A stretch of DNA of 64,000 nt from an uncultured virus (IMG/VR IMGVR_UViG_3300049489_000458) (IMGVR_UViG_3300049489_000458), one strand, 5' to 3'. Shown: positions 1-64,000, counted from the stretch's first letter. The notes: generated from the letters alone by a model not told the origin. Program-made: numbers and translations.

Positions 1-2
1 CT

Positions 3-632
3 TTATTTATTATCCTTATGAATATTCGCACAACCTTTAATAAACCTACCATATTTTTCAATCTCAATATCAGAATATCCTGAAGCTTTACCAATAGTTT
101 TATAATTCTCAAGCCAATGTTCAATAGAATGTTTATGACAACCTATCAGGATTTCATTTAATCCAAAATAGTACGCAGTATGTTTATTGTAAATAAAACT
201 TAAGATTACTTTATTTTCTAGTAACGTTTTCGACAGGTTGGCACCAGACAGGTCGGCACCATACAGGTTGGCACCAGACAGGTTGGCACCAGACAGGTTG
301 GCACCAGACAGGTTGGCACCATACAGGTCGGCACCATACAGGTTGGCACCAGACAGGTCGGCACCATACAGGTTGGCACCATACAGGTTGGCACCAGACA
401 GGTTGGCACCAGACAGGTTGGCACCAGACAGGTCGGCACCATACAGGTTGGCACCATACAGGTCGGCACCATACAGGTTGGCACCATACAGGTTGGCACC
501 ATACAGGTTGGCACCATACAGGTCGGCACCATACAGGTTGGCACCAGACAGGTCGGCACGTTTTCCATTTTCGTCGTTTTGTATCCACAAAACATGTAGT
601 CTTAAATGTTCTTTTAATTCTTGCAATTCCAT
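3..632 (-). CDS. Pentapeptide-repeat protein
   Basis: About 21 tandem A(N/D)L(Y/S)G repeats after an 'ELKEHLRLHVLW...GKRADL' N-terminus; C-terminal 'IGCHKHSIEHW' domain; GGAG RBS upstream. Confidence 0.92.
   Translation of the reverse strand: MELQELKEHLRLHVLWIQNDENGKRADLSGANLYGADLYGANLYGANLYGANLYGADLYGANLYGADLSGANLSGANLSGANLYGANLYGADLSGANLYGADLYGANLSGANLSGANLSGANLYGADLSGANLSKTLLENKVILSFIYNKHTAYYFGLNEILIGCHKHSIEHWLENYKTIGKASGYSDIEIEKYGRFIKGCANIHKDNK
234..558. repeat. 15-bp tandem repeat (CAGGT(T/C)GGCACCA(G/T)A)n encoding the pentapeptide repeats
   Basis: Directly visible tandem array. Confidence 0.97.
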
Positions 633-647
633 TTGTCACTCCTATAT

Positions 648-830
648 TTACTTATCGGTAGTTTTCCTAAAAACTTTAGCCATATTTTGATAATCCCAAT
701 AACCAAATAAAACACAACCTAATATAAAAGGAAACGCTTGCTTACCATATATACCAGTTATAAAATGCTGACCAATAGACAGGATGAAAGACAATATAAT
801 CAATCCTGTAATGTTTATAACGTGTCTCAT
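648..830 (-). CDS. Small membrane protein (2 hydrophobic segments)
   Basis: 60-aa ORF coupled to the upstream gene. Confidence 0.6.
   Translation of the reverse strand: MRHVINITGLIILSFILSIGQHFITGIYGKQAFPFILGCVLFGYWDYQNMAKVFRKTTDK
652..678 (-). promoter_or_regulatory. Sigma-28 (FliA)-type promoter
   Basis: TAAAGTTT-N11-ACCGATAA on minus strand, about 20 nt upstream of the ATG at 632. Confidence 0.85.
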
Positions 831-831
831 T

Positions 832-1110
832 TTAACCCACTACAATATAAAACTTCTTACTAACTTGCAATGCAGTAAGTGTCTCAATATTTAACATACG
901 ATATCCCTTTTCCTTCATATCAAATACAGTAAGAAGGTTATGATCGGCAGGATTATATGCAAGTCCTGTGCCAACAATCGCTTTTGAGACACCTAGTCGG
1001 CAATTCATTTTGCGAATTGTCCCATCTTTCTTAGTAAAGACGGCGGTAAAGACTTTGCCCTTAGTAGACTTAATCAGTTTCAATGCCTTAGTAGAATCAA
1101 TTTGTTTCAT
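832..1110 (-). CDS. Small SH3/Sm-like beta-barrel (WYL_2-like) phage protein
   Basis: 'FTAVFTKKDGTIRKMNC...VFDMKEKGYRM' pattern; AAGGA RBS. Confidence 0.7.
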   Translation of the reverse strand: MKQIDSTKALKLIKSTKGKVFTAVFTKKDGTIRKMNCRLGVSKAIVGTGLAYNPADHNLLTVFDMKEKGYRMLNIETLTALQVSKKFYIVVG

Positions 1111-1137
1111 GTTATTATCCTTTGTTATTATACTTAC

Positions 1138-1164
1138 TTATCGGTTTATTATCAGAAAACTTTA
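1138..1164 (-). promoter_or_regulatory. Sigma-28 (FliA)-type promoter
   Basis: TAAAGTTT-N11-ACCGATAA. Confidence 0.85.
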
Positions 1165-1416
1165 GCTTTTTATCCCTAATTCTTTTTTATTAATATCAAT
1201 TTGTTTTTTAATAATTTTTAAAAATACTTTAGATAATTTTAACTTTTCTTTACGCCATTGATCGATTAAATCCGCATTTAAAGTAACGTGTCTAGGCTTT
1301 TGAATATCCTTCCACTGTAATAAAAACAATTCATTGGTATTTTTTTTCAATAGATTTTCAATCTCATTATATGCAGTAGTTAACTCAATTAGCGACTTCA
1401 ATAGAACAATGTCCAT
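1162..1416 (-). CDS. Hypothetical early protein
   Basis: 84-aa ORF with GAGG RBS. Confidence 0.65.
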   Translation of the reverse strand: MDIVLLKSLIELTTAYNEIENLLKKNTNELFLLQWKDIQKPRHVTLNADLIDQWRKEKLKLSKVFLKIIKKQIDINKKELGIKS

Positions 1417-1429
1417 ATATTACCTCATG

Positions 1430-1471
1430 TGTATCGTTTTGATACACTTCCCCCCGTCTCAAGATGAGAAA
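1430..1471. promoter_or_regulatory. Tandem 17-bp palindromic sites with a CTTCCCCC linker
   Basis: TGTATCGtttTGATACA (1430-1446) and CGTCTCAagaTGAGAAA (1455-1471). Confidence 0.6.
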
Positions 1472-1752
1472 AATTCTTCTTCTAAACGTTCCTCAATGAG
1501 ACGTTGAGCAGTTTTACCAAACGTATCAAAAGGAATCAGTTCATCAGTTTCTTCATTACGAATCTCAATATCGATCACTTCAAAATCGCCTTCAGGCGGA
1601 TAACAGTCTTCAGGTAAACCATATCGTTTACCAGGATCATAATAACCGTCACATTTTGCTACAATATTATATCCGATATCATCAAGATTAATACAGACTT
1701 CAATTGTATTATAATGTCTACTAATCTTAGTTAGTCCTAATGAACGTTTCAT
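1459..1752 (-). CDS. Hypothetical acidic early protein (paralog of 2855..3145)
   Basis: YDPGKRYGLPEDCYPP motif similar to YDKGKPYGPIEFSYPP. Confidence 0.7.
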   Translation of the reverse strand: MKRSLGLTKISRHYNTIEVCINLDDIGYNIVAKCDGYYDPGKRYGLPEDCYPPEGDFEVIDIEIRNEETDELIPFDTFGKTAQRLIEERLEEEFFSS

Positions 1753-1863
1753 TTTGATGCATCCTTTTGCCTTGCTTCATCTTGAAGCAGTTTAAATAGT
1801 TTCACTTCTAATCGTTCTATAAACAATGTAATACGTTTTATATTGTAACGTATCATTTTGAGT

Positions 1864-2541
1864 TTAGCCGACTTTATCCCATTTTGTTTTATCATAATTT
1901 TTAGTCCCGTGATAAATTAATCCGATCTTATTTGAGACACCATTGGCAGCGACCATATCATCATCTGTCCCATCTTGATACCCAGCCGCCTCAAGTTGAG
2001 CCGCTGTCTCAAATACTCGCGCATGATAGTTTGTCTCAATATTAATCAAACTATCCTGTTTTCCACCAAAGGAAAAGATGACTCGAAATGATGCAGGAAT
2101 CATTTTTGTTTTAATATAAGTTTGAAACATAACTACTTGTTTTGTATAGGCATAAAATGATACGCGATCATCTGTAGCAAAATGCGACATAATATCTAAC
2201 CACTTATTAAGATATGTTTCATTATAGAAGTCACCCGCATCATGGATTCTCACTTTGAGATGTTCAGTATTTCTCTTTTTGAGCCACCGATTAATCTCTG
2301 CGATCATATCAGGAACGAACGCATCGGTTTGAGTCAACGCTAACTTAGCTTCATGTGCTACCTTAACGTTACCAAAGGCATACGCGCCTTGACGCGCATA
2401 ACAGCCTACAGCACACAATCCTGCATTAGGACAAGTCTTAAGACCCGTACTACTTTGAAACGCTGGTATAGTCCAATTAACATTAGTAATCCCATTTTTA
2501 GAACTTTTCTTCATTTTACTATTCTGAGTTAACAATTCCAT
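1864..2541 (-). CDS. GP88-like protein (Cys-rich, radical-SAM-like phage family)
   Basis: TCPNAGLCAVGCYA (CxxxxxCxxxC), RIHDAGDF and FYAYTK motifs. Confidence 0.8.
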   Translation of the reverse strand: MELLTQNSKMKKSSKNGITNVNWTIPAFQSSTGLKTCPNAGLCAVGCYARQGAYAFGNVKVAHEAKLALTQTDAFVPDMIAEINRWLKKRNTEHLKVRIHDAGDFYNETYLNKWLDIMSHFATDDRVSFYAYTKQVVMFQTYIKTKMIPASFRVIFSFGGKQDSLINIETNYHARVFETAAQLEAAGYQDGTDDDMVAANGVSNKIGLIYHGTKNYDKTKWDKVG

Positions 2542-2562
2542 GTGTATTCCCCTTATAATAAC

Positions 2563-2589
2563 TTATCGGTTTATTTGTGGAAAACTTTA
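2563..2589 (-). promoter_or_regulatory. Sigma-28 (FliA)-type promoter
   Basis: TAAAGTTT-N11-ACCGATAA, followed by an AAGGGG RBS and the ATG at 2541. Confidence 0.85.
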
Positions 2590-2868
2590 ATATTTTTTTC
2601 GGTATTCTATATGAATCTCAAAACGATACAATCCAAACGCGATAACCCATATTAAATTGGTATTAAAACAATAAACTTTCAAATATTTAAACCCATAACG
2701 ACCACTATAGTGTATAGGAATTGGGCGATAAACTTTAATTAAAAGCCTAATTTTATCTATTAAACTTGCATCTTTAAATGCCTTAGAATGAAACAAACAA
2801 AACTGAGCATTGCTGCATTTTCTACACTGTTTCATAATGAGTCGTTCCCCCGTCTCAATATCGATCAT
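2587..2868 (-). CDS. Hypothetical protein with N-terminal CxxC...CxxH (likely start at MKQCRKC)
   Basis: ORF track; fills the gap in the operon. Confidence 0.5.
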   Translation of the reverse strand: MIDIETGERLIMKQCRKCSNAQFCLFHSKAFKDASLIDKIRLLIKVYRPIPIHYSGRYGFKYLKVYCFNTNLIWVIAFGLYRFEIHIEYRKKY

Positions 2869-3145
2869 CTTTACTATTATACATGTCCCAAAATGAGTCT
2901 TCTAATTCAGCATAGATTCTATTATAGTCACTCTTATTTAACGTACCAATTTGAATCAATTCATTTTTATCTTGAGTATAAATTTTAATATCATCTATAA
3001 ACAATTCACTACTAGGCGGATAACTAAATTCAATCGGTCCATAAGGTTTACCTTTATCATAAGAACCAATAGCCAATGCTGATATATAAACTTCAATATC
3101 AGCACCAATAGTAGTGTTTAATTCTACCTCATATTTTCGTCCCAT
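2855..3145 (-). CDS. Hypothetical acidic early protein (paralog of 1459..1752)
   Basis: Start reassigned to MGRKYEV, directly after the upstream stop. Confidence 0.7.
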   Translation of the reverse strand: MGRKYEVELNTTIGADIEVYISALAIGSYDKGKPYGPIEFSYPPSSELFIDDIKIYTQDKNELIQIGTLNKSDYNRIYAELEDSFWDMYNSKDDRY

Positions 3146-3146
3146 A

Positions 3147-3515
3147 TTAGTACAACCTTTCTTGTACTGCATCATATACATAATTTGAATCATTATTCAA
3201 TTCGTCTAATTCGTCATCGGTCATATCACGACCTTGATAAGTTGCCGATGCAATATAAGCATCAACAAAATCAGGATAATCTTTTGTATCAATACCATCC
3301 ACTTCAACATTCTCAATTTGAGAATAGTCCAGAACAATACGTTCTAGAACGGGACCATGTAACCATACAGAAACTGTCTCTTTAGGAAACGTCTCAAGGC
3401 GAGCCAGCCACCGTTTATATCTGGCCTCTGTCTTAAAACGATACGTTCTACCTTCGGTAAATGTTTTATGAGGAATCATAACTTTAATCCTATACCCTAT
3501 AATTTTGCGCTCCAC
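3147..3515 (-). CDS. Hypothetical phage protein
   Basis: C-terminal 'VDGIDTKDYPDFVDAYI' segment typical of small phage early proteins; GGGAG RBS. Confidence 0.7.
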   Translation of the reverse strand: MERKIIGYRIKVMIPHKTFTEGRTYRFKTEARYKRWLARLETFPKETVSVWLHGPVLERIVLDYSQIENVEVDGIDTKDYPDFVDAYIASATYQGRDMTDDELDELNNDSNYVYDAVQERLY

Positions 3516-3545
3516 AATTAACTCTCCCTGTTAATAAATAAAACT

Positions 3546-3776
3546 TTAGTTAAAACTACCACTAGACAACAGTTTATCTTTACCATCAGGATTTACTTGA
3601 TACAAATAAAGATCGCGACCATATGAATCAGCCCGAGCGTCTTTAAATGGGACAACTTTAATCCCATATTCAGACAATAGAACTACATGATCATCTTGAA
3701 GTTTACTCTCAAAAGTATCCCATATATCAGAACTTAACTTGACCATTGGATTATGTGCATAATACTTCATTTTCAT
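3546..3776 (-). CDS. Hypothetical early protein
   Basis: Directly downstream of a promoter and RBS. Confidence 0.7.
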   Translation of the reverse strand: MKMKYYAHNPMVKLSSDIWDTFESKLQDDHVVLLSEYGIKVVPFKDARADSYGRDLYLYQVNPDGKDKLLSSGSFN

Positions 3777-3793
3777 TTTCCCCTTATACTTAC

Positions 3794-3820
3794 TTATCGG
3801 TTGAATTCTAGAAAACTTTA
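3794..3820 (-). promoter_or_regulatory. Sigma-28 (FliA)-type promoter
   Basis: TAAAGTTT-N11-ACCGATAA. Confidence 0.85.
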
Positions 3821-3821
3821 A

Positions 3822-4334
3822 TTATAATTCTAGTTTTTCAATATATTCTTTTACTGTTTCATATTGAGATCCTAATGCTTTTCTCAATTTGAAATAGTTT
3901 TCAATACATGCATCATAAATAGACTCAGCTTTAATTGAGTCTTCATCATAACCGAATTCAAAACACCAGTCTCGAAATGAGACCTCATGTGCTGAACTAT
4001 CCAAAAAGAGACAATATAATAATTGTTCCAATTTAGGATGCTCAACACCTACGCCACGACGAAGAAATTCATCAACGTCATAATATGAGACGCCTATTGA
4101 TCTAGACGTGGGTTTAATATTCTTATGAATACCACTATTAATCACTTGATCGCGAGTTAATTGCAATATATTACGCTTATCTTTTGGTACGTCTTTGAGA
4201 TCTTTTAAAGTCTTGAGATAACCTAATCCTGTCTTATATTCGAACGATTCATCTCCAATACGACACGACCAACGAATCTCATTAGGATACACTCCCATTA
4301 AAGTAGGCACATAATTAATCTTAAATTGATCCAT
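3822..4334 (-). CDS. Hypothetical phage early protein
   Basis: 'SFRDWCFEFGYDEDSIKAESIYDAC' segment typical of a phage early family; start reassigned to MDQFK. Confidence 0.75.
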   Translation of the reverse strand: MDQFKINYVPTLMGVYPNEIRWSCRIGDESFEYKTGLGYLKTLKDLKDVPKDKRNILQLTRDQVINSGIHKNIKPTSRSIGVSYYDVDEFLRRGVGVEHPKLEQLLYCLFLDSSAHEVSFRDWCFEFGYDEDSIKAESIYDACIENYFKLRKALGSQYETVKEYIEKLEL

Positions 4335-4335
4335 T

Positions 4336-4509
4336 TTACGCCCCCATCTCAATATAACGTGTTGGCTCATTAAACAGCCTAATGAACGCACCATGACGTT
4401 TAATCGCCTCAACCCATACCGTATTGAGTTGAGATTCAGTCGGCGGCCTTAAGAAGTAAGTGTTTTCAAGAACTATATCATTTTGAGCCATAATAGTTAC
4501 TTTATACAT
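4336..4509 (-). CDS. Small hypothetical protein (57 aa, MYKVTIMAQ...), not in the ORF track
   Basis: GAGGTG RBS after a sigma-28 promoter; stop adjacent to the next start. Confidence 0.65.
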   Translation of the reverse strand: MYKVTIMAQNDIVLENTYFLRPPTESQLNTVWVEAIKRHGAFIRLFNEPTRYIEMGA

Positions 4510-4527
4510 TTTTCACCTCATACTGTA

Positions 4528-4555
4528 TTATCGGTTGAAGGCTTATAAAACTTTA
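4528..4555 (-). promoter_or_regulatory. Sigma-28 (FliA)-type promoter (12-bp spacer)
   Basis: TAAAGTTT-N12-ACCGATAA. Confidence 0.75.
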
Positions 4556-4564
4556 GAACTATTT

Positions 4565-4762
4565 TCAAGTCACCTTAACAATCTTACCATCTTTAATAGT
4601 AACATTAGCGTACCATTTACGAACGTATGGTGATGGACCAACGACACAAAATGAGCCATTATCCTTATACTCTTCACCAAACATACTTGTCTCAGTATAA
4701 GACAATGGTTTGCCTACCGATGCTTTAAGATCCTTCTTAGTCTTATAGTTCGCACCTATCAT
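4565..4762 (-). CDS. Small conserved-looking phage early protein
   Basis: 'YKTKKDLKASVG...ETSMFG...RKWYA'; GGGAG RBS. Confidence 0.75.
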   Translation of the reverse strand: MIGANYKTKKDLKASVGKPLSYTETSMFGEEYKDNGSFCVVGPSPYVRKWYANVTIKDGKIVKVT

Positions 4763-4794
4763 AACTTATGCTCCCTGTTATGTGTTATAACTAC

Positions 4795-4821
4795 TTATTG
4801 GTAGATTTTTTAAAAACTTAA
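4795..4821 (-). promoter_or_regulatory. Sigma-28-type promoter (variant)
   Basis: TTAAGTTT-N11-ACCAATAA. Confidence 0.65.
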
Positions 4822-4904
4822 GTAAAAAAACTCATTAAAAATCTTAATCGCCAACTGAATCATAATGAGATTAAAGTAAATCTGAATTCCCAGATTAGAA
4901 CGTC

Positions 4905-5261
4905 TCATTCCCAGCCACCATCATTCCCATATACCGATGTATAATCGGCAACTTGTTCATTACGAAACGTCTCAACTTGATCGTCTCGATCTGGAGCAGC
5001 AGCATCAATATGTTCATTATTATATGCAAATCCTGATGTTTCAAAAATAGATCGAATCTCAGAACGAGTCAATGGAAAGTCCCTGTTTTGAATTGAGATA
5101 GCTAGTTGCTGTGCCTCAGAATCGAATGAAAAACTAGTAGCAATCGACATAATCTCATTATGAAACATATTGAGCTGTCCCATTTCGTGACGAGCGGTAT
5201 TTAATTGGTCCTGCAATGTCTGAATATGAGCCAAAATCGAAACTATAGTCTTACGTTCCAT
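4905..5261 (-). CDS. Hypothetical early protein
   Basis: Start MERKTIV with GGGGG RBS. Confidence 0.7.
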   Translation of the reverse strand: MERKTIVSILAHIQTLQDQLNTARHEMGQLNMFHNEIMSIATSFSFDSEAQQLAISIQNRDFPLTRSEIRSIFETSGFAYNNEHIDAAAPDRDDQVETFRNEQVADYTSVYGNDGGWE

Positions 5262-5336
5262 ATAACCCCCATTATAAAATGTCTGATTAGCGGTCAATCT
5301 TGTCGTGTGCTTATCAGCCGTTGTCCTTATAATAAC

Positions 5337-5363
5337 TTATCGGTGAAAAGTCTGGAAACTTTA
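5337..5363 (-). promoter_or_regulatory. Sigma-28 (FliA)-type promoter
   Basis: TAAAGTTT-N11-ACCGATAA. Confidence 0.85.
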
Positions 5364-5985
5364 GGAAAATCTTTAAAAAAATGATTGTATATTAATGAGA
5401 CATATGTCATAATGAGAATAACAAATATAGTTAGGTCCTGACGACGTATTAGTTCGTCCCATATCAAGGCGTTGCAGGATGAGACATATCAGAATCAATC
5501 GTACTGTAATGGTACGACCCATATCGAGACTAATCCTACTGTGGAACGTCTCAAGGTGAATGGGCTAAAATGTGACATAAGTCGTGACCACCTATTGACT
5601 ATCTCACTCTGATACGTTGGCCTATTGCGAGGCATACGCAACCAGATTAAAGTGTATTAATTCGAGACTAAGACCTCTCTAATGGAATTCTTTGACCTCG
5701 ACTACAACCTTCCTCATTTATTATATAAAAGAGCTTATAATATACTAACTTGAGACATATATATTCTTATATTATATATAAGAAATAATATACTTGTATC
5801 AACATGAGATGTATTAACTCTAACCTAGTTGACGTTATAACATATATAAAAGATCCTGTGAAGTCAACGACTTACACAATTAATCTCAGAATAAGACAAT
5901 AATCCTGAATAAGTTAATAATATAGTGTAATAATAGTATATATGAGATAACTATCATTGTAACTATGTATTAACCTCATACTATC

Positions 5986-6012
5986 TTATCGGTAAAAATA
6001 GCTAATACTTTA
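5986..6012 (-). promoter_or_regulatory. Sigma-28-type promoter with no substantial downstream ORF
   Basis: TAAAGTAT-N11-ACCGATAA. Confidence 0.7.
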
Positions 6013-6135
6013 GTCATTTATACTTATATTAGGCACAAATCTTTCTTATACTTGAGCAATATGACTCAATTCGGTACGGATAATTACCATATATAAAGCT
6101 TATATGTGACATAAGTGCTACTTATATAGTACATT

Positions 6136-6151
6136 TGGCATAATAATTGCA
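6136..6151 (+). promoter_or_regulatory. Sigma-54 -24/-12 motif
   Basis: TGGCATAATAATTGCA (GG-N10-GC). Confidence 0.7.
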
Positions 6152-6181
6152 TATAAATCCTGGATGTATAAGAATATGTTA

Positions 6182-6215
6182 TGGTATACCTATTGCAATG
6201 CATAAACCGTGCCAA
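6182..6215. promoter_or_regulatory. Convergent pair of sigma-54 -24/-12 motifs
   Basis: Plus strand TGGTATACCTATTGCA (6182-6197); minus strand TTGGCACGGTTTATGCA (6199-6215). Confidence 0.7.
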
Positions 6216-6223
6216 CGTTCCTC

Positions 6224-6296
6224 CGTCTCAGCCTGATACGTCTCATTTTGAGACACTTCCTCCGTTGTTTCATTATGATACAGTCAATTTGAGGCA
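6224..6296. promoter_or_regulatory. Array of 17-bp palindromic operator/enhancer-like sites
   Basis: CGTCTCAgccTGATACG, CGTCTCAtttTGAGACA, CTTCCTCCGT linker, TGTTTCAttaTGATACA, ACAGTCAattTGAGGCA. Confidence 0.75.
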
Positions 6297-6297
6297 T

Positions 6298-6328
6298 AAA
6301 AAACCCCATCTCATTGCAAGACAGGGTA
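6298..6328 (-). terminator. Probable intrinsic terminator
   Basis: ACCCTGTCTT-loop-GAGATGGGGT followed by TTTTT on the minus strand, after 6366..6587. Confidence 0.55.
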
Positions 6329-6365
6329 AAACTGGCAGGATTTAGGTGTCTTATAGTGGGACGAA

Positions 6366-6587
6366 CTATGCTACACGTTTTTTAGATTGGAAGTCCACGA
6401 ATAGGACGTTATATCTGACGTTAAATCTCTTTTCAATACGCTTCTTTAGAGCCGATGCCTTAAGTAGCTCTTTGTTCCAATATGAGGCAGATTCATGGTC
6501 GTAGCTACCTTGAGCCACTCTACCACATTGTTTAATACGAGCCATAACTAAAATTAATGCACCATTAACAATCTTATTCATAGTCAA
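6366..6587 (-). CDS. Hypothetical basic protein
   Basis: 73-aa ORF, GAGGAG RBS. Confidence 0.65.
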   Translation of the reverse strand: MTMNKIVNGALILVMARIKQCGRVAQGSYDHESASYWNKELLKASALKKRIEKRFNVRYNVLFVDFQSKKRVA

Positions 6588-6693
6588 ACTCCTCTAGTTC
6601 GGTGTTAGAAACGTCTTGTTCTGAGTCAATTAGATCATCTTGATCCCAGCTAATATCTGCCTCAAGTTGAGCCACAATCTTATTAGGGTCCAT
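6574..6693 (-). CDS. 39-aa highly acidic peptide (MDPNKIVAQLEADISWDQDDLIDSEQDVSNTELEEFDYE), not in the ORF track
   Basis: GGAGGTG RBS; TAATG coupling to the upstream ORF. Confidence 0.65.
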   Translation of the reverse strand: MDPNKIVAQLEADISWDQDDLIDSEQDVSNTELEEFDYE

Positions 6694-6860
6694 TATTCAC
6701 CTCCTATTAAATAATCTGTATATACACAATTTGGCTTTAATTTATAAAACTCATTAACCGCATCATCAAATGCTGATTCGCTATTAAAATCATAATAACA
6801 TGAGCATGATAATTCTTGAGTCGAATTAGGTAATTGGTAGAAAAAGAGTATATGATACAT
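6693..6860 (-). CDS. 55-aa hypothetical protein (MYHILFFYQ...), not in the ORF track
   Basis: AGGAGG RBS after the rightmost sigma-28 promoter. Confidence 0.65.
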   Translation of the reverse strand: MYHILFFYQLPNSTQELSCSCYYDFNSESAFDDAVNEFYKLKPNCVYTDYLIGGE

Positions 6861-6901
6861 TATGCCTCCTATGTTTTAGTTACTATCGCCTTACAATATA
6901 C

Positions 6902-6928
6902 TTATCGGTAGACTGTGAAAAAACTAAA
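6902..6928 (-). promoter_or_regulatory. Sigma-28-type promoter
   Basis: TTTAGTTT-N11-ACCGATAA. Confidence 0.7.
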
Positions 6929-6963
6929 GACATTTGATTTTATAGATGGTATAAGAAAGACTG

Positions 6964-7022
6964 CGTACCAGAATGATACTGTATCAATATGAGACGCTTC
7001 CTCCGTGTATCAGAATGAGGCG
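6964..7022. promoter_or_regulatory. Second array of 17-bp palindromes, same layout as 6224-6282
   Basis: CGTACCAgaaTGATACT, TGTATCAataTGAGACG, CTTCCTCCG linker, TGTATCAgaaTGAGGCG. Confidence 0.75.
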
Positions 7023-7088
7023 TAGTGTAATGATGCGTATGATAGTGAGAATTTCTATTACCAATGTGGTGGCATGACGTTGCATATA

Positions 7089-7137
7089 TGCAGGATGTGT
7101 GCCAGTATCAGATAGATACATGTATCATATTGAGACA
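7089..7137 (-). promoter_or_regulatory. Sigma-54 motif abutting two palindromes
   Basis: CTGGCACACATCCTGCA on the minus strand (7089-7105); AGTATCAgatAGATACA (7104-7120); TGTATCAtatTGAGACA (7121-7137). Confidence 0.7.
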
Positions 7138-7236
7138 CTTCGTGTGCCATGAGGGGTAGGGGGGTGACACCTAAACATATCTGGAAAATGTCTATATACC
7201 ATCCATATATTTTTATGAAATATACATATTAATACA

Positions 7237-7572
7237 CTATAGATTTAACATATTCGATTTAGCATTATTTTCTTCAATAGTTAAATATTGTAAGTTCCAG
7301 GGCACATGTAGTCCACAGAACAAAGGGTGATTCCTAGGAACAATATGATCGACTTCATATCCTTTAGGTCTATTAGCGTAGATTTTAGCTAACTGCCATA
7401 TGTAATACTCGGAAATAGCTGATCCATATTTTTCGATATTTTTCAACCTTCTATTTCTTTTCTTTTTAGCTCTAATCATTCCTGGACGATGTTTACGTTT
7501 ACAATAAAGTTTAGTAGATCTTTTAGATTCAAATTCAATATTGCAATACTTGCATTTTTTAAGATAAGACAT
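7237..7572 (-). CDS. HNH endonuclease
   Basis: 'GYEVDHIVP...GLHVPWNLQYL...N..KSN' plus N-terminal CxxC; start taken at MSYLKKC. Confidence 0.85.
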   Translation of the reverse strand: MSYLKKCKYCNIEFESKRSTKLYCKRKHRPGMIRAKKKRNRRLKNIEKYGSAISEYYIWQLAKIYANRPKGYEVDHIVPRNHPLFCGLHVPWNLQYLTIEENNAKSNMLNL

Positions 7573-7585
7573 ACAACTTATTACA

Positions 7586-10500
7586 CTAGTCTCTATCATG
7601 TCTATCAGGATCTAGTATATCCAGGATATCACTCATTCTCTTATTTAGTTTTGATAGTTCGGCTTCTAGACCTTTAATTCGTTCCTCTGATTGTTCTTGT
7701 GTCCTAGTAAATGCAAGCTTTCCTCCCTGAATAAAATATACCTCACCATCTGGAGCATATGGAGTTGTTTCTTTAATCACTTCGTATTCAGTTGCAGGTG
7801 ACGATATAATTCTAATGATATTCATATATTATTACACTTTCTCTTTCATTAACTTAACATACTCATCAAAAAATTCCGCTTTAGGATAACCACTCATATC
7901 TAATTTATGTTCTTTAGCCATCTGTTCCAATACCTTATATTCCTTATATGAAACATAACGCATGGGAGACTTCATGCCTTTTTCCATTAATTTCTTAGTG
8001 GCCTTAATAAAATCATCTTCATTCATTTAAAACCCATCATTCCAATTCTTCTTATGCTGTTCAATAGAGTATACCAGATTTTCCATCTCTTTAGCCAGGA
8101 TTTTATATTCATCAGTGTATATACTTATTACACTAGACTTAATGGCGTCAGGTCTAGCCGCTACGCTACTCTCAAGTCTCATTAATTTTGCGACCAGTTC
8201 GGATTGTTTGACCCACGCCCTACCATGCAAATCCTGAAGTTTCTCCAAAGGAGACTTAGGTGCAGACTTAAATCCCATTAGATGGGCCAGCGCCAGGGAG
8301 CTTTGCGTTTGGCGCGTTGCTTGCGCCGGTCCGCCAGCCGTTCTTGTTTGGTGGCGACTATATTACGATAATTCACAATCATTAGCCATGTATATAAAAC
8401 AAAAGCTAAGATGAATGAACCTATGATAAAATAGAAATCCTGATCCATATACTTATTACACTATACCTTATCTACTTCCCAACCTTTTGAAAAGACACAA
8501 TCAGTATACGCCTTTTTTCGAAACTCTTCAACTCTCTGTTCACAAAACCAATAACGAAAATTTTCTAGATTCTGATCGTGGTATCCGATTGACGTATTCT
8601 TAACAGATTTACATTTACCCTTCAAAAGCATTTTAAGAGCTTTAGGAAATGTCATTTTAGTTTCTCCATTAGATCTTGTATATCCCATTTGATGACGGTA
8701 TATAGCTCGTCAAACCAGCCAATCACTTTAAACAACGACTGTGGCTCTTTAAACCTCAAAAGGCTTAAAGGGCGGGTAAACCCATAACGGCAGTCCCAAA
8801 GGCCAATGGCGAGGTCATTAGCCTCATCTAATGACATATCATTGTCTGGATGAGATAACCTCCTAGTAACAGATTGCTTACATTCAGGAGAATTGATATA
8901 CTCACGAAGCTCATGGTCAGCTAGATAAACACCTGTATACCGATAGATGAGAGATTTAAGTTTAAGATTCATAGATACACACCGAATAGTATTGTTATTA
9001 CCACCAAAGCCCCAATTACTAAATCAAGAGTAAATTTAAGTTCTTGTAATTCCTTGGATAGCTGCTGCATTGTTGGCTTTGTTTTAGCTTTAGTCTTTGA
9101 CATAATTATTACACTATCCTTTATTTATTGTTAAAGATATCATAGCGGCCTTTGGCACTAGACATTTTAAGTCTATCTCCACTCAGATACATTAAGCCAA
9201 TTGAGGTTAACGACTCGTTAGCTCCAGTACCGCTATAATAAATGTTAATACAAAGCTCGGGACGCCACCAACCGATAGGGCTATTGCTATGGGCATACTT
9301 TGTCCTAACAATCATATAATCTCATGGAGATCCTGAAAAGTCAACGAGTTTCCCATTCGTGATGACACTTAGTACATTTAGCAACTAATATTCCAGGAAA
9401 TGATTTAGCTTTACCAATGATCTGACCTTCACTGTTACACCAAGAACAAACTAAAGGCATACGCCGACAAGTACACTCAGGACAACCACGAGCTACATAC
9501 TCAGCTTCGTCCTTGCCTGACCATTGAGCATCACATGTACAACGATTATTCACGAATCATGTCCTTCTGACAGCCCATCTTCGCCATGCTGAACCCAATC
9601 AATATCTTCATTAGATTCGATTTCATAAGATTCAGGATTTGTCATTTTCTTTTCATATTATGCTTTAGATAATCTTCTTTCATTATCTTAGCGTTTAAAG
9701 AGGAATCGGCATCAAACAAAGTTAATCTAACTAATTCCTGATCAGGTGTGCCAACTGTAATAATACATTTATTCATCTCAAGTTCCATACGAGCAGCAGG
9801 ATCTGAACTATTATCTTTAATCCAGTTCAGTGCCATCTCTAGATCTTCAATTGAGACTCTCATCTACTCTTCTTCTTTTGGTCGCTTAATTTGACTATCA
9901 CGACGCCCATCAACAGTCTTATGACCAACTACTTTAGGAACACATACATAACCCTGACTAACTACCATCTCAGTAACCGTCTCAAACCCTTCAGAAGTAA
10001 TAGGTTCAGAAATCTTAGGATTAGGATTGTTGTGAAGATAAGTCACTTGACGAACCTCGGTAACAACCATACGCTGAGATTCTTGAGGCTGAGAAAGCTT
10101 ACCTGTATCTTGATACCGAAACATTATTTATTCCTTTGTGAAAGTTATTAATACAATCCTCTCATATTCCATATTCGAATACAAGTATTTATATTAGTTT
10201 TAAACAACTTAACCTTATATTCTTCGAACCCTGAACAATCTTCGACTAACTGGCCGATCTCATCCTTATACTGACCATTAAGAATGAGGACATGCTGACC
10301 ATACCAAGAAGGAGTACGAAATGTAGCACATCCAGCGACTACCATCAATAATAATGCTGCACCCGACAACTTAAAGTATATCATACTTTAAATGTTGTCT
10401 AGTAAGAGGAAGAATCACTGTAAAAATTTGCGATGGGTGGTTCATTCTTCTAGAACCTTATCACATTTCTTACAAACAAATTTAGCACGAGTAAATCCAA

Positions 10501-11275
10501 CATTAATGGAAATATGCTCACATTCATCACCTACATATACGGTTTTATATTCAGTAGCAAAACTATTATGTTCAGGATGTTCAACAATAGGACATTGCCC
10601 GGTCGGTAGAGAGGATGACTTTGGATGTATATAACCAAACGCATCTGTATAATAATCACCAGGAAGAGGCGGAAAAGGATTAGGAAATAAAGTTCCTTGA
10701 GTTCCTGATCCATCTGGTGCAGTCGGAGTTGATGCCGTTATTGGACCATTTGCTGGAGAGCTAGAAGTAGAAGTATTTGCTCCGAATAGTTCGAAAAAAT
10801 AGTCTTTATTCATCTTTATCCTCAGTTTGTTTCTTAATAACTTTCTTAGCTTCAATACGTTCAAGTCGATGGGTTTTAGTTTTAGTCCATCGACCAGGAC
10901 GCGCTCCATGATTACGAGAGATAGGTCTACGTCCCCAAAACTCATAACCAGGAGATTTACCTTTCATCTTAGAACGACTCATTACTTTCTTTCAAGAAGA
11001 TCAAATGTCGTATTAGTTGTATCTTCCATTTTCAATAAAGCACGAAGCACTTGGGCTTGTGCAAAATCTAAGGTGATCATTTGTTTAAGCAGATGATCTC
11101 GAAAAACCAATCCATTACCTGTATTTTCTAGCGAATAACCTAGCGTTCCGGGTTGAGTCCAACTCTTGTCTAATTTCGAATAGTTCATATTAATCACAGA
11201 ATCTCGTTTTGTAATATCATATAAACTCATTTCAGAACCGTTAGCCATACCAAGAATCAATAAACTCTTTTTCAT
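7586..11275 (-). other. Cluster of about 18 short, tightly packed hypothetical ORFs, including 8278..8448 and 10806..10967 (missing from the track) and a small lipoprotein (10148..10384)
   Basis: Overlapping start and stop codons, all on the minus strand; 10148..10384 has a VAGC lipobox. Confidence 0.7.
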
Positions 11276-11284
11276 TTTAAACTC

Positions 11285-11785
11285 CTAAAAAGTTATAATA
11301 CCATTATTAACAGAAAATGCACAATGTTGAGAATCTGTAGTATGATAAGAACCGTTATCTATTAACGATAGAAATCTATTACTTCCACTTTCAAAATACA
11401 CTAACAACTCTCCTGTACTTAATTTTAATATGATTTCATCAAATTGTCCAGGATTATCTCCGCATGGATCGATCAACTCGGCAATAGAATCCGTCCCGTT
11501 GCGTCCATCAAGACCAGGGAGACCATCCATTCCATCCTGACCATTAGTTCCGTTTGTAATCAGGACATTTGTTCCGTCTGTGCATAAAATCAGAGCACCG
11601 TTAGATGCCGCTTCAACCGAACAACTTGAACCATTGGTTCCATTAGTTCCAGCTTCGGTCCCGCTGCATCCGATAATATATTGTAAAATAATAATCAATA
11701 AAATATAAAACAGATATATTCGAATTCGATATGGATTATTTGAAAGTGATCGGGACTTAGGTTGATCTATTTTAATCTTATGCAT
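11285..11785 (-). CDS. Collagen-like (GXY) putative lipoprotein
   Basis: Hydrophobic stretch ending IIGC; GTNGTNG and GQDGMDGLPGLDGRNG repeats. Confidence 0.7.
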   Translation of the reverse strand: MHKIKIDQPKSRSLSNNPYRIRIYLFYILLIIILQYIIGCSGTEAGTNGTNGSSCSVEAASNGALILCTDGTNVLITNGTNGQDGMDGLPGLDGRNGTDSIAELIDPCGDNPGQFDEIILKLSTGELLVYFESGSNRFLSLIDNGSYHTTDSQHCAFSVNNGIITF

Positions 11786-12383
11786 GACGATTCTCTTTTT
11801 TGATATGTTTATTAAAAATTGAATTAATGTATTCGGATTTAGTTAAATCCATATCGATATAGTCGCGATAATCTTTATTATCGATAGTTAATACCTTATA
11901 TGTAGGAAAATTACGATTTAGATAGTTTTTGTATGTAAAACTATGAAATACTCTCAAAAACTTAGGTACAATGATTTTGTCAATTTTAGTTCCACCCGAT
12001 GAGAGAACATATAATTGCAGATTAGCATCCTCAACCTTGGTATAAGCGTACACAGTATGTCCTGCCTCTTTAAGAGATGTGTGTAGATTATGTAGAATAT
12101 CAGGATTGGGGTGTACCAGTACAATAGTCTTTCCTGAACTTGAAATAGTTTGAAAGAATGTTAGGGTGTTCTTTTCGTTATCGCGGGTAACGAAAATCGG
12201 TATGGTTAAATCGAATTTTCTAGCTTTCAACCAGATACGAATTACAGTTACGTTTCTCCAGTTATGCTCAAGATCAATACTGCTATAACTTACGAATTGT
12301 TTACCATTAAGATCCAATACAGCTTTCAGCATAATTACCCCTTTGCTTACTTGAAGTATATAATTATTTAAGATAAAAATCAA
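11778..12383 (-). CDS. Protein with a degenerate receiver (CheY-like) domain
   Basis: 'KTIVLVHPNPDILHNLHTSLKEAGHTVYAYTKVEDA...IDKIIV' follows the REC beta1-alpha1-beta2-alpha2-beta3 pattern. Confidence 0.5.
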   Translation of the reverse strand: MIFILNNYILQVSKGVIMLKAVLDLNGKQFVSYSSIDLEHNWRNVTVIRIWLKARKFDLTIPIFVTRDNEKNTLTFFQTISSSGKTIVLVHPNPDILHNLHTSLKEAGHTVYAYTKVEDANLQLYVLSSGGTKIDKIIVPKFLRVFHSFTYKNYLNRNFPTYKVLTIDNKDYRDYIDMDLTKSEYINSIFNKHIKKENRHA

Positions 12384-12619
12384 TTAGTATTTAATTTGAG
12401 TCTCTATTTGAGACACCGCTAATCAGGGTTTGTCTTAAAGAGAGAAGTTCCTCGCTTGTAGAGGCTGAGATTTTAATATCTTTACCATCAATTACAATAG
12501 TAAACCAATATGCAATTGAAGCACCTTTGACATTATGAATAATTGTTCTATCAGGAACTCCAATAAAACTAACTTTAAATACATCAACATAATGATCATT
12601 TAAATTAATTAATCTCATA

Positions 12620-13078
12620 TTATTTTCCTTCCAGAAAGAGTTTTTTTAAAAAATAGTCTCGATCTGCATTAAACCGAAAATCGTCCATCAAATATTCCTG
12701 CATAATCGTTGACTCAGTAGTGTGATCTAAATCTAAATCGCAATGTCCCAATTCGTGAACTAAAAGGATATATTTGCCAGATTCGGATAAAGATTCCCAA
12801 GCGATAGGATCGATTTCGATTAATCTTTGTCCAAAGGTCCAAATTAAACACACTCCGATATATTCGGTTGATGGTTTAAATTTAATGGAAACGGGTTTGA
12901 CCTTCTCTGTATTTAAATATAACAATTTATCAGCTTTATACTGATTCAAATATGAAATAAAACGAGAATCAACGTATACTGGTCCTAACTCTGGAAGATT
13001 CGGTGGAGCACAGGATGATAGTGTTAATGCTAATATTAAACTACTTAGACTTTTTATAAGGTACTGCATCTTTTCCAT
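12620..13078 (-). CDS. Zinc metalloprotease lipoprotein (metzincin-like)
   Basis: LSSC lipobox; HELGHCDLDLDH zinc motif followed by a Met-turn (TIM). Confidence 0.8.
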   Translation of the reverse strand: MEKMQYLIKSLSSLILALTLSSCAPPNLPELGPVYVDSRFISYLNQYKADKLLYLNTEKVKPVSIKFKPSTEYIGVCLIWTFGQRLIEIDPIAWESLSESGKYILLVHELGHCDLDLDHTTESTIMQEYLMDDFRFNADRDYFLKKLFLEGK

Positions 13079-13376
13079 TATGCTCTGCCATTCGTTTCAT
13101 ATTTTCTTGGTGAGAAACTGGTTCGAGATTACTAGCGGTGTCTTTTGTTCGATTACCGTCTTTATGGTCAACTTCTTTCGCCGATCCATGAAACGCTAAA
13201 GATACTAAAGTGTGAACAAACCTAGTATATCGCTTTCCATTTAACCGTAAATCTACTCTCATATACCCATCTTTATCGGTCCGAGGTGATAAGGTTTCAC
13301 CATTAGGCCCACGAACCACGCCTTGATCGCTAACTGTGTACCCAGGAAATCCAGGGATAGATTTTACTTCACTCAT
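13041..13376 (-). CDS. NUMOD4-HNH homing endonuclease
   Basis: 'IPGFPGYTVSDQGVVR' and 'VHTLVSLAF...VDHKDGNRTKD..SNLEPVS..EN'. Confidence 0.85.
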   Translation of the reverse strand: MSEVKSIPGFPGYTVSDQGVVRGPNGETLSPRTDKDGYMRVDLRLNGKRYTRFVHTLVSLAFHGSAKEVDHKDGNRTKDTASNLEPVSHQENMKRMAEHNGKDAVPYKKSK

Positions 13377-14855
13377 TTATCAATTCCAATCCGACTTAAC
13401 TCCTGGTTGACCGATTTTCGAACAACAAACGTGTCAACTTTAAGCCGAGTTTCAATATGTGGTGCCATTTTATCTGCAAGTTCCTCCTCTGTATATATAG
13501 CAATAACCTCATTAGTATTAGCATTAATAATAAGCCAAACAAATTTCATAACATTCTCCATAATTTAGTTTGATTTCCAATAATTCCAGTGTGGACCTTT
13601 TGAATAGATAAAAGTTGATCGGAATTGAAATACACAGGATCTCCTTCTTTTAACTGGAGTGGTATAAAATTGTGATGATATTCAATCAAATTAATAAGCT
13701 CTACGGTAGTCAGAATATTACTCTGAATAAAATATTCTTTTTGATCCAAAAATACCAGTCGATAATAATTTAATTCCATGTCTTTTTTTCCTCTTCTTCC
13801 ATCTGATCGGCATATTCTTCCATTGTCATAAGCTTAATTTTACCCTTAGCTATGGCATTTTGCAATTGTTTTGTTTGGTATCTTTTCTTTAAAGTCCAAA
13901 CCAAAACCACAAGTAACTCATAACAAAGAGATGATACTAGAAAATAGAGAAAAAATGTTAAAAAGCTCATATATTCCTTAATGCATATCAGGATCAGCGG
14001 TTTGTCCGGCTGCATATACTGTGTATTTATCACTCTCTTCAATCTGAGACAGAACTTCTTCGACATATTGTAATTTACCAACGACTAGTCCTACGATAGT
14101 ATCTTCAGAATCATCCATAGCAATACACCATCCTAATCGACTACAGGCTTCTTGAATTTCGTTAACTAGATCTTCTGGTGTTTTTTTCATTTTAATACCT
14201 CTATTTAGATAGTATCATGGCTGTTTAATACTGTCAACAATAATCCAACACTCACTAGAAATGAAGAAAACTGTAATAGAAATAATGAAAATTCTGACGC
14301 AATCACAGAAATACAAAGAAAAATAGCAGAAATGAGATAAGTCATATATTTATTCATCGTCTTTCCCTTTATTAAAAAATAACACATGTACGATTCTACA
14401 TTTATCTAAAGTTCCACCAAAGGGATTTAATAGATTGTCATAGGTAAGGATCATCTATTCTCCCGTATTAGTTTTCATAATATCTATAACTTCAAGTAAT
14501 GCGTCGATTTTTTCTTCTTTATTCAATCGTCTAAAGAATACCGTTGACATGGTTTGATAAAGTTCGAATCTATCAGTTAAAACGTCCATTCGAAACTCAC
14601 CTTCTGATCCCGAACAATTTTGATCATTCCCGTTATCCATCCACCGTACTCTTTAACTTTCTTAGGGACATATTTTTTTTCTAAATCTTGAGCTATTTTA
14701 TCTGTCCCTGTTTGCAGATAAGTAGCTTTAACTAGGGCATTATAAGCGTCGTGGGTTTTCGAAGCTGGACTTCTTGTTGTACTGATATTAATAGCTGTCG
14801 CTAATACAAAGATACCCAACATCCCCATTCTATCTTCCTTTTTGTCGTAACGCAA
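13373..14855 (-). other. Cluster of short hypothetical ORFs, several hydrophobic
   Basis: Seven ORFs of 60-103 aa with coupled starts and stops. Confidence 0.6.
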
Positions 14856-15492
14856 TCTGTTTTAATAGTTCTCCAGTAAAAAGAGCAGCAGCCTGAGAAC
14901 TGCCACTTAATGTTTTCCCAAAGGCTGTTCGATTTTGACCATTAAATGTCATATCCACAATTTTGCCGTAATTTGATGAAAAATGAGAACTACCTATTAC
15001 ATAAATCCTATTATCATAACATGCTGGGAAATATTGGCAGTTTTGATCAAGATTATCTGAATTATTGCCTGAAGCAAAAACTAATGTAACTTTTTCTTTA
15101 AGTAGAATATTAACAATTTTTCGTTCTTTCTCATCAGACCCTGATCCTCCACTACTTAAATTGATAATATTAACACCAATGGATTGAGCGTATTCTAATG
15201 CGGCTGTGATATATTGTCGTTTGTGCCATTGAGTTGCATATGCTTTAATCAGAACAATACAATAATTCGAATTTTGAGCAGAATTAACAATTAATCCTGT
15301 AACATTAGTACCATGTCCATGATAGTCATATAATCCTTCTCCGCTAAAATCCTTATGTCCCGATTGACATAAAGGTATAAATTTTAGATAGGAAGGATCG
15401 ATTCCTGTGTCGATAACCGCAACTTTAATCATAGTAGACGCTAAGATATTGAAACTAAAGGTAATTAATATAAAATATATTAATTTTTGCAT
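14830..15492 (-). CDS. Secreted subtilisin-like (S8) serine protease
   Basis: Signal peptide; VAVIDTG, HGHGTNV, ASGN, GSSQAA motifs. Confidence 0.9.
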   Translation of the reverse strand: MQKLIYFILITFSFNILASTMIKVAVIDTGIDPSYLKFIPLCQSGHKDFSGEGLYDYHGHGTNVTGLIVNSAQNSNYCIVLIKAYATQWHKRQYITAALEYAQSIGVNIINLSSGGSGSDEKERKIVNILLKEKVTLVFASGNNSDNLDQNCQYFPACYDNRIYVIGSSHFSSNYGKIVDMTFNGQNRTAFGKTLSGSSQAAALFTGELLKQIALRQKGR

Positions 15493-15512
15493 ATGGGTAT
15501 CTCCTAGATTGT

Positions 15513-15541
15513 ATAATAACTCAGAAAATAGATATTGTCAA
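15513..15541 (-). promoter_or_regulatory. Sigma-70 promoter
   Basis: TTGACA-N17-TATTAT upstream of the AGGAG RBS of the S8 protease. Confidence 0.75.
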
Positions 15542-15544
15542 TAT

Positions 15545-15557
15545 GTTAACAAATATA
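15545..15557 (+). promoter_or_regulatory. Putative late promoter GTTAACAAATATA (1 of 6)
   Basis: Identical 13-mer at the start of the packaging operon. Confidence 0.7.
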
Positions 15558-15708
15558 ATTAAGGATTCGTAAAGGTAAGAAGCACTGTCCTTTTTAGGAC
15601 TATTAGCGCAAGCAACTATGCTGTTACACCGATACCTATCTGATTTTTTACCCCAAATGGGATAAAAAGAAAATACCCCACAAAAGCGGGTAAAAAAAAG
15701 GATGTTAT

Positions 15709-15984
15709 ATGTTAGAGAAACTAAGATCTCTTCAAATTAATTTTGCCCTTGTTGCATTTGTCTGTTTCACTTTCAAGGTTCTTATATTTAGTGCGTCTAT
15801 GCCAGAAAGTATAATACTTTTAGGACTAGGTAGCCTCTATGGTTATACCCAATATCTAAAACGATTTCAGCCATATAAACTCGATGATGCCGTTATGCGA
15901 GATCTTATGGAAATGAAAAGTGCATTGACCAAACTCAATATGATTCGAGCAACTGAGAAAATGCAAGATAAGAAATATTTTTAA
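15709..15984 (+). CDS. Small membrane protein
   Basis: Two hydrophobic segments; AAGGA RBS. Confidence 0.7.
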   Translation: MLEKLRSLQINFALVAFVCFTFKVLIFSASMPESIILLGLGSLYGYTQYLKRFQPYKLDDAVMRDLMEMKSALTKLNMIRATEKMQDKKYF

Positions 15985-15993
15985 GGTTTATCT

Positions 15994-16434
15994 ATGGCCG
16001 ATAAATCTTTAATTTTATTACAACAAGAAAATCTTGAACTTAAAAAAGAAAATCAAGGATTACAGGAGACTGTAACTAAATTAATTGAAGAACTTAATCG
16101 ACTTCAAGGAATTGAACGAAGGCCAATTGTTACGACTAATGCCGACAAAATTGTTCGTAGTATTGAAGAAGAAATTATTGAAGAACAAATTAAAAGATTG
16201 GATATGGTATCTAGAGGCCAAACTCTTTCATTAGAAGAAGTTAGAGCTTTAGATTTACTTATTAAGAATAAAAAACTGATAGATATCAATAAGGTGATTG
16301 AGCCCGATTACACAAAGATTCCAGAAGGACAGACCGAATTGGATCTTTTACAATTAGCAGGAAATGATGAACCAGAGGCCGATACAAAAAGTAAGCCCAG
16401 AACAAAGACAAGCCAGAAAAATACTCTGGCATAA
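15994..16434 (+). CDS. Probable terminase small subunit
   Basis: Position immediately upstream of TerL; coiled-coil; no diagnostic motif. Confidence 0.45.
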   Translation: MADKSLILLQQENLELKKENQGLQETVTKLIEELNRLQGIERRPIVTTNADKIVRSIEEEIIEEQIKRLDMVSRGQTLSLEEVRALDLLIKNKKLIDINKVIEPDYTKIPEGQTELDLLQLAGNDEPEADTKSKPRTKTSQKNTLA

Positions 16435-18949
16435 AGGTGTTCTGAAGTGGAAACTCCACGACTTACAAAAAAAGATATATGATTCATTCTATGCGAATGA
16501 CGATTATATTACTACATTACTCATAAGTCGTCAGGCCGGAAAAAGCTGGCTGTTATGTGTACTTGCTATTGAGGCATGTCTTCGAAAACCCAATGTCATT
16601 GTTAAATATGCATGTCCTAAGCAAAAAATGGTTAAGACGATTTTAAAACCAAGGATGCGTGAGATTCTTGAAGATTGTCCTTTAGAATTAATGCCAGAAT
16701 ATAAAGAAAATGATAAGATCTATGTATTTCCTAATGGATCTGAAATTCAAATGGCAGGAACTGATAATCAAAACTACGATAGTATTCGTGGAGGAACTTC
16801 GGTTTTATGGATTGTGGATGAAGCTGGATTTTGTAGTGATCTAGATAACGTTGTATTTTCTGTTCTATCCCCGACTACTCTTACTACTAACGGAAAAGGT
16901 ATCTTAGCGTCAACTCCAGATCCCGATGCGCCAGAACATCCCTTCATTAAACAATTTGTAGAACCAGCTAAAGCTGAAGGTAGACTTTTCTTATATACAT
17001 TATATGATAATCCCCTAATCGACGAAATTCAAAAACAAAAGATTATAAATCAATATCCTGGTGGAGTAAAAAATCCCAAATTTAGGGCAGAATTTCTTTG
17101 CGAGATCGTCAGGAATTATGAAAATACCGTAATCCCAGAATTTGATGATGCAACAGAAAAGATTATCGTCACTGATCAATATGTTCGTCCTCCATTCTAT
17201 GACACATACGAATCAATGGATATTGGCGGTAAAGATTTTACGGTTGTACTATTTGCTTATTACGATTTTATTAAAAATGCAGTAGTTATTGAAGATGAGT
17301 TTGTTTTAAAAGAAAAACAGAATTCTGAGAAAATTAAAAAGGGAGTTCGTCAAGTTGAAGAACGTTTATGGGGAGAAAAACCTGTATATCTTAGATTTGC
17401 CGATAACAATAACATTATTCTATTAAACGATTTGTCTCAACATGGAATAACGTTTATACCGACAAGAAAAGACAATAAAGAAGCGGCTATTAATGACGTT
17501 CGTATTAAGATTATGAACCATCAGATTATAATACATCCTAGATGTAAAACTTTAATATACCATCTGAAATACGCGACTTGGGCTAGAAAGACAGAAAAGG
17601 CGATTTCGTCTAGTGGATATAAAGCATTTGCCAGAAGTGCAGATGGTGCACATTTTGATGCGTGTTTCGTTCCAGATAGTAAAGTGTTCACATCTTTAGG
17701 AATGAAAAATATTCAGGACATTCGGGTTGGTGATTTAGTTTTGACTCATAATAATCGTTTTAAGTCAGTTACTAATATAATGAATAAAGAATATTCTGGC
17801 GAAATAAAGAAAATGAAAGTTGCCGGAAGAAATGAGATTAAATGTACTCCAGATCATTCTTTTTATACCGCAACATCTTTTAGTGATAGGAAAAATGGAA
17901 ATACAGGGCAAAAGGCATTAACTTCTCCAACTTGGAATACGGCATCAGATTTAATTGAATACAACCATCACGTTTATATTCCAAATATTGAAGAAGGGGA
18001 TTATTCCATAACAAAAGAAATGTGTTTTCTTTATGGATATTATGTTGCAGAAGGTAGCATTGGCGGAAATGGATATCAAATTCAATTTGCTGGACATAAA
18101 AAAGAAGTTAATGTGGAAACTATTTTACAAAAAGCAATATATGATACTTATGGTAGTGGGAAAATCGGAACATCTAAACTGAGTTTAAAAAGACATAATA
18201 ATGGCGAGTTTAAACCTAGACAAACTAAATTAAGATGTTATATAAATAAAGATAGTAATGGAAGAAAACTATGTATATCAAATAAAATGCTACGAAGCGA
18301 ATTAAAATTACTCGGAAAATCGATTGATAAAAAATTTCCAGATTTTATTTATAAACTTAATAAAGAACAAGCTCTATATATGTTATCAGGTTATTTATTT
18401 GGGGATGGGCATTTTGCTAAATCAGGAGCAAAAGCTAATACTATTAGTTATAGTATAAGAAATGGGATAGATATGTTATCTCGTAAATTATCTTTAATTG
18501 GAAATCTTACTTATCAAAATAAAACGCACCATCTTCAATATTGGTGGTCATTGGATAAACAACAAAGTGACATTTTAATGAGAATGATTCAAAGTAAAGA
18601 AGATTTAGCTTATATATTTAAAGATAAGTTAATACACGATACTGATATAAAACATCAATACAATTATCCTTCTAATTTTAGAAAAATACGAGAAATTGAA
18701 ACAGAATATTATACTGGATTAGTCTATAATTTAGAAGTAGAAGAAGATAATAGTTATACCATCGAAGGGGTTGCTGTTCATAACTGCGATTCCCTTATCT
18801 ATATGATTCGTAACGTGATTTACGGAAAAAACCCCTATCCTCCTGGTTATGGGGAATTATCTTCGGTTGATCGGTACATTCGAACCTCTCCAAAAAATAC
18901 ACATAGTATCGTCGCTGATATGTTCAAACTACGAAAAACAATTAAATAA
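16364..18949 (+). CDS. terL: Terminase large subunit containing an intein
   Basis: Walker A SRQAGKS, Walker B IVDEAG, ASTP coupling motif, nuclease MDIG and HFDA|CD. Confidence 0.95.
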   Translation: MMNQRPIQKVSPEQRQARKILWHKGVLKWKLHDLQKKIYDSFYANDDYITTLLISRQAGKSWLLCVLAIEACLRKPNVIVKYACPKQKMVKTILKPRMREILEDCPLELMPEYKENDKIYVFPNGSEIQMAGTDNQNYDSIRGGTSVLWIVDEAGFCSDLDNVVFSVLSPTTLTTNGKGILASTPDPDAPEHPFIKQFVEPAKAEGRLFLYTLYDNPLIDEIQKQKIINQYPGGVKNPKFRAEFLCEIVRNYENTVIPEFDDATEKIIVTDQYVRPPFYDTYESMDIGGKDFTVVLFAYYDFIKNAVVIEDEFVLKEKQNSEKIKKGVRQVEERLWGEKPVYLRFADNNNIILLNDLSQHGITFIPTRKDNKEAAINDVRIKIMNHQIIIHPRCKTLIYHLKYATWARKTEKAISSSGYKAFARSADGAHFDACFVPDSKVFTSLGMKNIQDIRVGDLVLTHNNRFKSVTNIMNKEYSGEIKKMKVAGRNEIKCTPDHSFYTATSFSDRKNGNTGQKALTSPTWNTASDLIEYNHHVYIPNIEEGDYSITKEMCFLYGYYVAEGSIGGNGYQIQFAGHKKEVNVETILQKAIYDTYGSGKIGTSKLSLKRHNNGEFKPRQTKLRCYINKDSNGRKLCISNKMLRSELKLLGKSIDKKFPDFIYKLNKEQALYMLSGYLFGDGHFAKSGAKANTISYSIRNGIDMLSRKLSLIGNLTYQNKTHHLQYWWSLDKQQSDILMRMIQSKEDLAYIFKDKLIHDTDIKHQYNYPSNFRKIREIETEYYTGLVYNLEVEEDNSYTIEGVAVHNCDSLIYMIRNVIYGKNPYPPGYGELSSVDRYIRTSPKNTHSIVADMFKLRKTIK
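17663..18784 (+). mobile_element. Intein (374 aa) with LAGLIDADG homing endonuclease
   Basis: Starts CFVPDSKV; block B CTPDHSF; LYGYYVAEG and LSGYLFGDG helices; ends VYNLEV...VHN|C. Confidence 0.93.
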
Positions 18950-18967
18950 CAACACTTTAAGGTCTCC

Positions 18968-18980
18968 GTTAACAAATATA
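18968..18980 (+). promoter_or_regulatory. Putative late promoter GTTAACAAATATA (2 of 6)
   Basis: Intergenic, upstream of the portal gene. Confidence 0.7.
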
Positions 18981-19012
18981 TTTGATACATAGGCACATTA
19001 AAGGACTACTAA

Positions 19013-21121
19013 ATGGTAAAAAATACTGAGAAATACTTTGCAGCTAAGTCCGGTGAGGATACCGCAAAAATTGTCTTGCAGAAGGCTAATGCATGGTTTC
19101 ATAATCTCGATAATAATGGGCATCTTGATAAACTGAGAAATGCATGGATGTCGTATCATGGTGCATATTACACTGATACCGGATCGGGGCATCGAATTAC
19201 GTTCTCTGGAGAACAAGGAGAATTGGTTAATCTACCTGTTAATAACTATAGAAACATATGCAGACATATGCTGACTATGGTTACTGCTAATCGTCCATCT
19301 ATGGACGCTAGAGCAACAAATACAGACTATCAGTCCCTCGTTCAGACGAAACTAGCAAATGGACTTCTCGATTACTATATGCGGGAAAAGCGTCTTGAAG
19401 ATTATCTCAGTAGAGCAGTTGAACATGCTATTGTATTTGGTTCAGGATATGTAAAAATGGAGTGGAATGCCACTTCTGGTGAAATCCACGATTATATTGA
19501 GCCTGAATATGAAATGCAAAAATCTATTAATGCTGAAACTGGAGTTGAAGAAGAGAGTCACCTTCTAGATAGTAAAGGCTCCCCTGTTGAATCGGCCAAG
19601 GGCTTTCCTATTTATGAAGGTGATGTAATGTTTAGTACAGTTTCACCTTTCGATGTTGTATTTGATAGTACCAAAGAAGATCCCTCTAAACACGAATGGG
19701 TTCTTGTTCGAACATTTAAAAATAAATTCGATTTAGCTGCCAAATACCCGGAATATGAAGCCGATATTATTAAACAAGAAAGTAAAAGTGAAAAAGAACG
19801 TTATAGTTTCAATGGTTCCTTTTACGATCAAACTGACGATATTGCTATTTACGAATTCTATCATAAGAAAACAGAATCAATGCCCGATGGTAGATATCTT
19901 TTATTTGTCGAATCTAACGTCATTTTAATGGACGCACCAATGCCTTATCGAAAACTTCCAATTTATCGGATTTCGCCTGGGGATATTTTGGGTACACCAT
20001 ATGGATATACTGACACATTCGATTTATTACCAATTCAAGAAGCTCTTAATAGTCTATACAGTGCGGTTTTGACCAATCAAAGCACCTTCGCGGTTCAAAA
20101 TATTCTATCTCCTCGTGGAACAGACATTAATCCGTCTTCTATATACGGGGGGTTGAATTTTATTGAATATAATGCTCAAATTGGCAAACCCGAAGCCCTT
20201 AATCTAACATCAACACCTCCTGAAGTTTTTAATTTTATTGGAATCCTTGAAAAAAACATGGAAACGATTTCTGGAGTTAACTCGGTTTCCCGTGGTAATC
20301 CTGAATCGTCACTACAATCCGGTAACGCATTAGCCCTAGTTCAAAGTATGTCTCTTCAGTTTATATCAGGACTACAGCAGTCTTATGTTAAGCTCATCGA
20401 AGATGTTGGGACTGGTCTAATTCAAATGCTTCAAGATTTTGCTTCTGTTCCTCGTATTACTACTATTGTCGGTAAGACCAATCGAACATACATGAAGGAA
20501 TTTACCGGGCAAGATCTGAACCAGATTAATAGGGTGATTGTCGATGTCGGGAATCCGCTTTCCAAAACTGCGGCTGGCCGTGTTCAGATGGCAGAACAAA
20601 TGCTTCAAATGAATTTAATTAAGACACCAGAACAATATATGATGGTTGTTAAGACTGGGAATCTTGAGACAATGACTGACGGAATTGATAGGCAGTTATT
20701 GTTAATTAAGGCAGAAAATGAAAAGATGGTTAGTGGAGAAGTAGTTCAAGCTATTGATATCGAACCCCATTCTCTTCATATTAAAGAACATAGAGACGTT
20801 CTCTCAGATCCAGATTTAAAACAGGACGCTAATCTTGTTCAAATCGTATTAGCTCATATTCAGGAACATATTAATGCACTTCGAAATGCAAATCCTGATC
20901 TTCTTATGCATATTGGCGAACAACCACTTGGTCCAGTCGGGGGAAGTCCAGCCGTGCCTCCAGGACAGGGAGACCAGATTAGTCAAAGTGATATAGGCCA
21001 AGCTCCTGAAGTAATGCAACAACAACCTATTGCTCCAGATATTTCACTTCCAAACCCAGCTTCACCTCCTGCTCCATTTGCCGATCTACCAACCGATCCT
21101 GCTGAGATGATCCCTCAATGA
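19013..21121 (+). CDS. Portal protein
   Basis: 702 aa after TerL; 'HAIVFGSGYVKMEW', 'VSPFDVVFD', 'METISGVNSVSRG' are P22-like portal features. Confidence 0.88.
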   Translation: MVKNTEKYFAAKSGEDTAKIVLQKANAWFHNLDNNGHLDKLRNAWMSYHGAYYTDTGSGHRITFSGEQGELVNLPVNNYRNICRHMLTMVTANRPSMDARATNTDYQSLVQTKLANGLLDYYMREKRLEDYLSRAVEHAIVFGSGYVKMEWNATSGEIHDYIEPEYEMQKSINAETGVEEESHLLDSKGSPVESAKGFPIYEGDVMFSTVSPFDVVFDSTKEDPSKHEWVLVRTFKNKFDLAAKYPEYEADIIKQESKSEKERYSFNGSFYDQTDDIAIYEFYHKKTESMPDGRYLLFVESNVILMDAPMPYRKLPIYRISPGDILGTPYGYTDTFDLLPIQEALNSLYSAVLTNQSTFAVQNILSPRGTDINPSSIYGGLNFIEYNAQIGKPEALNLTSTPPEVFNFIGILEKNMETISGVNSVSRGNPESSLQSGNALALVQSMSLQFISGLQQSYVKLIEDVGTGLIQMLQDFASVPRITTIVGKTNRTYMKEFTGQDLNQINRVIVDVGNPLSKTAAGRVQMAEQMLQMNLIKTPEQYMMVVKTGNLETMTDGIDRQLLLIKAENEKMVSGEVVQAIDIEPHSLHIKEHRDVLSDPDLKQDANLVQIVLAHIQEHINALRNANPDLLMHIGEQPLGPVGGSPAVPPGQGDQISQSDIGQAPEVMQQQPIAPDISLPNPASPPAPFADLPTDPAEMIPQ

Positions 21122-21588
21122 GTGATAAAAAACAAAAAAGATCTTCATTCTTAAAGACGATTAAGCAGATAGAGTCTGGTAATGGGGAAAACTATAATCA
21201 TAATTTAATCCAAAAAGGAATTCACGAAGGACATAAAGCAATTGGCGGTTATGGATTGATGCCAAATACAGTTAGTGAGATTTTAAATCGTAAAAGACTT
21301 AATCATACATTAACGCCCGAACTTGATCGATTAAATGAATTAGATCCTGTTACTTTAAAATCGGTATTAGAAGAAAACCCAAATCTTGAAGAACAGATTG
21401 CTGAAGGGTTAGCTGATCATGTATTAGATCGTCAAGGTGGAGATGAAGAAAAAGCTGCATATTCTTGGTTGAATGGTCACAATTTAACACCAAAAGCTAT
21501 TGCCACAAAACCATATAAAAATAGTGACTATGTTAAAAAGTATAATACTTATAAAAAGATGATTAAAGGAGATAGTAATGGCGAATAA
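21118..21588 (+). CDS. Lytic transglycosylase/lysozyme-like protein
   Basis: IKQIES catalytic Glu, AIGGYGLMP and AAYSWLNG motifs. Confidence 0.7.
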   Translation: MSDKKQKRSSFLKTIKQIESGNGENYNHNLIQKGIHEGHKAIGGYGLMPNTVSEILNRKRLNHTLTPELDRLNELDPVTLKSVLEENPNLEEQIAEGLADHVLDRQGGDEEKAAYSWLNGHNLTPKAIATKPYKNSDYVKKYNTYKKMIKGDSNGE

Positions 21589-21805
21589 TAAGATGAATAG
21601 GCTTGCAAAAATGGTGCAAGGTAATTATGATAGCGACGAGGATCTAGATGCTAAGACCCAGGAGGAAATTCAAAAAGTTGGAGATAATTCTTTTGAAGCA
21701 GAGAAGCTTCGTAATAAAGGTTGGGATAATGCCGGGGCTTATCCAAAATTAAAGCGTATGGTTAAAGGCGCTTGGGAACAAGACATTCGAGAAAAGAAGA
21801 AATAA
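21578..21805 (+). CDS. Small hypothetical virion-region protein
   Basis: Coupled ORF carrying two RLAKMVQG/KLKRMVKG motifs. Confidence 0.7.
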   Translation: MANNKMNRLAKMVQGNYDSDEDLDAKTQEEIQKVGDNSFEAEKLRNKGWDNAGAYPKLKRMVKGAWEQDIREKKK

Positions 21806-21811
21806 GAATAG

Positions 21812-22765
21812 ATGGCCAATAACCTTAAAGGCTTAGATGCCAATCAGGTATTAAGAAGCGTTTATGACGTAACAAAAAATACGTTAAGGGTTTCTATTGT
21901 CGATGGTTCCTCGGGTGGTGGTTCTTTTGAAGTTGTAATTAACCATACGGATGATTCTATTCGTCTTGGTAATGGTACAGATTTTTTAACGTCTACATAT
22001 ATTGGTCCTAAAATTGGACTTGATGTAAATGTTATAAATGCGATAGCTCCTTTACCCACCGGAGCAGCTACTGAAGCTAAACAGGATGTTGGGAATGCTT
22101 CATTAGCTTCAATTGATAGTAAAATACCAACAGGATTAACGGTGTCGGCCACTCGTTTAGTGGTAGATGGTTCACAAGTTACTCAGCCTATTTCTGCAAG
22201 TTCACTTCCTTTACCCACCGGAGCAGCTACTGAAGCTAAACAAGACATAGGTAATACATCTTTAGTCTCAATTGATAGTAATTTAATCAAATCAGATACG
22301 GATAATGTTACTATTATATCCAGTGTTCTTCCAACTGGAGCTGCTACCGAAGCTAAACAAGATACAGGTAACTTATCTTTAACTTCAATTGATTCAAAAT
22401 TAAATACACTTGGTCAAAAAGCAATGGCAGGATCTGTTCCTGTTACTTTTGCGTCCGATCAGACGCCTATTCCAATAATACTAGAGGATGAACCAATAAA
22501 GATATCTGGAACAGAAAATGGTCAAGCTGGTGGGACAGAATTTACTTTTGTCAATAACGTACGTCAGCAAATTCTTTCGGCTAAAGATAGAGAACAGACT
22601 TTTACTTGGGTAGATTTTGGTACAAAAAATCAAAGAGTTACACAAATGGTATATACTGCTCCTAGTATTGGAGTTGGGGCAGGATTTACTGCAGTTAAAG
22701 ATTTAAGTTACACACTTACAAGTGGTAGTTATCGTTTAGATGATATTATTTGGTCAATAGTTTAA
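21812..22765 (+). CDS. Structural protein with three LPTGAATEAKQD repeats (head or tail fibre-like)
   Basis: Internal repeats near 22049, 22208 and 22328. Confidence 0.7.
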   Translation: MANNLKGLDANQVLRSVYDVTKNTLRVSIVDGSSGGGSFEVVINHTDDSIRLGNGTDFLTSTYIGPKIGLDVNVINAIAPLPTGAATEAKQDVGNASLASIDSKIPTGLTVSATRLVVDGSQVTQPISASSLPLPTGAATEAKQDIGNTSLVSIDSNLIKSDTDNVTIISSVLPTGAATEAKQDTGNLSLTSIDSKLNTLGQKAMAGSVPVTFASDQTPIPIILEDEPIKISGTENGQAGGTEFTFVNNVRQQILSAKDREQTFTWVDFGTKNQRVTQMVYTAPSIGVGAGFTAVKDLSYTLTSGSYRLDDIIWSIV

Positions 22766-22775
22766 GGAGAATGAT

Positions 22776-24869
22776 ATGAAATATATCAAGGCAGATCTGT
22801 TAGATGATGTGGTCAGCGTTTATGACCAAACAAAAACCACTATTCAAGGTCGAGTAGCGTCAAAGGTTATCAATACTGTACCCGTTTTAGGTCCACCTTT
22901 GTCCAAATTTATTGACGTATTTACCGACACCGCTCAAACTCCGGCTGGAATATATTGCACAGACAACGGCAGATTATTTGTTTTAGCAACTCCAGTTAAT
23001 GGAACAAGTTACGATACATTGCCCGTACTTTTGTACGATTTCAATACCACGACCGGCGCTCATGCGTATGTTGGCCGCATTAACGTTTCATTACCGAACT
23101 TGGTAGCCGCCGTACACACGATAAGATCATTTAAAGTTATTGACACTGGCACAACAGGCTGGAAGCTGTTTATTACAACCACAGCGACTGGATCTATAAT
23201 CAACGGTGGAACATTTTTAGCTAATAATATCGATAAGGCAGATTTCATTCCAATAGGTTCTCCAACTATCGCAATGGCAACATCTAGCGGCGCAAAAGCC
23301 GTTTATTTCTTGCAAGATTCGGCAAATCTTGGAGTCAGCCATTCCAACTCTAACACGGCTTCGGCTGGATCAGTTTTAGATATAGCCGGAAGCCGAATTT
23401 ATGTTCATAACGGAACAGCGGCAACTCATCAATATTTTGTTTTTGACACGGCAACCTCTCCAACATGGTCCTCTGCTTCAGTTTCCGTCTCCGTTGCATC
23501 TCCTGGAGTTGTGACCGACGCTGGTCACTCATACTTAGCTAACGATATTGTAATATTTTCTGCTGGTACATTACCCACAGGATTAACTGTAGGTCTTCCT
23601 TATTTCGTTAGAAACCCTGTAGCCGGAACGAGCTACGAACTGTCTTTAACATCTGGAGGAGCTTCTATCAACACGACAGGCTCTCCTTCAACCGGGGCAG
23701 TTCTTGGCAGAGCGTGGGGGACCACTGGATCTAATTGGGTACATAAAACTGGAAACTTGCCAGCATTAACAGGCACACTTCTTTTGAATGACAGCGAAGA
23801 TTATGCGACACCAGTATCGTCTCCTGTCAATGGCGGTGTTTTAAACGGCACCACTTGTGCGGCTTTGGCAACAACGTCGAACTTATATTTAGGTAAACTC
23901 TCTGAATTAACGTCCGGTGCCACAACTTGGCCGTCTTTGAGCACCGCTCCTATTACTGAAACCCCAAGCGGAATCACGGCCCCTGCTGCTACCTACTTTG
24001 CTTGGTCAAATCTTTTAGACGCAGGTACATATTCGACAAATACTTCCAAGTTTATATCTAAGCAACTTCATTTAACTGCTATTAGGCATAAAACCGGCGC
24101 TCTTAGTAATGAATACTATGAAGGGTTTGTTTTGGACACAGCAGGGCTAGGGCTAGTAACTGTGGTTGGTATGGATCACGCCGGTGGGTGGCTACTGGTG
24201 GCCGGTGGAACGACTGGCCAACGCGGAGTTATAGCAGTTGATTATAGTTCGGACCAATTTTATGACAGCTCATTCATTGTTACGAAAGTATTAGATAACC
24301 CAAATTCACAATTAAAGTTCTACACAAGCCTAGAACAACTTTGGGATTACACCGGAAACATGAAACTGCAATACCGAACGTCAGGGTTCGGCTCGATTTC
24401 TGGCGGCTGGATAGATGTTCCTGTGGCAGAAGACTTAACCGGATTAGTGATCACAAGTAATGAAATACAATTTAAGCTCTTGTTTGGAATTCTGGAAGAG
24501 GGAGCAGAAACTCCGGCACAACTGAGCGAGCTTATTGCAGGAGTTGACCCGAATAATGGAATTTCGGATAATTGGGAATTTTCAGATGATTTCTCAGATA
24601 ACAACGTTCCATCAAGAAGCTGTTTTAGGCTCAAGATGGATTACGACTCTGTAGTTCCTACGCTGTATTTTAGAGCATATGATTTATCCGACGCCTTGCT
24701 TATTAACCATAATACGGTTACTAACGCTGCGAACTTTGAATACTCTACAACTAATGGAGTAAGCTGGCTTCCACTTGGAACTATTCCAAATACGGTTGGA
24801 ACGCTTGTGAGATATACGTTCACTTCACCTCCCGGCGTGGACATTAGACCAGGGCTTAAAAATGACTAA
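22776..24869 (+). CDS. Large beta-rich structural protein (spike or receptor-binding-like)
   Basis: S/T/G-rich; 'HSYLANDIVIFS..LPTGL...YFV' module common in tail proteins. Confidence 0.65.
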   Translation: MKYIKADLLDDVVSVYDQTKTTIQGRVASKVINTVPVLGPPLSKFIDVFTDTAQTPAGIYCTDNGRLFVLATPVNGTSYDTLPVLLYDFNTTTGAHAYVGRINVSLPNLVAAVHTIRSFKVIDTGTTGWKLFITTTATGSIINGGTFLANNIDKADFIPIGSPTIAMATSSGAKAVYFLQDSANLGVSHSNSNTASAGSVLDIAGSRIYVHNGTAATHQYFVFDTATSPTWSSASVSVSVASPGVVTDAGHSYLANDIVIFSAGTLPTGLTVGLPYFVRNPVAGTSYELSLTSGGASINTTGSPSTGAVLGRAWGTTGSNWVHKTGNLPALTGTLLLNDSEDYATPVSSPVNGGVLNGTTCAALATTSNLYLGKLSELTSGATTWPSLSTAPITETPSGITAPAATYFAWSNLLDAGTYSTNTSKFISKQLHLTAIRHKTGALSNEYYEGFVLDTAGLGLVTVVGMDHAGGWLLVAGGTTGQRGVIAVDYSSDQFYDSSFIVTKVLDNPNSQLKFYTSLEQLWDYTGNMKLQYRTSGFGSISGGWIDVPVAEDLTGLVITSNEIQFKLLFGILEEGAETPAQLSELIAGVDPNNGISDNWEFSDDFSDNNVPSRSCFRLKMDYDSVVPTLYFRAYDLSDALLINHNTVTNAANFEYSTTNGVSWLPLGTIPNTVGTLVRYTFTSPPGVDIRPGLKND

Positions 24870-25713
24870 AAAGCCTCGGTCATTTTGGACAAAGTCTCGG
24901 TGTGAAACTGAGGCACGAAAATATAAGACTAAACTAGAATGGATTAAAAAAGCGGGAGGATCATATAAGTCTGCTTTACGTAACGGATGGATTAACGGCT
25001 GTTCTCTCCATATGGAAAAAGGAATTCTCGGGCTTCCTCGCAGGTATACCAAAGATCAATGCTTCGAGATTGCAAAAACTTTTAAATCAAGAGAAGAGTG
25101 GAAAAAAGGACACCCCGCCTCGTATAAGTGTGCCAGGTTAGCGGGGTGGTATAGCGAATGCGTAGAGAGTTTGCCTAAACTAACAGGCAAAAGCAATACG
25201 ATATCCAAATGTCAGGCTCTGGCCCGACAATATAAAACCATCGGCGATTGGAGGAAGTTTTCTCCAAGCTCTTACACTTACGCCAGCCGCAAAAGATGGA
25301 TCAGCGAATGCTGTGAACATATGGTACACAGTACGCGAGAACATTCAATCGAAAAGGATATATTGAGAATGGTTAAGGCCCAGATCCCATCGGCAAAAAC
25401 CGCGAGATTTAAAGTTGAGGAGGTTCAATATCTAGCAAAAACGTTCGAACTAGATATATATATACCGACTTTAAACAAAGGCATTGAATTTGACGGGAAA
25501 TATTGGCATTCTCAGACTGCTCTCGAAAAACGTTTTCCTAAATGGACGAAAAAAGAGGTGTCTCAATATCACGAAATCAAAGATTCGTTTTTTGCAAGTA
25601 TCGGCATTTCCGTTCTGCATATCAAAGAAGAAGATTGGCTATCCAACAGATCTGCGCAAATATCTAAAATGTTTAATTTTATAGGAGAGCGTAATGCCAA
25701 ACATATTAGTTAG
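24862..25713 (+). CDS. Putative free-standing homing endonuclease (PD-(D/E)xK/Vsr-like) with N-terminal repeats
   Basis: Three 'C..A..YKT..EW.K...SY..A...GW..C' repeats; 'ELDIYIP...GIEFDGKYWH...KD' nuclease domain; overlaps both neighbours. Confidence 0.8.
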   Translation: MTKKPRSFWTKSRCETEARKYKTKLEWIKKAGGSYKSALRNGWINGCSLHMEKGILGLPRRYTKDQCFEIAKTFKSREEWKKGHPASYKCARLAGWYSECVESLPKLTGKSNTISKCQALARQYKTIGDWRKFSPSSYTYASRKRWISECCEHMVHSTREHSIEKDILRMVKAQIPSAKTARFKVEEVQYLAKTFELDIYIPTLNKGIEFDGKYWHSQTALEKRFPKWTKKEVSQYHEIKDSFFASIGISVLHIKEEDWLSNRSAQISKMFNFIGERNAKHIS

Positions 25714-27046
25714 CGACAACTTTTATCAAGGAACTAGCTCGGCTTGTATCGTTGACCTAACTCCCCCTACGTTTGCTGGAATAACCTTCCTGGACGTAGA
25801 ATCGAGAGGCCAAATACGAGCTGGCTGGTCAGCAGCGACGGACGCTACCGCTCCTATCCGGTATGAGATCTACATTAAAGCAAGTACATCAACAGGCTTA
25901 TTTAGCACGACCAACATCATCGCCGTTACGCCAAATCTCCAGTATGACATCTTCACGTTACCTGACGGATCTTTCTTAGTTAACGGTACAACTTATTATG
26001 TCGGCGTTAGAGCCATTGATGGAGTAAATAACAGAGATAGCAATGTTGTGTCGATGGACGTTATTTCAACTGGCGTACTAACTGCGATTGACGTATACCA
26101 ATGTCGAGCAACATGGTCAACCGACACTTTTAACAACTTTGTTATTACAATGTGGGCAGACAAGAATCAAAGCCTGGCAAACAGCTCGAATTCTGTTATG
26201 GGAGCAGCTAGTTTCCAGGTTTACGATAAATCCGGCGCTGCCATTGTTGGAATGTCGGGAACCGTACCGTCTCCGACCGTTGAAGGTCTATACGCAGCTT
26301 CACCTGTGGCTAACTTAACCTCAGAAAACCATAACCATTTTGAGATTGAAGTTACGATTACCGTTGATGGCGAAGCTAGATCTAATTTTATTCCGGTTGG
26401 AGAAAAACCAGAGACATATACGATTGATGGAACTGCTGACGTAGATGATGGAAACAATCTAGTCGGATCTTTTTGGATTACACAAAACGAAAAGGTGGTT
26501 ACAACCGGCCTTGGATTAGGAGCTTGGCAAGCTTTTGACACTAGCGGAAACTTAATCCCTGGACTAGCCGAAACAGGTATTACCCCAAATGGAGATGGAT
26601 TCTTTTCTGTCACACCGTTCCCCTTGCCTCCCGGCGTCGATACTACTCATATATATATTATTCGGATTACGACTACTGTTAACGGAGAGGTTAGGTCTAA
26701 CTATGTCAAGATGTATGAAGAACCTGCGGTATACAACGCCAAAGCCACGTTTAGTATCAATGCTGCCAATATGCTCCAAGCGACTTTGTGGGGATGTAAA
26801 AACAATTTGATGGCAGATACTGCTTTACTCGGCACAGCTAGTTATGCTGTTTATGACAAAAACGGTACAGCCGTTGCTGGATTGTCAGAAACCGGAATTA
26901 CCCCTGACGTAAACGGCTTGTTCCACACGACGCCAGTTGCTGCGACGCTTCTCACAGACCTGACACATTACAACGTTGTCCTTATGGTTAGTATAGCGGG
27001 GGCAGACCGGACGACAGTTAAAGGATTTACTCTGTTAGGAAACTAA
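25694..27046 (+). CDS. Structural protein with an FN3-like N-terminus and internal repeats
   Basis: 'W..ATD...YEIY...TTYYVGVRAIDG' and repeated 'YDK.G....GL.ETGITP...G.F'. Confidence 0.65.
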   Translation: MPNILVSDNFYQGTSSACIVDLTPPTFAGITFLDVESRGQIRAGWSAATDATAPIRYEIYIKASTSTGLFSTTNIIAVTPNLQYDIFTLPDGSFLVNGTTYYVGVRAIDGVNNRDSNVVSMDVISTGVLTAIDVYQCRATWSTDTFNNFVITMWADKNQSLANSSNSVMGAASFQVYDKSGAAIVGMSGTVPSPTVEGLYAASPVANLTSENHNHFEIEVTITVDGEARSNFIPVGEKPETYTIDGTADVDDGNNLVGSFWITQNEKVVTTGLGLGAWQAFDTSGNLIPGLAETGITPNGDGFFSVTPFPLPPGVDTTHIYIIRITTTVNGEVRSNYVKMYEEPAVYNAKATFSINAANMLQATLWGCKNNLMADTALLGTASYAVYDKNGTAVAGLSETGITPDVNGLFHTTPVAATLLTDLTHYNVVLMVSIAGADRTTVKGFTLLGN

Positions 27047-27049
27047 ACA

Positions 27050-27604
27050 ATGGCTATTCCTCGAAAAATAGTTGCCCAATGTAACGATGATGAGAACCAG
27101 TGGTTAAAAGTAGACCACGCTTCTCGTTATTTGGTCAACGATGACGATGATTGGCAATTCCTGTTTGGTCCAAATTCATCCTTAAACAATAGCACCCAAG
27201 TTCTTAAGCTTGCCGCACAGTTAGACACAAGCACTTTAGATAAAATCAGGCTGGTAGGATATTTATATAACCCGACTAACGGCACAATCGATAACGCAGC
27301 TTCTGTTTTATTCAAAATTTACAAAGTTACTGATGTGACCAGCCCTAAATGGGACGACCAATACATTACGTCAGTCTCAGGAGCCTTTCAGTCAAACAAC
27401 TATTGGTTTGCTGACATCCTAGTGTCGGCTTTGACAGGCACCAGCCTAGACGGTGATACCACCTTAATGATCGAAGGAATCTCAGTCAGGTCTGGAGTTA
27501 CATTTAGAGATCGAGTTTATGTGAACCATCTCGGAGTTTACGAAAGTATTATACGACTTCGGAATGATGTGGTTTTCCTTAATCTTACAAAGCAGGATGA
27601 ATAA
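27050..27604 (+). CDS. Hypothetical structural protein
   Basis: Coupled ORF in the late operon. Confidence 0.6.
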   Translation: MAIPRKIVAQCNDDENQWLKVDHASRYLVNDDDDWQFLFGPNSSLNNSTQVLKLAAQLDTSTLDKIRLVGYLYNPTNGTIDNAASVLFKIYKVTDVTSPKWDDQYITSVSGAFQSNNYWFADILVSALTGTSLDGDTTLMIEGISVRSGVTFRDRVYVNHLGVYESIIRLRNDVVFLNLTKQDE

Positions 27605-28086
27605 TGGGCAAATATGCAATAGTGTCTAATGGAGTTGTTGTTGCTATTAAAGAATTCGAAACAGACGATGAAATAAGGGAGCAAGCCGCGACAGGCGAAA
27701 TGATTATTGGCATCGATGACTTGGACCCTCAACCTAAGGTAAATTGGGTACTCAATGGCAACCAATTAGAAATGCCTTGTGGCCAAAGTTCTAGGGAAGA
27801 GTTTGAGATTGCTCTAGCTACCAAGAAAACTGATTTTGGCATTGCCTTAGCCAGAACCGCCATCGACAGAATCGGTGCCAGGAACAAGATTTTAGGGAAA
27901 ACAGGAGCGCAGGTTAGTGTTCTAATGTCGCAACTTCTAAGTGTTAAGCTGTTGCTCGAAACGGGGGCTCTAGGGACAGCGAGATACGCGTGTTCCCAGC
28001 TAAAAACCAGTTTTACTGAATACGCCGATATTTTCGACATTATCATAACCAAGATCAATCAGTTTGAAAAAGAGAATGGACTATGA
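27604..28086 (+). CDS. Hypothetical protein, possibly a fibre assembly chaperone
   Basis: 'KYAIVSNGVVV...PKVNWVLNG' resembles fibre-assembly proteins. Confidence 0.45.
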   Translation: MGKYAIVSNGVVVAIKEFETDDEIREQAATGEMIIGIDDLDPQPKVNWVLNGNQLEMPCGQSSREEFEIALATKKTDFGIALARTAIDRIGARNKILGKTGAQVSVLMSQLLSVKLLLETGALGTARYACSQLKTSFTEYADIFDIIITKINQFEKENGL

Positions 28087-28568
28087 TTGTGACAGTTCAT
28101 GCTCTATTCAGTGCCAGTAATAAAATTGGAGCTAAGGTCATTTCATTAGGATCTTCACATCTAGCGCCGTCTATCAAGCCGTCCCCAAGTCATACAGCGG
28201 TCTTGGTGAATAACCGATGGGTTCACGAATCTACTGGTCATTCTGGAGTATCTGTATTAAGTTATGATATATGGGAAACGCTTCATACCGAAGTCGGAAG
28301 AATTGAATTAGAACCTCGACCCTATCAAGAAATTGCGAATATGTATCGAGAAATTAAGGGTAAAAAATACGACTATCTTGGTGTTTTCTTCTTAGGACTA
28401 TGTATCGTACCGACATTTTTGGGATTTAAGTTACCAAAAAAGAATTTATGGGAAGCTGGAGATAAATACTTTTGTTGTGAAGTGCTCGGCTATTTAACCG
28501 CTGAATATTATGGAATGTGTTCACCTGTCCAAATTATGGCAAAACTAATAAAAGATCAACATGGCTAA
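28083..28568 (+). CDS. Permuted papain-like (NlpC/P60, YiiX-like) enzyme
   Basis: His (SHTAV) precedes Cys (FCCEV), with a GKKYDY motif. Confidence 0.75.
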   Translation: MIVTVHALFSASNKIGAKVISLGSSHLAPSIKPSPSHTAVLVNNRWVHESTGHSGVSVLSYDIWETLHTEVGRIELEPRPYQEIANMYREIKGKKYDYLGVFFLGLCIVPTFLGFKLPKKNLWEAGDKYFCCEVLGYLTAEYYGMCSPVQIMAKLIKDQHG

Positions 28569-28773
28569 GATCCTGCGAATTGATAAACGTACACCTAGAC
28601 GAAAGAAATTTGAACATTTTAAGCTTAAATTTCGAGTTTATCTGTTTAGAGTCAGCTATTTAACTAATTTCGTGGCTCTACTTTATTTATTAGAACAACA
28701 AGGTTCGTTAACAAATATAATTAACAAGGTAACTCTAATTATAGAGAACCTTAAATATATACTACCCCATTAA
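28561..28773 (+). CDS. Small basic/hydrophobic hypothetical protein
   Basis: 70-aa ORF that contains the late motif. Confidence 0.45.
   Translation: MAKILRIDKRTPRRKKFEHFKLKFRVYLFRVSYLTNFVALLYLLEQQGSLTNIINKVTLIIENLKYILPH
28707..28719 (+). promoter_or_regulatory. Putative late promoter GTTAACAAATATA (3 of 6)
   Basis: About 80 nt upstream of the scaffold gene. Confidence 0.7.
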
Positions 28774-28796
28774 GGGATGTAAGAAAAGGAGAATAT

Positions 28797-29792
28797 ATGT
28801 CAACACCTAATTCAGGCGCATCTGCGCCATCTGCAGCACTCACCCCTGAGCAATCTGCCGAAACAGTGATTGCTGCACATTCGGGCGAAAGTAAAGAAGC
28901 CGTTGCCTCAGAAGAAATTGATACCGAAGCTGCCTCTGAAGAAGAATTAGCTGAACTAGCAGCTTCCGATGACGCGACTGCTGAAGAAAAATCTCAAGCT
29001 AAAATCGAACTTAAACGACGTATGAAATTTAAGGTTAATGGGAGAGAGATTGAACGAGAGATCGATCTTAATGACGAAACTTCTCTCCAGGAACTTCTTC
29101 AAAAGGGATTTGCTGCCGATGAAAGATTTCAGTCAGCTTCTGGTCTTGAAAAGAAGATGAAGGAATTTGCTGCTCTAATGCAATCAGATCCTATGCAAGC
29201 TCTAATTGCAGCAGGACACGATCCTGATAAGTTGACAGAATCTTATATGAAGAAACGGGTTGAAGAACTATCGAAGTCTCCCGAACAGCTTAAACTTGAG
29301 CAACTTCAGAAGGAAATTGAAAAGGAGCGTAAACTTCGGGAAGGATTGGAGCAAGAAAAGCTCACAGCCGAACAATCTAGGATCGAATCTGAGTATTCTC
29401 GTCAATTAGATGAAGAAATTACGTCAGCTTTGGCTAGTTCCGAACTTCCAAAAAGTCCTTATGTAGTTAAGCGTATTGCTGAAAATTTGATGCTTGGTCT
29501 GGAACAGGGAAACGAGGATATCTCGGTATCTGACGTTTTACCGATTGTCCAAAGACAGATTCAAGAAGAGATTCGTCAAATGTTTGAAGCTATGCCAGAA
29601 GATGTTATTGAAAAGGTTTTAGGAACTAACGTATCTACTAAACTTCGGAAGCGGCGTCTTAATAATATGAAGAAGTCCCCAGAGGGAGCTAATGCGGTTA
29701 AACAGACTGGCCAATCGGAGATGAATAAGAATAAGACTAAAGAAGAAGCAAAACCTGTTCGCGCCAAAGACTTTTTTAAGAATTTTGCATAA
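28797..29792 (+). CDS. Capsid scaffolding protein
   Basis: Acidic coiled-coil with 'KFKVNGREIE', directly before the capsid gene. Confidence 0.8.
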   Translation: MSTPNSGASAPSAALTPEQSAETVIAAHSGESKEAVASEEIDTEAASEEELAELAASDDATAEEKSQAKIELKRRMKFKVNGREIEREIDLNDETSLQELLQKGFAADERFQSASGLEKKMKEFAALMQSDPMQALIAAGHDPDKLTESYMKKRVEELSKSPEQLKLEQLQKEIEKERKLREGLEQEKLTAEQSRIESEYSRQLDEEITSALASSELPKSPYVVKRIAENLMLGLEQGNEDISVSDVLPIVQRQIQEEIRQMFEAMPEDVIEKVLGTNVSTKLRKRRLNNMKKSPEGANAVKQTGQSEMNKNKTKEEAKPVRAKDFFKNFA

Positions 29793-29882
29793 AGTCTGGC
29801 AGTTAAAGATTTACATATATTACACTTATTATATAGGTTTAGCTTATAATATACACATTTTATAAGTTAAGTCAACCAATTA

Positions 29883-29895
29883 GTTAACAAATATA
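29883..29895 (+). promoter_or_regulatory. Putative late promoter GTTAACAAATATA (4 of 6)
   Basis: Upstream of the capsid gene. Confidence 0.72.
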
Positions 29896-30034
29896 TGATG
29901 TAGGTTGATTAGATTTATTATTTTGAGAGTCTTTGGTAGCCTTAACCGGAGCTGAAGATAAACTAAAATGAGATATATAATCTCTATAAAGTTTAATAAT
30001 TAACTAATAATTTCACATATTTAAGGAGTTTAAA

Positions 30035-31252
30035 ATGGCTGGAGAAAATACCGTTACCACACTTAACGGCTTATTTAAAGAAGTGTATGCTGATAAAATT
30101 GAGAATCTAATTCCCGAAGGTACTAAATTTATGCATAAAGTACCATTTTCTTCTCGTAAAAAAGAAGTTGGGTCTTTATATCATCAACCCGTTGTTCTCG
30201 GTCTTGAGCATGGTATTACTTATGCTGGAGCAACTGACGATGCTTTTACGCTAGACGCTGCTATCTCTGGTGTAATTCGCGATGCCTCAGTACAAGGTTC
30301 ACAGATGATGCTTCGTTCGCGTCTTGGCGTTGGTGCAGCTAGTCGGGCGGCTGGCGGTGAACCCAAGGCATTTGAAAGCGCAACTAAGTTCCTAGTACGA
30401 AATATGCTTCGTTCAATGGCTCGTCGTGTTGAAGTTGGTCTATTGTATGGAGGCGTTGGAATTGGTGCAATTGCCAGTGTTGCTGGTCTTGTTTTGACTG
30501 TTGAAACCGCTCAATGGGCTCCTGGTATTTGGGCTGGTGCAGAGAAGATGAAAGTTGATATCTATGATGCAACAAGTACCTCGTCTCGCGGTACAGCCGA
30601 AATTACGGCTGTTGATATGGACGCTCGTACATTAACAGTCGATGCGGTTCCTAGTGGAACTGTGGCAACTGATGTTATGTATTTCAAGTCTGCTAAAGGT
30701 AAAGAGGCAGTTGGAATCCATAAAATTCTAACGAATACAGGTGTTCTGTTCGGTATTGATGCTTCGCAATATAATCTCTGGAAAGGCAACCAAGTAGACC
30801 TCGCCAGTAACCCGTTGTCATTTGCTCGCGTTCAAGATGCAATTGCTCGCGCAGTTGAAAAAGGTCTTGATAGTGATGTAATGGTAATGGTGAATCCTCG
30901 TACTTGGTCAGATCTTTTGACTGAACAAACTGCATTGCGTCAGTATGATAGTTCATTTAAGAGTTCTGGAGCAGAAGCTGGTCATCAAGAGATCACTTTC
31001 TTCGGCCAAAACGGTAAAGTAGAGATCGTACCGTCTATCTTCGTAAAAGAAGGTTTCGCGTATGTTCTTTGCTTAGACGAATTAGTTCGCATTGGTTCTT
31101 CGGACGTAACATTTAAACGTCCTGATCAAGGTGAAAATTTCTTCCGTGAAATCGAAGATGCGGCTGGTTATGAGCTTCGCGCTTATAGCGATCAAGCGTT
31201 GCTTTGTTTTAGTCCAGGAAAGAATACCCTGATTAAAGGGATTGTTAACTAA
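30035..31252 (+). CDS. Major capsid protein
   Basis: 405 aa after the scaffold; strong TAAGGAG RBS; followed by a terminator; 'LNGLFKEVY', 'LFGID...WKGN' patterns. Confidence 0.85.
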   Translation: MAGENTVTTLNGLFKEVYADKIENLIPEGTKFMHKVPFSSRKKEVGSLYHQPVVLGLEHGITYAGATDDAFTLDAAISGVIRDASVQGSQMMLRSRLGVGAASRAAGGEPKAFESATKFLVRNMLRSMARRVEVGLLYGGVGIGAIASVAGLVLTVETAQWAPGIWAGAEKMKVDIYDATSTSSRGTAEITAVDMDARTLTVDAVPSGTVATDVMYFKSAKGKEAVGIHKILTNTGVLFGIDASQYNLWKGNQVDLASNPLSFARVQDAIARAVEKGLDSDVMVMVNPRTWSDLLTEQTALRQYDSSFKSSGAEAGHQEITFFGQNGKVEIVPSIFVKEGFAYVLCLDELVRIGSSDVTFKRPDQGENFFREIEDAAGYELRAYSDQALLCFSPGKNTLIKGIVN

Positions 31253-31285
31253 TCTTCTTGAGAAATTCTAATCTGAATTTCTTCC

Positions 31286-31317
31286 AAAGGGAGCTTCATC
31301 GAAGCTCCCTTTTTTTA
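31286..31317 (+). terminator. Intrinsic terminator, probably bidirectional
   Basis: AAAGGGAGCTTC-ATC-GAAGCTCCCTTTTTTT between convergent genes. Confidence 0.9.
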
Positions 31318-32430
31318 TTCTTCCTCTACATTCCGACCATGTAATACACATCGGCTATCTATAATATATCCACTTTCTGACGGATATATATCAATATTAT
31401 CAATCTTCGGACATTGGCACTTTGGATATTCCCAAAATCTATGATACTTGAAATCTTCAGAAAATCGAAATAACTTCTGAATCATAAACTCACATAATGT
31501 CACATCGTGTGTAAGTTCACATAAGGTTTTAACATCATCCGTTTCTTCCATCATTTCCAGTATCACCATCTTCAACATAAATGTTTCTTTAAGTGCGTCT
31601 AAGTTCTCCCAGCAATTCTGTTGATCCATCAACCATTTGGCCAATGAATATTCTTCATTCCCACTTTTACTATATGGTATAACAAGGTCACTGATTGGTC
31701 TATGTAAGTTCATTTTACTGTCTCCCAATATTTATCATGTATTTCTTTTCCACCAATAATATATTCATGATAATCTACATTTACACAAATCTCTTCTGCA
31801 ATATGTGGATATTTCTTCATGGCTACATAAAATGCTAATCTATACCCAACATTCAATTGTAGCCCTCTAATAGCAGATACTAGCCACGAATAAGGTCGGC
31901 GACTCCCCCAATATGACATATTACAACTAATTCTCCAGAGCCACACAGGATATTGATTATATACATATCCTGGATGTGTTATCGAGTGTGGAGAGCCGTC
32001 AAATAGATAGACAGAGCATCTCAATGTCCCATATTTCTCTTTAGTATGTACTCCAATTCTAAAAAGCTTTGTTATACGTCTAACAATACGTTCTGCTTCA
32101 TTTAAAGCCTCCCAATCAAAGTCTTTATCTCCCCAATAATGGCAGTTACTCATTATCCACTCCCAACTTTGCACATTCCTTCCATATTTCATCTAATTCG
32201 GTTTTAGTTACTTTTTTATAAAGTAATCTCTGCAACTTATTAATAACAATGAACACTCCGATATCACAATGAAACGTGTTCATTTGCAATTGGGTTTTTC
32301 GTTGTTGTTCTTTTAGAAACTCTAATTCTTTTGTATCAATTTTAGAATAAGAACAAGACGATAATACTAGCAATATTAATACATACTTCATTTCACAGTC
32401 TCCAATTCTTCCATTATCCAATCTGCCCAT
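31315..32430 (-). other. Three hypothetical ORFs, one a lipoprotein (LSSC)
   Basis: Coupled minus-strand ORFs 31315..31728, 31710..32192, 32146..32430. Confidence 0.65.
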
Positions 32431-32936
32431 TTATCTTCACCCATAGTCATATCAACCTTATCATGTGCATACCAGTTATAGTTCAAATAATCCTCAATGG
32501 CCATATCGACTTGTTTAGCCTGAGATTCATTCTCAAACCTACCATCCTGTTGATACTTTACTGTTCTAGGCAATAGATAGTTCTTAAACTTAACCCCATT
32601 TTGCTTACTAAACTTATAATAACTACTTACCATTTTACTCATGAAAATCTCTTTATGATTATGCTCAAAATAGAAAGCCCCAAGCATGACTGGGGAATCA
32701 GTTACAATATAGTCAACCTTACCGTATAGGGAACTTTCCCTTTTAATCTGTTCACCCAAGATGGATATCTGTTCAAATGGTCCGATTTTATGGCCAGCCC
32801 AGGCATAGTCTTTAGCTACCTCACGAACTAGCTCAACCTTCAGGCGCTTACGTTTCATTTTAGCATATAATTCAGCGGCTGTTGTGGATTTAAGAACCCC
32901 AGGCCCCCCAAGAAGGGAAATGACTACAGTTTGCAC
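32388..32936 (-). CDS. P-loop NTPase (NadR/AAA_28-like kinase)
   Basis: GGPGVLKSTT Walker A, EVAKD and IVTDSP motifs. Confidence 0.8.
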   Translation of the reverse strand: MQTVVISLLGGPGVLKSTTAAELYAKMKRKRLKVELVREVAKDYAWAGHKIGPFEQISILGEQIKRESSLYGKVDYIVTDSPVMLGAFYFEHNHKEIFMSKMVSSYYKFSKQNGVKFKNYLLPRTVKYQQDGRFENESQAKQVDMAIEDYLNYNWYAHDKVDMTMGEDKWADWIMEELETVK

Positions 32937-33133
32937 TAGATTTCGTCCTCTTTAAAAAATGTCAAATTACCAAGTTTACAATTTACAAATCTAATTATAT
33001 CACTATTCGTACTAACAATAGTAACTAAATTATTACCAATAAATTCATCTACTGCACCTACAAATCCTTTATATGGACCTTTAATAACCTTTACAATATC
33101 ACCAAGTTCGGGTTGTTGTTTAATCATTGGCAT
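32936..33133 (-). CDS. KOW-motif protein
   Basis: GDIVKVIKGPYKGFVGAV. Confidence 0.75.
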   Translation of the reverse strand: MPMIKQQPELGDIVKVIKGPYKGFVGAVDEFIGNNLVTIVSTNSDIIRFVNCKLGNLTFFKEDEI

Positions 33134-33136
33134 ATA

Positions 33137-33676
33137 TTACTTCTTTCTAAACTGAGTATGGTAATGAAAACCTAAACCGATATCGTGGTTTTTACTTGTC
33201 CATTTATATATATTCTTAAAATTATATTTAGTATTTACATAATTTACCAGTTTTTCAATCTCGGTTGTATCAAAATTAGAAGACCTCAAATCGAAAGCGT
33301 CCCAGTATTGGTGAGGAGAAGTAAATTTCTTTACCTTATATTTAGGATCGTCCTTATATATCATATCCTGTTCTTCTTGTGTTCGATAAATCATTGTAAT
33401 TACTACGGATTTATTAAATTCAGTCTTAGCATAACCACAAACGTCATATACTAAATCATATAATTCTGGATTCTTTGTCATTAGTGCTTCCAGTTCGTCT
33501 TTTAAACGTCCAGAATCGTTTTTAAACAACGGTTTGGGCCTAGGGCTAGGTGTAGGAGGGACAAGATTATCCTTCTTCTGTGGAGCCTCCTGGGAGGCCG
33601 TTGCACTTCGAGCAAACATAGTAAGTATTAGGTGGAGTACCTTTAACAGTCCAGGCATGTAATTCTTTCCTTTCAT
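33137..33676 (-). CDS. Peptidase M15-like protein, candidate endolysin
   Basis: YRTQEEQ, SPH-x6-D (SPHQYWDAFD) and HYH zinc ligands. Confidence 0.7.
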   Translation of the reverse strand: MKGKNYMPGLLKVLHLILTMFARSATASQEAPQKKDNLVPPTPSPRPKPLFKNDSGRLKDELEALMTKNPELYDLVYDVCGYAKTEFNKSVVITMIYRTQEEQDMIYKDDPKYKVKKFTSPHQYWDAFDLRSSNFDTTEIEKLVNYVNTKYNFKNIYKWTSKNHDIGLGFHYHTQFRKK

Positions 33677-33767
33677 TACATTTTGACGGTATATTCACAT
33701 TAGATCTGGTTAAAAGTATTATACCCAACACAAATCCTGCCATAATTAACATAAAACTTATATCCAT
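33567..33767 (-). CDS. Small membrane-anchored Cys/His protein, apparently leaderless
   Basis: ATG lies 6 nt after a TATAAT box. Confidence 0.55.
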   Translation of the reverse strand: MDISFMLIMAGFVLGIILLTRSNVNIPSKCNERKELHAWTVKGTPPNTYYVCSKCNGLPGGSTEEG

Positions 33768-33769
33768 TA

Positions 33770-34444
33770 GTGTATTATACAGTAATTGCCCCAAAATGCA
33801 AGCATTGGTTAACAAATATATGTGATACCTTATCCCTTTTTAAGTTGGCGGATAGATTGAATAAGATTTGTCGAATATGTAATAACTTGAAATCCCTTAT
33901 GGATTTCCATAAAAGGTCAGATAGTAGGGACGGATATCGAAATGACTGTAAAAGTTGCAATATTAATAGAGTTTCCGTTTGGGCCAATGAAAATAAAGAA
34001 TATTGCAAAGAACGTAGTAAAAAATATTATTTAGATAATGCTGAAATTCTTTGTAAAAAATCCAGGGATTGGAGAAAAAATAATCCAGAAAAAGCAAAAG
34101 AATCTGATAGAATCAAAACTAGTAAAAGATGTAAGGTGGCAGAAAATTTGCGTTTTAGTATTTGGAGAAAGAATAATAAACATAAAGTTAATTCAAATTC
34201 TTCTTATTATCGAAATAAAAAAACTCGATCTAGTTTATATAATGTTCATAAAATAGAGATTTATACAATTTATGATAATTGTCCAAAAGGATATCAAGTA
34301 GACCATATTATTCCTATTACTAATAAATTAATATCGGGTTTACATGTTCCTTGGAATTTACAATATTTACCTAAAAAAGAAAATAAATTTAAAAGTAATA
34401 AATTTGATGGAACTTATAAAAATAATTCTTGGAGAAATGGATGA
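33770..34444 (+). CDS. HNH endonuclease (true start probably near 33857)
   Basis: CRIC...CKSC zinc finger; 'CPKGYQVDHIIP...GLHVPWNLQYL..EN..KSN', similar to 7237..7572. Confidence 0.85.
   Translation: MYYTVIAPKCKHWLTNICDTLSLFKLADRLNKICRICNNLKSLMDFHKRSDSRDGYRNDCKSCNINRVSVWANENKEYCKERSKKYYLDNAEILCKKSRDWRKNNPEKAKESDRIKTSKRCKVAENLRFSIWRKNNKHKVNSNSSYYRNKKTRSSLYNVHKIEIYTIYDNCPKGYQVDHIIPITNKLISGLHVPWNLQYLPKKENKFKSNKFDGTYKNNSWRNG
33774..33801 (-). promoter_or_regulatory. Sigma-70 promoter
   Basis: TTGCAT-N16-TATAAT. Confidence 0.65.
33808..33820 (+). promoter_or_regulatory. Putative late promoter GTTAACAAATATA (5 of 6)
   Basis: At the point where plus-strand genes resume. Confidence 0.72.
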
Positions 34445-34929
34445 GTAAAACATTAATTGTTAATAATATTCCATTTCAATATCCAACCGCAGGAGATGAA
34501 CCGGGTTGGGGAAATTCTGCTTCAGCTTGGGCTGAAGCCGTTACTAATGTTCTTTCTGATCTTCTTGGTCCTAATGATATCCTAGAAACTGCGTTTAATA
34601 TAGCAAATAATCAGTCAGATAATAGCGGCACAAATGGTGATGTGACAGGATTGATATTTAATGCGGCGTCGGTTCGCGCTGCTAATATTAGTTATTCGAT
34701 ATATCGAATTTCAGATTCTAATATATCAGGCAAAGCCGAAACTGGTACAATTCAAATCGTATATGATAACGCAGTTGGCTGGATAATTAACCAAGGAAAT
34801 ATCCTGGGTTCTTCTGGTGTGACTTTTACTATTATGTCTACTGGACAAATCAAATATAAATCCACGGATATAGGATCTACTAACTATAACGGTACGCTCA
34901 AGTTTCGTGCAAAAACTTTGCAGCAATAA
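34441..34929 (+). CDS. Virion structural protein
   Basis: Start MSKTL with GGAG RBS; beta-rich. Confidence 0.65.
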   Translation: MSKTLIVNNIPFQYPTAGDEPGWGNSASAWAEAVTNVLSDLLGPNDILETAFNIANNQSDNSGTNGDVTGLIFNAASVRAANISYSIYRISDSNISGKAETGTIQIVYDNAVGWIINQGNILGSSGVTFTIMSTGQIKYKSTDIGSTNYNGTLKFRAKTLQQ

Positions 34930-34942
34930 GGATTTTTAAAAT

Positions 34943-36706
34943 ATGTCAAATAGTTTATGGGGTATAATTAAAGGTCTATTAGTTCAGGATGAAACTGATC
35001 GATCTAAAGAATTATCATTAGAAGTTAATTCTGCTTCAACTACTGGCACTCGCGTAACGTTGAAGTCGGGCATTCAAGTTGCTAATGCGACTATTACTCT
35101 TCCAATTACAACCGATACTCTTGTTGGTAAAGCTACTGCTGATGTTTTAACTAATAAATCATTCGATGCTGATGGTACTGGTAACTCTATTACTAATATC
35201 GAGAACGCTGATATTAAAGCAGCAGCGGGCATTGATGCTTCTAAACTTGCAGATGGTTCGGTTTCTAATACTGAATTACAATATATTAATTCTGTTACTT
35301 CAAATGTTCAAACTCAACTAAATGATAATGTCACGGTAATTTCAGATCATTTATCTGACGCAATCGACGCACATGACGCTTCGGCTATATCTAACGTTCC
35401 TAGTGGAAATTTAGTAGCAACTGATGTTCAATCGGCACTTAATGAAATCCAATCACAAGTTGATTTAATTGTAACAGGTGGGGAAGTTAATACAGCATCT
35501 AACGTTGGAAGTGGCGCAGGATTAAGTTTTAAACAAAAGGTAGGAGTTGACCTTGAGTTTAGATCTATTAATGCAGGAACTAATGTATCTATTACTAATA
35601 ATGCTAACGATATTACTATTGCAACTACCGCTGAAACAAATACTGCATCAAATGTTGGAACTGGAGCGGGACTTGTTTTTAAACAAAAAACGGGAGCTGA
35701 TCTAGAATTAAAAACGATTAAAGCTGGAACAAATCTTACTGTTACTAATAATACCAGTGATATAACAATTGATGGCCCTACTTTTAATTCTTTATCTCCT
35801 ATGACTACAGGTGGAGACTTGATCTATGGTGGGGCTAGTGGAGTAGGAACTAGACTACCCAATGGAGCTAATGGTCAGATACTAACATCAAGTGGAGGAA
35901 CTTCTGCTCCTTCTTGGACAACTCCATCTAATCCTAATCTTTCTGTATCATCTAAAACGGCAAATTATACACTTACATCTAGCGATGATGTTATTTTATG
36001 TAGCGGAACCACTTTCACATTAACTCTCCCTACTGCGGTTGGTATTACAGGTAAGCAATTTATAATTAAACATCAGGGAAGCCTTCTGGCGGATTCTTAT
36101 ACCTTGAATACAACAAGCAGTCAAACTATAAATGGAATATTGAGTGGATTTTACGAATTACGCACACAAAATGAAACATTAAAGATAATTAGCGATGGTG
36201 CTAATTGGCAAATTCTCGATCATATTTCAAATACTGAATGGGTTGATGCTGGGAATAATACTATTACAGCAACGACTACGAATCCTACTAAAGGTACGGT
36301 TAATTACGATTACTTTCAGTGGCGGAGAAGTGGGACTAATATGGAGTTTCGTATCGGATATAACCAAACAACGGCTGGAGCGGCGGGTAGTGGGTTATAC
36401 TTGTGGGCAATACCTCCTGGTGCATTTGCAGATACGGCATTTGCTCAAGATAATGGAGCATCTATAACTAATTTAAATGCAGATAATATCGGTTTTGGGG
36501 TAGTTTCAGATAATGCCAATAGCCAAGCTGCTAATACAAATTCAGCTAAAGCTTTTTTATATAACTCAAATAATATTGCTATTAAATATGAAGGATCTTC
36601 TGGTATAGATTTAGCATTAAATGCATCTAATACTCAGAATTTCGGAGACACTAACTTTTCTGTTAAAATAACAGGATCTATTCCAATATCAGGATGGAGG
36701 CCGTAA
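34943..36706 (+). CDS. Tail fibre protein
   Basis: Duplicated 'NTASNVG.GAGL.FKQK.G.DLE' repeat, 'PMTTGGDLIYG', 'KTANYTLT..DDVI' fibre modules. Confidence 0.8.
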   Translation: MSNSLWGIIKGLLVQDETDRSKELSLEVNSASTTGTRVTLKSGIQVANATITLPITTDTLVGKATADVLTNKSFDADGTGNSITNIENADIKAAAGIDASKLADGSVSNTELQYINSVTSNVQTQLNDNVTVISDHLSDAIDAHDASAISNVPSGNLVATDVQSALNEIQSQVDLIVTGGEVNTASNVGSGAGLSFKQKVGVDLEFRSINAGTNVSITNNANDITIATTAETNTASNVGTGAGLVFKQKTGADLELKTIKAGTNLTVTNNTSDITIDGPTFNSLSPMTTGGDLIYGGASGVGTRLPNGANGQILTSSGGTSAPSWTTPSNPNLSVSSKTANYTLTSSDDVILCSGTTFTLTLPTAVGITGKQFIIKHQGSLLADSYTLNTTSSQTINGILSGFYELRTQNETLKIISDGANWQILDHISNTEWVDAGNNTITATTTNPTKGTVNYDYFQWRRSGTNMEFRIGYNQTTAGAAGSGLYLWAIPPGAFADTAFAQDNGASITNLNADNIGFGVVSDNANSQAANTNSAKAFLYNSNNIAIKYEGSSGIDLALNASNTQNFGDTNFSVKITGSIPISGWRP

Positions 36707-36987
36707 TGCCAATTGATTCAAATGGTATGAGTTCACTAGATATGCAACAGGTTATCAGAAGTTCTGTAACTGAACTTTCTGGCGGAGGACTGGCCCAAAA
36801 AGTCGCTTTAATTGGAGGAAGTCTTGTTCCAAGTCAATATGATCAAATCCAACTATCATATATTGTCGCAGGTAATGGAATTGGTGAAATTGGAACTGTT
36901 GTTTATAAATATCAAGGCAATACAGTGGCTACATTAACATTGACATATGATGTTTCTAATCGTTTAGTTGATACACTTAGGAGTTAA
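36706..36987 (+). CDS. Small structural or fibre-associated protein
   Basis: GGAGG RBS; 'YDQIQLSY...TVVYK...VATLTLTYD'. Confidence 0.6.
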   Translation: MPIDSNGMSSLDMQQVIRSSVTELSGGGLAQKVALIGGSLVPSQYDQIQLSYIVAGNGIGEIGTVVYKYQGNTVATLTLTYDVSNRLVDTLRS

Positions 36988-36989
36988 AC

Positions 36990-38507
36990 TTGGGAATTAA
37001 ATTTAATCCCTTTACTTCAAATTTCGATTTCGACTCTGCTGCAGGAGCATTTATTCCTTTGGCAGAAAAGGGAGCAAATAATGGAGTCGCTGAACTTGAT
37101 GGTGGCGGTAAAGTCCCAGTTAGTCAATTACCTAATTCCATTATGCAGTATAAGAGTTTATGGGACGCATCAACTAATGCCCCAGCTTTAGCTGACGGAG
37201 CTGGCAATCCTGATGAAGAGATTGGAAGTGTTTATAGAGTTTCTGTAGCAGGAACCCAGGATTTAGGTTCTGGTAATATTACATTTGATATCGGCGATTA
37301 TGTAATCCTGAATGATTCTAAGATATTTGAAAAAGCTGATACTACCGATTCTGTTGTATCAGTTAATAGTCAAACTGGTATTGTTAGTTTAGATACTGAT
37401 GCTATTGCTGAAGGTACTAATCTTTATTTTACAGATACTCGCGCTCGAACTGCCGCAGTTGATGATGTTATTGTTGATGGAGTAACCAACGTTGCTCCAT
37501 CACAGAATGCGGTATTCGATGCGTTAGCCAATAAAGCAGATACATCGCTTAGTAATTTGACTGGTCCTACTAATATAAATCAAGATTTAATACCACAGAC
37601 GGGTGTCGCCTTATCGGTAGACAATTTGACAGGTCGAACTGAAGGAGGATCATTTGCTCCATCATCGTCATATGCTGTAAAATTTACGGCAGGGTCAAAT
37701 TATGTTTTAAGTAAAATTGTATGTGCGATGCGGATTTTTGCTATTGGCGGAACCTACGCTGTTAGAATTTATTCTGACGCTAGTGTCCCTACTACATTAC
37801 TAGCAACTTCAGACTCATTTGTCCCCGGATCAACCGGGGCACTAGCCGACGTGGATTTCAACTTCTCGACTCCGTACACTCTCACAAACGGGACAACATA
37901 TTGGATAGCTTTAGCTAAGGTATCTGGCGGCGGCACCGCCGCAATGGGGGCACTAAATAGTTCGGTAATTGCGACTAGCCCAAAAGAGTTCAGTTTTGGG
38001 ACATGGAATGTAACCCCATCAAAACTCGCATTTGCTGTACATTCAGTATTGGCTCTAAAAATAGGAAGTTTAGCTAAACCTTGGGAAGTTGGGTATACCA
38101 ATAAGCTATTATTGGTAGACGCAGATCAGTCAAATTCGGTTGGTTTTAAATCTCCCGCTACCGTTGCAGCCGATCTTATATTTGAACTTCCTGGTACAGA
38201 CGGCACAAGCGGTCAGGTTTTGTCTACTGACGGTGCTGGAGTTTTGTCTTGGGTGCAAGGCGGCGTTGGAACAACGCCTAACGTAGAATACATTACTTTA
38301 TCTGCTGGTGATATTACGGCAAAACAGGTCCCTTTGGCAGCGGCACCTTACTCCGCTGCTAAAACTATTCTAGATGTTATTGCTGGTGGACCACAACTGT
38401 ACTCTACTGATTATACAGTGTCTGCCGCAGTTTTGGATTGGACCGGACTGGGTCTTGATGGAGTTTTGATAGCTGGCGATGTTTTGCGGGTTGTGTACTG
38501 GACTTAA
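36990..38507 (+). CDS. Tail or head fibre protein
   Basis: 'GVAELDGGGKVPVSQLP', 'VVSVNSQTGIVSL' and 'DGTSGQVLSTDGAGVLSW' modules. Confidence 0.8.
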   Translation: MGIKFNPFTSNFDFDSAAGAFIPLAEKGANNGVAELDGGGKVPVSQLPNSIMQYKSLWDASTNAPALADGAGNPDEEIGSVYRVSVAGTQDLGSGNITFDIGDYVILNDSKIFEKADTTDSVVSVNSQTGIVSLDTDAIAEGTNLYFTDTRARTAAVDDVIVDGVTNVAPSQNAVFDALANKADTSLSNLTGPTNINQDLIPQTGVALSVDNLTGRTEGGSFAPSSSYAVKFTAGSNYVLSKIVCAMRIFAIGGTYAVRIYSDASVPTTLLATSDSFVPGSTGALADVDFNFSTPYTLTNGTTYWIALAKVSGGGTAAMGALNSSVIATSPKEFSFGTWNVTPSKLAFAVHSVLALKIGSLAKPWEVGYTNKLLLVDADQSNSVGFKSPATVAADLIFELPGTDGTSGQVLSTDGAGVLSWVQGGVGTTPNVEYITLSAGDITAKQVPLAAAPYSAAKTILDVIAGGPQLYSTDYTVSAAVLDWTGLGLDGVLIAGDVLRVVYWT

Positions 38508-38541
38508 TGTTTAAGAATGTAACAATAACAGAGGATATTTT

Positions 38542-40065
38542 ATGTCTACGATTGGTAAAAGGTTTTTAGGCTCGGATTCTGTTGACCAAACAAAACTTCG
38601 GCTAGATAATGATTCTTGGCTACGCGCTCGGAATGCGGCAAATAATGCCGATATAAACTTAATTAAGCTCGACGCGAGTAACTTGATTCAGGTTTCTGGT
38701 GCTTTGAATGCGTCGGGCGCAGTTACCGGAACTAACATTTCTGGGTCTAGCTCTGGCACAAATACTGGTGATATAACTATTACTACTGTCGGGGCAACTC
38801 CTGCAGCGGCAGGTGCCAGCTTATCTGGACAAGCTTTAACTCTACAACCTTTTGATAGTACCAATCCTGGGGTAGTTGTTGCCTCTGGCGGCGGTACGGC
38901 TAATTTCTTAAGAGCAGACGGGACTTGGGCCGCGCCAACTAGCTCTGGGGCTAACACTACACTATCTAACTTAGGCGTTACCGCTATCAATGCTGACCTT
39001 TTACCTGATGCCGATATAACCAGAAGTGTTGGGGCTGTCAGCAATCAAATGCTCGATGTTTTTAGTTTTAATTATACGGCTACCGGAGAAGGAGCTAAGT
39101 ACACTGCCAACAATGGTACATCAAATGTCCAGCTATTAGCGGAAGGACTTACGTCCACCCCATCGGCAAGCGATACAGGCTTGGCAATTAAAGCAACTAC
39201 GGCGAGTTTGGCGGGTAATAACGCCTTTGCTATTTTTACCCAAAACCGAACGGGGTTAGGCAACGGTTCTGGTCACTTAATATTTGAAACAGGTAATACG
39301 ACAAGTTCTTCTGGAACTGGATATATTTCTTTGTTATCAGGTGCTCCGGCTGGATCTGGTACATCAGGAGCGGTTTCGTTAACCTCCGGCAACTCTGCTT
39401 CTGGCAACAGCGGAAACGTGTCTTTGACTGTCGGTTCAGCCGGAGGAACGCAGGGTGAAATTGTTCTTTTCAAGACAGGAGTCGCCTCGGTTATCGGCGA
39501 TGTTTGGACAGCGACTGGTACCGCAGGTGAAGGCTACTGGACAGCACCTGCTAGTTCTGGTACTGTCACCTCAGTTGCCGCTAGTGTTCCAGCTTTTCTT
39601 AGTGTTTCCGGTTCACCGATCACATCGAGTGGAACGTTAGCTATATCACTAAGCGGAACCGCTTTACCTTTGGCGAATGGTGGAACTGGTGAAACGTCAG
39701 CGTCTGCTGCAATCAATGCTCTGGTCCCAACTCAGACAGGTAATTCCGGCAAACGGTTGAGCACAAACGGAACCGTAGTTTCTTGGGCAGATGAACCTAT
39801 TCATAATAAGGAATTATTTGTTCTTGTGTCAGGCGATATAACCAATCAGTACATCGATCTCGCTCATGTGGCTAAAACTAATTCTATCGATTTTGTAGTT
39901 AAAGGTGGCGGCATTCAGATTGAAGGCGCAAGTTATGATTACAGTGTTAGTTATACTGGTGGGGCTGGCGGTAATACTAGAATTACCTTTCTGAATGATT
40001 TAGCAACAGGTGGGCCATCGGCTTTGGTAGCTACTGATGTAGTAGTAGTTAAGTATCAATATTAA
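38542..40065 (+). CDS. Tail or head fibre protein
   Basis: 'NFLRADGTWA', 'GTVTSV...ITSSGTL' and 'LANGGTG' modules. Confidence 0.8.
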   Translation: MSTIGKRFLGSDSVDQTKLRLDNDSWLRARNAANNADINLIKLDASNLIQVSGALNASGAVTGTNISGSSSGTNTGDITITTVGATPAAAGASLSGQALTLQPFDSTNPGVVVASGGGTANFLRADGTWAAPTSSGANTTLSNLGVTAINADLLPDADITRSVGAVSNQMLDVFSFNYTATGEGAKYTANNGTSNVQLLAEGLTSTPSASDTGLAIKATTASLAGNNAFAIFTQNRTGLGNGSGHLIFETGNTTSSSGTGYISLLSGAPAGSGTSGAVSLTSGNSASGNSGNVSLTVGSAGGTQGEIVLFKTGVASVIGDVWTATGTAGEGYWTAPASSGTVTSVAASVPAFLSVSGSPITSSGTLAISLSGTALPLANGGTGETSASAAINALVPTQTGNSGKRLSTNGTVVSWADEPIHNKELFVLVSGDITNQYIDLAHVAKTNSIDFVVKGGGIQIEGASYDYSVSYTGGAGGNTRITFLNDLATGGPSALVATDVVVVKYQY

Positions 40066-40076
40066 AGGAATAGCAG

Positions 40077-41207
40077 ATGGCAAAGCAAAAGAGTAAGTTC
40101 ATTGAAAACATCGGGACAGCTAACGGTTTAGCTACGCTTGATAGTGGCGGTAAAGTTCCGGTAGCTCAACTTCCGGCATCCGTAATGACATACAACGGAA
40201 CGTGGAACGCTACCACAAATAGTCCGACATTAGCTGACGGTACGGGTGATGCCGGTGATATTTATATAGTTAGTGTTGCAGGTGCACAAAACCTCGGTAG
40301 CGGGTCAATCGATTTCATTGCTGGCGATTGGGTTATTTACAACGGTACGATTTGGCAAAAAACGGTTAATTCAGCCGCTGTTGCTAGTGTTAACGGGCTG
40401 TCAGGTGATGTTGAGATCACGACAGACGAGGTGTCTGAAGGTGTCACTAATATTTGGTTTACTAATACGCGAGCAAAATCGGCGGCAGTAGCTGACAGTA
40501 TTACAAACGGCGTTACCGATGTTGCTCCTTCACAAAACGCCGTCTTTGATGCGTTGGCGCTAAAAGCACCTTCAACTACTCCAACTGTTCAGGTTTTAAC
40601 ATCAGGCACTGGAGCGACATATACAACCCCAGCTAATTGTCGATATATTAAAATTAGAATGGTTGGCGGCGGTGGCGGTGGTGGTGGAACTGGATCGGCC
40701 AGTGCCGGGAATGGCACAGCGGGAGGGAACACTACCTTTGGCTCACTTACAGCCTACGGCGGATCGGGTGGACCAAACGGCACCAATGGCGGGTTTTTAG
40801 GTGGTGCCGGTGGTGGAGCATCTGGTGGTGACTTAAATTTCACAGGTAGTCCAGGTCTGTCGGCGTCAGGAAACGACAGCTTAAATCAATATCAAATGTA
40901 CGGACACATTGGAGGCAATTCAGTTTTTGGTGGAGCCGGAGGTGCTGGCACCAATGGCGGCGGCAATACAGGCGGCTCTGCTCAAAGCAATTCGGGTTCA
41001 GGCGGTGGCTCGGCTGGAGGAGGAAGCAATAACGACGCGGCTGGTTCAGGCGGTGCTGGTGGGTATTTAGAAAAAATGATCACATCCCCATCATCTACTT
41101 ATACATACACAGTAGGTTCAGGTGGAGCCGGAGGTACAGCCGGGACAAACGGTGGTACAGGTGGGGCCGGAGGCTCGGGTATTATTATTGTCGAAGAATT
41201 TTATTAA
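40077..41207 (+). CDS. Fibre protein with a glycine-rich C-terminal domain
   Basis: N-terminus paralogous to 36990..38507; 'VGGGGGGG...GGSGIIIVEEF' Gly-rich domain. Confidence 0.8.
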   Translation: MAKQKSKFIENIGTANGLATLDSGGKVPVAQLPASVMTYNGTWNATTNSPTLADGTGDAGDIYIVSVAGAQNLGSGSIDFIAGDWVIYNGTIWQKTVNSAAVASVNGLSGDVEITTDEVSEGVTNIWFTNTRAKSAAVADSITNGVTDVAPSQNAVFDALALKAPSTTPTVQVLTSGTGATYTTPANCRYIKIRMVGGGGGGGGTGSASAGNGTAGGNTTFGSLTAYGGSGGPNGTNGGFLGGAGGGASGGDLNFTGSPGLSASGNDSLNQYQMYGHIGGNSVFGGAGGAGTNGGGNTGGSAQSNSGSGGGSAGGGSNNDAAGSGGAGGYLEKMITSPSSTYTYTVGSGGAGGTAGTNGGTGGAGGSGIIIVEEFY

Positions 41208-41208
41208 C

Positions 41209-41237
41209 TTGACATTGGTATAGTTTTTGCATATAAT
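41209..41237 (+). promoter_or_regulatory. Consensus sigma-70 promoter with a nested sigma-54 motif
   Basis: TTGACA-N17-TATAAT; the spacer is TTGGTATAGTTTTTGCA (GG-N10-GC). Confidence 0.8.
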
Positions 41238-41257
41238 GTAATAAAAAGGAATATAGC

Positions 41258-41671
41258 ATGAGTGAACGAAGTAAATTAGATCCAACACATATAGCACAAC
41301 TTACATTTGATCCTATTTCTGAATCTACAAAGGTCAAGCTTCAGGATACTGAGATTGATATGGAACTTAGTGCTGATGATGGTGATAGTGTAACATCACA
41401 TCCGGTTAAATTGATAGCTAGTGTTCTTGGTTGTGATCTAGACGATAATATGTTGGATATTATTCCTGCTCTTGATTGTTCCTCTTTAGGTAAAGTAAGG
41501 GTTGATATAGATGGATCTGGTAATGTTAATGTGCTTGTTAGTCCTACTGACGCTGGCGATTATTTCTACTCTGTAGGAGGATCTGGTGCCATTCTTGACA
41601 TCTGCGCTAGACGTATTAAAGTTAAGTCACTTAATGTAGTTGGCGATGTTCATTTAGTAGGTAAATCGTAA
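41258..41671 (+). CDS. Hypothetical protein
   Basis: AAGGA RBS; 137 aa. Confidence 0.65.
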   Translation: MSERSKLDPTHIAQLTFDPISESTKVKLQDTEIDMELSADDGDSVTSHPVKLIASVLGCDLDDNMLDIIPALDCSSLGKVRVDIDGSGNVNVLVSPTDAGDYFYSVGGSGAILDICARRIKVKSLNVVGDVHLVGKS

Positions 41672-42183
41672 TGGCTAAATTAATGATAGGTTCAGGAATA
41701 ACATTAGAGGCTCAATTGCCACTACTAGATACTGTTCCTAAAATAGGCCCAGCGGTTATAGAACAAAAGAGAGAAGATCCTGATATTCAAGCTATGATTG
41801 ATCGAGCTATTGCTATGCTTCCTAAGCCTGAACTTCTGCTTGCTTCTCCTCCAAAGTTAATGCCTATTCCGATAGTTGATTTAAATCCTCTTGAGACCGC
41901 AATTAGTAATCAGGCCCAGCGTCTTATGGAGCATAACGATAGACTTCTTAAACTTGAGAATACTGAACCTATTGTTATTCCGTCAATGGTTATCCCAGAA
42001 GTTAAGCAAATTACTCACGTTAAAGATGTAAGTCACGAAGTTAAACTTGAAATATATAGCGTCATTAAAGAAGGATTTCATGCTGTCACTTCTGATATGG
42101 AAAATGAACTTAAAAAACAGCATAAAATTAATTTAGTTTTAAGTGGTTTAGTTTTATTAACAATAATTTTACATTTCATATAA
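41671..42183 (+). CDS. Hypothetical protein with a C-terminal transmembrane helix
   Basis: Ends LVLSGLVLLTIILHFI. Confidence 0.65.
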   Translation: MAKLMIGSGITLEAQLPLLDTVPKIGPAVIEQKREDPDIQAMIDRAIAMLPKPELLLASPPKLMPIPIVDLNPLETAISNQAQRLMEHNDRLLKLENTEPIVIPSMVIPEVKQITHVKDVSHEVKLEIYSVIKEGFHAVTSDMENELKKQHKINLVLSGLVLLTIILHFI

Positions 42184-42195
42184 GGAGAAAATGTA

Positions 42196-42399
42196 ATGAA
42201 AAAAGAGAAAAAGGCTTCTAGTAAAAAGGTCGGTAAAATGGCAGCACTAAAGGGTCTTCATAAAATGGCATCAGATATGATGGGCGCAGATATGGCCAAT
42301 ATGAAGAAAGTTAGTGTTGTCGCTAAAGACAAAAAAGGCTTGAAAAAAGGTCTAGATAAAGCTGAAGAGATGTTGGATACTGACGACGAAAAGTGTTAA
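42196..42399 (+). CDS. Small Lys/Met-rich protein
   Basis: TAAGGAG RBS. Confidence 0.7.
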   Translation: MKKEKKASSKKVGKMAALKGLHKMASDMMGADMANMKKVSVVAKDKKGLKKGLDKAEEMLDTDDEKC

Positions 42400-42410
42400 T
42401 TGGAGATTAA

Positions 42411-43349
42411 GTGAAAATTACTACAGCTTCAGTCCTAATAGATGGAATCAAGAGAAGGGCATCTATACCAGAGAATCAGGCTACATTCGAGGCCGATGAC
42501 TTTCTGGCATTTGCTGATGAGGAACTTCTACTTGGTGTTGTTCCTGCAATTATGTCATTGCATGAAGATTACTTTCTATTTGAGATAACGGTTAATCTAG
42601 AATCAGGTAAAACTGAATATGAGATCCCATCTAGAGCTGCTGGTAATAAACTTCGCGATCTTCAATATAAGCCCGATCCTAATACCTTTGTTGAAATGAC
42701 AAGAGTTGGAATTGGTGATAGATTTGGTAGTGATAGTCTATCAAATGATCTTCGTCGTTATTATGTTAAAAATAATAAAGTTGTAGTTGGTTCCTCTATG
42801 GGAACCAGTTCTGGACAATTAACTTTTGTTTTCTATATTAAGCCGTCCCAGATGGTTTTAGAAGATAGAGTTGGTATTATCCAGGGAATTAATAATCTAT
42901 TGAATGGTAAAACTGAAATAGTTATAAACGCTGTTCCTGATAATTTTAGCACAAGTATTCTTTATGATGTATATAAAGCAGAATCTCCTAGTTCTATCTT
43001 AGAAATAGATATGGTTCCTGTATCTATTAATACATCCAATCGTTCTGTAACGTTTAATACAGTTAATATTCCTGATGAACTAAAAGTTGGGGACCATTTG
43101 GCACAAGCTGGCGAAGCCACTATTGCACAAATCCCTAACGAATTTCATCCAATGCTCGAACAGATGGTAGCATGTCGAGTTCTAGAAGCCCAGGGTGATA
43201 CTTCTGGATTACAAAATGCGCTTCTTAAACTACAACAGATGCAAAGTGCTGGCGCAAATCTTATTGATAATAGAATCGATGATGCTCCGATTAAGATTAT
43301 TAATAAAAATAGCCCATTAAGATCTTCAAATAATTTTCGTCGTAGATAA
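42411..43349 (+). CDS. Head-tail adaptor / tail tubular protein A-like
   Basis: Position and size; 'LIDGIKRRASIP...FLAFADEEL...YEIPSRA' pattern. Confidence 0.6.
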   Translation: MKITTASVLIDGIKRRASIPENQATFEADDFLAFADEELLLGVVPAIMSLHEDYFLFEITVNLESGKTEYEIPSRAAGNKLRDLQYKPDPNTFVEMTRVGIGDRFGSDSLSNDLRRYYVKNNKVVVGSSMGTSSGQLTFVFYIKPSQMVLEDRVGIIQGINNLLNGKTEIVINAVPDNFSTSILYDVYKAESPSSILEIDMVPVSINTSNRSVTFNTVNIPDELKVGDHLAQAGEATIAQIPNEFHPMLEQMVACRVLEAQGDTSGLQNALLKLQQMQSAGANLIDNRIDDAPIKIINKNSPLRSSNNFRRR

Positions 43350-43358
43350 GGGCAATTA

Positions 43359-46300
43359 ATGGCGCAAAAAGTTGTCTTAAAAAATAAAGGGTTAGTTACT
43401 GATCCTAATCAACTTTCAGGTTTGCCTGAAGGTGCTATGGTTAAGGCAGAAAACGTTGTTATTGATCGGCAGGATATTGTTGAGTCTAGACGTGGTATGG
43501 CTCAATATGGCAATACCTTTGGACTTCCTGATGCTCGTTCTAAACAACTTCTTGTATATAAAGATAGAATCCTGATTCATTATTCAGATAAATTACTATT
43601 TAACGATAACCCGCATAATAATACAGTTGATGGCGATTTTGAACAGTTTGATGGTTCGTTTTCAGAACTTGAAACTGGACTTCGCATTAAAGCGATTGAA
43701 TCTAATAAAAATCTATATTTTACAACATCTGATGGCATTAAAAAGATCTCCGCTAAAACTGCCGCTGACTTTACAACTGCGGTAGATTTTATTCGTGATG
43801 CTGGCGCAGCTAAGGCGCTTGACGTTACCGGTTCACTTAACAGTACAACTGAAGGCTTTCTTCCTCCGAATAGTAAAGTATCATATCGGGTTGTATGGGC
43901 GTATAAAGATAATAACAATAATCAGATTGTCGGCTCCCCTAGTTCTAAACTCGTCATGAGTAATGCCAGTTTAGCTAATGCTAATATTGATCTTGATTTT
44001 GTTATTCCACAGAATGTAATTAGTGGTTACTTTTATCAGGTCTATAGATCGGCTGTTTTCACAGCTACCGGAAGCCTTACATTAGATGATATTTTTCCAG
44101 ATGATGAACTTCAATTAGTTATTGAAGATTTCCCCACAAGCGCACAGTTTACCACAGGATCTATCCGGGTGACTGACCTTGCCCCAGAAGACCTACGACA
44201 GGGCGGATTGTTCCTTTATACAAATCCGAATGCTGGTGAGGGTATTGGGCAAGCTAATGAGCCTCCCCCAATTGCTAAAGATGTGACAATGTACCAAAAT
44301 ACGTTGTTTTATGCTAATACAGAAACTCGCGCTAGAACTAATATAACACTATTAAGCGTAGATGATTTTACTACTGGAGGTTCGTCTATTACTATAGATA
44401 ATTCAGTAGATCCTGCTCAAACGTATACATTTGTTGGAGCTAAAGAGAAGACCAAATTTGATTTTACTCCATATGTGGGACAAATTCCTGCCGATTTAAA
44501 GGGTAAGTATTTCCTAATTAATTCAGCTTCTAATAAACGTAAATATTATGCATGGTTTGATAATACTAAAACCAAACAAGTTATAGATTTTGCTAATTTT
44601 ACAGGAAGCTTCACCGCACCGATTCCTGATCTTGATACCAAGTTCTTTGTACTTTATACTAAAGATCCAGATAAAACGTATTATGTATGGCTTGATGCTA
44701 CAGGTAGTTCCATTGATCCAGGCACCGATTCCGCTAATGGACTAACTGGTTATATTGGAATGAGAGTTCCAATTTTAGGACTTACTACTATTGTCCAATT
44801 AGCTAATGCTGTTCAGACTGCTATTGCTAATGGCGATATCGATGACGATTTTGATGTTAATTATGCAACAGGAACTGCTGCAGGAGTTACTGTAACTTTT
44901 GGTAATCCTACCCTATTTACATCGGCATCTCATGGTTTAGAAACGGGAGATAGAGTTACAGTTACAGCTAGTGGCACTACTCCAAATATTGATGGTATTC
45001 ATTATATTACCAAAACGGGAGTTAATACTTTCACGATTCCGGTGGTAACTACTGTTGGCGGACCTGCGACTTGGACAGCAGATAGTTCTGCAGTTATTGT
45101 CTATTCTGAATCATTTGACGATACGCAACGTCCCGTAGTTGAAAACATACAGAAGGGATTTTCTTTTACTTTTGATACAGAACTTAATGATGACCCCTCG
45201 AATGATTTGATTACAAATACAGACGTAGTTGGTCGTTCAGGATTTCGTGTTAATGTTAGTCGCGGAGTTACAACTAATGCTCATGTAGCAGATGCCCTAG
45301 CTGCTGCTATTGATGATCAAGATACGGCTTTAGATTTTCTTGTTGAATATGGGACCAGTCCTACTTATGTCGAAATTACCAATAAAAATAATGGTAATAC
45401 AGTAGATGCGGTTGATAGTTCAATTAATCCAATTGCCAACTCCTTTGTTATTACAGTTTTAACTCAAGGTGACGGAGAGGACGTTTCTGGAGTTATAACT
45501 GCGACAAATACTGGCCCAACTGTGACAGTTACTTCTGCCGATAACGGTCTATCTGTTGCCGATACTATTACAATAACTAATAGTAATACTACGCCGTCTA
45601 TTGATGGAACTCATACAATAGTCGCTCGTACTAAAAATACATTTGACATTACCCCAGGTAGTCCTGTAACAATTGCTGGAACTAGTGGTTCATGGAAACA
45701 GGTAGATAATCACGTTCTTTTATCTGCAGCAGTTAGTCCAGCTCAAGCTATTGATGAAACTGCCAGATCTCTTGTTAATATCATTAATCTCAATTCTTCT
45801 GATACAGTATATGCTTATTATCTATCAGGATCGACGGATCTTCCTGGTCCAATACTACTAGAAACCAAAGATATCGGAACGAATCAATTCACAGTTATAG
45901 CAAATAATGCAACAACTGGTGCCGAATTTAATCCGTCCCTTCCGCCAGTTCTTAATGCTGAACCTGTTATTGGTGTGGCTGAAACTAAGCCTAATCGTAT
46001 ATATTTTGCTAAATTACAACAACCAGAAGCCGTTCCTCTTTTAAACTTTATTGATGTTGGTCCAGAAGATAAAGCTATTTCTAGAATTCTAGCTTTAAGA
46101 GAAAGTCTATTCATCCTGAAAGAAGACGGTGTATATCGTTTGACAGGATCTAATGGTAGTTTTAGTGTAGATCTTTTTGATGGTTCCACTAAGATATTAG
46201 CGCCCGATAGTGCAATTACGTTAAATAACCTAGTTTATTGTCTCACTAACTTAGGCATTGTGTCGATCTCAGATACTGGGGTTAGCGTTATTAGTAATCC

Positions 46301-48113
46301 CATAGCGTCAACTATTCAATTACTAACTAGTTCGAATTATAACTATAAATTTACGTCATTTGGCGTTTCTTATGAAAATGACAATTCTTATCTATTATTT
46401 ATGCCATCTAGTAAATCTGACACAATCGCGACTATTGCATTTAGACATAATACATATACCTCATCATTTACAACTTTTAAAATGTCTAAGACCTGTGGTA
46501 TCGTTAATGCTAGTGATGATAAATTATATCTCGGAACTAGTGATACTAACTATATCGAAAGAGAGCGTAAGCTATTTAATCGTACAGATTTTGCAGATAG
46601 GAATTTTGATCTTATAGTCCCATCTAACTCAGTTGATGGCACAACGCTTCGTCTATCTTCTTCTGTTTCAATTGATATTGGTGATGCTGTTGTTCAAAGT
46701 CAATATCTTACTATTGCAGAATATAATCAGCTTTTAAAGAAACTAGATTTAGATCCGTCAATTGGCGATGCTGAAGTTACTAATTTTGACTATGCTTCAT
46801 ATTCAGGATCTATCCCTTCTTCTCTCCATAGTAAATACTTTATTCTATATTCGGCTTCTGATGCCAAACGGTATGCTGTATTTTACGACGCACAGGGAGA
46901 TCTCCCTAGCCTAGATACTAACGTATTTAACGATATTAGTGACGCTGATCAGATTAGGGTAGATATCAGTTCAGGAGTCACCACTAAGGCTTTACTAGCT
47001 CAAGCTACTAAAACTGCTATACAGTCTGCTACTTTTGACTTTATCGTAGCATATACATCTGGTAATGAGTTTTTTCAAACTACAACTATTCGTAACGGTA
47101 ATACCTCAGATGCAATTGATAGCGCCGTTAATGGCGTTCTTAATGGATTTGCTATTACTATCCTAAATCAAGGAGTTGGGGATTACTTTGATGATCTAGA
47201 AATGGAACAGGGTAATAATATATATGCTAAACTTAACGCTCTGGCCACTAAACTAGACGCAGATCCTGGTATTGCTCAAACTGATTATCTTGCTTCAATT
47301 GGTACATATTCTGCTGTTGGATCAATTATAACATTTGGTAGCCCTAATACATTAATTAGTGAAGTTGCTCATGGTCTCCAGGATGGTCGGTTGGTCACTA
47401 TTTCAAATAGCACATCTACTCCTAGTATAAACGGTGATTATGTTATAACGAGAGTGGATGCTAATAATTTTACTATTCCCATTGCGACTACCGTTGGTGG
47501 GACTTGTAATTGGTCCGCTAATCTGACGACATTTACTCAAGCCCAGGCAGCGTTTAACACTATCGTTAATAAGCTAAATATTGACACAGGCGTTAGTTAT
47601 CAGAACTATCTACTATCTGAAGATGTCAAAGAATTTGAAGTCTTGATTCTAGATAAGGCACTTAATACGACTGATGTTGTCATGCAATTCTCAATGCCGT
47701 TATTAGAAGGTCCAATTACTGTCTATAAGGGTATTCCTTGCGATGTTCAATATAGTCCTGAAACATTTGGTGATACTTCAATGTTAAAACAAGTTACGGA
47801 ATCGACTGTTATCTTTGAAGATGCAAACTTTTCAAGGGCCACTGTTGGATTTAAGACAGACTTAAGCCCTGGTTTTGAAACTGTTAACTTCACTAAATCT
47901 GGTAAGGGTGATTTTGGGTTCTTTACTTTCAGTCAACATAACTGGGGTGGTGGATTCTCTGGTGTTCCACTACGAACATATATCCCTAGACAAAAACAAC
48001 GTAATAGATATATACAATTAGAATTCCTGCATGATAGCTCAAGAGAACACTTTGCATTATATGGTTTCTCATATACGTTTAGGGCGATTTCAGAAAGGGC
48101 GTACCGTGGGTAA
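43359..48113 (+). CDS. Tail tubular protein B / nozzle-like protein (1584 aa) with inserted domains
   Basis: Follows the adaptor; 'GLVTDPN...AENVV' N-terminus, propeller-like segment 'RIYFAK...LFILKEDGVYRL', typical C-terminus. Confidence 0.65.
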   Translation: MAQKVVLKNKGLVTDPNQLSGLPEGAMVKAENVVIDRQDIVESRRGMAQYGNTFGLPDARSKQLLVYKDRILIHYSDKLLFNDNPHNNTVDGDFEQFDGSFSELETGLRIKAIESNKNLYFTTSDGIKKISAKTAADFTTAVDFIRDAGAAKALDVTGSLNSTTEGFLPPNSKVSYRVVWAYKDNNNNQIVGSPSSKLVMSNASLANANIDLDFVIPQNVISGYFYQVYRSAVFTATGSLTLDDIFPDDELQLVIEDFPTSAQFTTGSIRVTDLAPEDLRQGGLFLYTNPNAGEGIGQANEPPPIAKDVTMYQNTLFYANTETRARTNITLLSVDDFTTGGSSITIDNSVDPAQTYTFVGAKEKTKFDFTPYVGQIPADLKGKYFLINSASNKRKYYAWFDNTKTKQVIDFANFTGSFTAPIPDLDTKFFVLYTKDPDKTYYVWLDATGSSIDPGTDSANGLTGYIGMRVPILGLTTIVQLANAVQTAIANGDIDDDFDVNYATGTAAGVTVTFGNPTLFTSASHGLETGDRVTVTASGTTPNIDGIHYITKTGVNTFTIPVVTTVGGPATWTADSSAVIVYSESFDDTQRPVVENIQKGFSFTFDTELNDDPSNDLITNTDVVGRSGFRVNVSRGVTTNAHVADALAAAIDDQDTALDFLVEYGTSPTYVEITNKNNGNTVDAVDSSINPIANSFVITVLTQGDGEDVSGVITATNTGPTVTVTSADNGLSVADTITITNSNTTPSIDGTHTIVARTKNTFDITPGSPVTIAGTSGSWKQVDNHVLLSAAVSPAQAIDETARSLVNIINLNSSDTVYAYYLSGSTDLPGPILLETKDIGTNQFTVIANNATTGAEFNPSLPPVLNAEPVIGVAETKPNRIYFAKLQQPEAVPLLNFIDVGPEDKAISRILALRESLFILKEDGVYRLTGSNGSFSVDLFDGSTKILAPDSAITLNNLVYCLTNLGIVSISDTGVSVISNPIASTIQLLTSSNYNYKFTSFGVSYENDNSYLLFMPSSKSDTIATIAFRHNTYTSSFTTFKMSKTCGIVNASDDKLYLGTSDTNYIERERKLFNRTDFADRNFDLIVPSNSVDGTTLRLSSSVSIDIGDAVVQSQYLTIAEYNQLLKKLDLDPSIGDAEVTNFDYASYSGSIPSSLHSKYFILYSASDAKRYAVFYDAQGDLPSLDTNVFNDISDADQIRVDISSGVTTKALLAQATKTAIQSATFDFIVAYTSGNEFFQTTTIRNGNTSDAIDSAVNGVLNGFAITILNQGVGDYFDDLEMEQGNNIYAKLNALATKLDADPGIAQTDYLASIGTYSAVGSIITFGSPNTLISEVAHGLQDGRLVTISNSTSTPSINGDYVITRVDANNFTIPIATTVGGTCNWSANLTTFTQAQAAFNTIVNKLNIDTGVSYQNYLLSEDVKEFEVLILDKALNTTDVVMQFSMPLLEGPITVYKGIPCDVQYSPETFGDTSMLKQVTESTVIFEDANFSRATVGFKTDLSPGFETVNFTKSGKGDFGFFTFSQHNWGGGFSGVPLRTYIPRQKQRNRYIQLEFLHDSSREHFALYGFSYTFRAISERAYRG

Positions 48114-49596
48114 TCCTGGACCATTGATAAAAAAAGGAGCCAAAATATCAAAGGCTTTCTTACAAAAGTTAGCACAGACTGGAAAGATGGATCAGATTTC
48201 GGCTCAAAAAGTTTTAGAAATGATTCCAACTGCCGAAGATGCGGCTGGAGTTGCTGGATTAACTACTGCATCTATGATGACTCCCGATGAAGCTAATGCG
48301 GCTGGCGTTGGTACTATTATGAGTCGGCTTGGTGTTGGTTTAGAAGAGGCAACTAAGATTAAAAAACTTGCTGCTGAAAAGATTCCACAATCTTTATTTG
48401 ATGAAAATATTCGAGCTATTCAAGAAGTATCTCAGTTTAAAAAAGATCCTTCCCAATATAAAAAACTTGGTCATGGAGTTGATTATAGAGCATTTGAAAC
48501 TCCATCAGGTAATGTACTTAAACAACCTAAAGATTTAACAAAAAATAATGATATACTTAAAGTTGCTCCATCTTTAGTTGAACAAGCAGGACTTGGACCT
48601 AAAACTAAAAATATACAACTTGGAGATAAAGCTCCCTATATGCTTCAGGATAAAGTAACTCCTTTAAGTGATATATTCGAAAAAGATCCCGCCTATATGG
48701 ATTTAGATAATACTCTTAATAAACTATATCGCGACGCTAAAAAAAGTAAGTCCAATATGACCGATTTTGCTGATTCTCCTAAAATTAAAGAGATACAAAA
48801 TGCTCGTAATATAAGAAAAAATTTACTACTAAAGTCTCAAGGTATTACACCTGATTCATTACGAGAGGATTATCTATCATTATCACCTAAAGAAAGAGAT
48901 AAGGTTGGTTTATTTGATGGAGAGGAGGGTATTTATAGTAAGCCCGAGGACGCATTTGCTCGTTTATTAGAATATGATGTTAATTCTAAATTAAAATCAG
49001 TTATAACTCCAAACGATTTGCATATTGGTAATGTAGGATTAAATGCAAACGGAAAGCCTATAGCATTTGATACTTCTCAATTTGAGAATTTTAAACCTGA
49101 GAATCTTACTCCAAAAATGCACCAATCTATTATGGATGCAAACATTGCCACTCCTGAAAAGAAGAAAGCTTTACGTCAATTATTAAATGGTGAAGTTCCA
49201 GTTCAAGAAACTCAATCACCTTTTGATATGGTTTCTTTTAAAAAGGCAGCAGCCGCTGCTGCTATGCCAACTATGGAATCAGATCTTATTAGTAAGCCTC
49301 TTGATCAGATAAAAGATGCATATAGTGCATTTCGTCAGCCTATAGTTGATGCTACTTCCTATATTGGTCGAACTGCTGGAGAAAATTTAGCACTTTCAAA
49401 TCCGGCAACTTATCAGGATACTAAATCGTATGGCGATGCTGGTGAATTAGCCGGAAATTTATTGCTTGATCCTGCTAATCTTTTAGCTCCAGGTGCCGGA
49501 GTTGCTATGGGAGCTGCTGATATGGGTTTATTGAAAGAACCCGAATTGACTCCTGAAGAACAACAACGTAAACTTGCAATAGATCGGTTACGATAA
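48106..49596 (+). CDS. Protein with a kinase-like (PKL) domain
   Basis: LGHG Gly-loop, VLK, DLHIGN catalytic loop, IAFD; GTG start with GAAAGG RBS. Confidence 0.65.
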   Translation: MGNPGPLIKKGAKISKAFLQKLAQTGKMDQISAQKVLEMIPTAEDAAGVAGLTTASMMTPDEANAAGVGTIMSRLGVGLEEATKIKKLAAEKIPQSLFDENIRAIQEVSQFKKDPSQYKKLGHGVDYRAFETPSGNVLKQPKDLTKNNDILKVAPSLVEQAGLGPKTKNIQLGDKAPYMLQDKVTPLSDIFEKDPAYMDLDNTLNKLYRDAKKSKSNMTDFADSPKIKEIQNARNIRKNLLLKSQGITPDSLREDYLSLSPKERDKVGLFDGEEGIYSKPEDAFARLLEYDVNSKLKSVITPNDLHIGNVGLNANGKPIAFDTSQFENFKPENLTPKMHQSIMDANIATPEKKKALRQLLNGEVPVQETQSPFDMVSFKKAAAAAAMPTMESDLISKPLDQIKDAYSAFRQPIVDATSYIGRTAGENLALSNPATYQDTKSYGDAGELAGNLLLDPANLLAPGAGVAMGAADMGLLKEPELTPEEQQRKLAIDRLR

Positions 49597-50480
49597 TGTC
49601 TGATTATAAAAATATTAAAAATCTATTTAGGGGAACAGAAGAACTACCTGAAGTTACACCTAGTCCTCGTACTACAAAATTTAATAATACCGCAACTTTT
49701 GATGACGTATTTCCTCAATATTCTAAATTTTTACAAAATGCCAGAGAAGAGGCTATAAGAGAAAAACTTCCAAGTTATTTATCTTCTCCAAAAGGACAGG
49801 ATTCCTTAACTGGAGGAAGTTCTAATAGTAATATACTATCTCCAATTTTAGATACAGATTCATCCAATAAATTAAATCAACAACTTGAATATGAGAAATT
49901 ATCTAAATTAATGTTACAAGATCCTAAGCAGTTTATAACAAGAGATCCCATAAATGAAAAAATTATAGAAGCGTATGTAAAAGACATTCATCCTGAAATG
50001 ATACAAAATCGTAAAATTAGTCTTGAATCTAATGATACACCAATAGATGAAACATTAGAATTAATGCGATATCAAAAAAAGATAGCTAATGAAGTAACTG
50101 GAGTAAAACATCCATCTAGATATCGTATGGACCCTAATTTAGATGATCTGGGTCAATATGACCGCATTAATGATAAGATTTCTGTTAAGAGTCCTATAAC
50201 ATTTGGTATAGCTCCACATGAATATTTACATAAAAAATATCGAGATACTGGTGGAAAACATAGTTCATCTGAGATGATATATGATCTGTCAAGAACTCCA
50301 ATTTTAGCAGATTCTATAACACATGATAATAATCAACATATTTTAGAAAAATTAAACGAACAAGCGTCTATTCCTGAACCTATATTACGCGGAGTTTATC
50401 CGGTTATAGCCAATCAATCTCCTGGTGAATCTGCCTTTTACTATAATAAACTAAAATCTCTGCTTAAAGGTCAAAAATAA
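49596..50480 (+). CDS. Putative zincin metallopeptidase-domain protein
   Basis: 'LGQYDRINDKISV...PHEYLH' HExxH. Confidence 0.55.
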   Translation: MSDYKNIKNLFRGTEELPEVTPSPRTTKFNNTATFDDVFPQYSKFLQNAREEAIREKLPSYLSSPKGQDSLTGGSSNSNILSPILDTDSSNKLNQQLEYEKLSKLMLQDPKQFITRDPINEKIIEAYVKDIHPEMIQNRKISLESNDTPIDETLELMRYQKKIANEVTGVKHPSRYRMDPNLDDLGQYDRINDKISVKSPITFGIAPHEYLHKKYRDTGGKHSSSEMIYDLSRTPILADSITHDNNQHILEKLNEQASIPEPILRGVYPVIANQSPGESAFYYNKLKSLLKGQK

Positions 50481-50890
50481 TGGGTAAGGCTCCAAATCTT
50501 AAAAGAATAGCTAAAGAGGACTTTCCTGCCGAATATCAGGAATTAATCGATAAATTGGCCTTCCCATTAAACTCCCATATGGAACAGGTTCGCGATCTAT
50601 TCACTAAGAATGTAGATTTTGACAACCTTGCTAGAGAACTTATTACACTTAAGATTCAAACTAATTCTCTATCTAAGCCTATAACTAAGGTATCTTTCAA
50701 ATCTACTCTTAGAAATAAGATTCGTGGCATTAACGTTATTTCTGCCAATATTACATCATCTAATACATCCTATGTCCAATCGGCACCTTTTATCTCATTT
50801 TCTCAGAATGATGGCATTGTTTCTGTCACTAATATATCCGGTTTGGCTCCTGAAACAACATATGAATTAGTATTAGAAACGATTAGTTAA
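50480..50890 (+). CDS. Hypothetical virion protein
   Basis: Coupled ORF in the tail operon. Confidence 0.6.
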   Translation: MGKAPNLKRIAKEDFPAEYQELIDKLAFPLNSHMEQVRDLFTKNVDFDNLARELITLKIQTNSLSKPITKVSFKSTLRNKIRGINVISANITSSNTSYVQSAPFISFSQNDGIVSVTNISGLAPETTYELVLETIS

Positions 50891-50898
50891 CAAATATA
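50886..50898 (+). promoter_or_regulatory. Putative late promoter GTTAACAAATATA (6 of 6)
   Basis: Just before the GAGG RBS of the ejection-protein block. Confidence 0.7.
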
Positions 50899-50911
50899 TT
50901 AGAGGACATAC

Positions 50912-52714
50912 ATGGCTTTTAATCCAGTAACTGCACCTACCGCCCTAACACCTGAACAGATAGCAGCGCAGAAGGCCCAAGGCGGCGCTCCTCTTCAGAC
51001 TATAGGCACCGCTGCCCCAGCAGGTCAAGCTCCCGCTAATGGTGCTCCTACGCAGTCACAGCCCCAAGGCTCGGGTAGATTCACTAATATCCAGAAGTAC
51101 ATTAGTGCTAATAAACAAGGTGGAAATCAGATAGCTAATCAAATTGGTTCTGGTATGCAGAAGCAGTTTGGCGAACAGTCACAAAAAGCAACAGATTATA
51201 ATACCCGTCTTGGTCAATCTATATCTCAAGCCAATGAAACAGCTAAAGCTGGTTTAGATTATCAGAATCGACTAAAGGATATCGGTAATCAGATTGGTCA
51301 GGCTACTATTACTCCTGAACAGTTAGCCGATCAAAAGATGGCTCAAGATAGGCTCGCTCAACGTGATAATCAGGATCTAAGTAAGCTTGAAGCTTTTACG
51401 TCTGCTCCTGATTTTAATAAGTTTCAGGATATTCAGGCTGGTCGCGCTATTGATGAGAATCTTTTATCTATTCAACAACAACGAGCTGCGGCTCAAGCCC
51501 AACAAGCATTAGCTGGTTCACAACAGGCACAACAAGATCTAGGTTCAGAGTCTGGTCGATTTAATTTACTTCGTCAGTCTCTTGGTGGTGATGGTCGAAA
51601 TAACTATAATCAAGGTCAACAGCGTCTTGATCAAATGTTGCTGGGTCAAAGTTCTGGGTTAGGTGACGTTAAAGCTAATGCGGCTAAAGCGTCGGTTATG
51701 AATTCCCAATTAGCTAGATCCGCAGCTAATGAACAGGGTAACGTTAGTCGTATCACTAATCAGGAACGTGGATTAATCGGTGATATTAATACCCAAGCTG
51801 GAGCTAATGAAAAGTCATATGTTGATATGCTTAATAGCTATGTCAACCCGTTTAATCAAAAACGAGCAGATGAGTATGCTGATTTAGAACGAGCAGTTCA
51901 GACTTATCGACCTGATGATAAAGGGCAACAGAAAGCTTGGGAATCTGGATTTACTGATGAGCAAATGAAACGTTTAGGTCTGACTGATGCAAATCAGGGA
52001 GTTTACAATGTTTTTAATAAAGACGTAAATACTGCCCATGATATTGTAACAAAAGGAATGGACGCAACAAGTGGTGCACAGATTGCAAATCAAGCTGATG
52101 TTAATAGATATGGAGCATTATCTAAAATTATGGGAGCAAATGCGCCTAAATCTATTACTCAAGTTGGCGATATTGGACAAACTGCTTCGTATGATAATAT
52201 CGTAGGAGAAGGTGCTCTAAAATCTCGATTAGATGCTGCACAAAAACAATGGACAGATGAGGCGAGTAAAAAAATCGAAGGGGTGACGACAAAGCAATAC
52301 ACACTTCCTAGTGACTCTCTAAATAGACTGTATACAAACGCCTATTCCGGTGCGAATGCTTCCGATTTAATTAATCAAGGCCGAAGTGCGATTAATACGA
52401 AGATCTCTCCTGACCAATTAAACTGGTCAAACTGGGCGGATTACATTGGTGCAACGAATCTGGATAAAAATCGCGGTCAAGTTCAAAACTCTCAACAGCA
52501 AGTTATTGACCAGTTAAAGAAAAAAATTGCAGACTCGAATTATAATCGAACATTGGGTGGTCGTAGAAATACATTCTTAGATACCGAAAAATATGCTATT
52601 GATCCTAAAACAGGACTACCTACTTCTGGAATGACAATTAAAGCAGATCCGACTCCGATAACTCAAGAAGATCCTAGTGCCTATAATAATCTGAAAAAAC
52701 TAATTAAAGGTTAA
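50912..52714 (+). CDS. Internal virion / ejection protein (Q/N/A-rich)
   Basis: Composition and position. Confidence 0.6.
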   Translation: MAFNPVTAPTALTPEQIAAQKAQGGAPLQTIGTAAPAGQAPANGAPTQSQPQGSGRFTNIQKYISANKQGGNQIANQIGSGMQKQFGEQSQKATDYNTRLGQSISQANETAKAGLDYQNRLKDIGNQIGQATITPEQLADQKMAQDRLAQRDNQDLSKLEAFTSAPDFNKFQDIQAGRAIDENLLSIQQQRAAAQAQQALAGSQQAQQDLGSESGRFNLLRQSLGGDGRNNYNQGQQRLDQMLLGQSSGLGDVKANAAKASVMNSQLARSAANEQGNVSRITNQERGLIGDINTQAGANEKSYVDMLNSYVNPFNQKRADEYADLERAVQTYRPDDKGQQKAWESGFTDEQMKRLGLTDANQGVYNVFNKDVNTAHDIVTKGMDATSGAQIANQADVNRYGALSKIMGANAPKSITQVGDIGQTASYDNIVGEGALKSRLDAAQKQWTDEASKKIEGVTTKQYTLPSDSLNRLYTNAYSGANASDLINQGRSAINTKISPDQLNWSNWADYIGATNLDKNRGQVQNSQQQVIDQLKKKIADSNYNRTLGGRRNTFLDTEKYAIDPKTGLPTSGMTIKADPTPITQEDPSAYNNLKKLIKG

Positions 52715-52716
52715 TA

Positions 52717-53112
52717 ATGCAAGTTCGTCCATTTAATGTTGAAACTGAATATAAACATATCCAATCCTGGGGTGAAAAACAGGGTTGGCCTATGATGCCA
52801 TCTAAGTATTATGGTCTTAAAGGTTTTATATCTTATGATGAAAATACCCCTGTAGCGGTAGGGTTTGTCTATCGTGATAAAGGTTGTCCATTTTGTATAT
52901 TAGAATGGGTTATTGGTAATCCTGATGTTAATTGGGAAATTCGCAAAGCTGGACTTGATGATGTTATGGAATCCTGCTTTACCTGGGCTAAAGAAGATGG
53001 GGCCGAAGTGGTTTTGACTATGACTAAGAATAAACGTTTGATTGAAAAGTACAAAGAGAAATCGTTTGTGCAAACTGATGATGAAATGGTTCATTTAGTG
53101 AGGAGATTGTAA
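52717..53112 (+). CDS. GNAT-fold acetyltransferase-like virion-module protein
   Basis: 131 aa with a GNAT-like strand/helix pattern; same position as T7 gp13-like genes before ejection proteins. Confidence 0.6.
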   Translation: MQVRPFNVETEYKHIQSWGEKQGWPMMPSKYYGLKGFISYDENTPVAVGFVYRDKGCPFCILEWVIGNPDVNWEIRKAGLDDVMESCFTWAKEDGAEVVLTMTKNKRLIEKYKEKSFVQTDDEMVHLVRRL

Positions 53113-54173
53113 TGGGAGCAGTAACAGCCGCTGTTATTGGCGGTGCGATTCTAGCCGGAGGTTCATACGCTGCTTCACAAGAATCCAAAAAGGGAGCTGA
53201 CGCTCAACGTAAAGCCGCCGAGGAAGCTCTAAAAACATTTAAAGGTATTCCAATACCAACGATTGAAGAACAACAGCTTATATTACAAAATCCTGATCTA
53301 GTTGGTCAATATACACCAGAACAAGTTCAAGCTATGGAATTAATGACTTCCAAAATGGAAGGAGTTAATGTTGATCAAAAAACTATTGATGCACAAAACT
53401 CTGCTCTTGAAGGTATTGGTGAAATTGCTGAAGGTGGTTATAGTGAAGGTGATAAAGCTACTGCTCGTGAAATTCAACGTAATGTGTCACAAGACTCTCA
53501 GGCTCGCCAGAAGTCAATTCTTAATGCAATGGCTAGTCGTGGAGTTCTCGGTTCTGGAATGGAACTTGCTGCTCAATTACAAGGTAATCAACAAGCCGAA
53601 GAACAGATGTCACGCGGAGGCGAAGCTCTCACCCAGCAAGCCCAGGCTCGTGCATTACAGGCATTAGGACAACAGGGCGGATTAGCTGGTCAAATGCGTA
53701 GTCAGGAATATGGTGAATTATCTGATAAGGCTCGCGCTGCTGATGCTATTAATCAGTTTAATACCCAGAATCGACAGAATGTTGCAAATACTAATGTGGG
53801 TGAACGTAACAGGGCACAACTCCTGAATCTTCAACAACGTCAAAGTCAAGAAGACCAACGTGCTGCTTTAGCAAATCAATCGCAAATTCATAATAAAGGA
53901 CTAATTCAGGCTCAATTCAATAATCGTAGCGGTGTCGCTAATCAGATATCTAATGCACAAATGGCCGTTGGAAATGCACAAAATGCTGCAGCACAAGCTA
54001 ATGCTGCAGGTATTCAAGGTGTAGCAAGTGCGGTTGGTTCTGGAGTGATGGGACTTGGTGGAATGATGAATTCTAATTCACAAGCTAAAGATGCTCAAAC
54101 TAATGCTAATCAACAGTCTGCTCTTAATAGACAGAATGCTTTAGATATTGAAAAAGTAAAACGAGGATACTAA
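53112..54173 (+). CDS. DNA ejection (pilot) protein
   Basis: Hydrophobic Gly/Ala N-terminus; 'MASRGVLGSG'; Q/N/A-rich. Confidence 0.7.
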   Translation: MGAVTAAVIGGAILAGGSYAASQESKKGADAQRKAAEEALKTFKGIPIPTIEEQQLILQNPDLVGQYTPEQVQAMELMTSKMEGVNVDQKTIDAQNSALEGIGEIAEGGYSEGDKATAREIQRNVSQDSQARQKSILNAMASRGVLGSGMELAAQLQGNQQAEEQMSRGGEALTQQAQARALQALGQQGGLAGQMRSQEYGELSDKARAADAINQFNTQNRQNVANTNVGERNRAQLLNLQQRQSQEDQRAALANQSQIHNKGLIQAQFNNRSGVANQISNAQMAVGNAQNAAAQANAAGIQGVASAVGSGVMGLGGMMNSNSQAKDAQTNANQQSALNRQNALDIEKVKRGY

Positions 54174-55534
54174 TGATTTCACAAACTGATCAAGAATTGA
54201 TGGAAAAACTAAAAGAAGACGCTTTGGCTAATCAGCAGCTTGATGCTGAAGTTCCTATTACTCCCGCTGGTCCATCAGATGCAGATCGTCTATATGAAGC
54301 ACAGACTGCTGGCAATAAACAAGAATATATGTCACAGCTTCTTCGTAGTTTTCAAAATATGCTTCAATCTTCTGCTCCCAATAGTGGATATAGGGCAGAT
54401 CATGGTGTGTCTGACTCAATGTCTAAACAGGCCGGTCAAATGGCAAGTAATGTTAAAGACCAATTGAATATGGAAGCCATGTCTCGTAAAGAGGCACAGA
54501 ATCAAGAACAAACTGCTCTCAAAAATAAAATGGAAATGGAAAATCACGAAAGGGCACAACAAGAAGGTGCATTGAGACAAGATGATTTTCAATTAAAGTT
54601 AGCTAAAGCTAAATTAGATTTTCAGGATATGGAGGCTAATCGAGATCCGGCCTCGCCACAATCTAAAATTGCCCAAGATCGAGTTCTTGAAGTTCGAGCT
54701 AAAATTGGTCAACCTCTTAATGAGGAATCAGTTCGTCAACAATCAGGCGAGGCTTTATTCAAGACATTCGATTTTCTTAAAGAAGATCTTGTTCAATATT
54801 ACAAAAACTTTAATGCCGAAGCTGAACGTACTAAAGATATAGAAATTGCTAATAAACGTCTTCAAGTTGAAACTGAACGTAATAAAAAACTTGATGTTAT
54901 GGAAGAACGCCGTCAAAAACGTCAAGATCTGGCGGAAACTGAAGCTACTCGTAGAGCTAGACAAAATGAGATCAATACTGCCCGTGGTTTTATGAAGGAT
55001 GATCCTCGTTTTAAAAAGGCGATGGAACAGTCTATGGAATTCGATAACGTTGGTCAGCTAATTGATGAAGCCCAAAAGGGTAATCAACAGGCAGTCGGCG
55101 CACTAGGTACTAAGTTAGCTCGGGCGATGGGCGAAGTTGGGGTTCTAACTGAATCTGACGTTACTCGTTACGTTGCCGGTCAATCTTGGGGCAGAAAACT
55201 TAAAGATTGGTTTAAAAAAGGCGCACAAGGAGAACTATCTCCTGAAACTATTCAAGGTATTCAGGCTAATCTTACTACTTTAAAAGAAAAGCTTGGTAAA
55301 GATATTAGTACAGTATATGATGCTTCAACTTCTCGTATGAAAGCTGCATATCCTGATATGGATGAAACTGCAATTCGTGGTATCCTTGGTGATCCTCGAA
55401 CTATGAAGCCAGTAACGTCACTTGATAGGTCTAGCGGACCTTATGGAGATACGACAGTTAGAGATGGTAAGACTTATAAGTGGAACCCTACCGGCAATGG
55501 CGGTAAAGGTTCATATCAATTAATTGGACAATAA
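54173..55534 (+). CDS. Ejection / internal core protein
   Basis: Coiled-coil; 'GVLTESDV' motif; position. Confidence 0.65.
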   Translation: MISQTDQELMEKLKEDALANQQLDAEVPITPAGPSDADRLYEAQTAGNKQEYMSQLLRSFQNMLQSSAPNSGYRADHGVSDSMSKQAGQMASNVKDQLNMEAMSRKEAQNQEQTALKNKMEMENHERAQQEGALRQDDFQLKLAKAKLDFQDMEANRDPASPQSKIAQDRVLEVRAKIGQPLNEESVRQQSGEALFKTFDFLKEDLVQYYKNFNAEAERTKDIEIANKRLQVETERNKKLDVMEERRQKRQDLAETEATRRARQNEINTARGFMKDDPRFKKAMEQSMEFDNVGQLIDEAQKGNQQAVGALGTKLARAMGEVGVLTESDVTRYVAGQSWGRKLKDWFKKGAQGELSPETIQGIQANLTTLKEKLGKDISTVYDASTSRMKAAYPDMDETAIRGILGDPRTMKPVTSLDRSSGPYGDTTVRDGKTYKWNPTGNGGKGSYQLIGQ

Positions 55535-57539
55535 AATGGACGATACCCTATTTGAAGATGTTCCATATGACGATTCGGATGCCGATGACTCTGGTCTATT
55601 TGAGGACACCCTACATCCTGAAATGCATAATCGAACACTAGCGAGTGTTGTCGATTCTCAAAATAATGAAGCGGTATTAAATCGTCCTGATGTTAGTCCT
55701 GCTCGGTCAGCATTAGTTGGGGCAGGTCAAAGTGCGACGATTGGTTTTGCTGAAGAAGTAACGGCCCCTTTCGCTGCCGCTGCAGGAATGGCCGGAGTTG
55801 GAGGCGAGCTACCTTCACTTCCTGGAGAATCTACTTGGGATAAATACCAGCGATTGATGCAGGAATATAGAGATGTCGCCAGAGATGAACAAGCTGGCGC
55901 ACAAGAACAAAATCCAGGATCATATACTGCCGGTGCTGTGGCCGGAGGCATTGCCTCTCCGGGATTAGGTCTATTAAAAGGCGCTAGTATGGCGGCTAAG
56001 GGTCTTCAAGCCGTTAAAGTCCCAGCATTGATAGCTAAAGCTGCAAGTGGTGCTGGTGCTGGCGCTATAGGTGGTGGAGCTGCTGGATTAGGTGAAGCAC
56101 AAGGTTCACTTGAAGAAAGATTACCTCAAGCCGAAGAAACCGCTAAAATGGGAGCAGGTATTGGGGCAGCTATTCCAGTTGTCGGAGCAGGATTAGCCAC
56201 GGCTGGTAAAACTGCTGGAAAAATCGCAGAATTGCCTCTTGTTAAAAAAACAATTGAAGGATTTAAACGTGGCGTTAAAGATGAAAGCCTTGTAACTGAA
56301 ACTGGACGTAGAGAGGCTTCTGGTATTGGCCGTGAATTAGCGGGAGATTTATTTAGTGATATTAAAAAAGTCCAAAGCGATATAGGAGAATCAATTGAGG
56401 CAGAAATTAATGCCGCACATGATTCTGGACGAAAACTCAATCTAGAATCTCAAATCGAAGATGCCTTTTCTAAACTGGATACTATCAAAAAAGAAGGATC
56501 AAAAGAAGCCGCATCTTATGCCGCAGGAGTTGAATCTGAAATAAAGAAGATTCTGAAGATTCCTAAAGAATCTGAGTTTATGGGTGTTGCCGATGATGCT
56601 TTACCCGAAGGTTTAATTGTTCCTTCAGCTAAAGCAGTATCGAAAGAAATTACGCCAAAACAAGCACAAGATCTAAAACAAGTTCTTTACAATTACACCC
56701 CTAAAAAGATGATGGCTCCACAAGAAATTGCGCCAGCAGGAGTTGCTAAAGAACTTCGTTCGGCAATAAGTAGTCAGTTAAACGATCTTACTGACGATCT
56801 TCCTAGGCTTAATAAAGAATATGGCATAGTTAAAGATTCATTGAAACGATTAAATATTAATGAAAAGTCGTTACCTAGTCAAATAAAAGAAAAAGTAAAT
56901 AGAGTAGTGGCTCGTTTAGAAGACGAATCTACTAGTGGAGATGATGCTCGCCAACTAATTAATGATGTCCTTGGGGATATTGAAAAGGTTGCTCCAGAAG
57001 TTGCTAAAAAATACGCTATGCCATTAGAAGATATTGCTCAAAGACTAAAATTAACTAAAGAAATCACTAAAGGATTACAATCTGGTCTTAGTTTTGGTAC
57101 ACTTCAAGGTCTAACTAAAGCTGGAGCAAATGTTGCGGGATTAGTAGCTAGTAAACTAGGTGGAGCTAAAATTGGTGCCGGAATTAAAGGTGTATCTAGT
57201 TTCACTAAAGATGTACTCCAACATGATCTATCTACTAAAGGTGCTATTAAATATAAAACTCAAGGAGCAGAGGCTCTTAATCTGGCATCAAAAGCAGTTG
57301 AACCATATAAAGTCCAACGTCAAGTAGCCAGTGCTGCCGAAAGTGCAGACCCTCAATTACTTAAAGACCAGGCCACTAACATTAGACAACAACATGGTAA
57401 GCAGGGCGAGCAGCTTGCTACTATATTAGAGAATATGGCAGATCAAAGTAAAGATACTAGACGAGCTTTAATGTTTACTGTACTTCAAAACCCTATGCAT
57501 CGTAAGATGTTGGGACTTATGGACGAGGAGAAAAGATAA
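55524..57539 (+). CDS. Large ejection / internal core protein
   Basis: 'GAGQSATIGFAEE...NPGSYTAGAVAGG' Gly/Ala-rich membrane-like segments. Confidence 0.7.
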   Translation: MDNKMDDTLFEDVPYDDSDADDSGLFEDTLHPEMHNRTLASVVDSQNNEAVLNRPDVSPARSALVGAGQSATIGFAEEVTAPFAAAAGMAGVGGELPSLPGESTWDKYQRLMQEYRDVARDEQAGAQEQNPGSYTAGAVAGGIASPGLGLLKGASMAAKGLQAVKVPALIAKAASGAGAGAIGGGAAGLGEAQGSLEERLPQAEETAKMGAGIGAAIPVVGAGLATAGKTAGKIAELPLVKKTIEGFKRGVKDESLVTETGRREASGIGRELAGDLFSDIKKVQSDIGESIEAEINAAHDSGRKLNLESQIEDAFSKLDTIKKEGSKEAASYAAGVESEIKKILKIPKESEFMGVADDALPEGLIVPSAKAVSKEITPKQAQDLKQVLYNYTPKKMMAPQEIAPAGVAKELRSAISSQLNDLTDDLPRLNKEYGIVKDSLKRLNINEKSLPSQIKEKVNRVVARLEDESTSGDDARQLINDVLGDIEKVAPEVAKKYAMPLEDIAQRLKLTKEITKGLQSGLSFGTLQGLTKAGANVAGLVASKLGGAKIGAGIKGVSSFTKDVLQHDLSTKGAIKYKTQGAEALNLASKAVEPYKVQRQVASAAESADPQLLKDQATNIRQQHGKQGEQLATILENMADQSKDTRRALMFTVLQNPMHRKMLGLMDEEKR

Positions 57540-57841
57540 TGGCTAAAACTCTAGAAGAACTACTTGAAGGACTTACTGATAAAGTAGATGAACAACATAA
57601 AGATATTGACCGACGATTAGATAATATTGAAAAAGTAATGATAGTTCAGGAACTTAACTTAAAAGTGCATATGAAAAGATCTGATAATCTTGAAGATTTA
57701 GTTAATGCTATTCAGGAAAAAGAACTTAAGCCTCTACATAAACATGTGTCACAAGTCGAAGGTGTATTTAAGTTTTTAGGTCTTCTTGCTCTTATTCTTA
57801 CGATAGCTACGGGTATTAGTAAACTTCTTGGGCTGATCTAA
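57539..57841 (+). CDS. XhlA-like coiled-coil plus TM protein (holin-like)
   Basis: Coiled-coil followed by a single C-terminal TM helix at the operon end. Confidence 0.5.
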   Translation: MAKTLEELLEGLTDKVDEQHKDIDRRLDNIEKVMIVQELNLKVHMKRSDNLEDLVNAIQEKELKPLHKHVSQVEGVFKFLGLLALILTIATGISKLLGLI

Positions 57842-58634
57842 ATACTCGATCATAGCATCTTCCATGTTATTCTGTGTAACCATCTGTTCTGTCTCAATAA
57901 AGCTATTAAGAGTTTCGGGATTCATTTTGACCACAAGATTACGAGCTTTAGATATAGAGTATTCATCTCTATTCCTCGCATTATTTCGATCAGTACAATC
58001 TTTGACTTCTTTCGCAGTTCGGTGCATATTGTTATTTTTGGCTTCAGATTGCTTACCAACTTCGCCATTATTCCATTCTTTCATAAATAACGACAGATAC
58101 TCTAATTCAGTAACCATTTTGCCATTTGGTAATTTATAGGATTTCTTTGTATCGTCGAGCTTACCGATATAATCCATATCTAGATATTCCTGGCGAATCC
58201 TAGAATTATAGTTTAGCTTCAATGAGGCATTTTTTATGCTACTTCGGCGAGTTTTGGTCTTTTTTTGCTTCATCTTGTTCTTTTCTTAGAAATGCCCTGG
58301 CTTTAAAGAAAAACTGAGGAGATAGATCAAATCCTTTCGGGCTGAGTAAATATCCAATTCCATCTACAGTTCTGGTTTTTTCGAATTTAGTCTTAAAATA
58401 TCTAAGGAATTTCAATCGAGGAATAAGTCTAATCTTCTTATGAAGAACATAACGATAATATACGATATATGAAGGAATTCGGGTCTTACCATTATCAATG
58501 TTACATTCCGTAATAAACTGATCTATCTCAGTATGCCAAGCTGGGGTCTTCTTGACTTTAACTTTCTTCTCAGCCGGTTGATTAGCAAGCTCTAGAAGTT
58601 GATCTATATCTTTATTATTTAAGTTGCGAGGCAC
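57776..58634 (-). other. Two basic hypothetical proteins (57776..58273, 58239..58634)
   Basis: ORF track; the second may be a winged-helix DNA-binding protein. Confidence 0.6.
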
Positions 58635-59010
58635 TGTATACAGCCAATCCTGAAACAGCGACCCCTAGTCCAAACCAAACAAACTTCTGCCACTTATCCT
58701 GATTCTCTTTATACACTAGTTCTTTAGATAATATCTGGCTTTGTTCTACATATAATTGAAGTCGCTTATCCAGGATATTCATTTCTTTTGTCGTATAGTC
58801 TTGGCGTTCAATGAGCTTATCACTGAGTGCTTTATAATACTTAGAATCTTGAATGGCTTCATCAGCTTTTTTACTAGCAATAGGTGATAACAGAATGCCA
58901 TCACAGTTCACTATCTGCCCTTTAGTGACGACTTGAATATCTTCTGGACAATCTGCCCAGGAGACTGAAGTAAACGTCAGGATTAGGCTAATAGCGAGTT
59001 TAAATAACAC
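58615..59010 (-). CDS. Exported coiled-coil protein with a C-terminal TM helix (spanin-like)
   Basis: Signal peptide, two Cys, helical middle, terminal FVWFGLGVAVSGLAVY. Confidence 0.5.
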   Translation of the reverse strand: MLFKLAISLILTFTSVSWADCPEDIQVVTKGQIVNCDGILLSPIASKKADEAIQDSKYYKALSDKLIERQDYTTKEMNILDKRLQLYVEQSQILSKELVYKENQDKWQKFVWFGLGVAVSGLAVYSASQLK

Positions 59011-59303
59011 TAGGATAGACCTTTCTTAATACGGTCAGCGCGTTCCTTAAGACTAAGATTGTCAAACTCACGTTTACGATCTTCAATAGCTTTTTGTTCT
59101 TTCATTTTAGCAATACCATTATCTAATGTAATAATAGCAGCGGCTACTTCTTTTTGTTGTTCGGCTAGTGCCATATCCTGACCTTTGGTTTGAGCTAGTT
59201 TAGCGTCAACAGCAGCTCGATCTGCTTTACTTTTAAACATCCAAACTAGTCCACCTAATACCAATACTAATACACCAACTAATGCTTCCATTATTTTCTC
59301 CAA
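59010..59303 (-). CDS. N-terminal TM plus coiled-coil protein (i-spanin-like)
   Basis: Predicted topology. Confidence 0.5.
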   Translation of the reverse strand: MEKIMEALVGVLVLVLGGLVWMFKSKADRAAVDAKLAQTKGQDMALAEQQKEVAAAIITLDNGIAKMKEQKAIEDRKREFDNLSLKERADRIKKGLS

Positions 59304-60169
59304 ATCATCGTATCGCTAACACTTTTACAAAAGTCTTTAACTGTCTTTAGTTTTGGATTACTATCAAATTGAATTTCACGACATTTATCATAGTTAAATG
59401 CAGTATTTGAAGCTTCCATTGTATCAGTTTCAGCTTTAGCCTCTTGCCATTTAAAATGTTGTGCATTTTGAATAAAATAAAGCACATAAAGTTGAGGAAC
59501 GATAAACCCATAACTAAAATCTCGGCCAGAACCAGCAAATACTACTCCAACTAATCTACCGCTACTATTAAATACTGCACTACCGGAACTACCTGGCTTA
59601 ACTAGATTAGATACAACTTGTGCATCAAATTCCTTAACAATCGGAACTCCACCAAAGAAAATACAAACCATAGGGTCGGTTTTAAAATCAGCTTTCATAC
59701 ATGGTCTTTTCCCAACAACAAGGGTAACGACTTCATTTTCAGATAGATGACCAATTGACGCAATATGTGGCAGAAGATTAGGATGACCAGAAACCACTGT
59801 TTGTGAGGACGGTTGAGCTAATGTATCTGAAATTTCAATATTAACATTAAAGTTAGTTGAAACTCGTACAATACAGAGATCATGGTCAGGAAATTCCTTA
59901 TAATGGCTGATAAGCCAATTTTTTCCTTTATAATTAACCAATCCTCCAGATTTAATTAATTCACATACATGCTTATTAGTTAAGATATGACTGGCATCGT
60001 TAAATGAACGAAATATAGATCCTGTACCTCCACTCGTACTTTCCATATTAGTAATACGAACAGACGTTTCCTTAAATTCGGATACAGTATGAGGAAAAAT
60101 ATCTTCTGCAAATGTAAATTGGGAGAACAATATGCTAATAACTAAAAAGATCTTATTCACTTTTTTCAT
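59291..60169 (-). CDS. Secreted trypsin-like (S1) serine protease
   Basis: Signal peptide; GTGS, ILTNKHVC, DLC, PGSSGS motifs. Confidence 0.9.
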   Translation of the reverse strand: MKKVNKIFLVISILFSQFTFAEDIFPHTVSEFKETSVRITNMESTSGGTGSIFRSFNDASHILTNKHVCELIKSGGLVNYKGKNWLISHYKEFPDHDLCIVRVSTNFNVNIEISDTLAQPSSQTVVSGHPNLLPHIASIGHLSENEVVTLVVGKRPCMKADFKTDPMVCIFFGGVPIVKEFDAQVVSNLVKPGSSGSAVFNSSGRLVGVVFAGSGRDFSYGFIVPQLYVLYFIQNAQHFKWQEAKAETDTMEASNTAFNYDKCREIQFDSNPKLKTVKDFCKSVSDTMIWRK

Positions 60170-60374
60170 CCTTATCACTTGAATAGGTTTTAGAACCAAT
60201 GTTAACACGACGACCAAAATAAAGAGCAGCACATGCATAGAAAAGCTGAAGAAGTTGTTCAGGATTCTTTGTTTGATCTAGAGCTGCCGCAATAGAAAAT
60301 CCAACAGCTAATACAAATGACGCAACTAAGAATGTCAATGAAACAGATCCATCTTTGGGGTCTTTAAGATACAT
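60153..60374 (-). CDS. Two-TM holin-like protein
   Basis: Two TM helices, YFGRR, charged tail. Confidence 0.55.
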   Translation of the reverse strand: MYLKDPKDGSVSLTFLVASFVLAVGFSIAAALDQTKNPEQLLQLFYACAALYFGRRVNIGSKTYSSDKDEKSE

Positions 60375-60377
60375 ACA

Positions 60378-60695
60378 TTACCACGAAATTGTCATAAGAA
60401 GAAACGGACCTACTGTTGGATCGACCTGTTGTTCCGTCGTGACAGTGTATCCCAAAGTTTGAAATTCATTTGAAATTTCTGCTAACAGAGTTGGATCAAA
60501 TGTTGGTTGGAGTTTTGCGCTATATCCATTTCCACCTTGCTCAGTTGCGATCCGAACCATCGATGACATAAATGAATCCATAATACTATCCTTTTGTCGT
60601 TTCGAGATTACAGCTTGACTAATCGTCATCTCTCGTAGAGTTTGAGCCGGAACCATTGCTGTATCGTTATCATTACCTACATTCATAGCTTGCAT
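60378..60695 (-). CDS. Hypothetical protein
   Basis: AAGGAG RBS. Confidence 0.7.
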   Translation of the reverse strand: MQAMNVGNDNDTAMVPAQTLREMTISQAVISKRQKDSIMDSFMSSMVRIATEQGGNGYSAKLQPTFDPTLLAEISNEFQTLGYTVTTEQQVDPTVGPFLLMTISW

Positions 60696-60715
60696 AATAT
60701 ATCTCCTTTAATTGA

Positions 60716-60744
60716 ATAGTACAACATGTCTCATAATGAGTCAA
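60716..60744 (-). promoter_or_regulatory. Sigma-70 promoter overlapped by the 17-bp palindrome
   Basis: TTGACT-N17-TACTAT; TGTCTCAtaaTGAGTCA at 60727-60743. Confidence 0.7.
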
Positions 60745-60747
60745 GTA

Positions 60748-61086
60748 TTATTTTTCTTTTTTTAATTGTTTTCTTATTCCATTTTCAACATCTGTCTTAG
60801 AATTATGACAGGGTATACAGAGAGTATTATAATTATCTACAGAACAAAACAAAGATTCAACAAAATGACCTAAATCCTGAAAACCTTCTAATGGTACAAC
60901 AGGAATATTATGATCTAGTACAATCTCTTTAGGTCCAAATATATTACAGCATATAGCACATTTATATTTGCCTCGCTCAACTCTTGCTAGTTTTTTAGCT
61001 TCATTACGAGGTGGCCACTGATATGATAGTCTACGAAGTTTTGGAATTAGCCATGTTCGTAAATTGATTTCTTTTTTCTTTTTCAT
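60748..61086 (-). CDS. HNH endonuclease-like protein
   Basis: CAIC...LDHNIP...NYNTLCIPCHNSKT. Confidence 0.8.
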   Translation of the reverse strand: MKKKKEINLRTWLIPKLRRLSYQWPPRNEAKKLARVERGKYKCAICCNIFGPKEIVLDHNIPVVPLEGFQDLGHFVESLFCSVDNYNTLCIPCHNSKTDVENGIRKQLKKEK

Positions 61087-61352
61087 AACTTTTTCTTATA
61101 ATCACAATCAACACAGACTTCATACTTAACATGAGTAAAGTCTTTATATTCTATTTTACTCTTACATTGAGGACATTTAGGTTCAATAACAATATCCTCA
61201 GAAATAGTTTCAAGTAAATCTTCATATAGATGTTCACGCTTATCTAAAGACTTTAGTCGTCTACGAAGCTGACGATTCTGACTCTCTAGTTTTTTAACTC
61301 TACCACGAAGATGATCAAGTTCACTATGATTCCGTTGCCTAGTTTTGCTCAC
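61083..61352 (-). CDS. Coiled-coil plus zinc-ribbon protein
   Basis: CPQC...CVDC. Confidence 0.65.
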   Translation of the reverse strand: MSKTRQRNHSELDHLRGRVKKLESQNRQLRRRLKSLDKREHLYEDLLETISEDIVIEPKCPQCKSKIEYKDFTHVKYEVCVDCDYKKKL

Positions 61353-61369
61353 GATGATCCAATTATGTA

Positions 61370-62413
61370 TTAAGTATTAGAACTTCCAAATCCACCAGAT
61401 CCCCTATCTGTTTCATATAAAGTATCGACTTCTTCAAATGAAACAAAAGGAGTTCGCATAGGTACTATTTGAATAATCCTTTCGTTAATTTCAATTTTAG
61501 CTTCTTTATGTGTTTTATCAAAAACTGCCATAATTTCTCCAGTATATTGATTATCAATTAAACCGACAGAATTAGATAATCTTAATCCTTTTTTACAAAT
61601 TGACGATCTTGGTAAAGCCAATAAAATCCAACCAGGATCGGGTTGACAAGAAATTCCTGTATAAACTTTAATTTGATCTCCAAGATCTTCAACAAATGCC
61701 GCAGTTATATCATAGCCGCCGTCACCAAGTTTAGCGCGAAATGGCATAGTAGCATTATCTCTTAATTTTTTAATTTTAATATGACATGTACCAAAGGTTT
61801 TCAATGCTAACATATTTAAAAATACATTAAGATCTTCCTGGGTATCGTTACCTTTTAATTTATTAATTCCATTACAACAAAATGTGATATTTCCTTCAAT
61901 ATAGCCATTTTCTGGAATAATTTTATCAACAGATAGTGTATCAATATCTGCTTGTCCCTTTATTTTAAAATTTGTACTTGTTATTTTCATCGGAATTCCA
62001 CTATAAGAACATAAACCATTTTGTTTTAAATATAGTGAATATAGATATTCGGGAGTTAAATTAAAATCTAATTTTTGTCTATTTGCTCGATTTTTAATAT
62101 CGTTACATCGGATTACAAAAAATTTATGTAAAGAATCTTTATATTTATGATTAGGATTTTTATTTCCAATATATATAGTTTTTAATAATTCTCCTCGGCA
62201 CTTTCTAGAACAAGTAAATGGACCTTTATATCGTTTTTTATGGAATGGTTTTAATTTAAATTTAATACTACAAATTTCACATGATGTATTTAAATTTTGA
62301 GTTTTTCTATAATTATTAGAACAATTACGACTACAACATACTTTTTGATTATTTTTTAATCGGCTAGGTTTAACGTCTAGTTCTACATTACAATTATCAC
62401 AATTAGTTTTCAT
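61370..62413 (-). CDS. dut: dUTPase fused to an N-terminal HNH-type homing-endonuclease-like region
   Basis: C-terminal GGYD, PRSS, GLIDNQYTGE, IIQ, RGSGGFGSS motifs; N-terminal CxxC/CS..C repeats and 'KQNGLCSYSG...SVDKI...GYIEGN...C..IN..K'. Confidence 0.9.
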   Translation of the reverse strand: MKTNCDNCNVELDVKPSRLKNNQKVCCSRNCSNNYRKTQNLNTSCEICSIKFKLKPFHKKRYKGPFTCSRKCRGELLKTIYIGNKNPNHKYKDSLHKFFVIRCNDIKNRANRQKLDFNLTPEYLYSLYLKQNGLCSYSGIPMKITSTNFKIKGQADIDTLSVDKIIPENGYIEGNITFCCNGINKLKGNDTQEDLNVFLNMLALKTFGTCHIKIKKLRDNATMPFRAKLGDGGYDITAAFVEDLGDQIKVYTGISCQPDPGWILLALPRSSICKKGLRLSNSVGLIDNQYTGEIMAVFDKTHKEAKIEINERIIQIVPMRTPFVSFEEVDTLYETDRGSGGFGSSNT

Positions 62414-62414
62414 A

Positions 62415-62756
62415 TTATCCTAGATATACTAAAGAACCAATTAAAGTATTTTCTGAAATCTTTTTCAAAGGACGATCATTTATTTTTTTATAAATAAAAA
62501 CCACTTCATTATTCATCACTAAAGTATTAATAAGAATCACTGGGTTATTTCTTAATATATCCGGTGAAGGTTTTTCTGTAATTACTTGTATTTCATTATT
62601 ATCGGTTCCACTATAAAGATAAAGAAATACATTATAATTTTCAGTTTTTAACTCTGAACGCTTTAAATAGAAATCTTTTACTTTTATATTCATAGTAACC
62701 TCTGGTGTAATAACTTTATCTTCAATAACTGGTATTTTCTTACCAAATCCTAACAT
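62415..62756 (-). CDS. Hypothetical protein, possibly a degenerate dUTPase-like fold
   Basis: Loose collinear similarity to the adjacent dUTPase. Confidence 0.5.
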   Translation of the reverse strand: MLGFGKKIPVIEDKVITPEVTMNIKVKDFYLKRSELKTENYNVFLYLYSGTDNNEIQVITEKPSPDILRNNPVILINTLVMNNEVVFIYKKINDRPLKKISENTLIGSLVYLG

Positions 62757-62796
62757 ATCATACTTCCTTTGTTGGTGTCAATACTTATTTATTATA

Positions 62797-63510
62797 TTAG
62801 ATATTCCAACCATTGCTTATTAAAGCTTCGATTGCGATAGGTGCTATATTCTTTTCTCTAACAGATTTAAGCATCATATCTGCAATATTACAAATTTCTA
62901 ATTGAGCATGTCCGGTATTGCGTAATTTTTGATAATTGGCAAATGATCTAAGATTAAATATACTAATACGCTCGGTCATATTACATTGTGGTAATATTCC
63001 TCTAAATATCTCTCTGCATCTTTTATATTCGGAATTGCTTATGATTCCGTGTTTTTCTTGAAGTTTTAATCCATTTACTATTGCATTATATGAATTGTTA
63101 GCCTCTTCACAAATTCGATAATATTCACTATATGCATCAAGTTTTGTATTTGTGGGATTTAGCCAATATAAATCTACCTTTTTTAATATATCATCCACAT
63201 CTTCAGGAAGATCTAAATATTCTGATGGCATAGTCCTATAACGCCCTGACATTCCATTATGTGAAGCTATCCTATGCGTCATATGCTGTCTATCAATCAT
63301 TATTGGCATCTTAATCCAGAAACGTAATATAACTGATTCAAATGGGGTCGAGTGTCGTTCTTGGGCTAACATTTTAACTACACGTTCAACGTCGGCATCT
63401 GTTCTTGTTTGTTTTTTTTGATAATCTAAACTTGAAGTCCAAGCGGCTTCTGCAATTGAACGATCATTACCCATAGAATCCTGAAGTTCTACTTTAATTT
63501 GATAACTCAT
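62797..63510 (-). CDS. thyX: FAD-dependent thymidylate synthase
   Basis: HSTPFE, RQHMTHRIASHNGMSGRY, LR..HAQLEI. Confidence 0.93.
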   Translation of the reverse strand: MSYQIKVELQDSMGNDRSIAEAAWTSSLDYQKKQTRTDADVERVVKMLAQERHSTPFESVILRFWIKMPIMIDRQHMTHRIASHNGMSGRYRTMPSEYLDLPEDVDDILKKVDLYWLNPTNTKLDAYSEYYRICEEANNSYNAIVNGLKLQEKHGIISNSEYKRCREIFRGILPQCNMTERISIFNLRSFANYQKLRNTGHAQLEICNIADMMLKSVREKNIAPIAIEALISNGWNI

Positions 63511-63764
63511 ACTACAGGATTCCATTCTTCATTTCTAATAAACTTGCTATCAGGATTCTTACACTTTAGCCAATTACAAATATGCTCCGGTTTAATAAAG
63601 AACTCAGCCGAGCAATTCAAAGGATATGTCAATGTTTGACCTTGATTAACCCAAGTTCCATATACCATAATATAGTTATTAGCTGGATTAATAGATGTAT
63701 AGAATACTTTAACCGCTACATCCATTGTCGCTTTATGTTTAATTACATCGCCTTGTTTAATCAT
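63507..63764 (-). CDS. Hypothetical protein
   Basis: Coupled 85-aa ORF. Confidence 0.6.
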   Translation of the reverse strand: MIKQGDVIKHKATMDVAVKVFYTSINPANNYIMVYGTWVNQGQTLTYPLNCSAEFFIKPEHICNWLKCKNPDSKFIRNEEWNPVV

Positions 63765-64000
63765 GTTTCCTCTGGATTATACTTTAGAAAGATTCTATTT
63801 CCTACAATATCACCTAATTCAACTTTATCATCAATATGACGAGTCGGTTTACTACGAACTATATCAACATAATCCTGAAGATTTAATGCCCTAACTACTT
63901 GCTCTGCCCATTCATATCCATTTTGTGACCAAACTTCAACATAATCTCCACGAAGAAAACAATGCTTAAGAAAACGAATATGAGGAATATGAGGATAAAG
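63761..64000 (-). CDS. Partial HAD-like protein (5' end outside the window)
   Basis: Open frame '...VEVWSQNGYEWAEQVV...KPTRHIDD...' ending TGA at 63761. Confidence 0.5.
   Translation of the reverse strand, partial: LYPHIPHIRFLKHCFLRGDYVEVWSQNGYEWAEQVVRALNLQDYVDIVRSKPTRHIDDKVELGDIVGNRIFLKYNPEET

Follow-up and report, generated by a model that had tools for sequence, protein, structure and literature searches.

In textbook cases, a lytic phage opens infection with sigma-70 promoters, or with a polymerase or sigma factor of its own. What transcribes, then, a phage region in which promoter-like sites of the flagellar sigma-28 (FliA) type recur? The question is raised by a 64,000-nucleotide stretch of DNA from an uncultured freshwater virus (IMG/VR IMGVR_UViG_3300049489_000458; the whole stretch is called the window here), which represents ~64 kb of a tailed phage of roughly 80 kb. 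No tRNA was found in the window with ARAGORN, and a megablast search of positions 1-8000 against 50,697 phage records gave no match.

In keeping with a preliminary description of the locus, nine co-oriented copies of TAAAGTTT-N11-ACCGATAA are present at 652-6928, five of them exact (P1-P4 and P7; Table 1). The array is entirely on the minus strand, like all genes in 1-15492. The nine-site array is far above chance. At <=3 mismatches the whole window contains 12 matches, versus 1.58 expected and a maximum of 5 in 100 shuffles. With the first base of the -10 box left free, 5, 6 and 10 sites were observed at <=0, <=1 and <=2 mismatches, whereas the corresponding averages over 60 first-order Markov simulations were 0.00, 0.00 and 0.55. 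Apart from the array, only three weak matches were found in the window scan at <=3 mismatches, at 2672(+), 59487(+) and 11851(-).

The -35 box TAAAGTTT is exact in six of the nine sites (P5 being counted at N12) and carries one mismatch in the other three. The spacer, whose sequence is unconserved, is N11 in eight sites and N12 in one. The -10 box contains CCGATAA in eight sites and CCAATAA in P6; it begins with A throughout the array, and with G or T in the sister phage G002. Beyond this core, the motif consists of an A-rich, UP-like tract followed by C-TAAAGTTT-N11-nCCGATAAGT-a-TATAAG. As described before, eight of the nine copies precede a ribosome-binding site and a gene: a Shine-Dalgarno (SD) sequence and a start codon lie downstream, with a distance from ACCGATAA to the start of 18-42 nt in seven sites and ~75 nt in P7. 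P8 is followed by ~345 nt without an SD-led ORF. Compared with the E. coli sigma-28 consensus TAAAGTTT-n11-GCCGATAA, as given in the available part of PMC2859248, 15 of 16 positions agree, which bears out the sigma-28/FliA assignment made earlier; the consensus scored is that of E. coli, and the host of the window is not proven. Two boxes with a free spacer, the same orientation as the genes, an SD and ATG downstream, an A-rich tract upstream and retention in sister phages make the sites look like genuine sigma-28-type promoters.

Table 1. Predicted features of the leftward arm, in window coordinates; P1-P9 denote the sigma-28-type sites.
Feature	Coordinates	Strand	Details
P9 sigma-28-type promoter	6902..6928	-	TTTAGTTT-N11-ACCGATAA, 2 mismatches; GGAGG and ATG 41 nt downstream
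P9 unit genes	6693-6860, 6574-6693, 6366-6587		downstream of P9
Intrinsic-terminator-like hairpin	6303..6327	-	11 pairs, then TTTTTAT; would close the P9 unit
P8 sigma-28-type promoter	5986..6012	-	TAAAGTAT-N11-ACCGATAA, 1 mismatch; no SD-led ORF after it
Candidate structured RNA	5364..5985	-	downstream of P8; no convincing ORF
P7 sigma-28-type promoter	5337..5363	-	exact; ~70 nt leader, then gene 4905-5297
P6 sigma-28-type promoter	4795..4821	-	TTAAGTTT-N11-ACCAATAA, 2 mismatches; before gene 4565-4762
Gene behind P6	4565-4762		65 aa; phrog_37117
P5 sigma-28-type promoter	4528..4555	-	both boxes exact at N12 (3 mismatches at N11); before genes 4336-4509, 3822-4412
P4 sigma-28-type promoter	3794..3820	-	exact; before genes 3546-3776, 3147-3515, 2855-3193, 2587-2868
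P3 sigma-28-type promoter	2563..2589	-	exact; genes 1864-2541 (GP88 family), 1749-1895, 1459-1752, 1162-1416
P2 sigma-28-type promoter	1138..1164	-	exact; genes 832-1110 (WYL_2 fold), 648-830
P1 sigma-28-type promoter	652..678	-	exact; gene 3-632 (pentapeptide-repeat protein, 209 aa)
Possible degenerate tenth site, weak, uncounted	11851..11877	-	TAAAGATT-N11-ATCGATAT, 3 mismatches; gene 11285-11785 begins 66 nt downstream
Sigma-70-type promoter, head of the leftward arm	15513..15541	-	TTGACA-17-TATTAT, 11/12; 21 nt before S8 subtilase gene 14830-15492
Leftward arm, first ~8 kb	7237..15492	-	HNH nuclease and small genes; lacks the sigma-28-type motif at <=2 mismatches

The earlier label of an early region is partly supported. 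The array is located mid-arm, behind ~8 kb of motif-free genes and the sigma-70-type promoter. The genes can be called accessory or early-type because sigma-28-type units of the sister phage G007 encode SAM lyases, and SAM lyase is a classic early anti-restriction function. The candidate RNA downstream of P8 folds with a minimum free energy of -153 kcal/mol; relative to 20 shuffles, z = -3.0. Rfam gave no family for the whole window at the gathering threshold, nor any for 4800-7400 at E <= 1.

Comparison with other phages showed how the motif is distributed. In the sisters G002 and G007, it occupies the corresponding part of the same arm, and the genes behind it differ. Within 2 mismatches, G002 has three sites, whose -10 box is GCCGATAA or TCCGATAA, and G007 has seven sites at 1337-9175; the family members G001, G003, G004 (rated complete) and G005 are motif-free. 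A scan of IMG/VR with the core motif gave mostly single scattered sites among the matches listed, so the extended motif was used. It is present in at least four phage groups, namely the window's family (WIN), G010/G011, G012/G006 and G015, which have few or no genes in common. Orthologous genes swap predicted promoter type between phages. The S8 subtilase orthologues in G010 and G011 have a sigma-28-type site, whereas the one in this window has a sigma-70-type site; homologues of 11285-11785 lie directly behind sigma-28-type sites in G010 and G011, with no clear site in this window. Our literature searches found no published array of this kind in phages.

The preliminary description had suggested a predator such as Bdellovibrio or Bacteriovorax as the host. 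This is partly supported: the evidence favors the phylum Bdellovibrionota but does not single out a predator. The nearest isolate is a Silvanigrella phage, and prophages of the WIN family reside on chromosomal contigs of two of the 401 Bdellovibrionota genomes. The extended motif has a single match in 185,579 species genomes, in a Bdellovibrionales MAG (G016), and the 46-nt P4 region (3776-3821) is 87% identical to a chromosomal site of this MAG. The host probably belongs to Bdellovibrionota, based on the kinship to the Silvanigrella phage, the two prophages and the motif in the MAG; the host search covered this phylum only, and the host is not proven. FliA scored above the curated cut-off in all five Bdellovibrionota genomes checked. 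The motif is absent from the two WIN-family prophages and from the incomplete Silvanigrella phage genome, where only two matches with 3 mismatches compare with 3.86 expected.

The CRISPR spacer check proposed earlier did not point to a host: no full-length spacer-like match was found for window positions 16001-36000, 36001-56000 and 600-16000 in 401, 401 and 341 Bdellovibrionota genomes, respectively. In the ESM Atlas, the portal protein matched nothing but virus clusters. Several other candidates for host evidence were rejected. The ~33-nt matches at 31286-31320 correspond to a common terminator hairpin, and those in 37.4-40.7 kb to a ~50-aa tail-fibre repeat. The terminases of G011 and G012 show ~24% identity to those of phage isolates, and the one partial 42% match of the G011 terminase in the 401 Bdellovibrionota genomes is too weak.

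In a phage-sigma scenario, the factor that reads the sites would be too divergent for the profiles or encoded in the unseen ~16 kb, and the array would be a middle class switched on by a product of the sigma-70-driven first genes. The array lies downstream of ~8 kb of genes headed by a sigma-70-type promoter, a position known from phage sigma cascades such as those of SPO1 and T4. Some motif-bearing phages also carry candidates: a 187-aa sigma-like ORF of G008 scores above the cut-off, Sigma70_r2 matches weakly in G013 and G014, and G010 and G011 encode 78-84-aa region-4-like helix-turn-helix proteins. However, Pfam, PHROGs and NCBIfam revealed neither a sigma factor nor an RNA polymerase among the window ORFs. 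Sigma70_r2 had no match in the five family members G001-G005 or in G007, and the Sigma70_r4, Sigma70_r4_2 and FliA_WhiG profiles had none in G002 or G007, although profile searches may miss very divergent phage sigmas. In these two sisters, from which the ~16 kb of phage beyond the window was judged by proxy, the non-structural genes gave Pfam matches to replication and nucleotide-metabolism enzymes only, with no sigma or RNA polymerase. Nor does any gene distribution track the motif: the proteins common to the motif-bearing WIN, G002 and G007 yet absent from the motif-free G001, G003, G004 and G005 are only HNH nucleases and small unknowns. A phage sigma would also need to reproduce the specificity of the host sigma-28 exactly in four unrelated groups, for which a common host factor would be a simpler account than four hidden phage sigmas. 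We therefore regard a phage sigma as unlikely. Recognition by a virion-encoded polymerase, named earlier as the opposing case, is not favored either, with no polymerase domain found in the window, G002 or G007 and with a motif that is bipartite with a free spacer, not one block.

Two further readings concern the host side and the nature of the repeats. A different host sigma of similar specificity, e.g. a second group-3 sigma, would make expression unrelated to motility or attack phase. Consistent with this, the FliA_WhiG model gives three to five matches per Bdellovibrionota genome checked, one each over the cut-off; the extended CCGATAAGT...TATAAG is absent from the enterobacterial consensus; and the motif sites in the MAG G016 precede genes for secreted pentapeptide-repeat proteins rather than flagellin. 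Nevertheless, the two boxes and their spacing equal the FliA consensus, and the same motif in Bdellovibrio is assigned to FliA in the available part of PMC3627812, so that a different host sigma seems quite improbable. The repeats could instead be mainly recombination or regulatory-protein sites whose promoter likeness is incidental. The preliminary description had proposed cassette shuffling, for which the evidence is circumstantial: the units lie beside ORFan genes of a hypervariable region (only two of the 19 ORFs called between 3 and 7121 have a homologue in any of 12 other genomes compared), and homologous genes occur in such units of unrelated phages, resembling the T4-type PeSL cassettes as far as these are presented in PMC2839356 and PMC4122927. 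All of the following are, however, expected of a promoter: two boxes separated by a free spacer of 11 nt, a constant distance to SD and ATG, strict co-orientation and identity to a known sigma consensus. A shuffling role would add to the promoter function, not replace it. That the repeats are mainly such sites is very hard to credit.

A host FliA-type sigma is the most likely reader, and we consider it fairly probable because the four phage groups share no candidate sigma gene. From the sequence we infer the sigma identity, the start site, the timing and the host. The nine sites would be working promoters of the sigma-28 (FliA/SigD/WhiG) class in a variable region of a lytic phage, starting at least eight short accessory-gene transcription units and one probable non-coding RNA. 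Since no phage sigma or RNA polymerase was detected, the host core polymerase with the host FliA-type sigma would read them, and transcription is expected to start a few bases into the conserved GTAAGTATAAGG. The sigma-70-type promoters heading the other operons would be served by the housekeeping sigma. The level of free sigma-28 in the infected cell would thus set accessory-gene expression, and in a Bdellovibrionota host the sites would be expected to match housekeeping promoters in both strength and earliness. A broader proposal is tentative: unrelated lytic phage lineages of Bdellovibrionota may each have wired early, anti-defence and accessory genes to the host sigma-28, with the flagellar-type promoter as the true 'early promoter' of the phylum, because in its predators phages would meet only the free-swimming attack-phase cell, which runs mostly on sigma-28, and with the shared extended promoter as a junction for cassette swaps.

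An array read by an alternative host sigma would tie phage expression to the state of the host, i.e. motility, or the attack phase in Bdellovibrionota. Such state-dependence would shape the practical host range and the outcome of infection. The array is also a sequence signature with a short and exact consensus, which could help assign uncultured phages to hosts. To our knowledge, little has been described of the tailed phages that infect Bdellovibrionota; should the proposed host be right, the WIN family would provide a first view of gene regulation in them.

Phage sigmas such as SPO1 gp28 and gp33/34, T4 gp55 and phiEco32 gp36 recognize a phage-specific consensus. Their cascades likewise place a second, non-sigma-70 promoter class over a gene block, but no sigma gene was found in the window phage, and its consensus is of the host type. 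PeSLs are sigma-70 early promoters joined to a stem-loop. Those of T4-type phages, in the available parts of PMC2839356 and PMC4122927, also show a repeated promoter motif beside novel ORFs of a hyperplastic region, and signs of exchange between phages. The window promoter is, in contrast, sigma-28-type; a hairpin with a T run lies just upstream of one of the nine sites only (P6), and a PeSL-like coupling of every promoter to a terminator was looked for at the nine sites and not found. The class 3 flagellar promoters of E. coli and Salmonella, as far as PMC2859248 covers them in the part available, have the same -35 box and 11-nt spacer, and their -10 box differs in the first base only (G in enterobacteria, A in the window, G or T in G002). 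The window sites add the downstream GT-a-TATAAG and the upstream A-tract, and they form an array of nine in a lytic phage, serving non-flagellar accessory genes. The prophage-borne flagellin gene fliC_P, expressed through the host FliA programme according to the accessible portion of bioRxiv 10.1101/2023.11.30.569447, is likewise a phage-borne gene under a host sigma-28 promoter. It is one flagellar gene for lysogenic conversion in temperate enterobacterial phages, whereas the window has an array for many unrelated accessory genes in a lytic phage. A parallel in the probable host phylum is Bdellovibrio bacteriovorus, where TTAAG-N16-CCGATA occurs in 92 of 140 attack-phase promoters (PMC3627812, available part). 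These promoters are also sigma-28-type and serve non-flagellar genes and small RNAs on a large scale, but in that part of the source they belong to chromosomal genes of the predator and involve no phage. Counted in the same way, the window sites read TAAAG-N15-CCGATA in eight of nine cases and N16 in one, the printed Bdellovibrio N16 being one base longer.

Across the 64 kb of the window, 12 matches to TAAAGTTT-N11-ACCGATAA with three or fewer mismatches were found; shuffled sequences predicted 1.58 and never gave more than 5. Nine of the 12, every one on the minus strand within 652-6928, are the sites reported in the preliminary description, which our search thus bears out; the other three, beyond the array, are all weak (Table). 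When the first base of the -10 box was left unconstrained, 5, 6 and 10 sites were found in the window with at most 0, 1 and 2 mismatches, respectively, and the same search of Markov simulations (n=60) gave means of 0.00, 0.00 and 0.55. The assignment of the sites to the sigma-28-type promoters, as a class defined by sequence, is well supported.

All genes in 1-15492 are carried on the minus strand, and the sites are therefore co-oriented with them. An A-rich tract and a C are located upstream of every -35 box, and a conserved GTAAGTATAAGG-like stretch is found 3' of ACCGATAA in the minus-strand reading. Eight sites give the consensus ...aaA.AtAT.aC-TAAAGTTTT-...-ACCGATAAGTaA.TATAAggg. At seven sites the distance to a downstream SD sequence and start codon is 18-42 nt, and at site 5337 it is ~75 nt. 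No SD-led ORF was found behind site 5986. The ~620 nt behind this promoter (5986-6012) fold better than shuffles (z = -3.0), matched no Rfam family, and may represent a phage non-coding RNA of ~600 nt. Apart from the three unit genes listed in the table, the units encode small proteins without assigned function. The first unit ends in a terminator-like hairpin, and a hairpin with a T run lies immediately upstream of one of the nine promoters.

The pentapeptide-repeat gene contains ~21 near-perfect 15-nt tandem DNA repeats, and in G002, a sister phage that carries the motif, the contig opens with repeats of 18 nt at the corresponding position, suggesting that both contigs may break there. A 26-nt element present in three copies contains the palindrome GTMTCA-N3-TGAGAC adjoining GGAGG. 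They may serve as operators or mark where small paralogous ORFs begin.

Features of the window and of related phage records
Feature	Location	Strand	Remark
Sigma-28-type sites	652, 1138, 2563, 3794, 5337	minus	exact
Sigma-28-type site	4528	minus	both boxes exact if spacer is 12
Sigma-28-type sites	4795, 6902	minus	two mismatches each
Sigma-28-type site	5986	minus	one mismatch
Weak matches	2672, 59487	plus	beyond the array
Weak match	11851	minus	beyond the array
Pentapeptide-repeat protein gene	3-632	minus	promoter unit
WYL_2-fold protein gene	832-1110	minus	promoter unit
GP88-family protein gene	1864-2541	minus	promoter unit
15-nt tandem repeats	240-560
Possible non-coding RNA	5364-5985	minus
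Hairpin of the first unit	6327-6303
26-nt elements	6240-6265, 6981-7006, 7122-7147
Sigma-70-type promoter, TTGACA-17-TATTAT	15541-15513		21 nt before S8 subtilase gene
Sigma-70-type promoter, TTGACA-17-TATAAT	41209-41237	plus	12/12; 21 nt before gene 41258-41671
Further sigma-70-type sites	33694, 62781
Large terminase gene	16364-18949	plus	861 aa
Homing-nuclease genes	7237-7599, 13041-13376, 60748-61086, 61370-62413	minus	HNH or endonuclease-VII type
Homing-nuclease genes	24862-25713, 33770-34444	plus	HNH or endonuclease-VII type
Bidirectional terminator hairpin	31286-31320
Tail-fibre proteins	36990-38507, 40077-41207	plus
S8 subtilase	14830-15492	minus	window
S8 subtilase	44265-45005		G010
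S8 subtilase	2790-3506		G011
S8 subtilase	25182-25811		G012
S8 subtilase	6067-6720		G006
Sigma-28-type sites of G007	1337-9175
SAM-lyase genes of G007	1402-1785, 8738-9151		each immediately behind a sigma-28-type site

The window belongs to a tailed phage, with genes for an intein-bearing large terminase, a P22/SU10-type portal, the major capsid protein, tail fibres, ThyX, dUTPase and many HNH nucleases. In the terminase, Intein_splicing and Hint domains occupy residues 434-807, after the Terminase_6N part. At least six homing-nuclease genes are present, and one HNH/endonuclease-VII-type nuclease is fused to the dUTPase N-terminus. The window contains no tRNA, and no near match to it was found among 50,697 phage records. 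Its family includes the IMG/VR contigs G001-G005 and G007, which have 23-39 proteins in common with it. Alignment with G002 and G007 places ~16 kb of replication genes beyond the window.

The leftward arm is headed by a sigma-70-type promoter, followed by ~8 kb of motif-free genes, the array and then, judging by synteny, the replication genes. With this order, the array would not be the first part of the arm to be transcribed. Further sigma-70-type sites are located at operon heads, among them a perfect one within the tail module; together with the array, they point to two promoter classes in the phage. A bidirectional terminator hairpin separates the capsid gene from the convergent gene 31315-31728, and hairpins like it have many short DNA matches in Bdellovibrionota genomes.

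The same promoter is found in other phages. The extended motif, which adds flanking conserved bases to the core boxes, occurs in IMG/VR in 10 stretches on seven contigs. Whole-record scans with up to 2 mismatches gave 4, 7, 3, 9, 7, 6, 3, 16, 9 and 7 sites in the phage records G006 to G015, respectively, and the reversed pattern, used as a control, matched 0-3 times per record overall and, in most of them, 0-2 times on each strand. Based on shared proteins, G010/G011, G012/G006 and G015 make up three groups, none of them related to the family of the window. A search with the core motif only still yields ...C-TAAAGTTT-N11-nCCGATAAGT.aaT.taA (21 sites). The window and the unrelated groups have in common the S8 subtilase, a tail-fibre domain, the 11285-11785 protein and the C-terminal part of 3147-3515 (59-64% identity), and in G010 and G011 the common genes lie within sigma-28-type units. 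The subtilase, the first leftward-arm gene in the window, is found again in sigma-28-motif phages of three unrelated groups; its promoter is sigma-70-type in the window, whereas G010 and G011 have a directly adjacent sigma-28-type site. The two tail-fibre proteins contain a ~50-aa repeat. Several Bdellovibrionota genomes carry this repeat in tandem arrays, at 55-74% identity, and the phages G010 and G015, which are unrelated to the window, have it as well.

Within the family, G002 has three sites (up to 2 mismatches) in the corresponding region, with GCCGATAA or TCCGATAA as the -10 box. The parts of G007, which has seven, are arranged as in the window; its sigma-28-type units carry genes for a collagen-like protein, for two SAM lyases and for an amidoligase paired with a glutamine amidotransferase. 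SAM lyase is an early anti-restriction function. No sites were found in G001, G003, G004 (rated complete) or G005; G001 has sigma-70-type sites at the arm head and within the variable region. Comparison with 12 other genomes gave homologues for two of the 19 ORFs called in 3-7121, and the genes behind the promoters are nearly all peculiar to a single phage.

Among isolates, a phage of Silvanigrella aquatica, a bacterium of the Bdellovibrionota, gives the best match to the portal and capsid proteins (28-30% identity). Among 185,579 species genomes, the extended motif occurs at one locus, in the Bdellovibrionales MAG G016. Over 46 nt this locus is 87% identical to promoter 3794-3820, and it sits before a hairpin-ended short stretch, not a gene. 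Other sigma-28-type sites in this MAG precede genes for secreted (signal-peptide) pentapeptide-repeat proteins, with ~10 nt between site and start codon, a spacing that suggests near-leaderless mRNAs; further ones precede short hairpin-ended elements resembling small RNAs. Prophage and CRISPR searches for the host covered one phylum, Bdellovibrionota. The portal protein matched two of 401 genomes (41-51% identity), one on a 91-kb contig beside tRNA synthetase, SMC, PPDK and chemotaxis genes, the other at 2.67 Mb on a 3.65-Mb contig. Terminase, capsid and tail genes of the window's family are present at both loci, and neither has the promoter array. Three window parts gave no CRISPR match against 401, 401 and 341 genomes of the phylum. 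Metagenome runs from freshwater sediment and aquatic sources contain array-region DNA. Early expression and gating to motile cells are hypotheses of the preliminary description, which had suggested a predator such as Bdellovibrio or Bacteriovorax as a suitable host. At the phylum level this suggestion is supported in part by the Silvanigrella-phage match, the family genes in two Bdellovibrionota genomes and the motif in the MAG, and we lean towards Bdellovibrionota; that the host is a predator is considerably less probable.

Which sigma factor reads the sites? Among the window's ORFs, neither a sigma factor nor an RNA polymerase was detected with Pfam, PHROGs or NCBIfam. Sigma70_r2 had no match in G001-G005, G007 or G009-G012, and Sigma70_r4, r4_2 and FliA_WhiG had none in G002 or G007, whose non-structural ORFs likewise revealed no sigma or RNA polymerase by Pfam. 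Within the window's family, no protein has a distribution that matches that of the motif. FliA is encoded in all five Bdellovibrionota genomes checked. The simplest reading is that the host FliA (sigma-28) probably recognizes the sites. A hidden phage-encoded sigma is a less likely possibility: a sigma-like ORF of G008 scores above the cut-off, sigma-profile matches of G013 and G014 are weak, G010 and G011 encode short region-4-like proteins, and ~16 kb of the phage lie beyond the window.

Recognition by host FliA is our best inference from these sequence comparisons. A full-text literature search found no published sigma-28 promoter arrays in phage genomes. The E. coli sigma-28 consensus is given in a table of PMC2859248. 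A FliA-type motif is reported in 92 of 140 Bdellovibrio attack-phase promoters (PMC3627812), and a prophage flagellin gene is described as being expressed via the host FliA (bioRxiv 10.1101/2023.11.30.569447).
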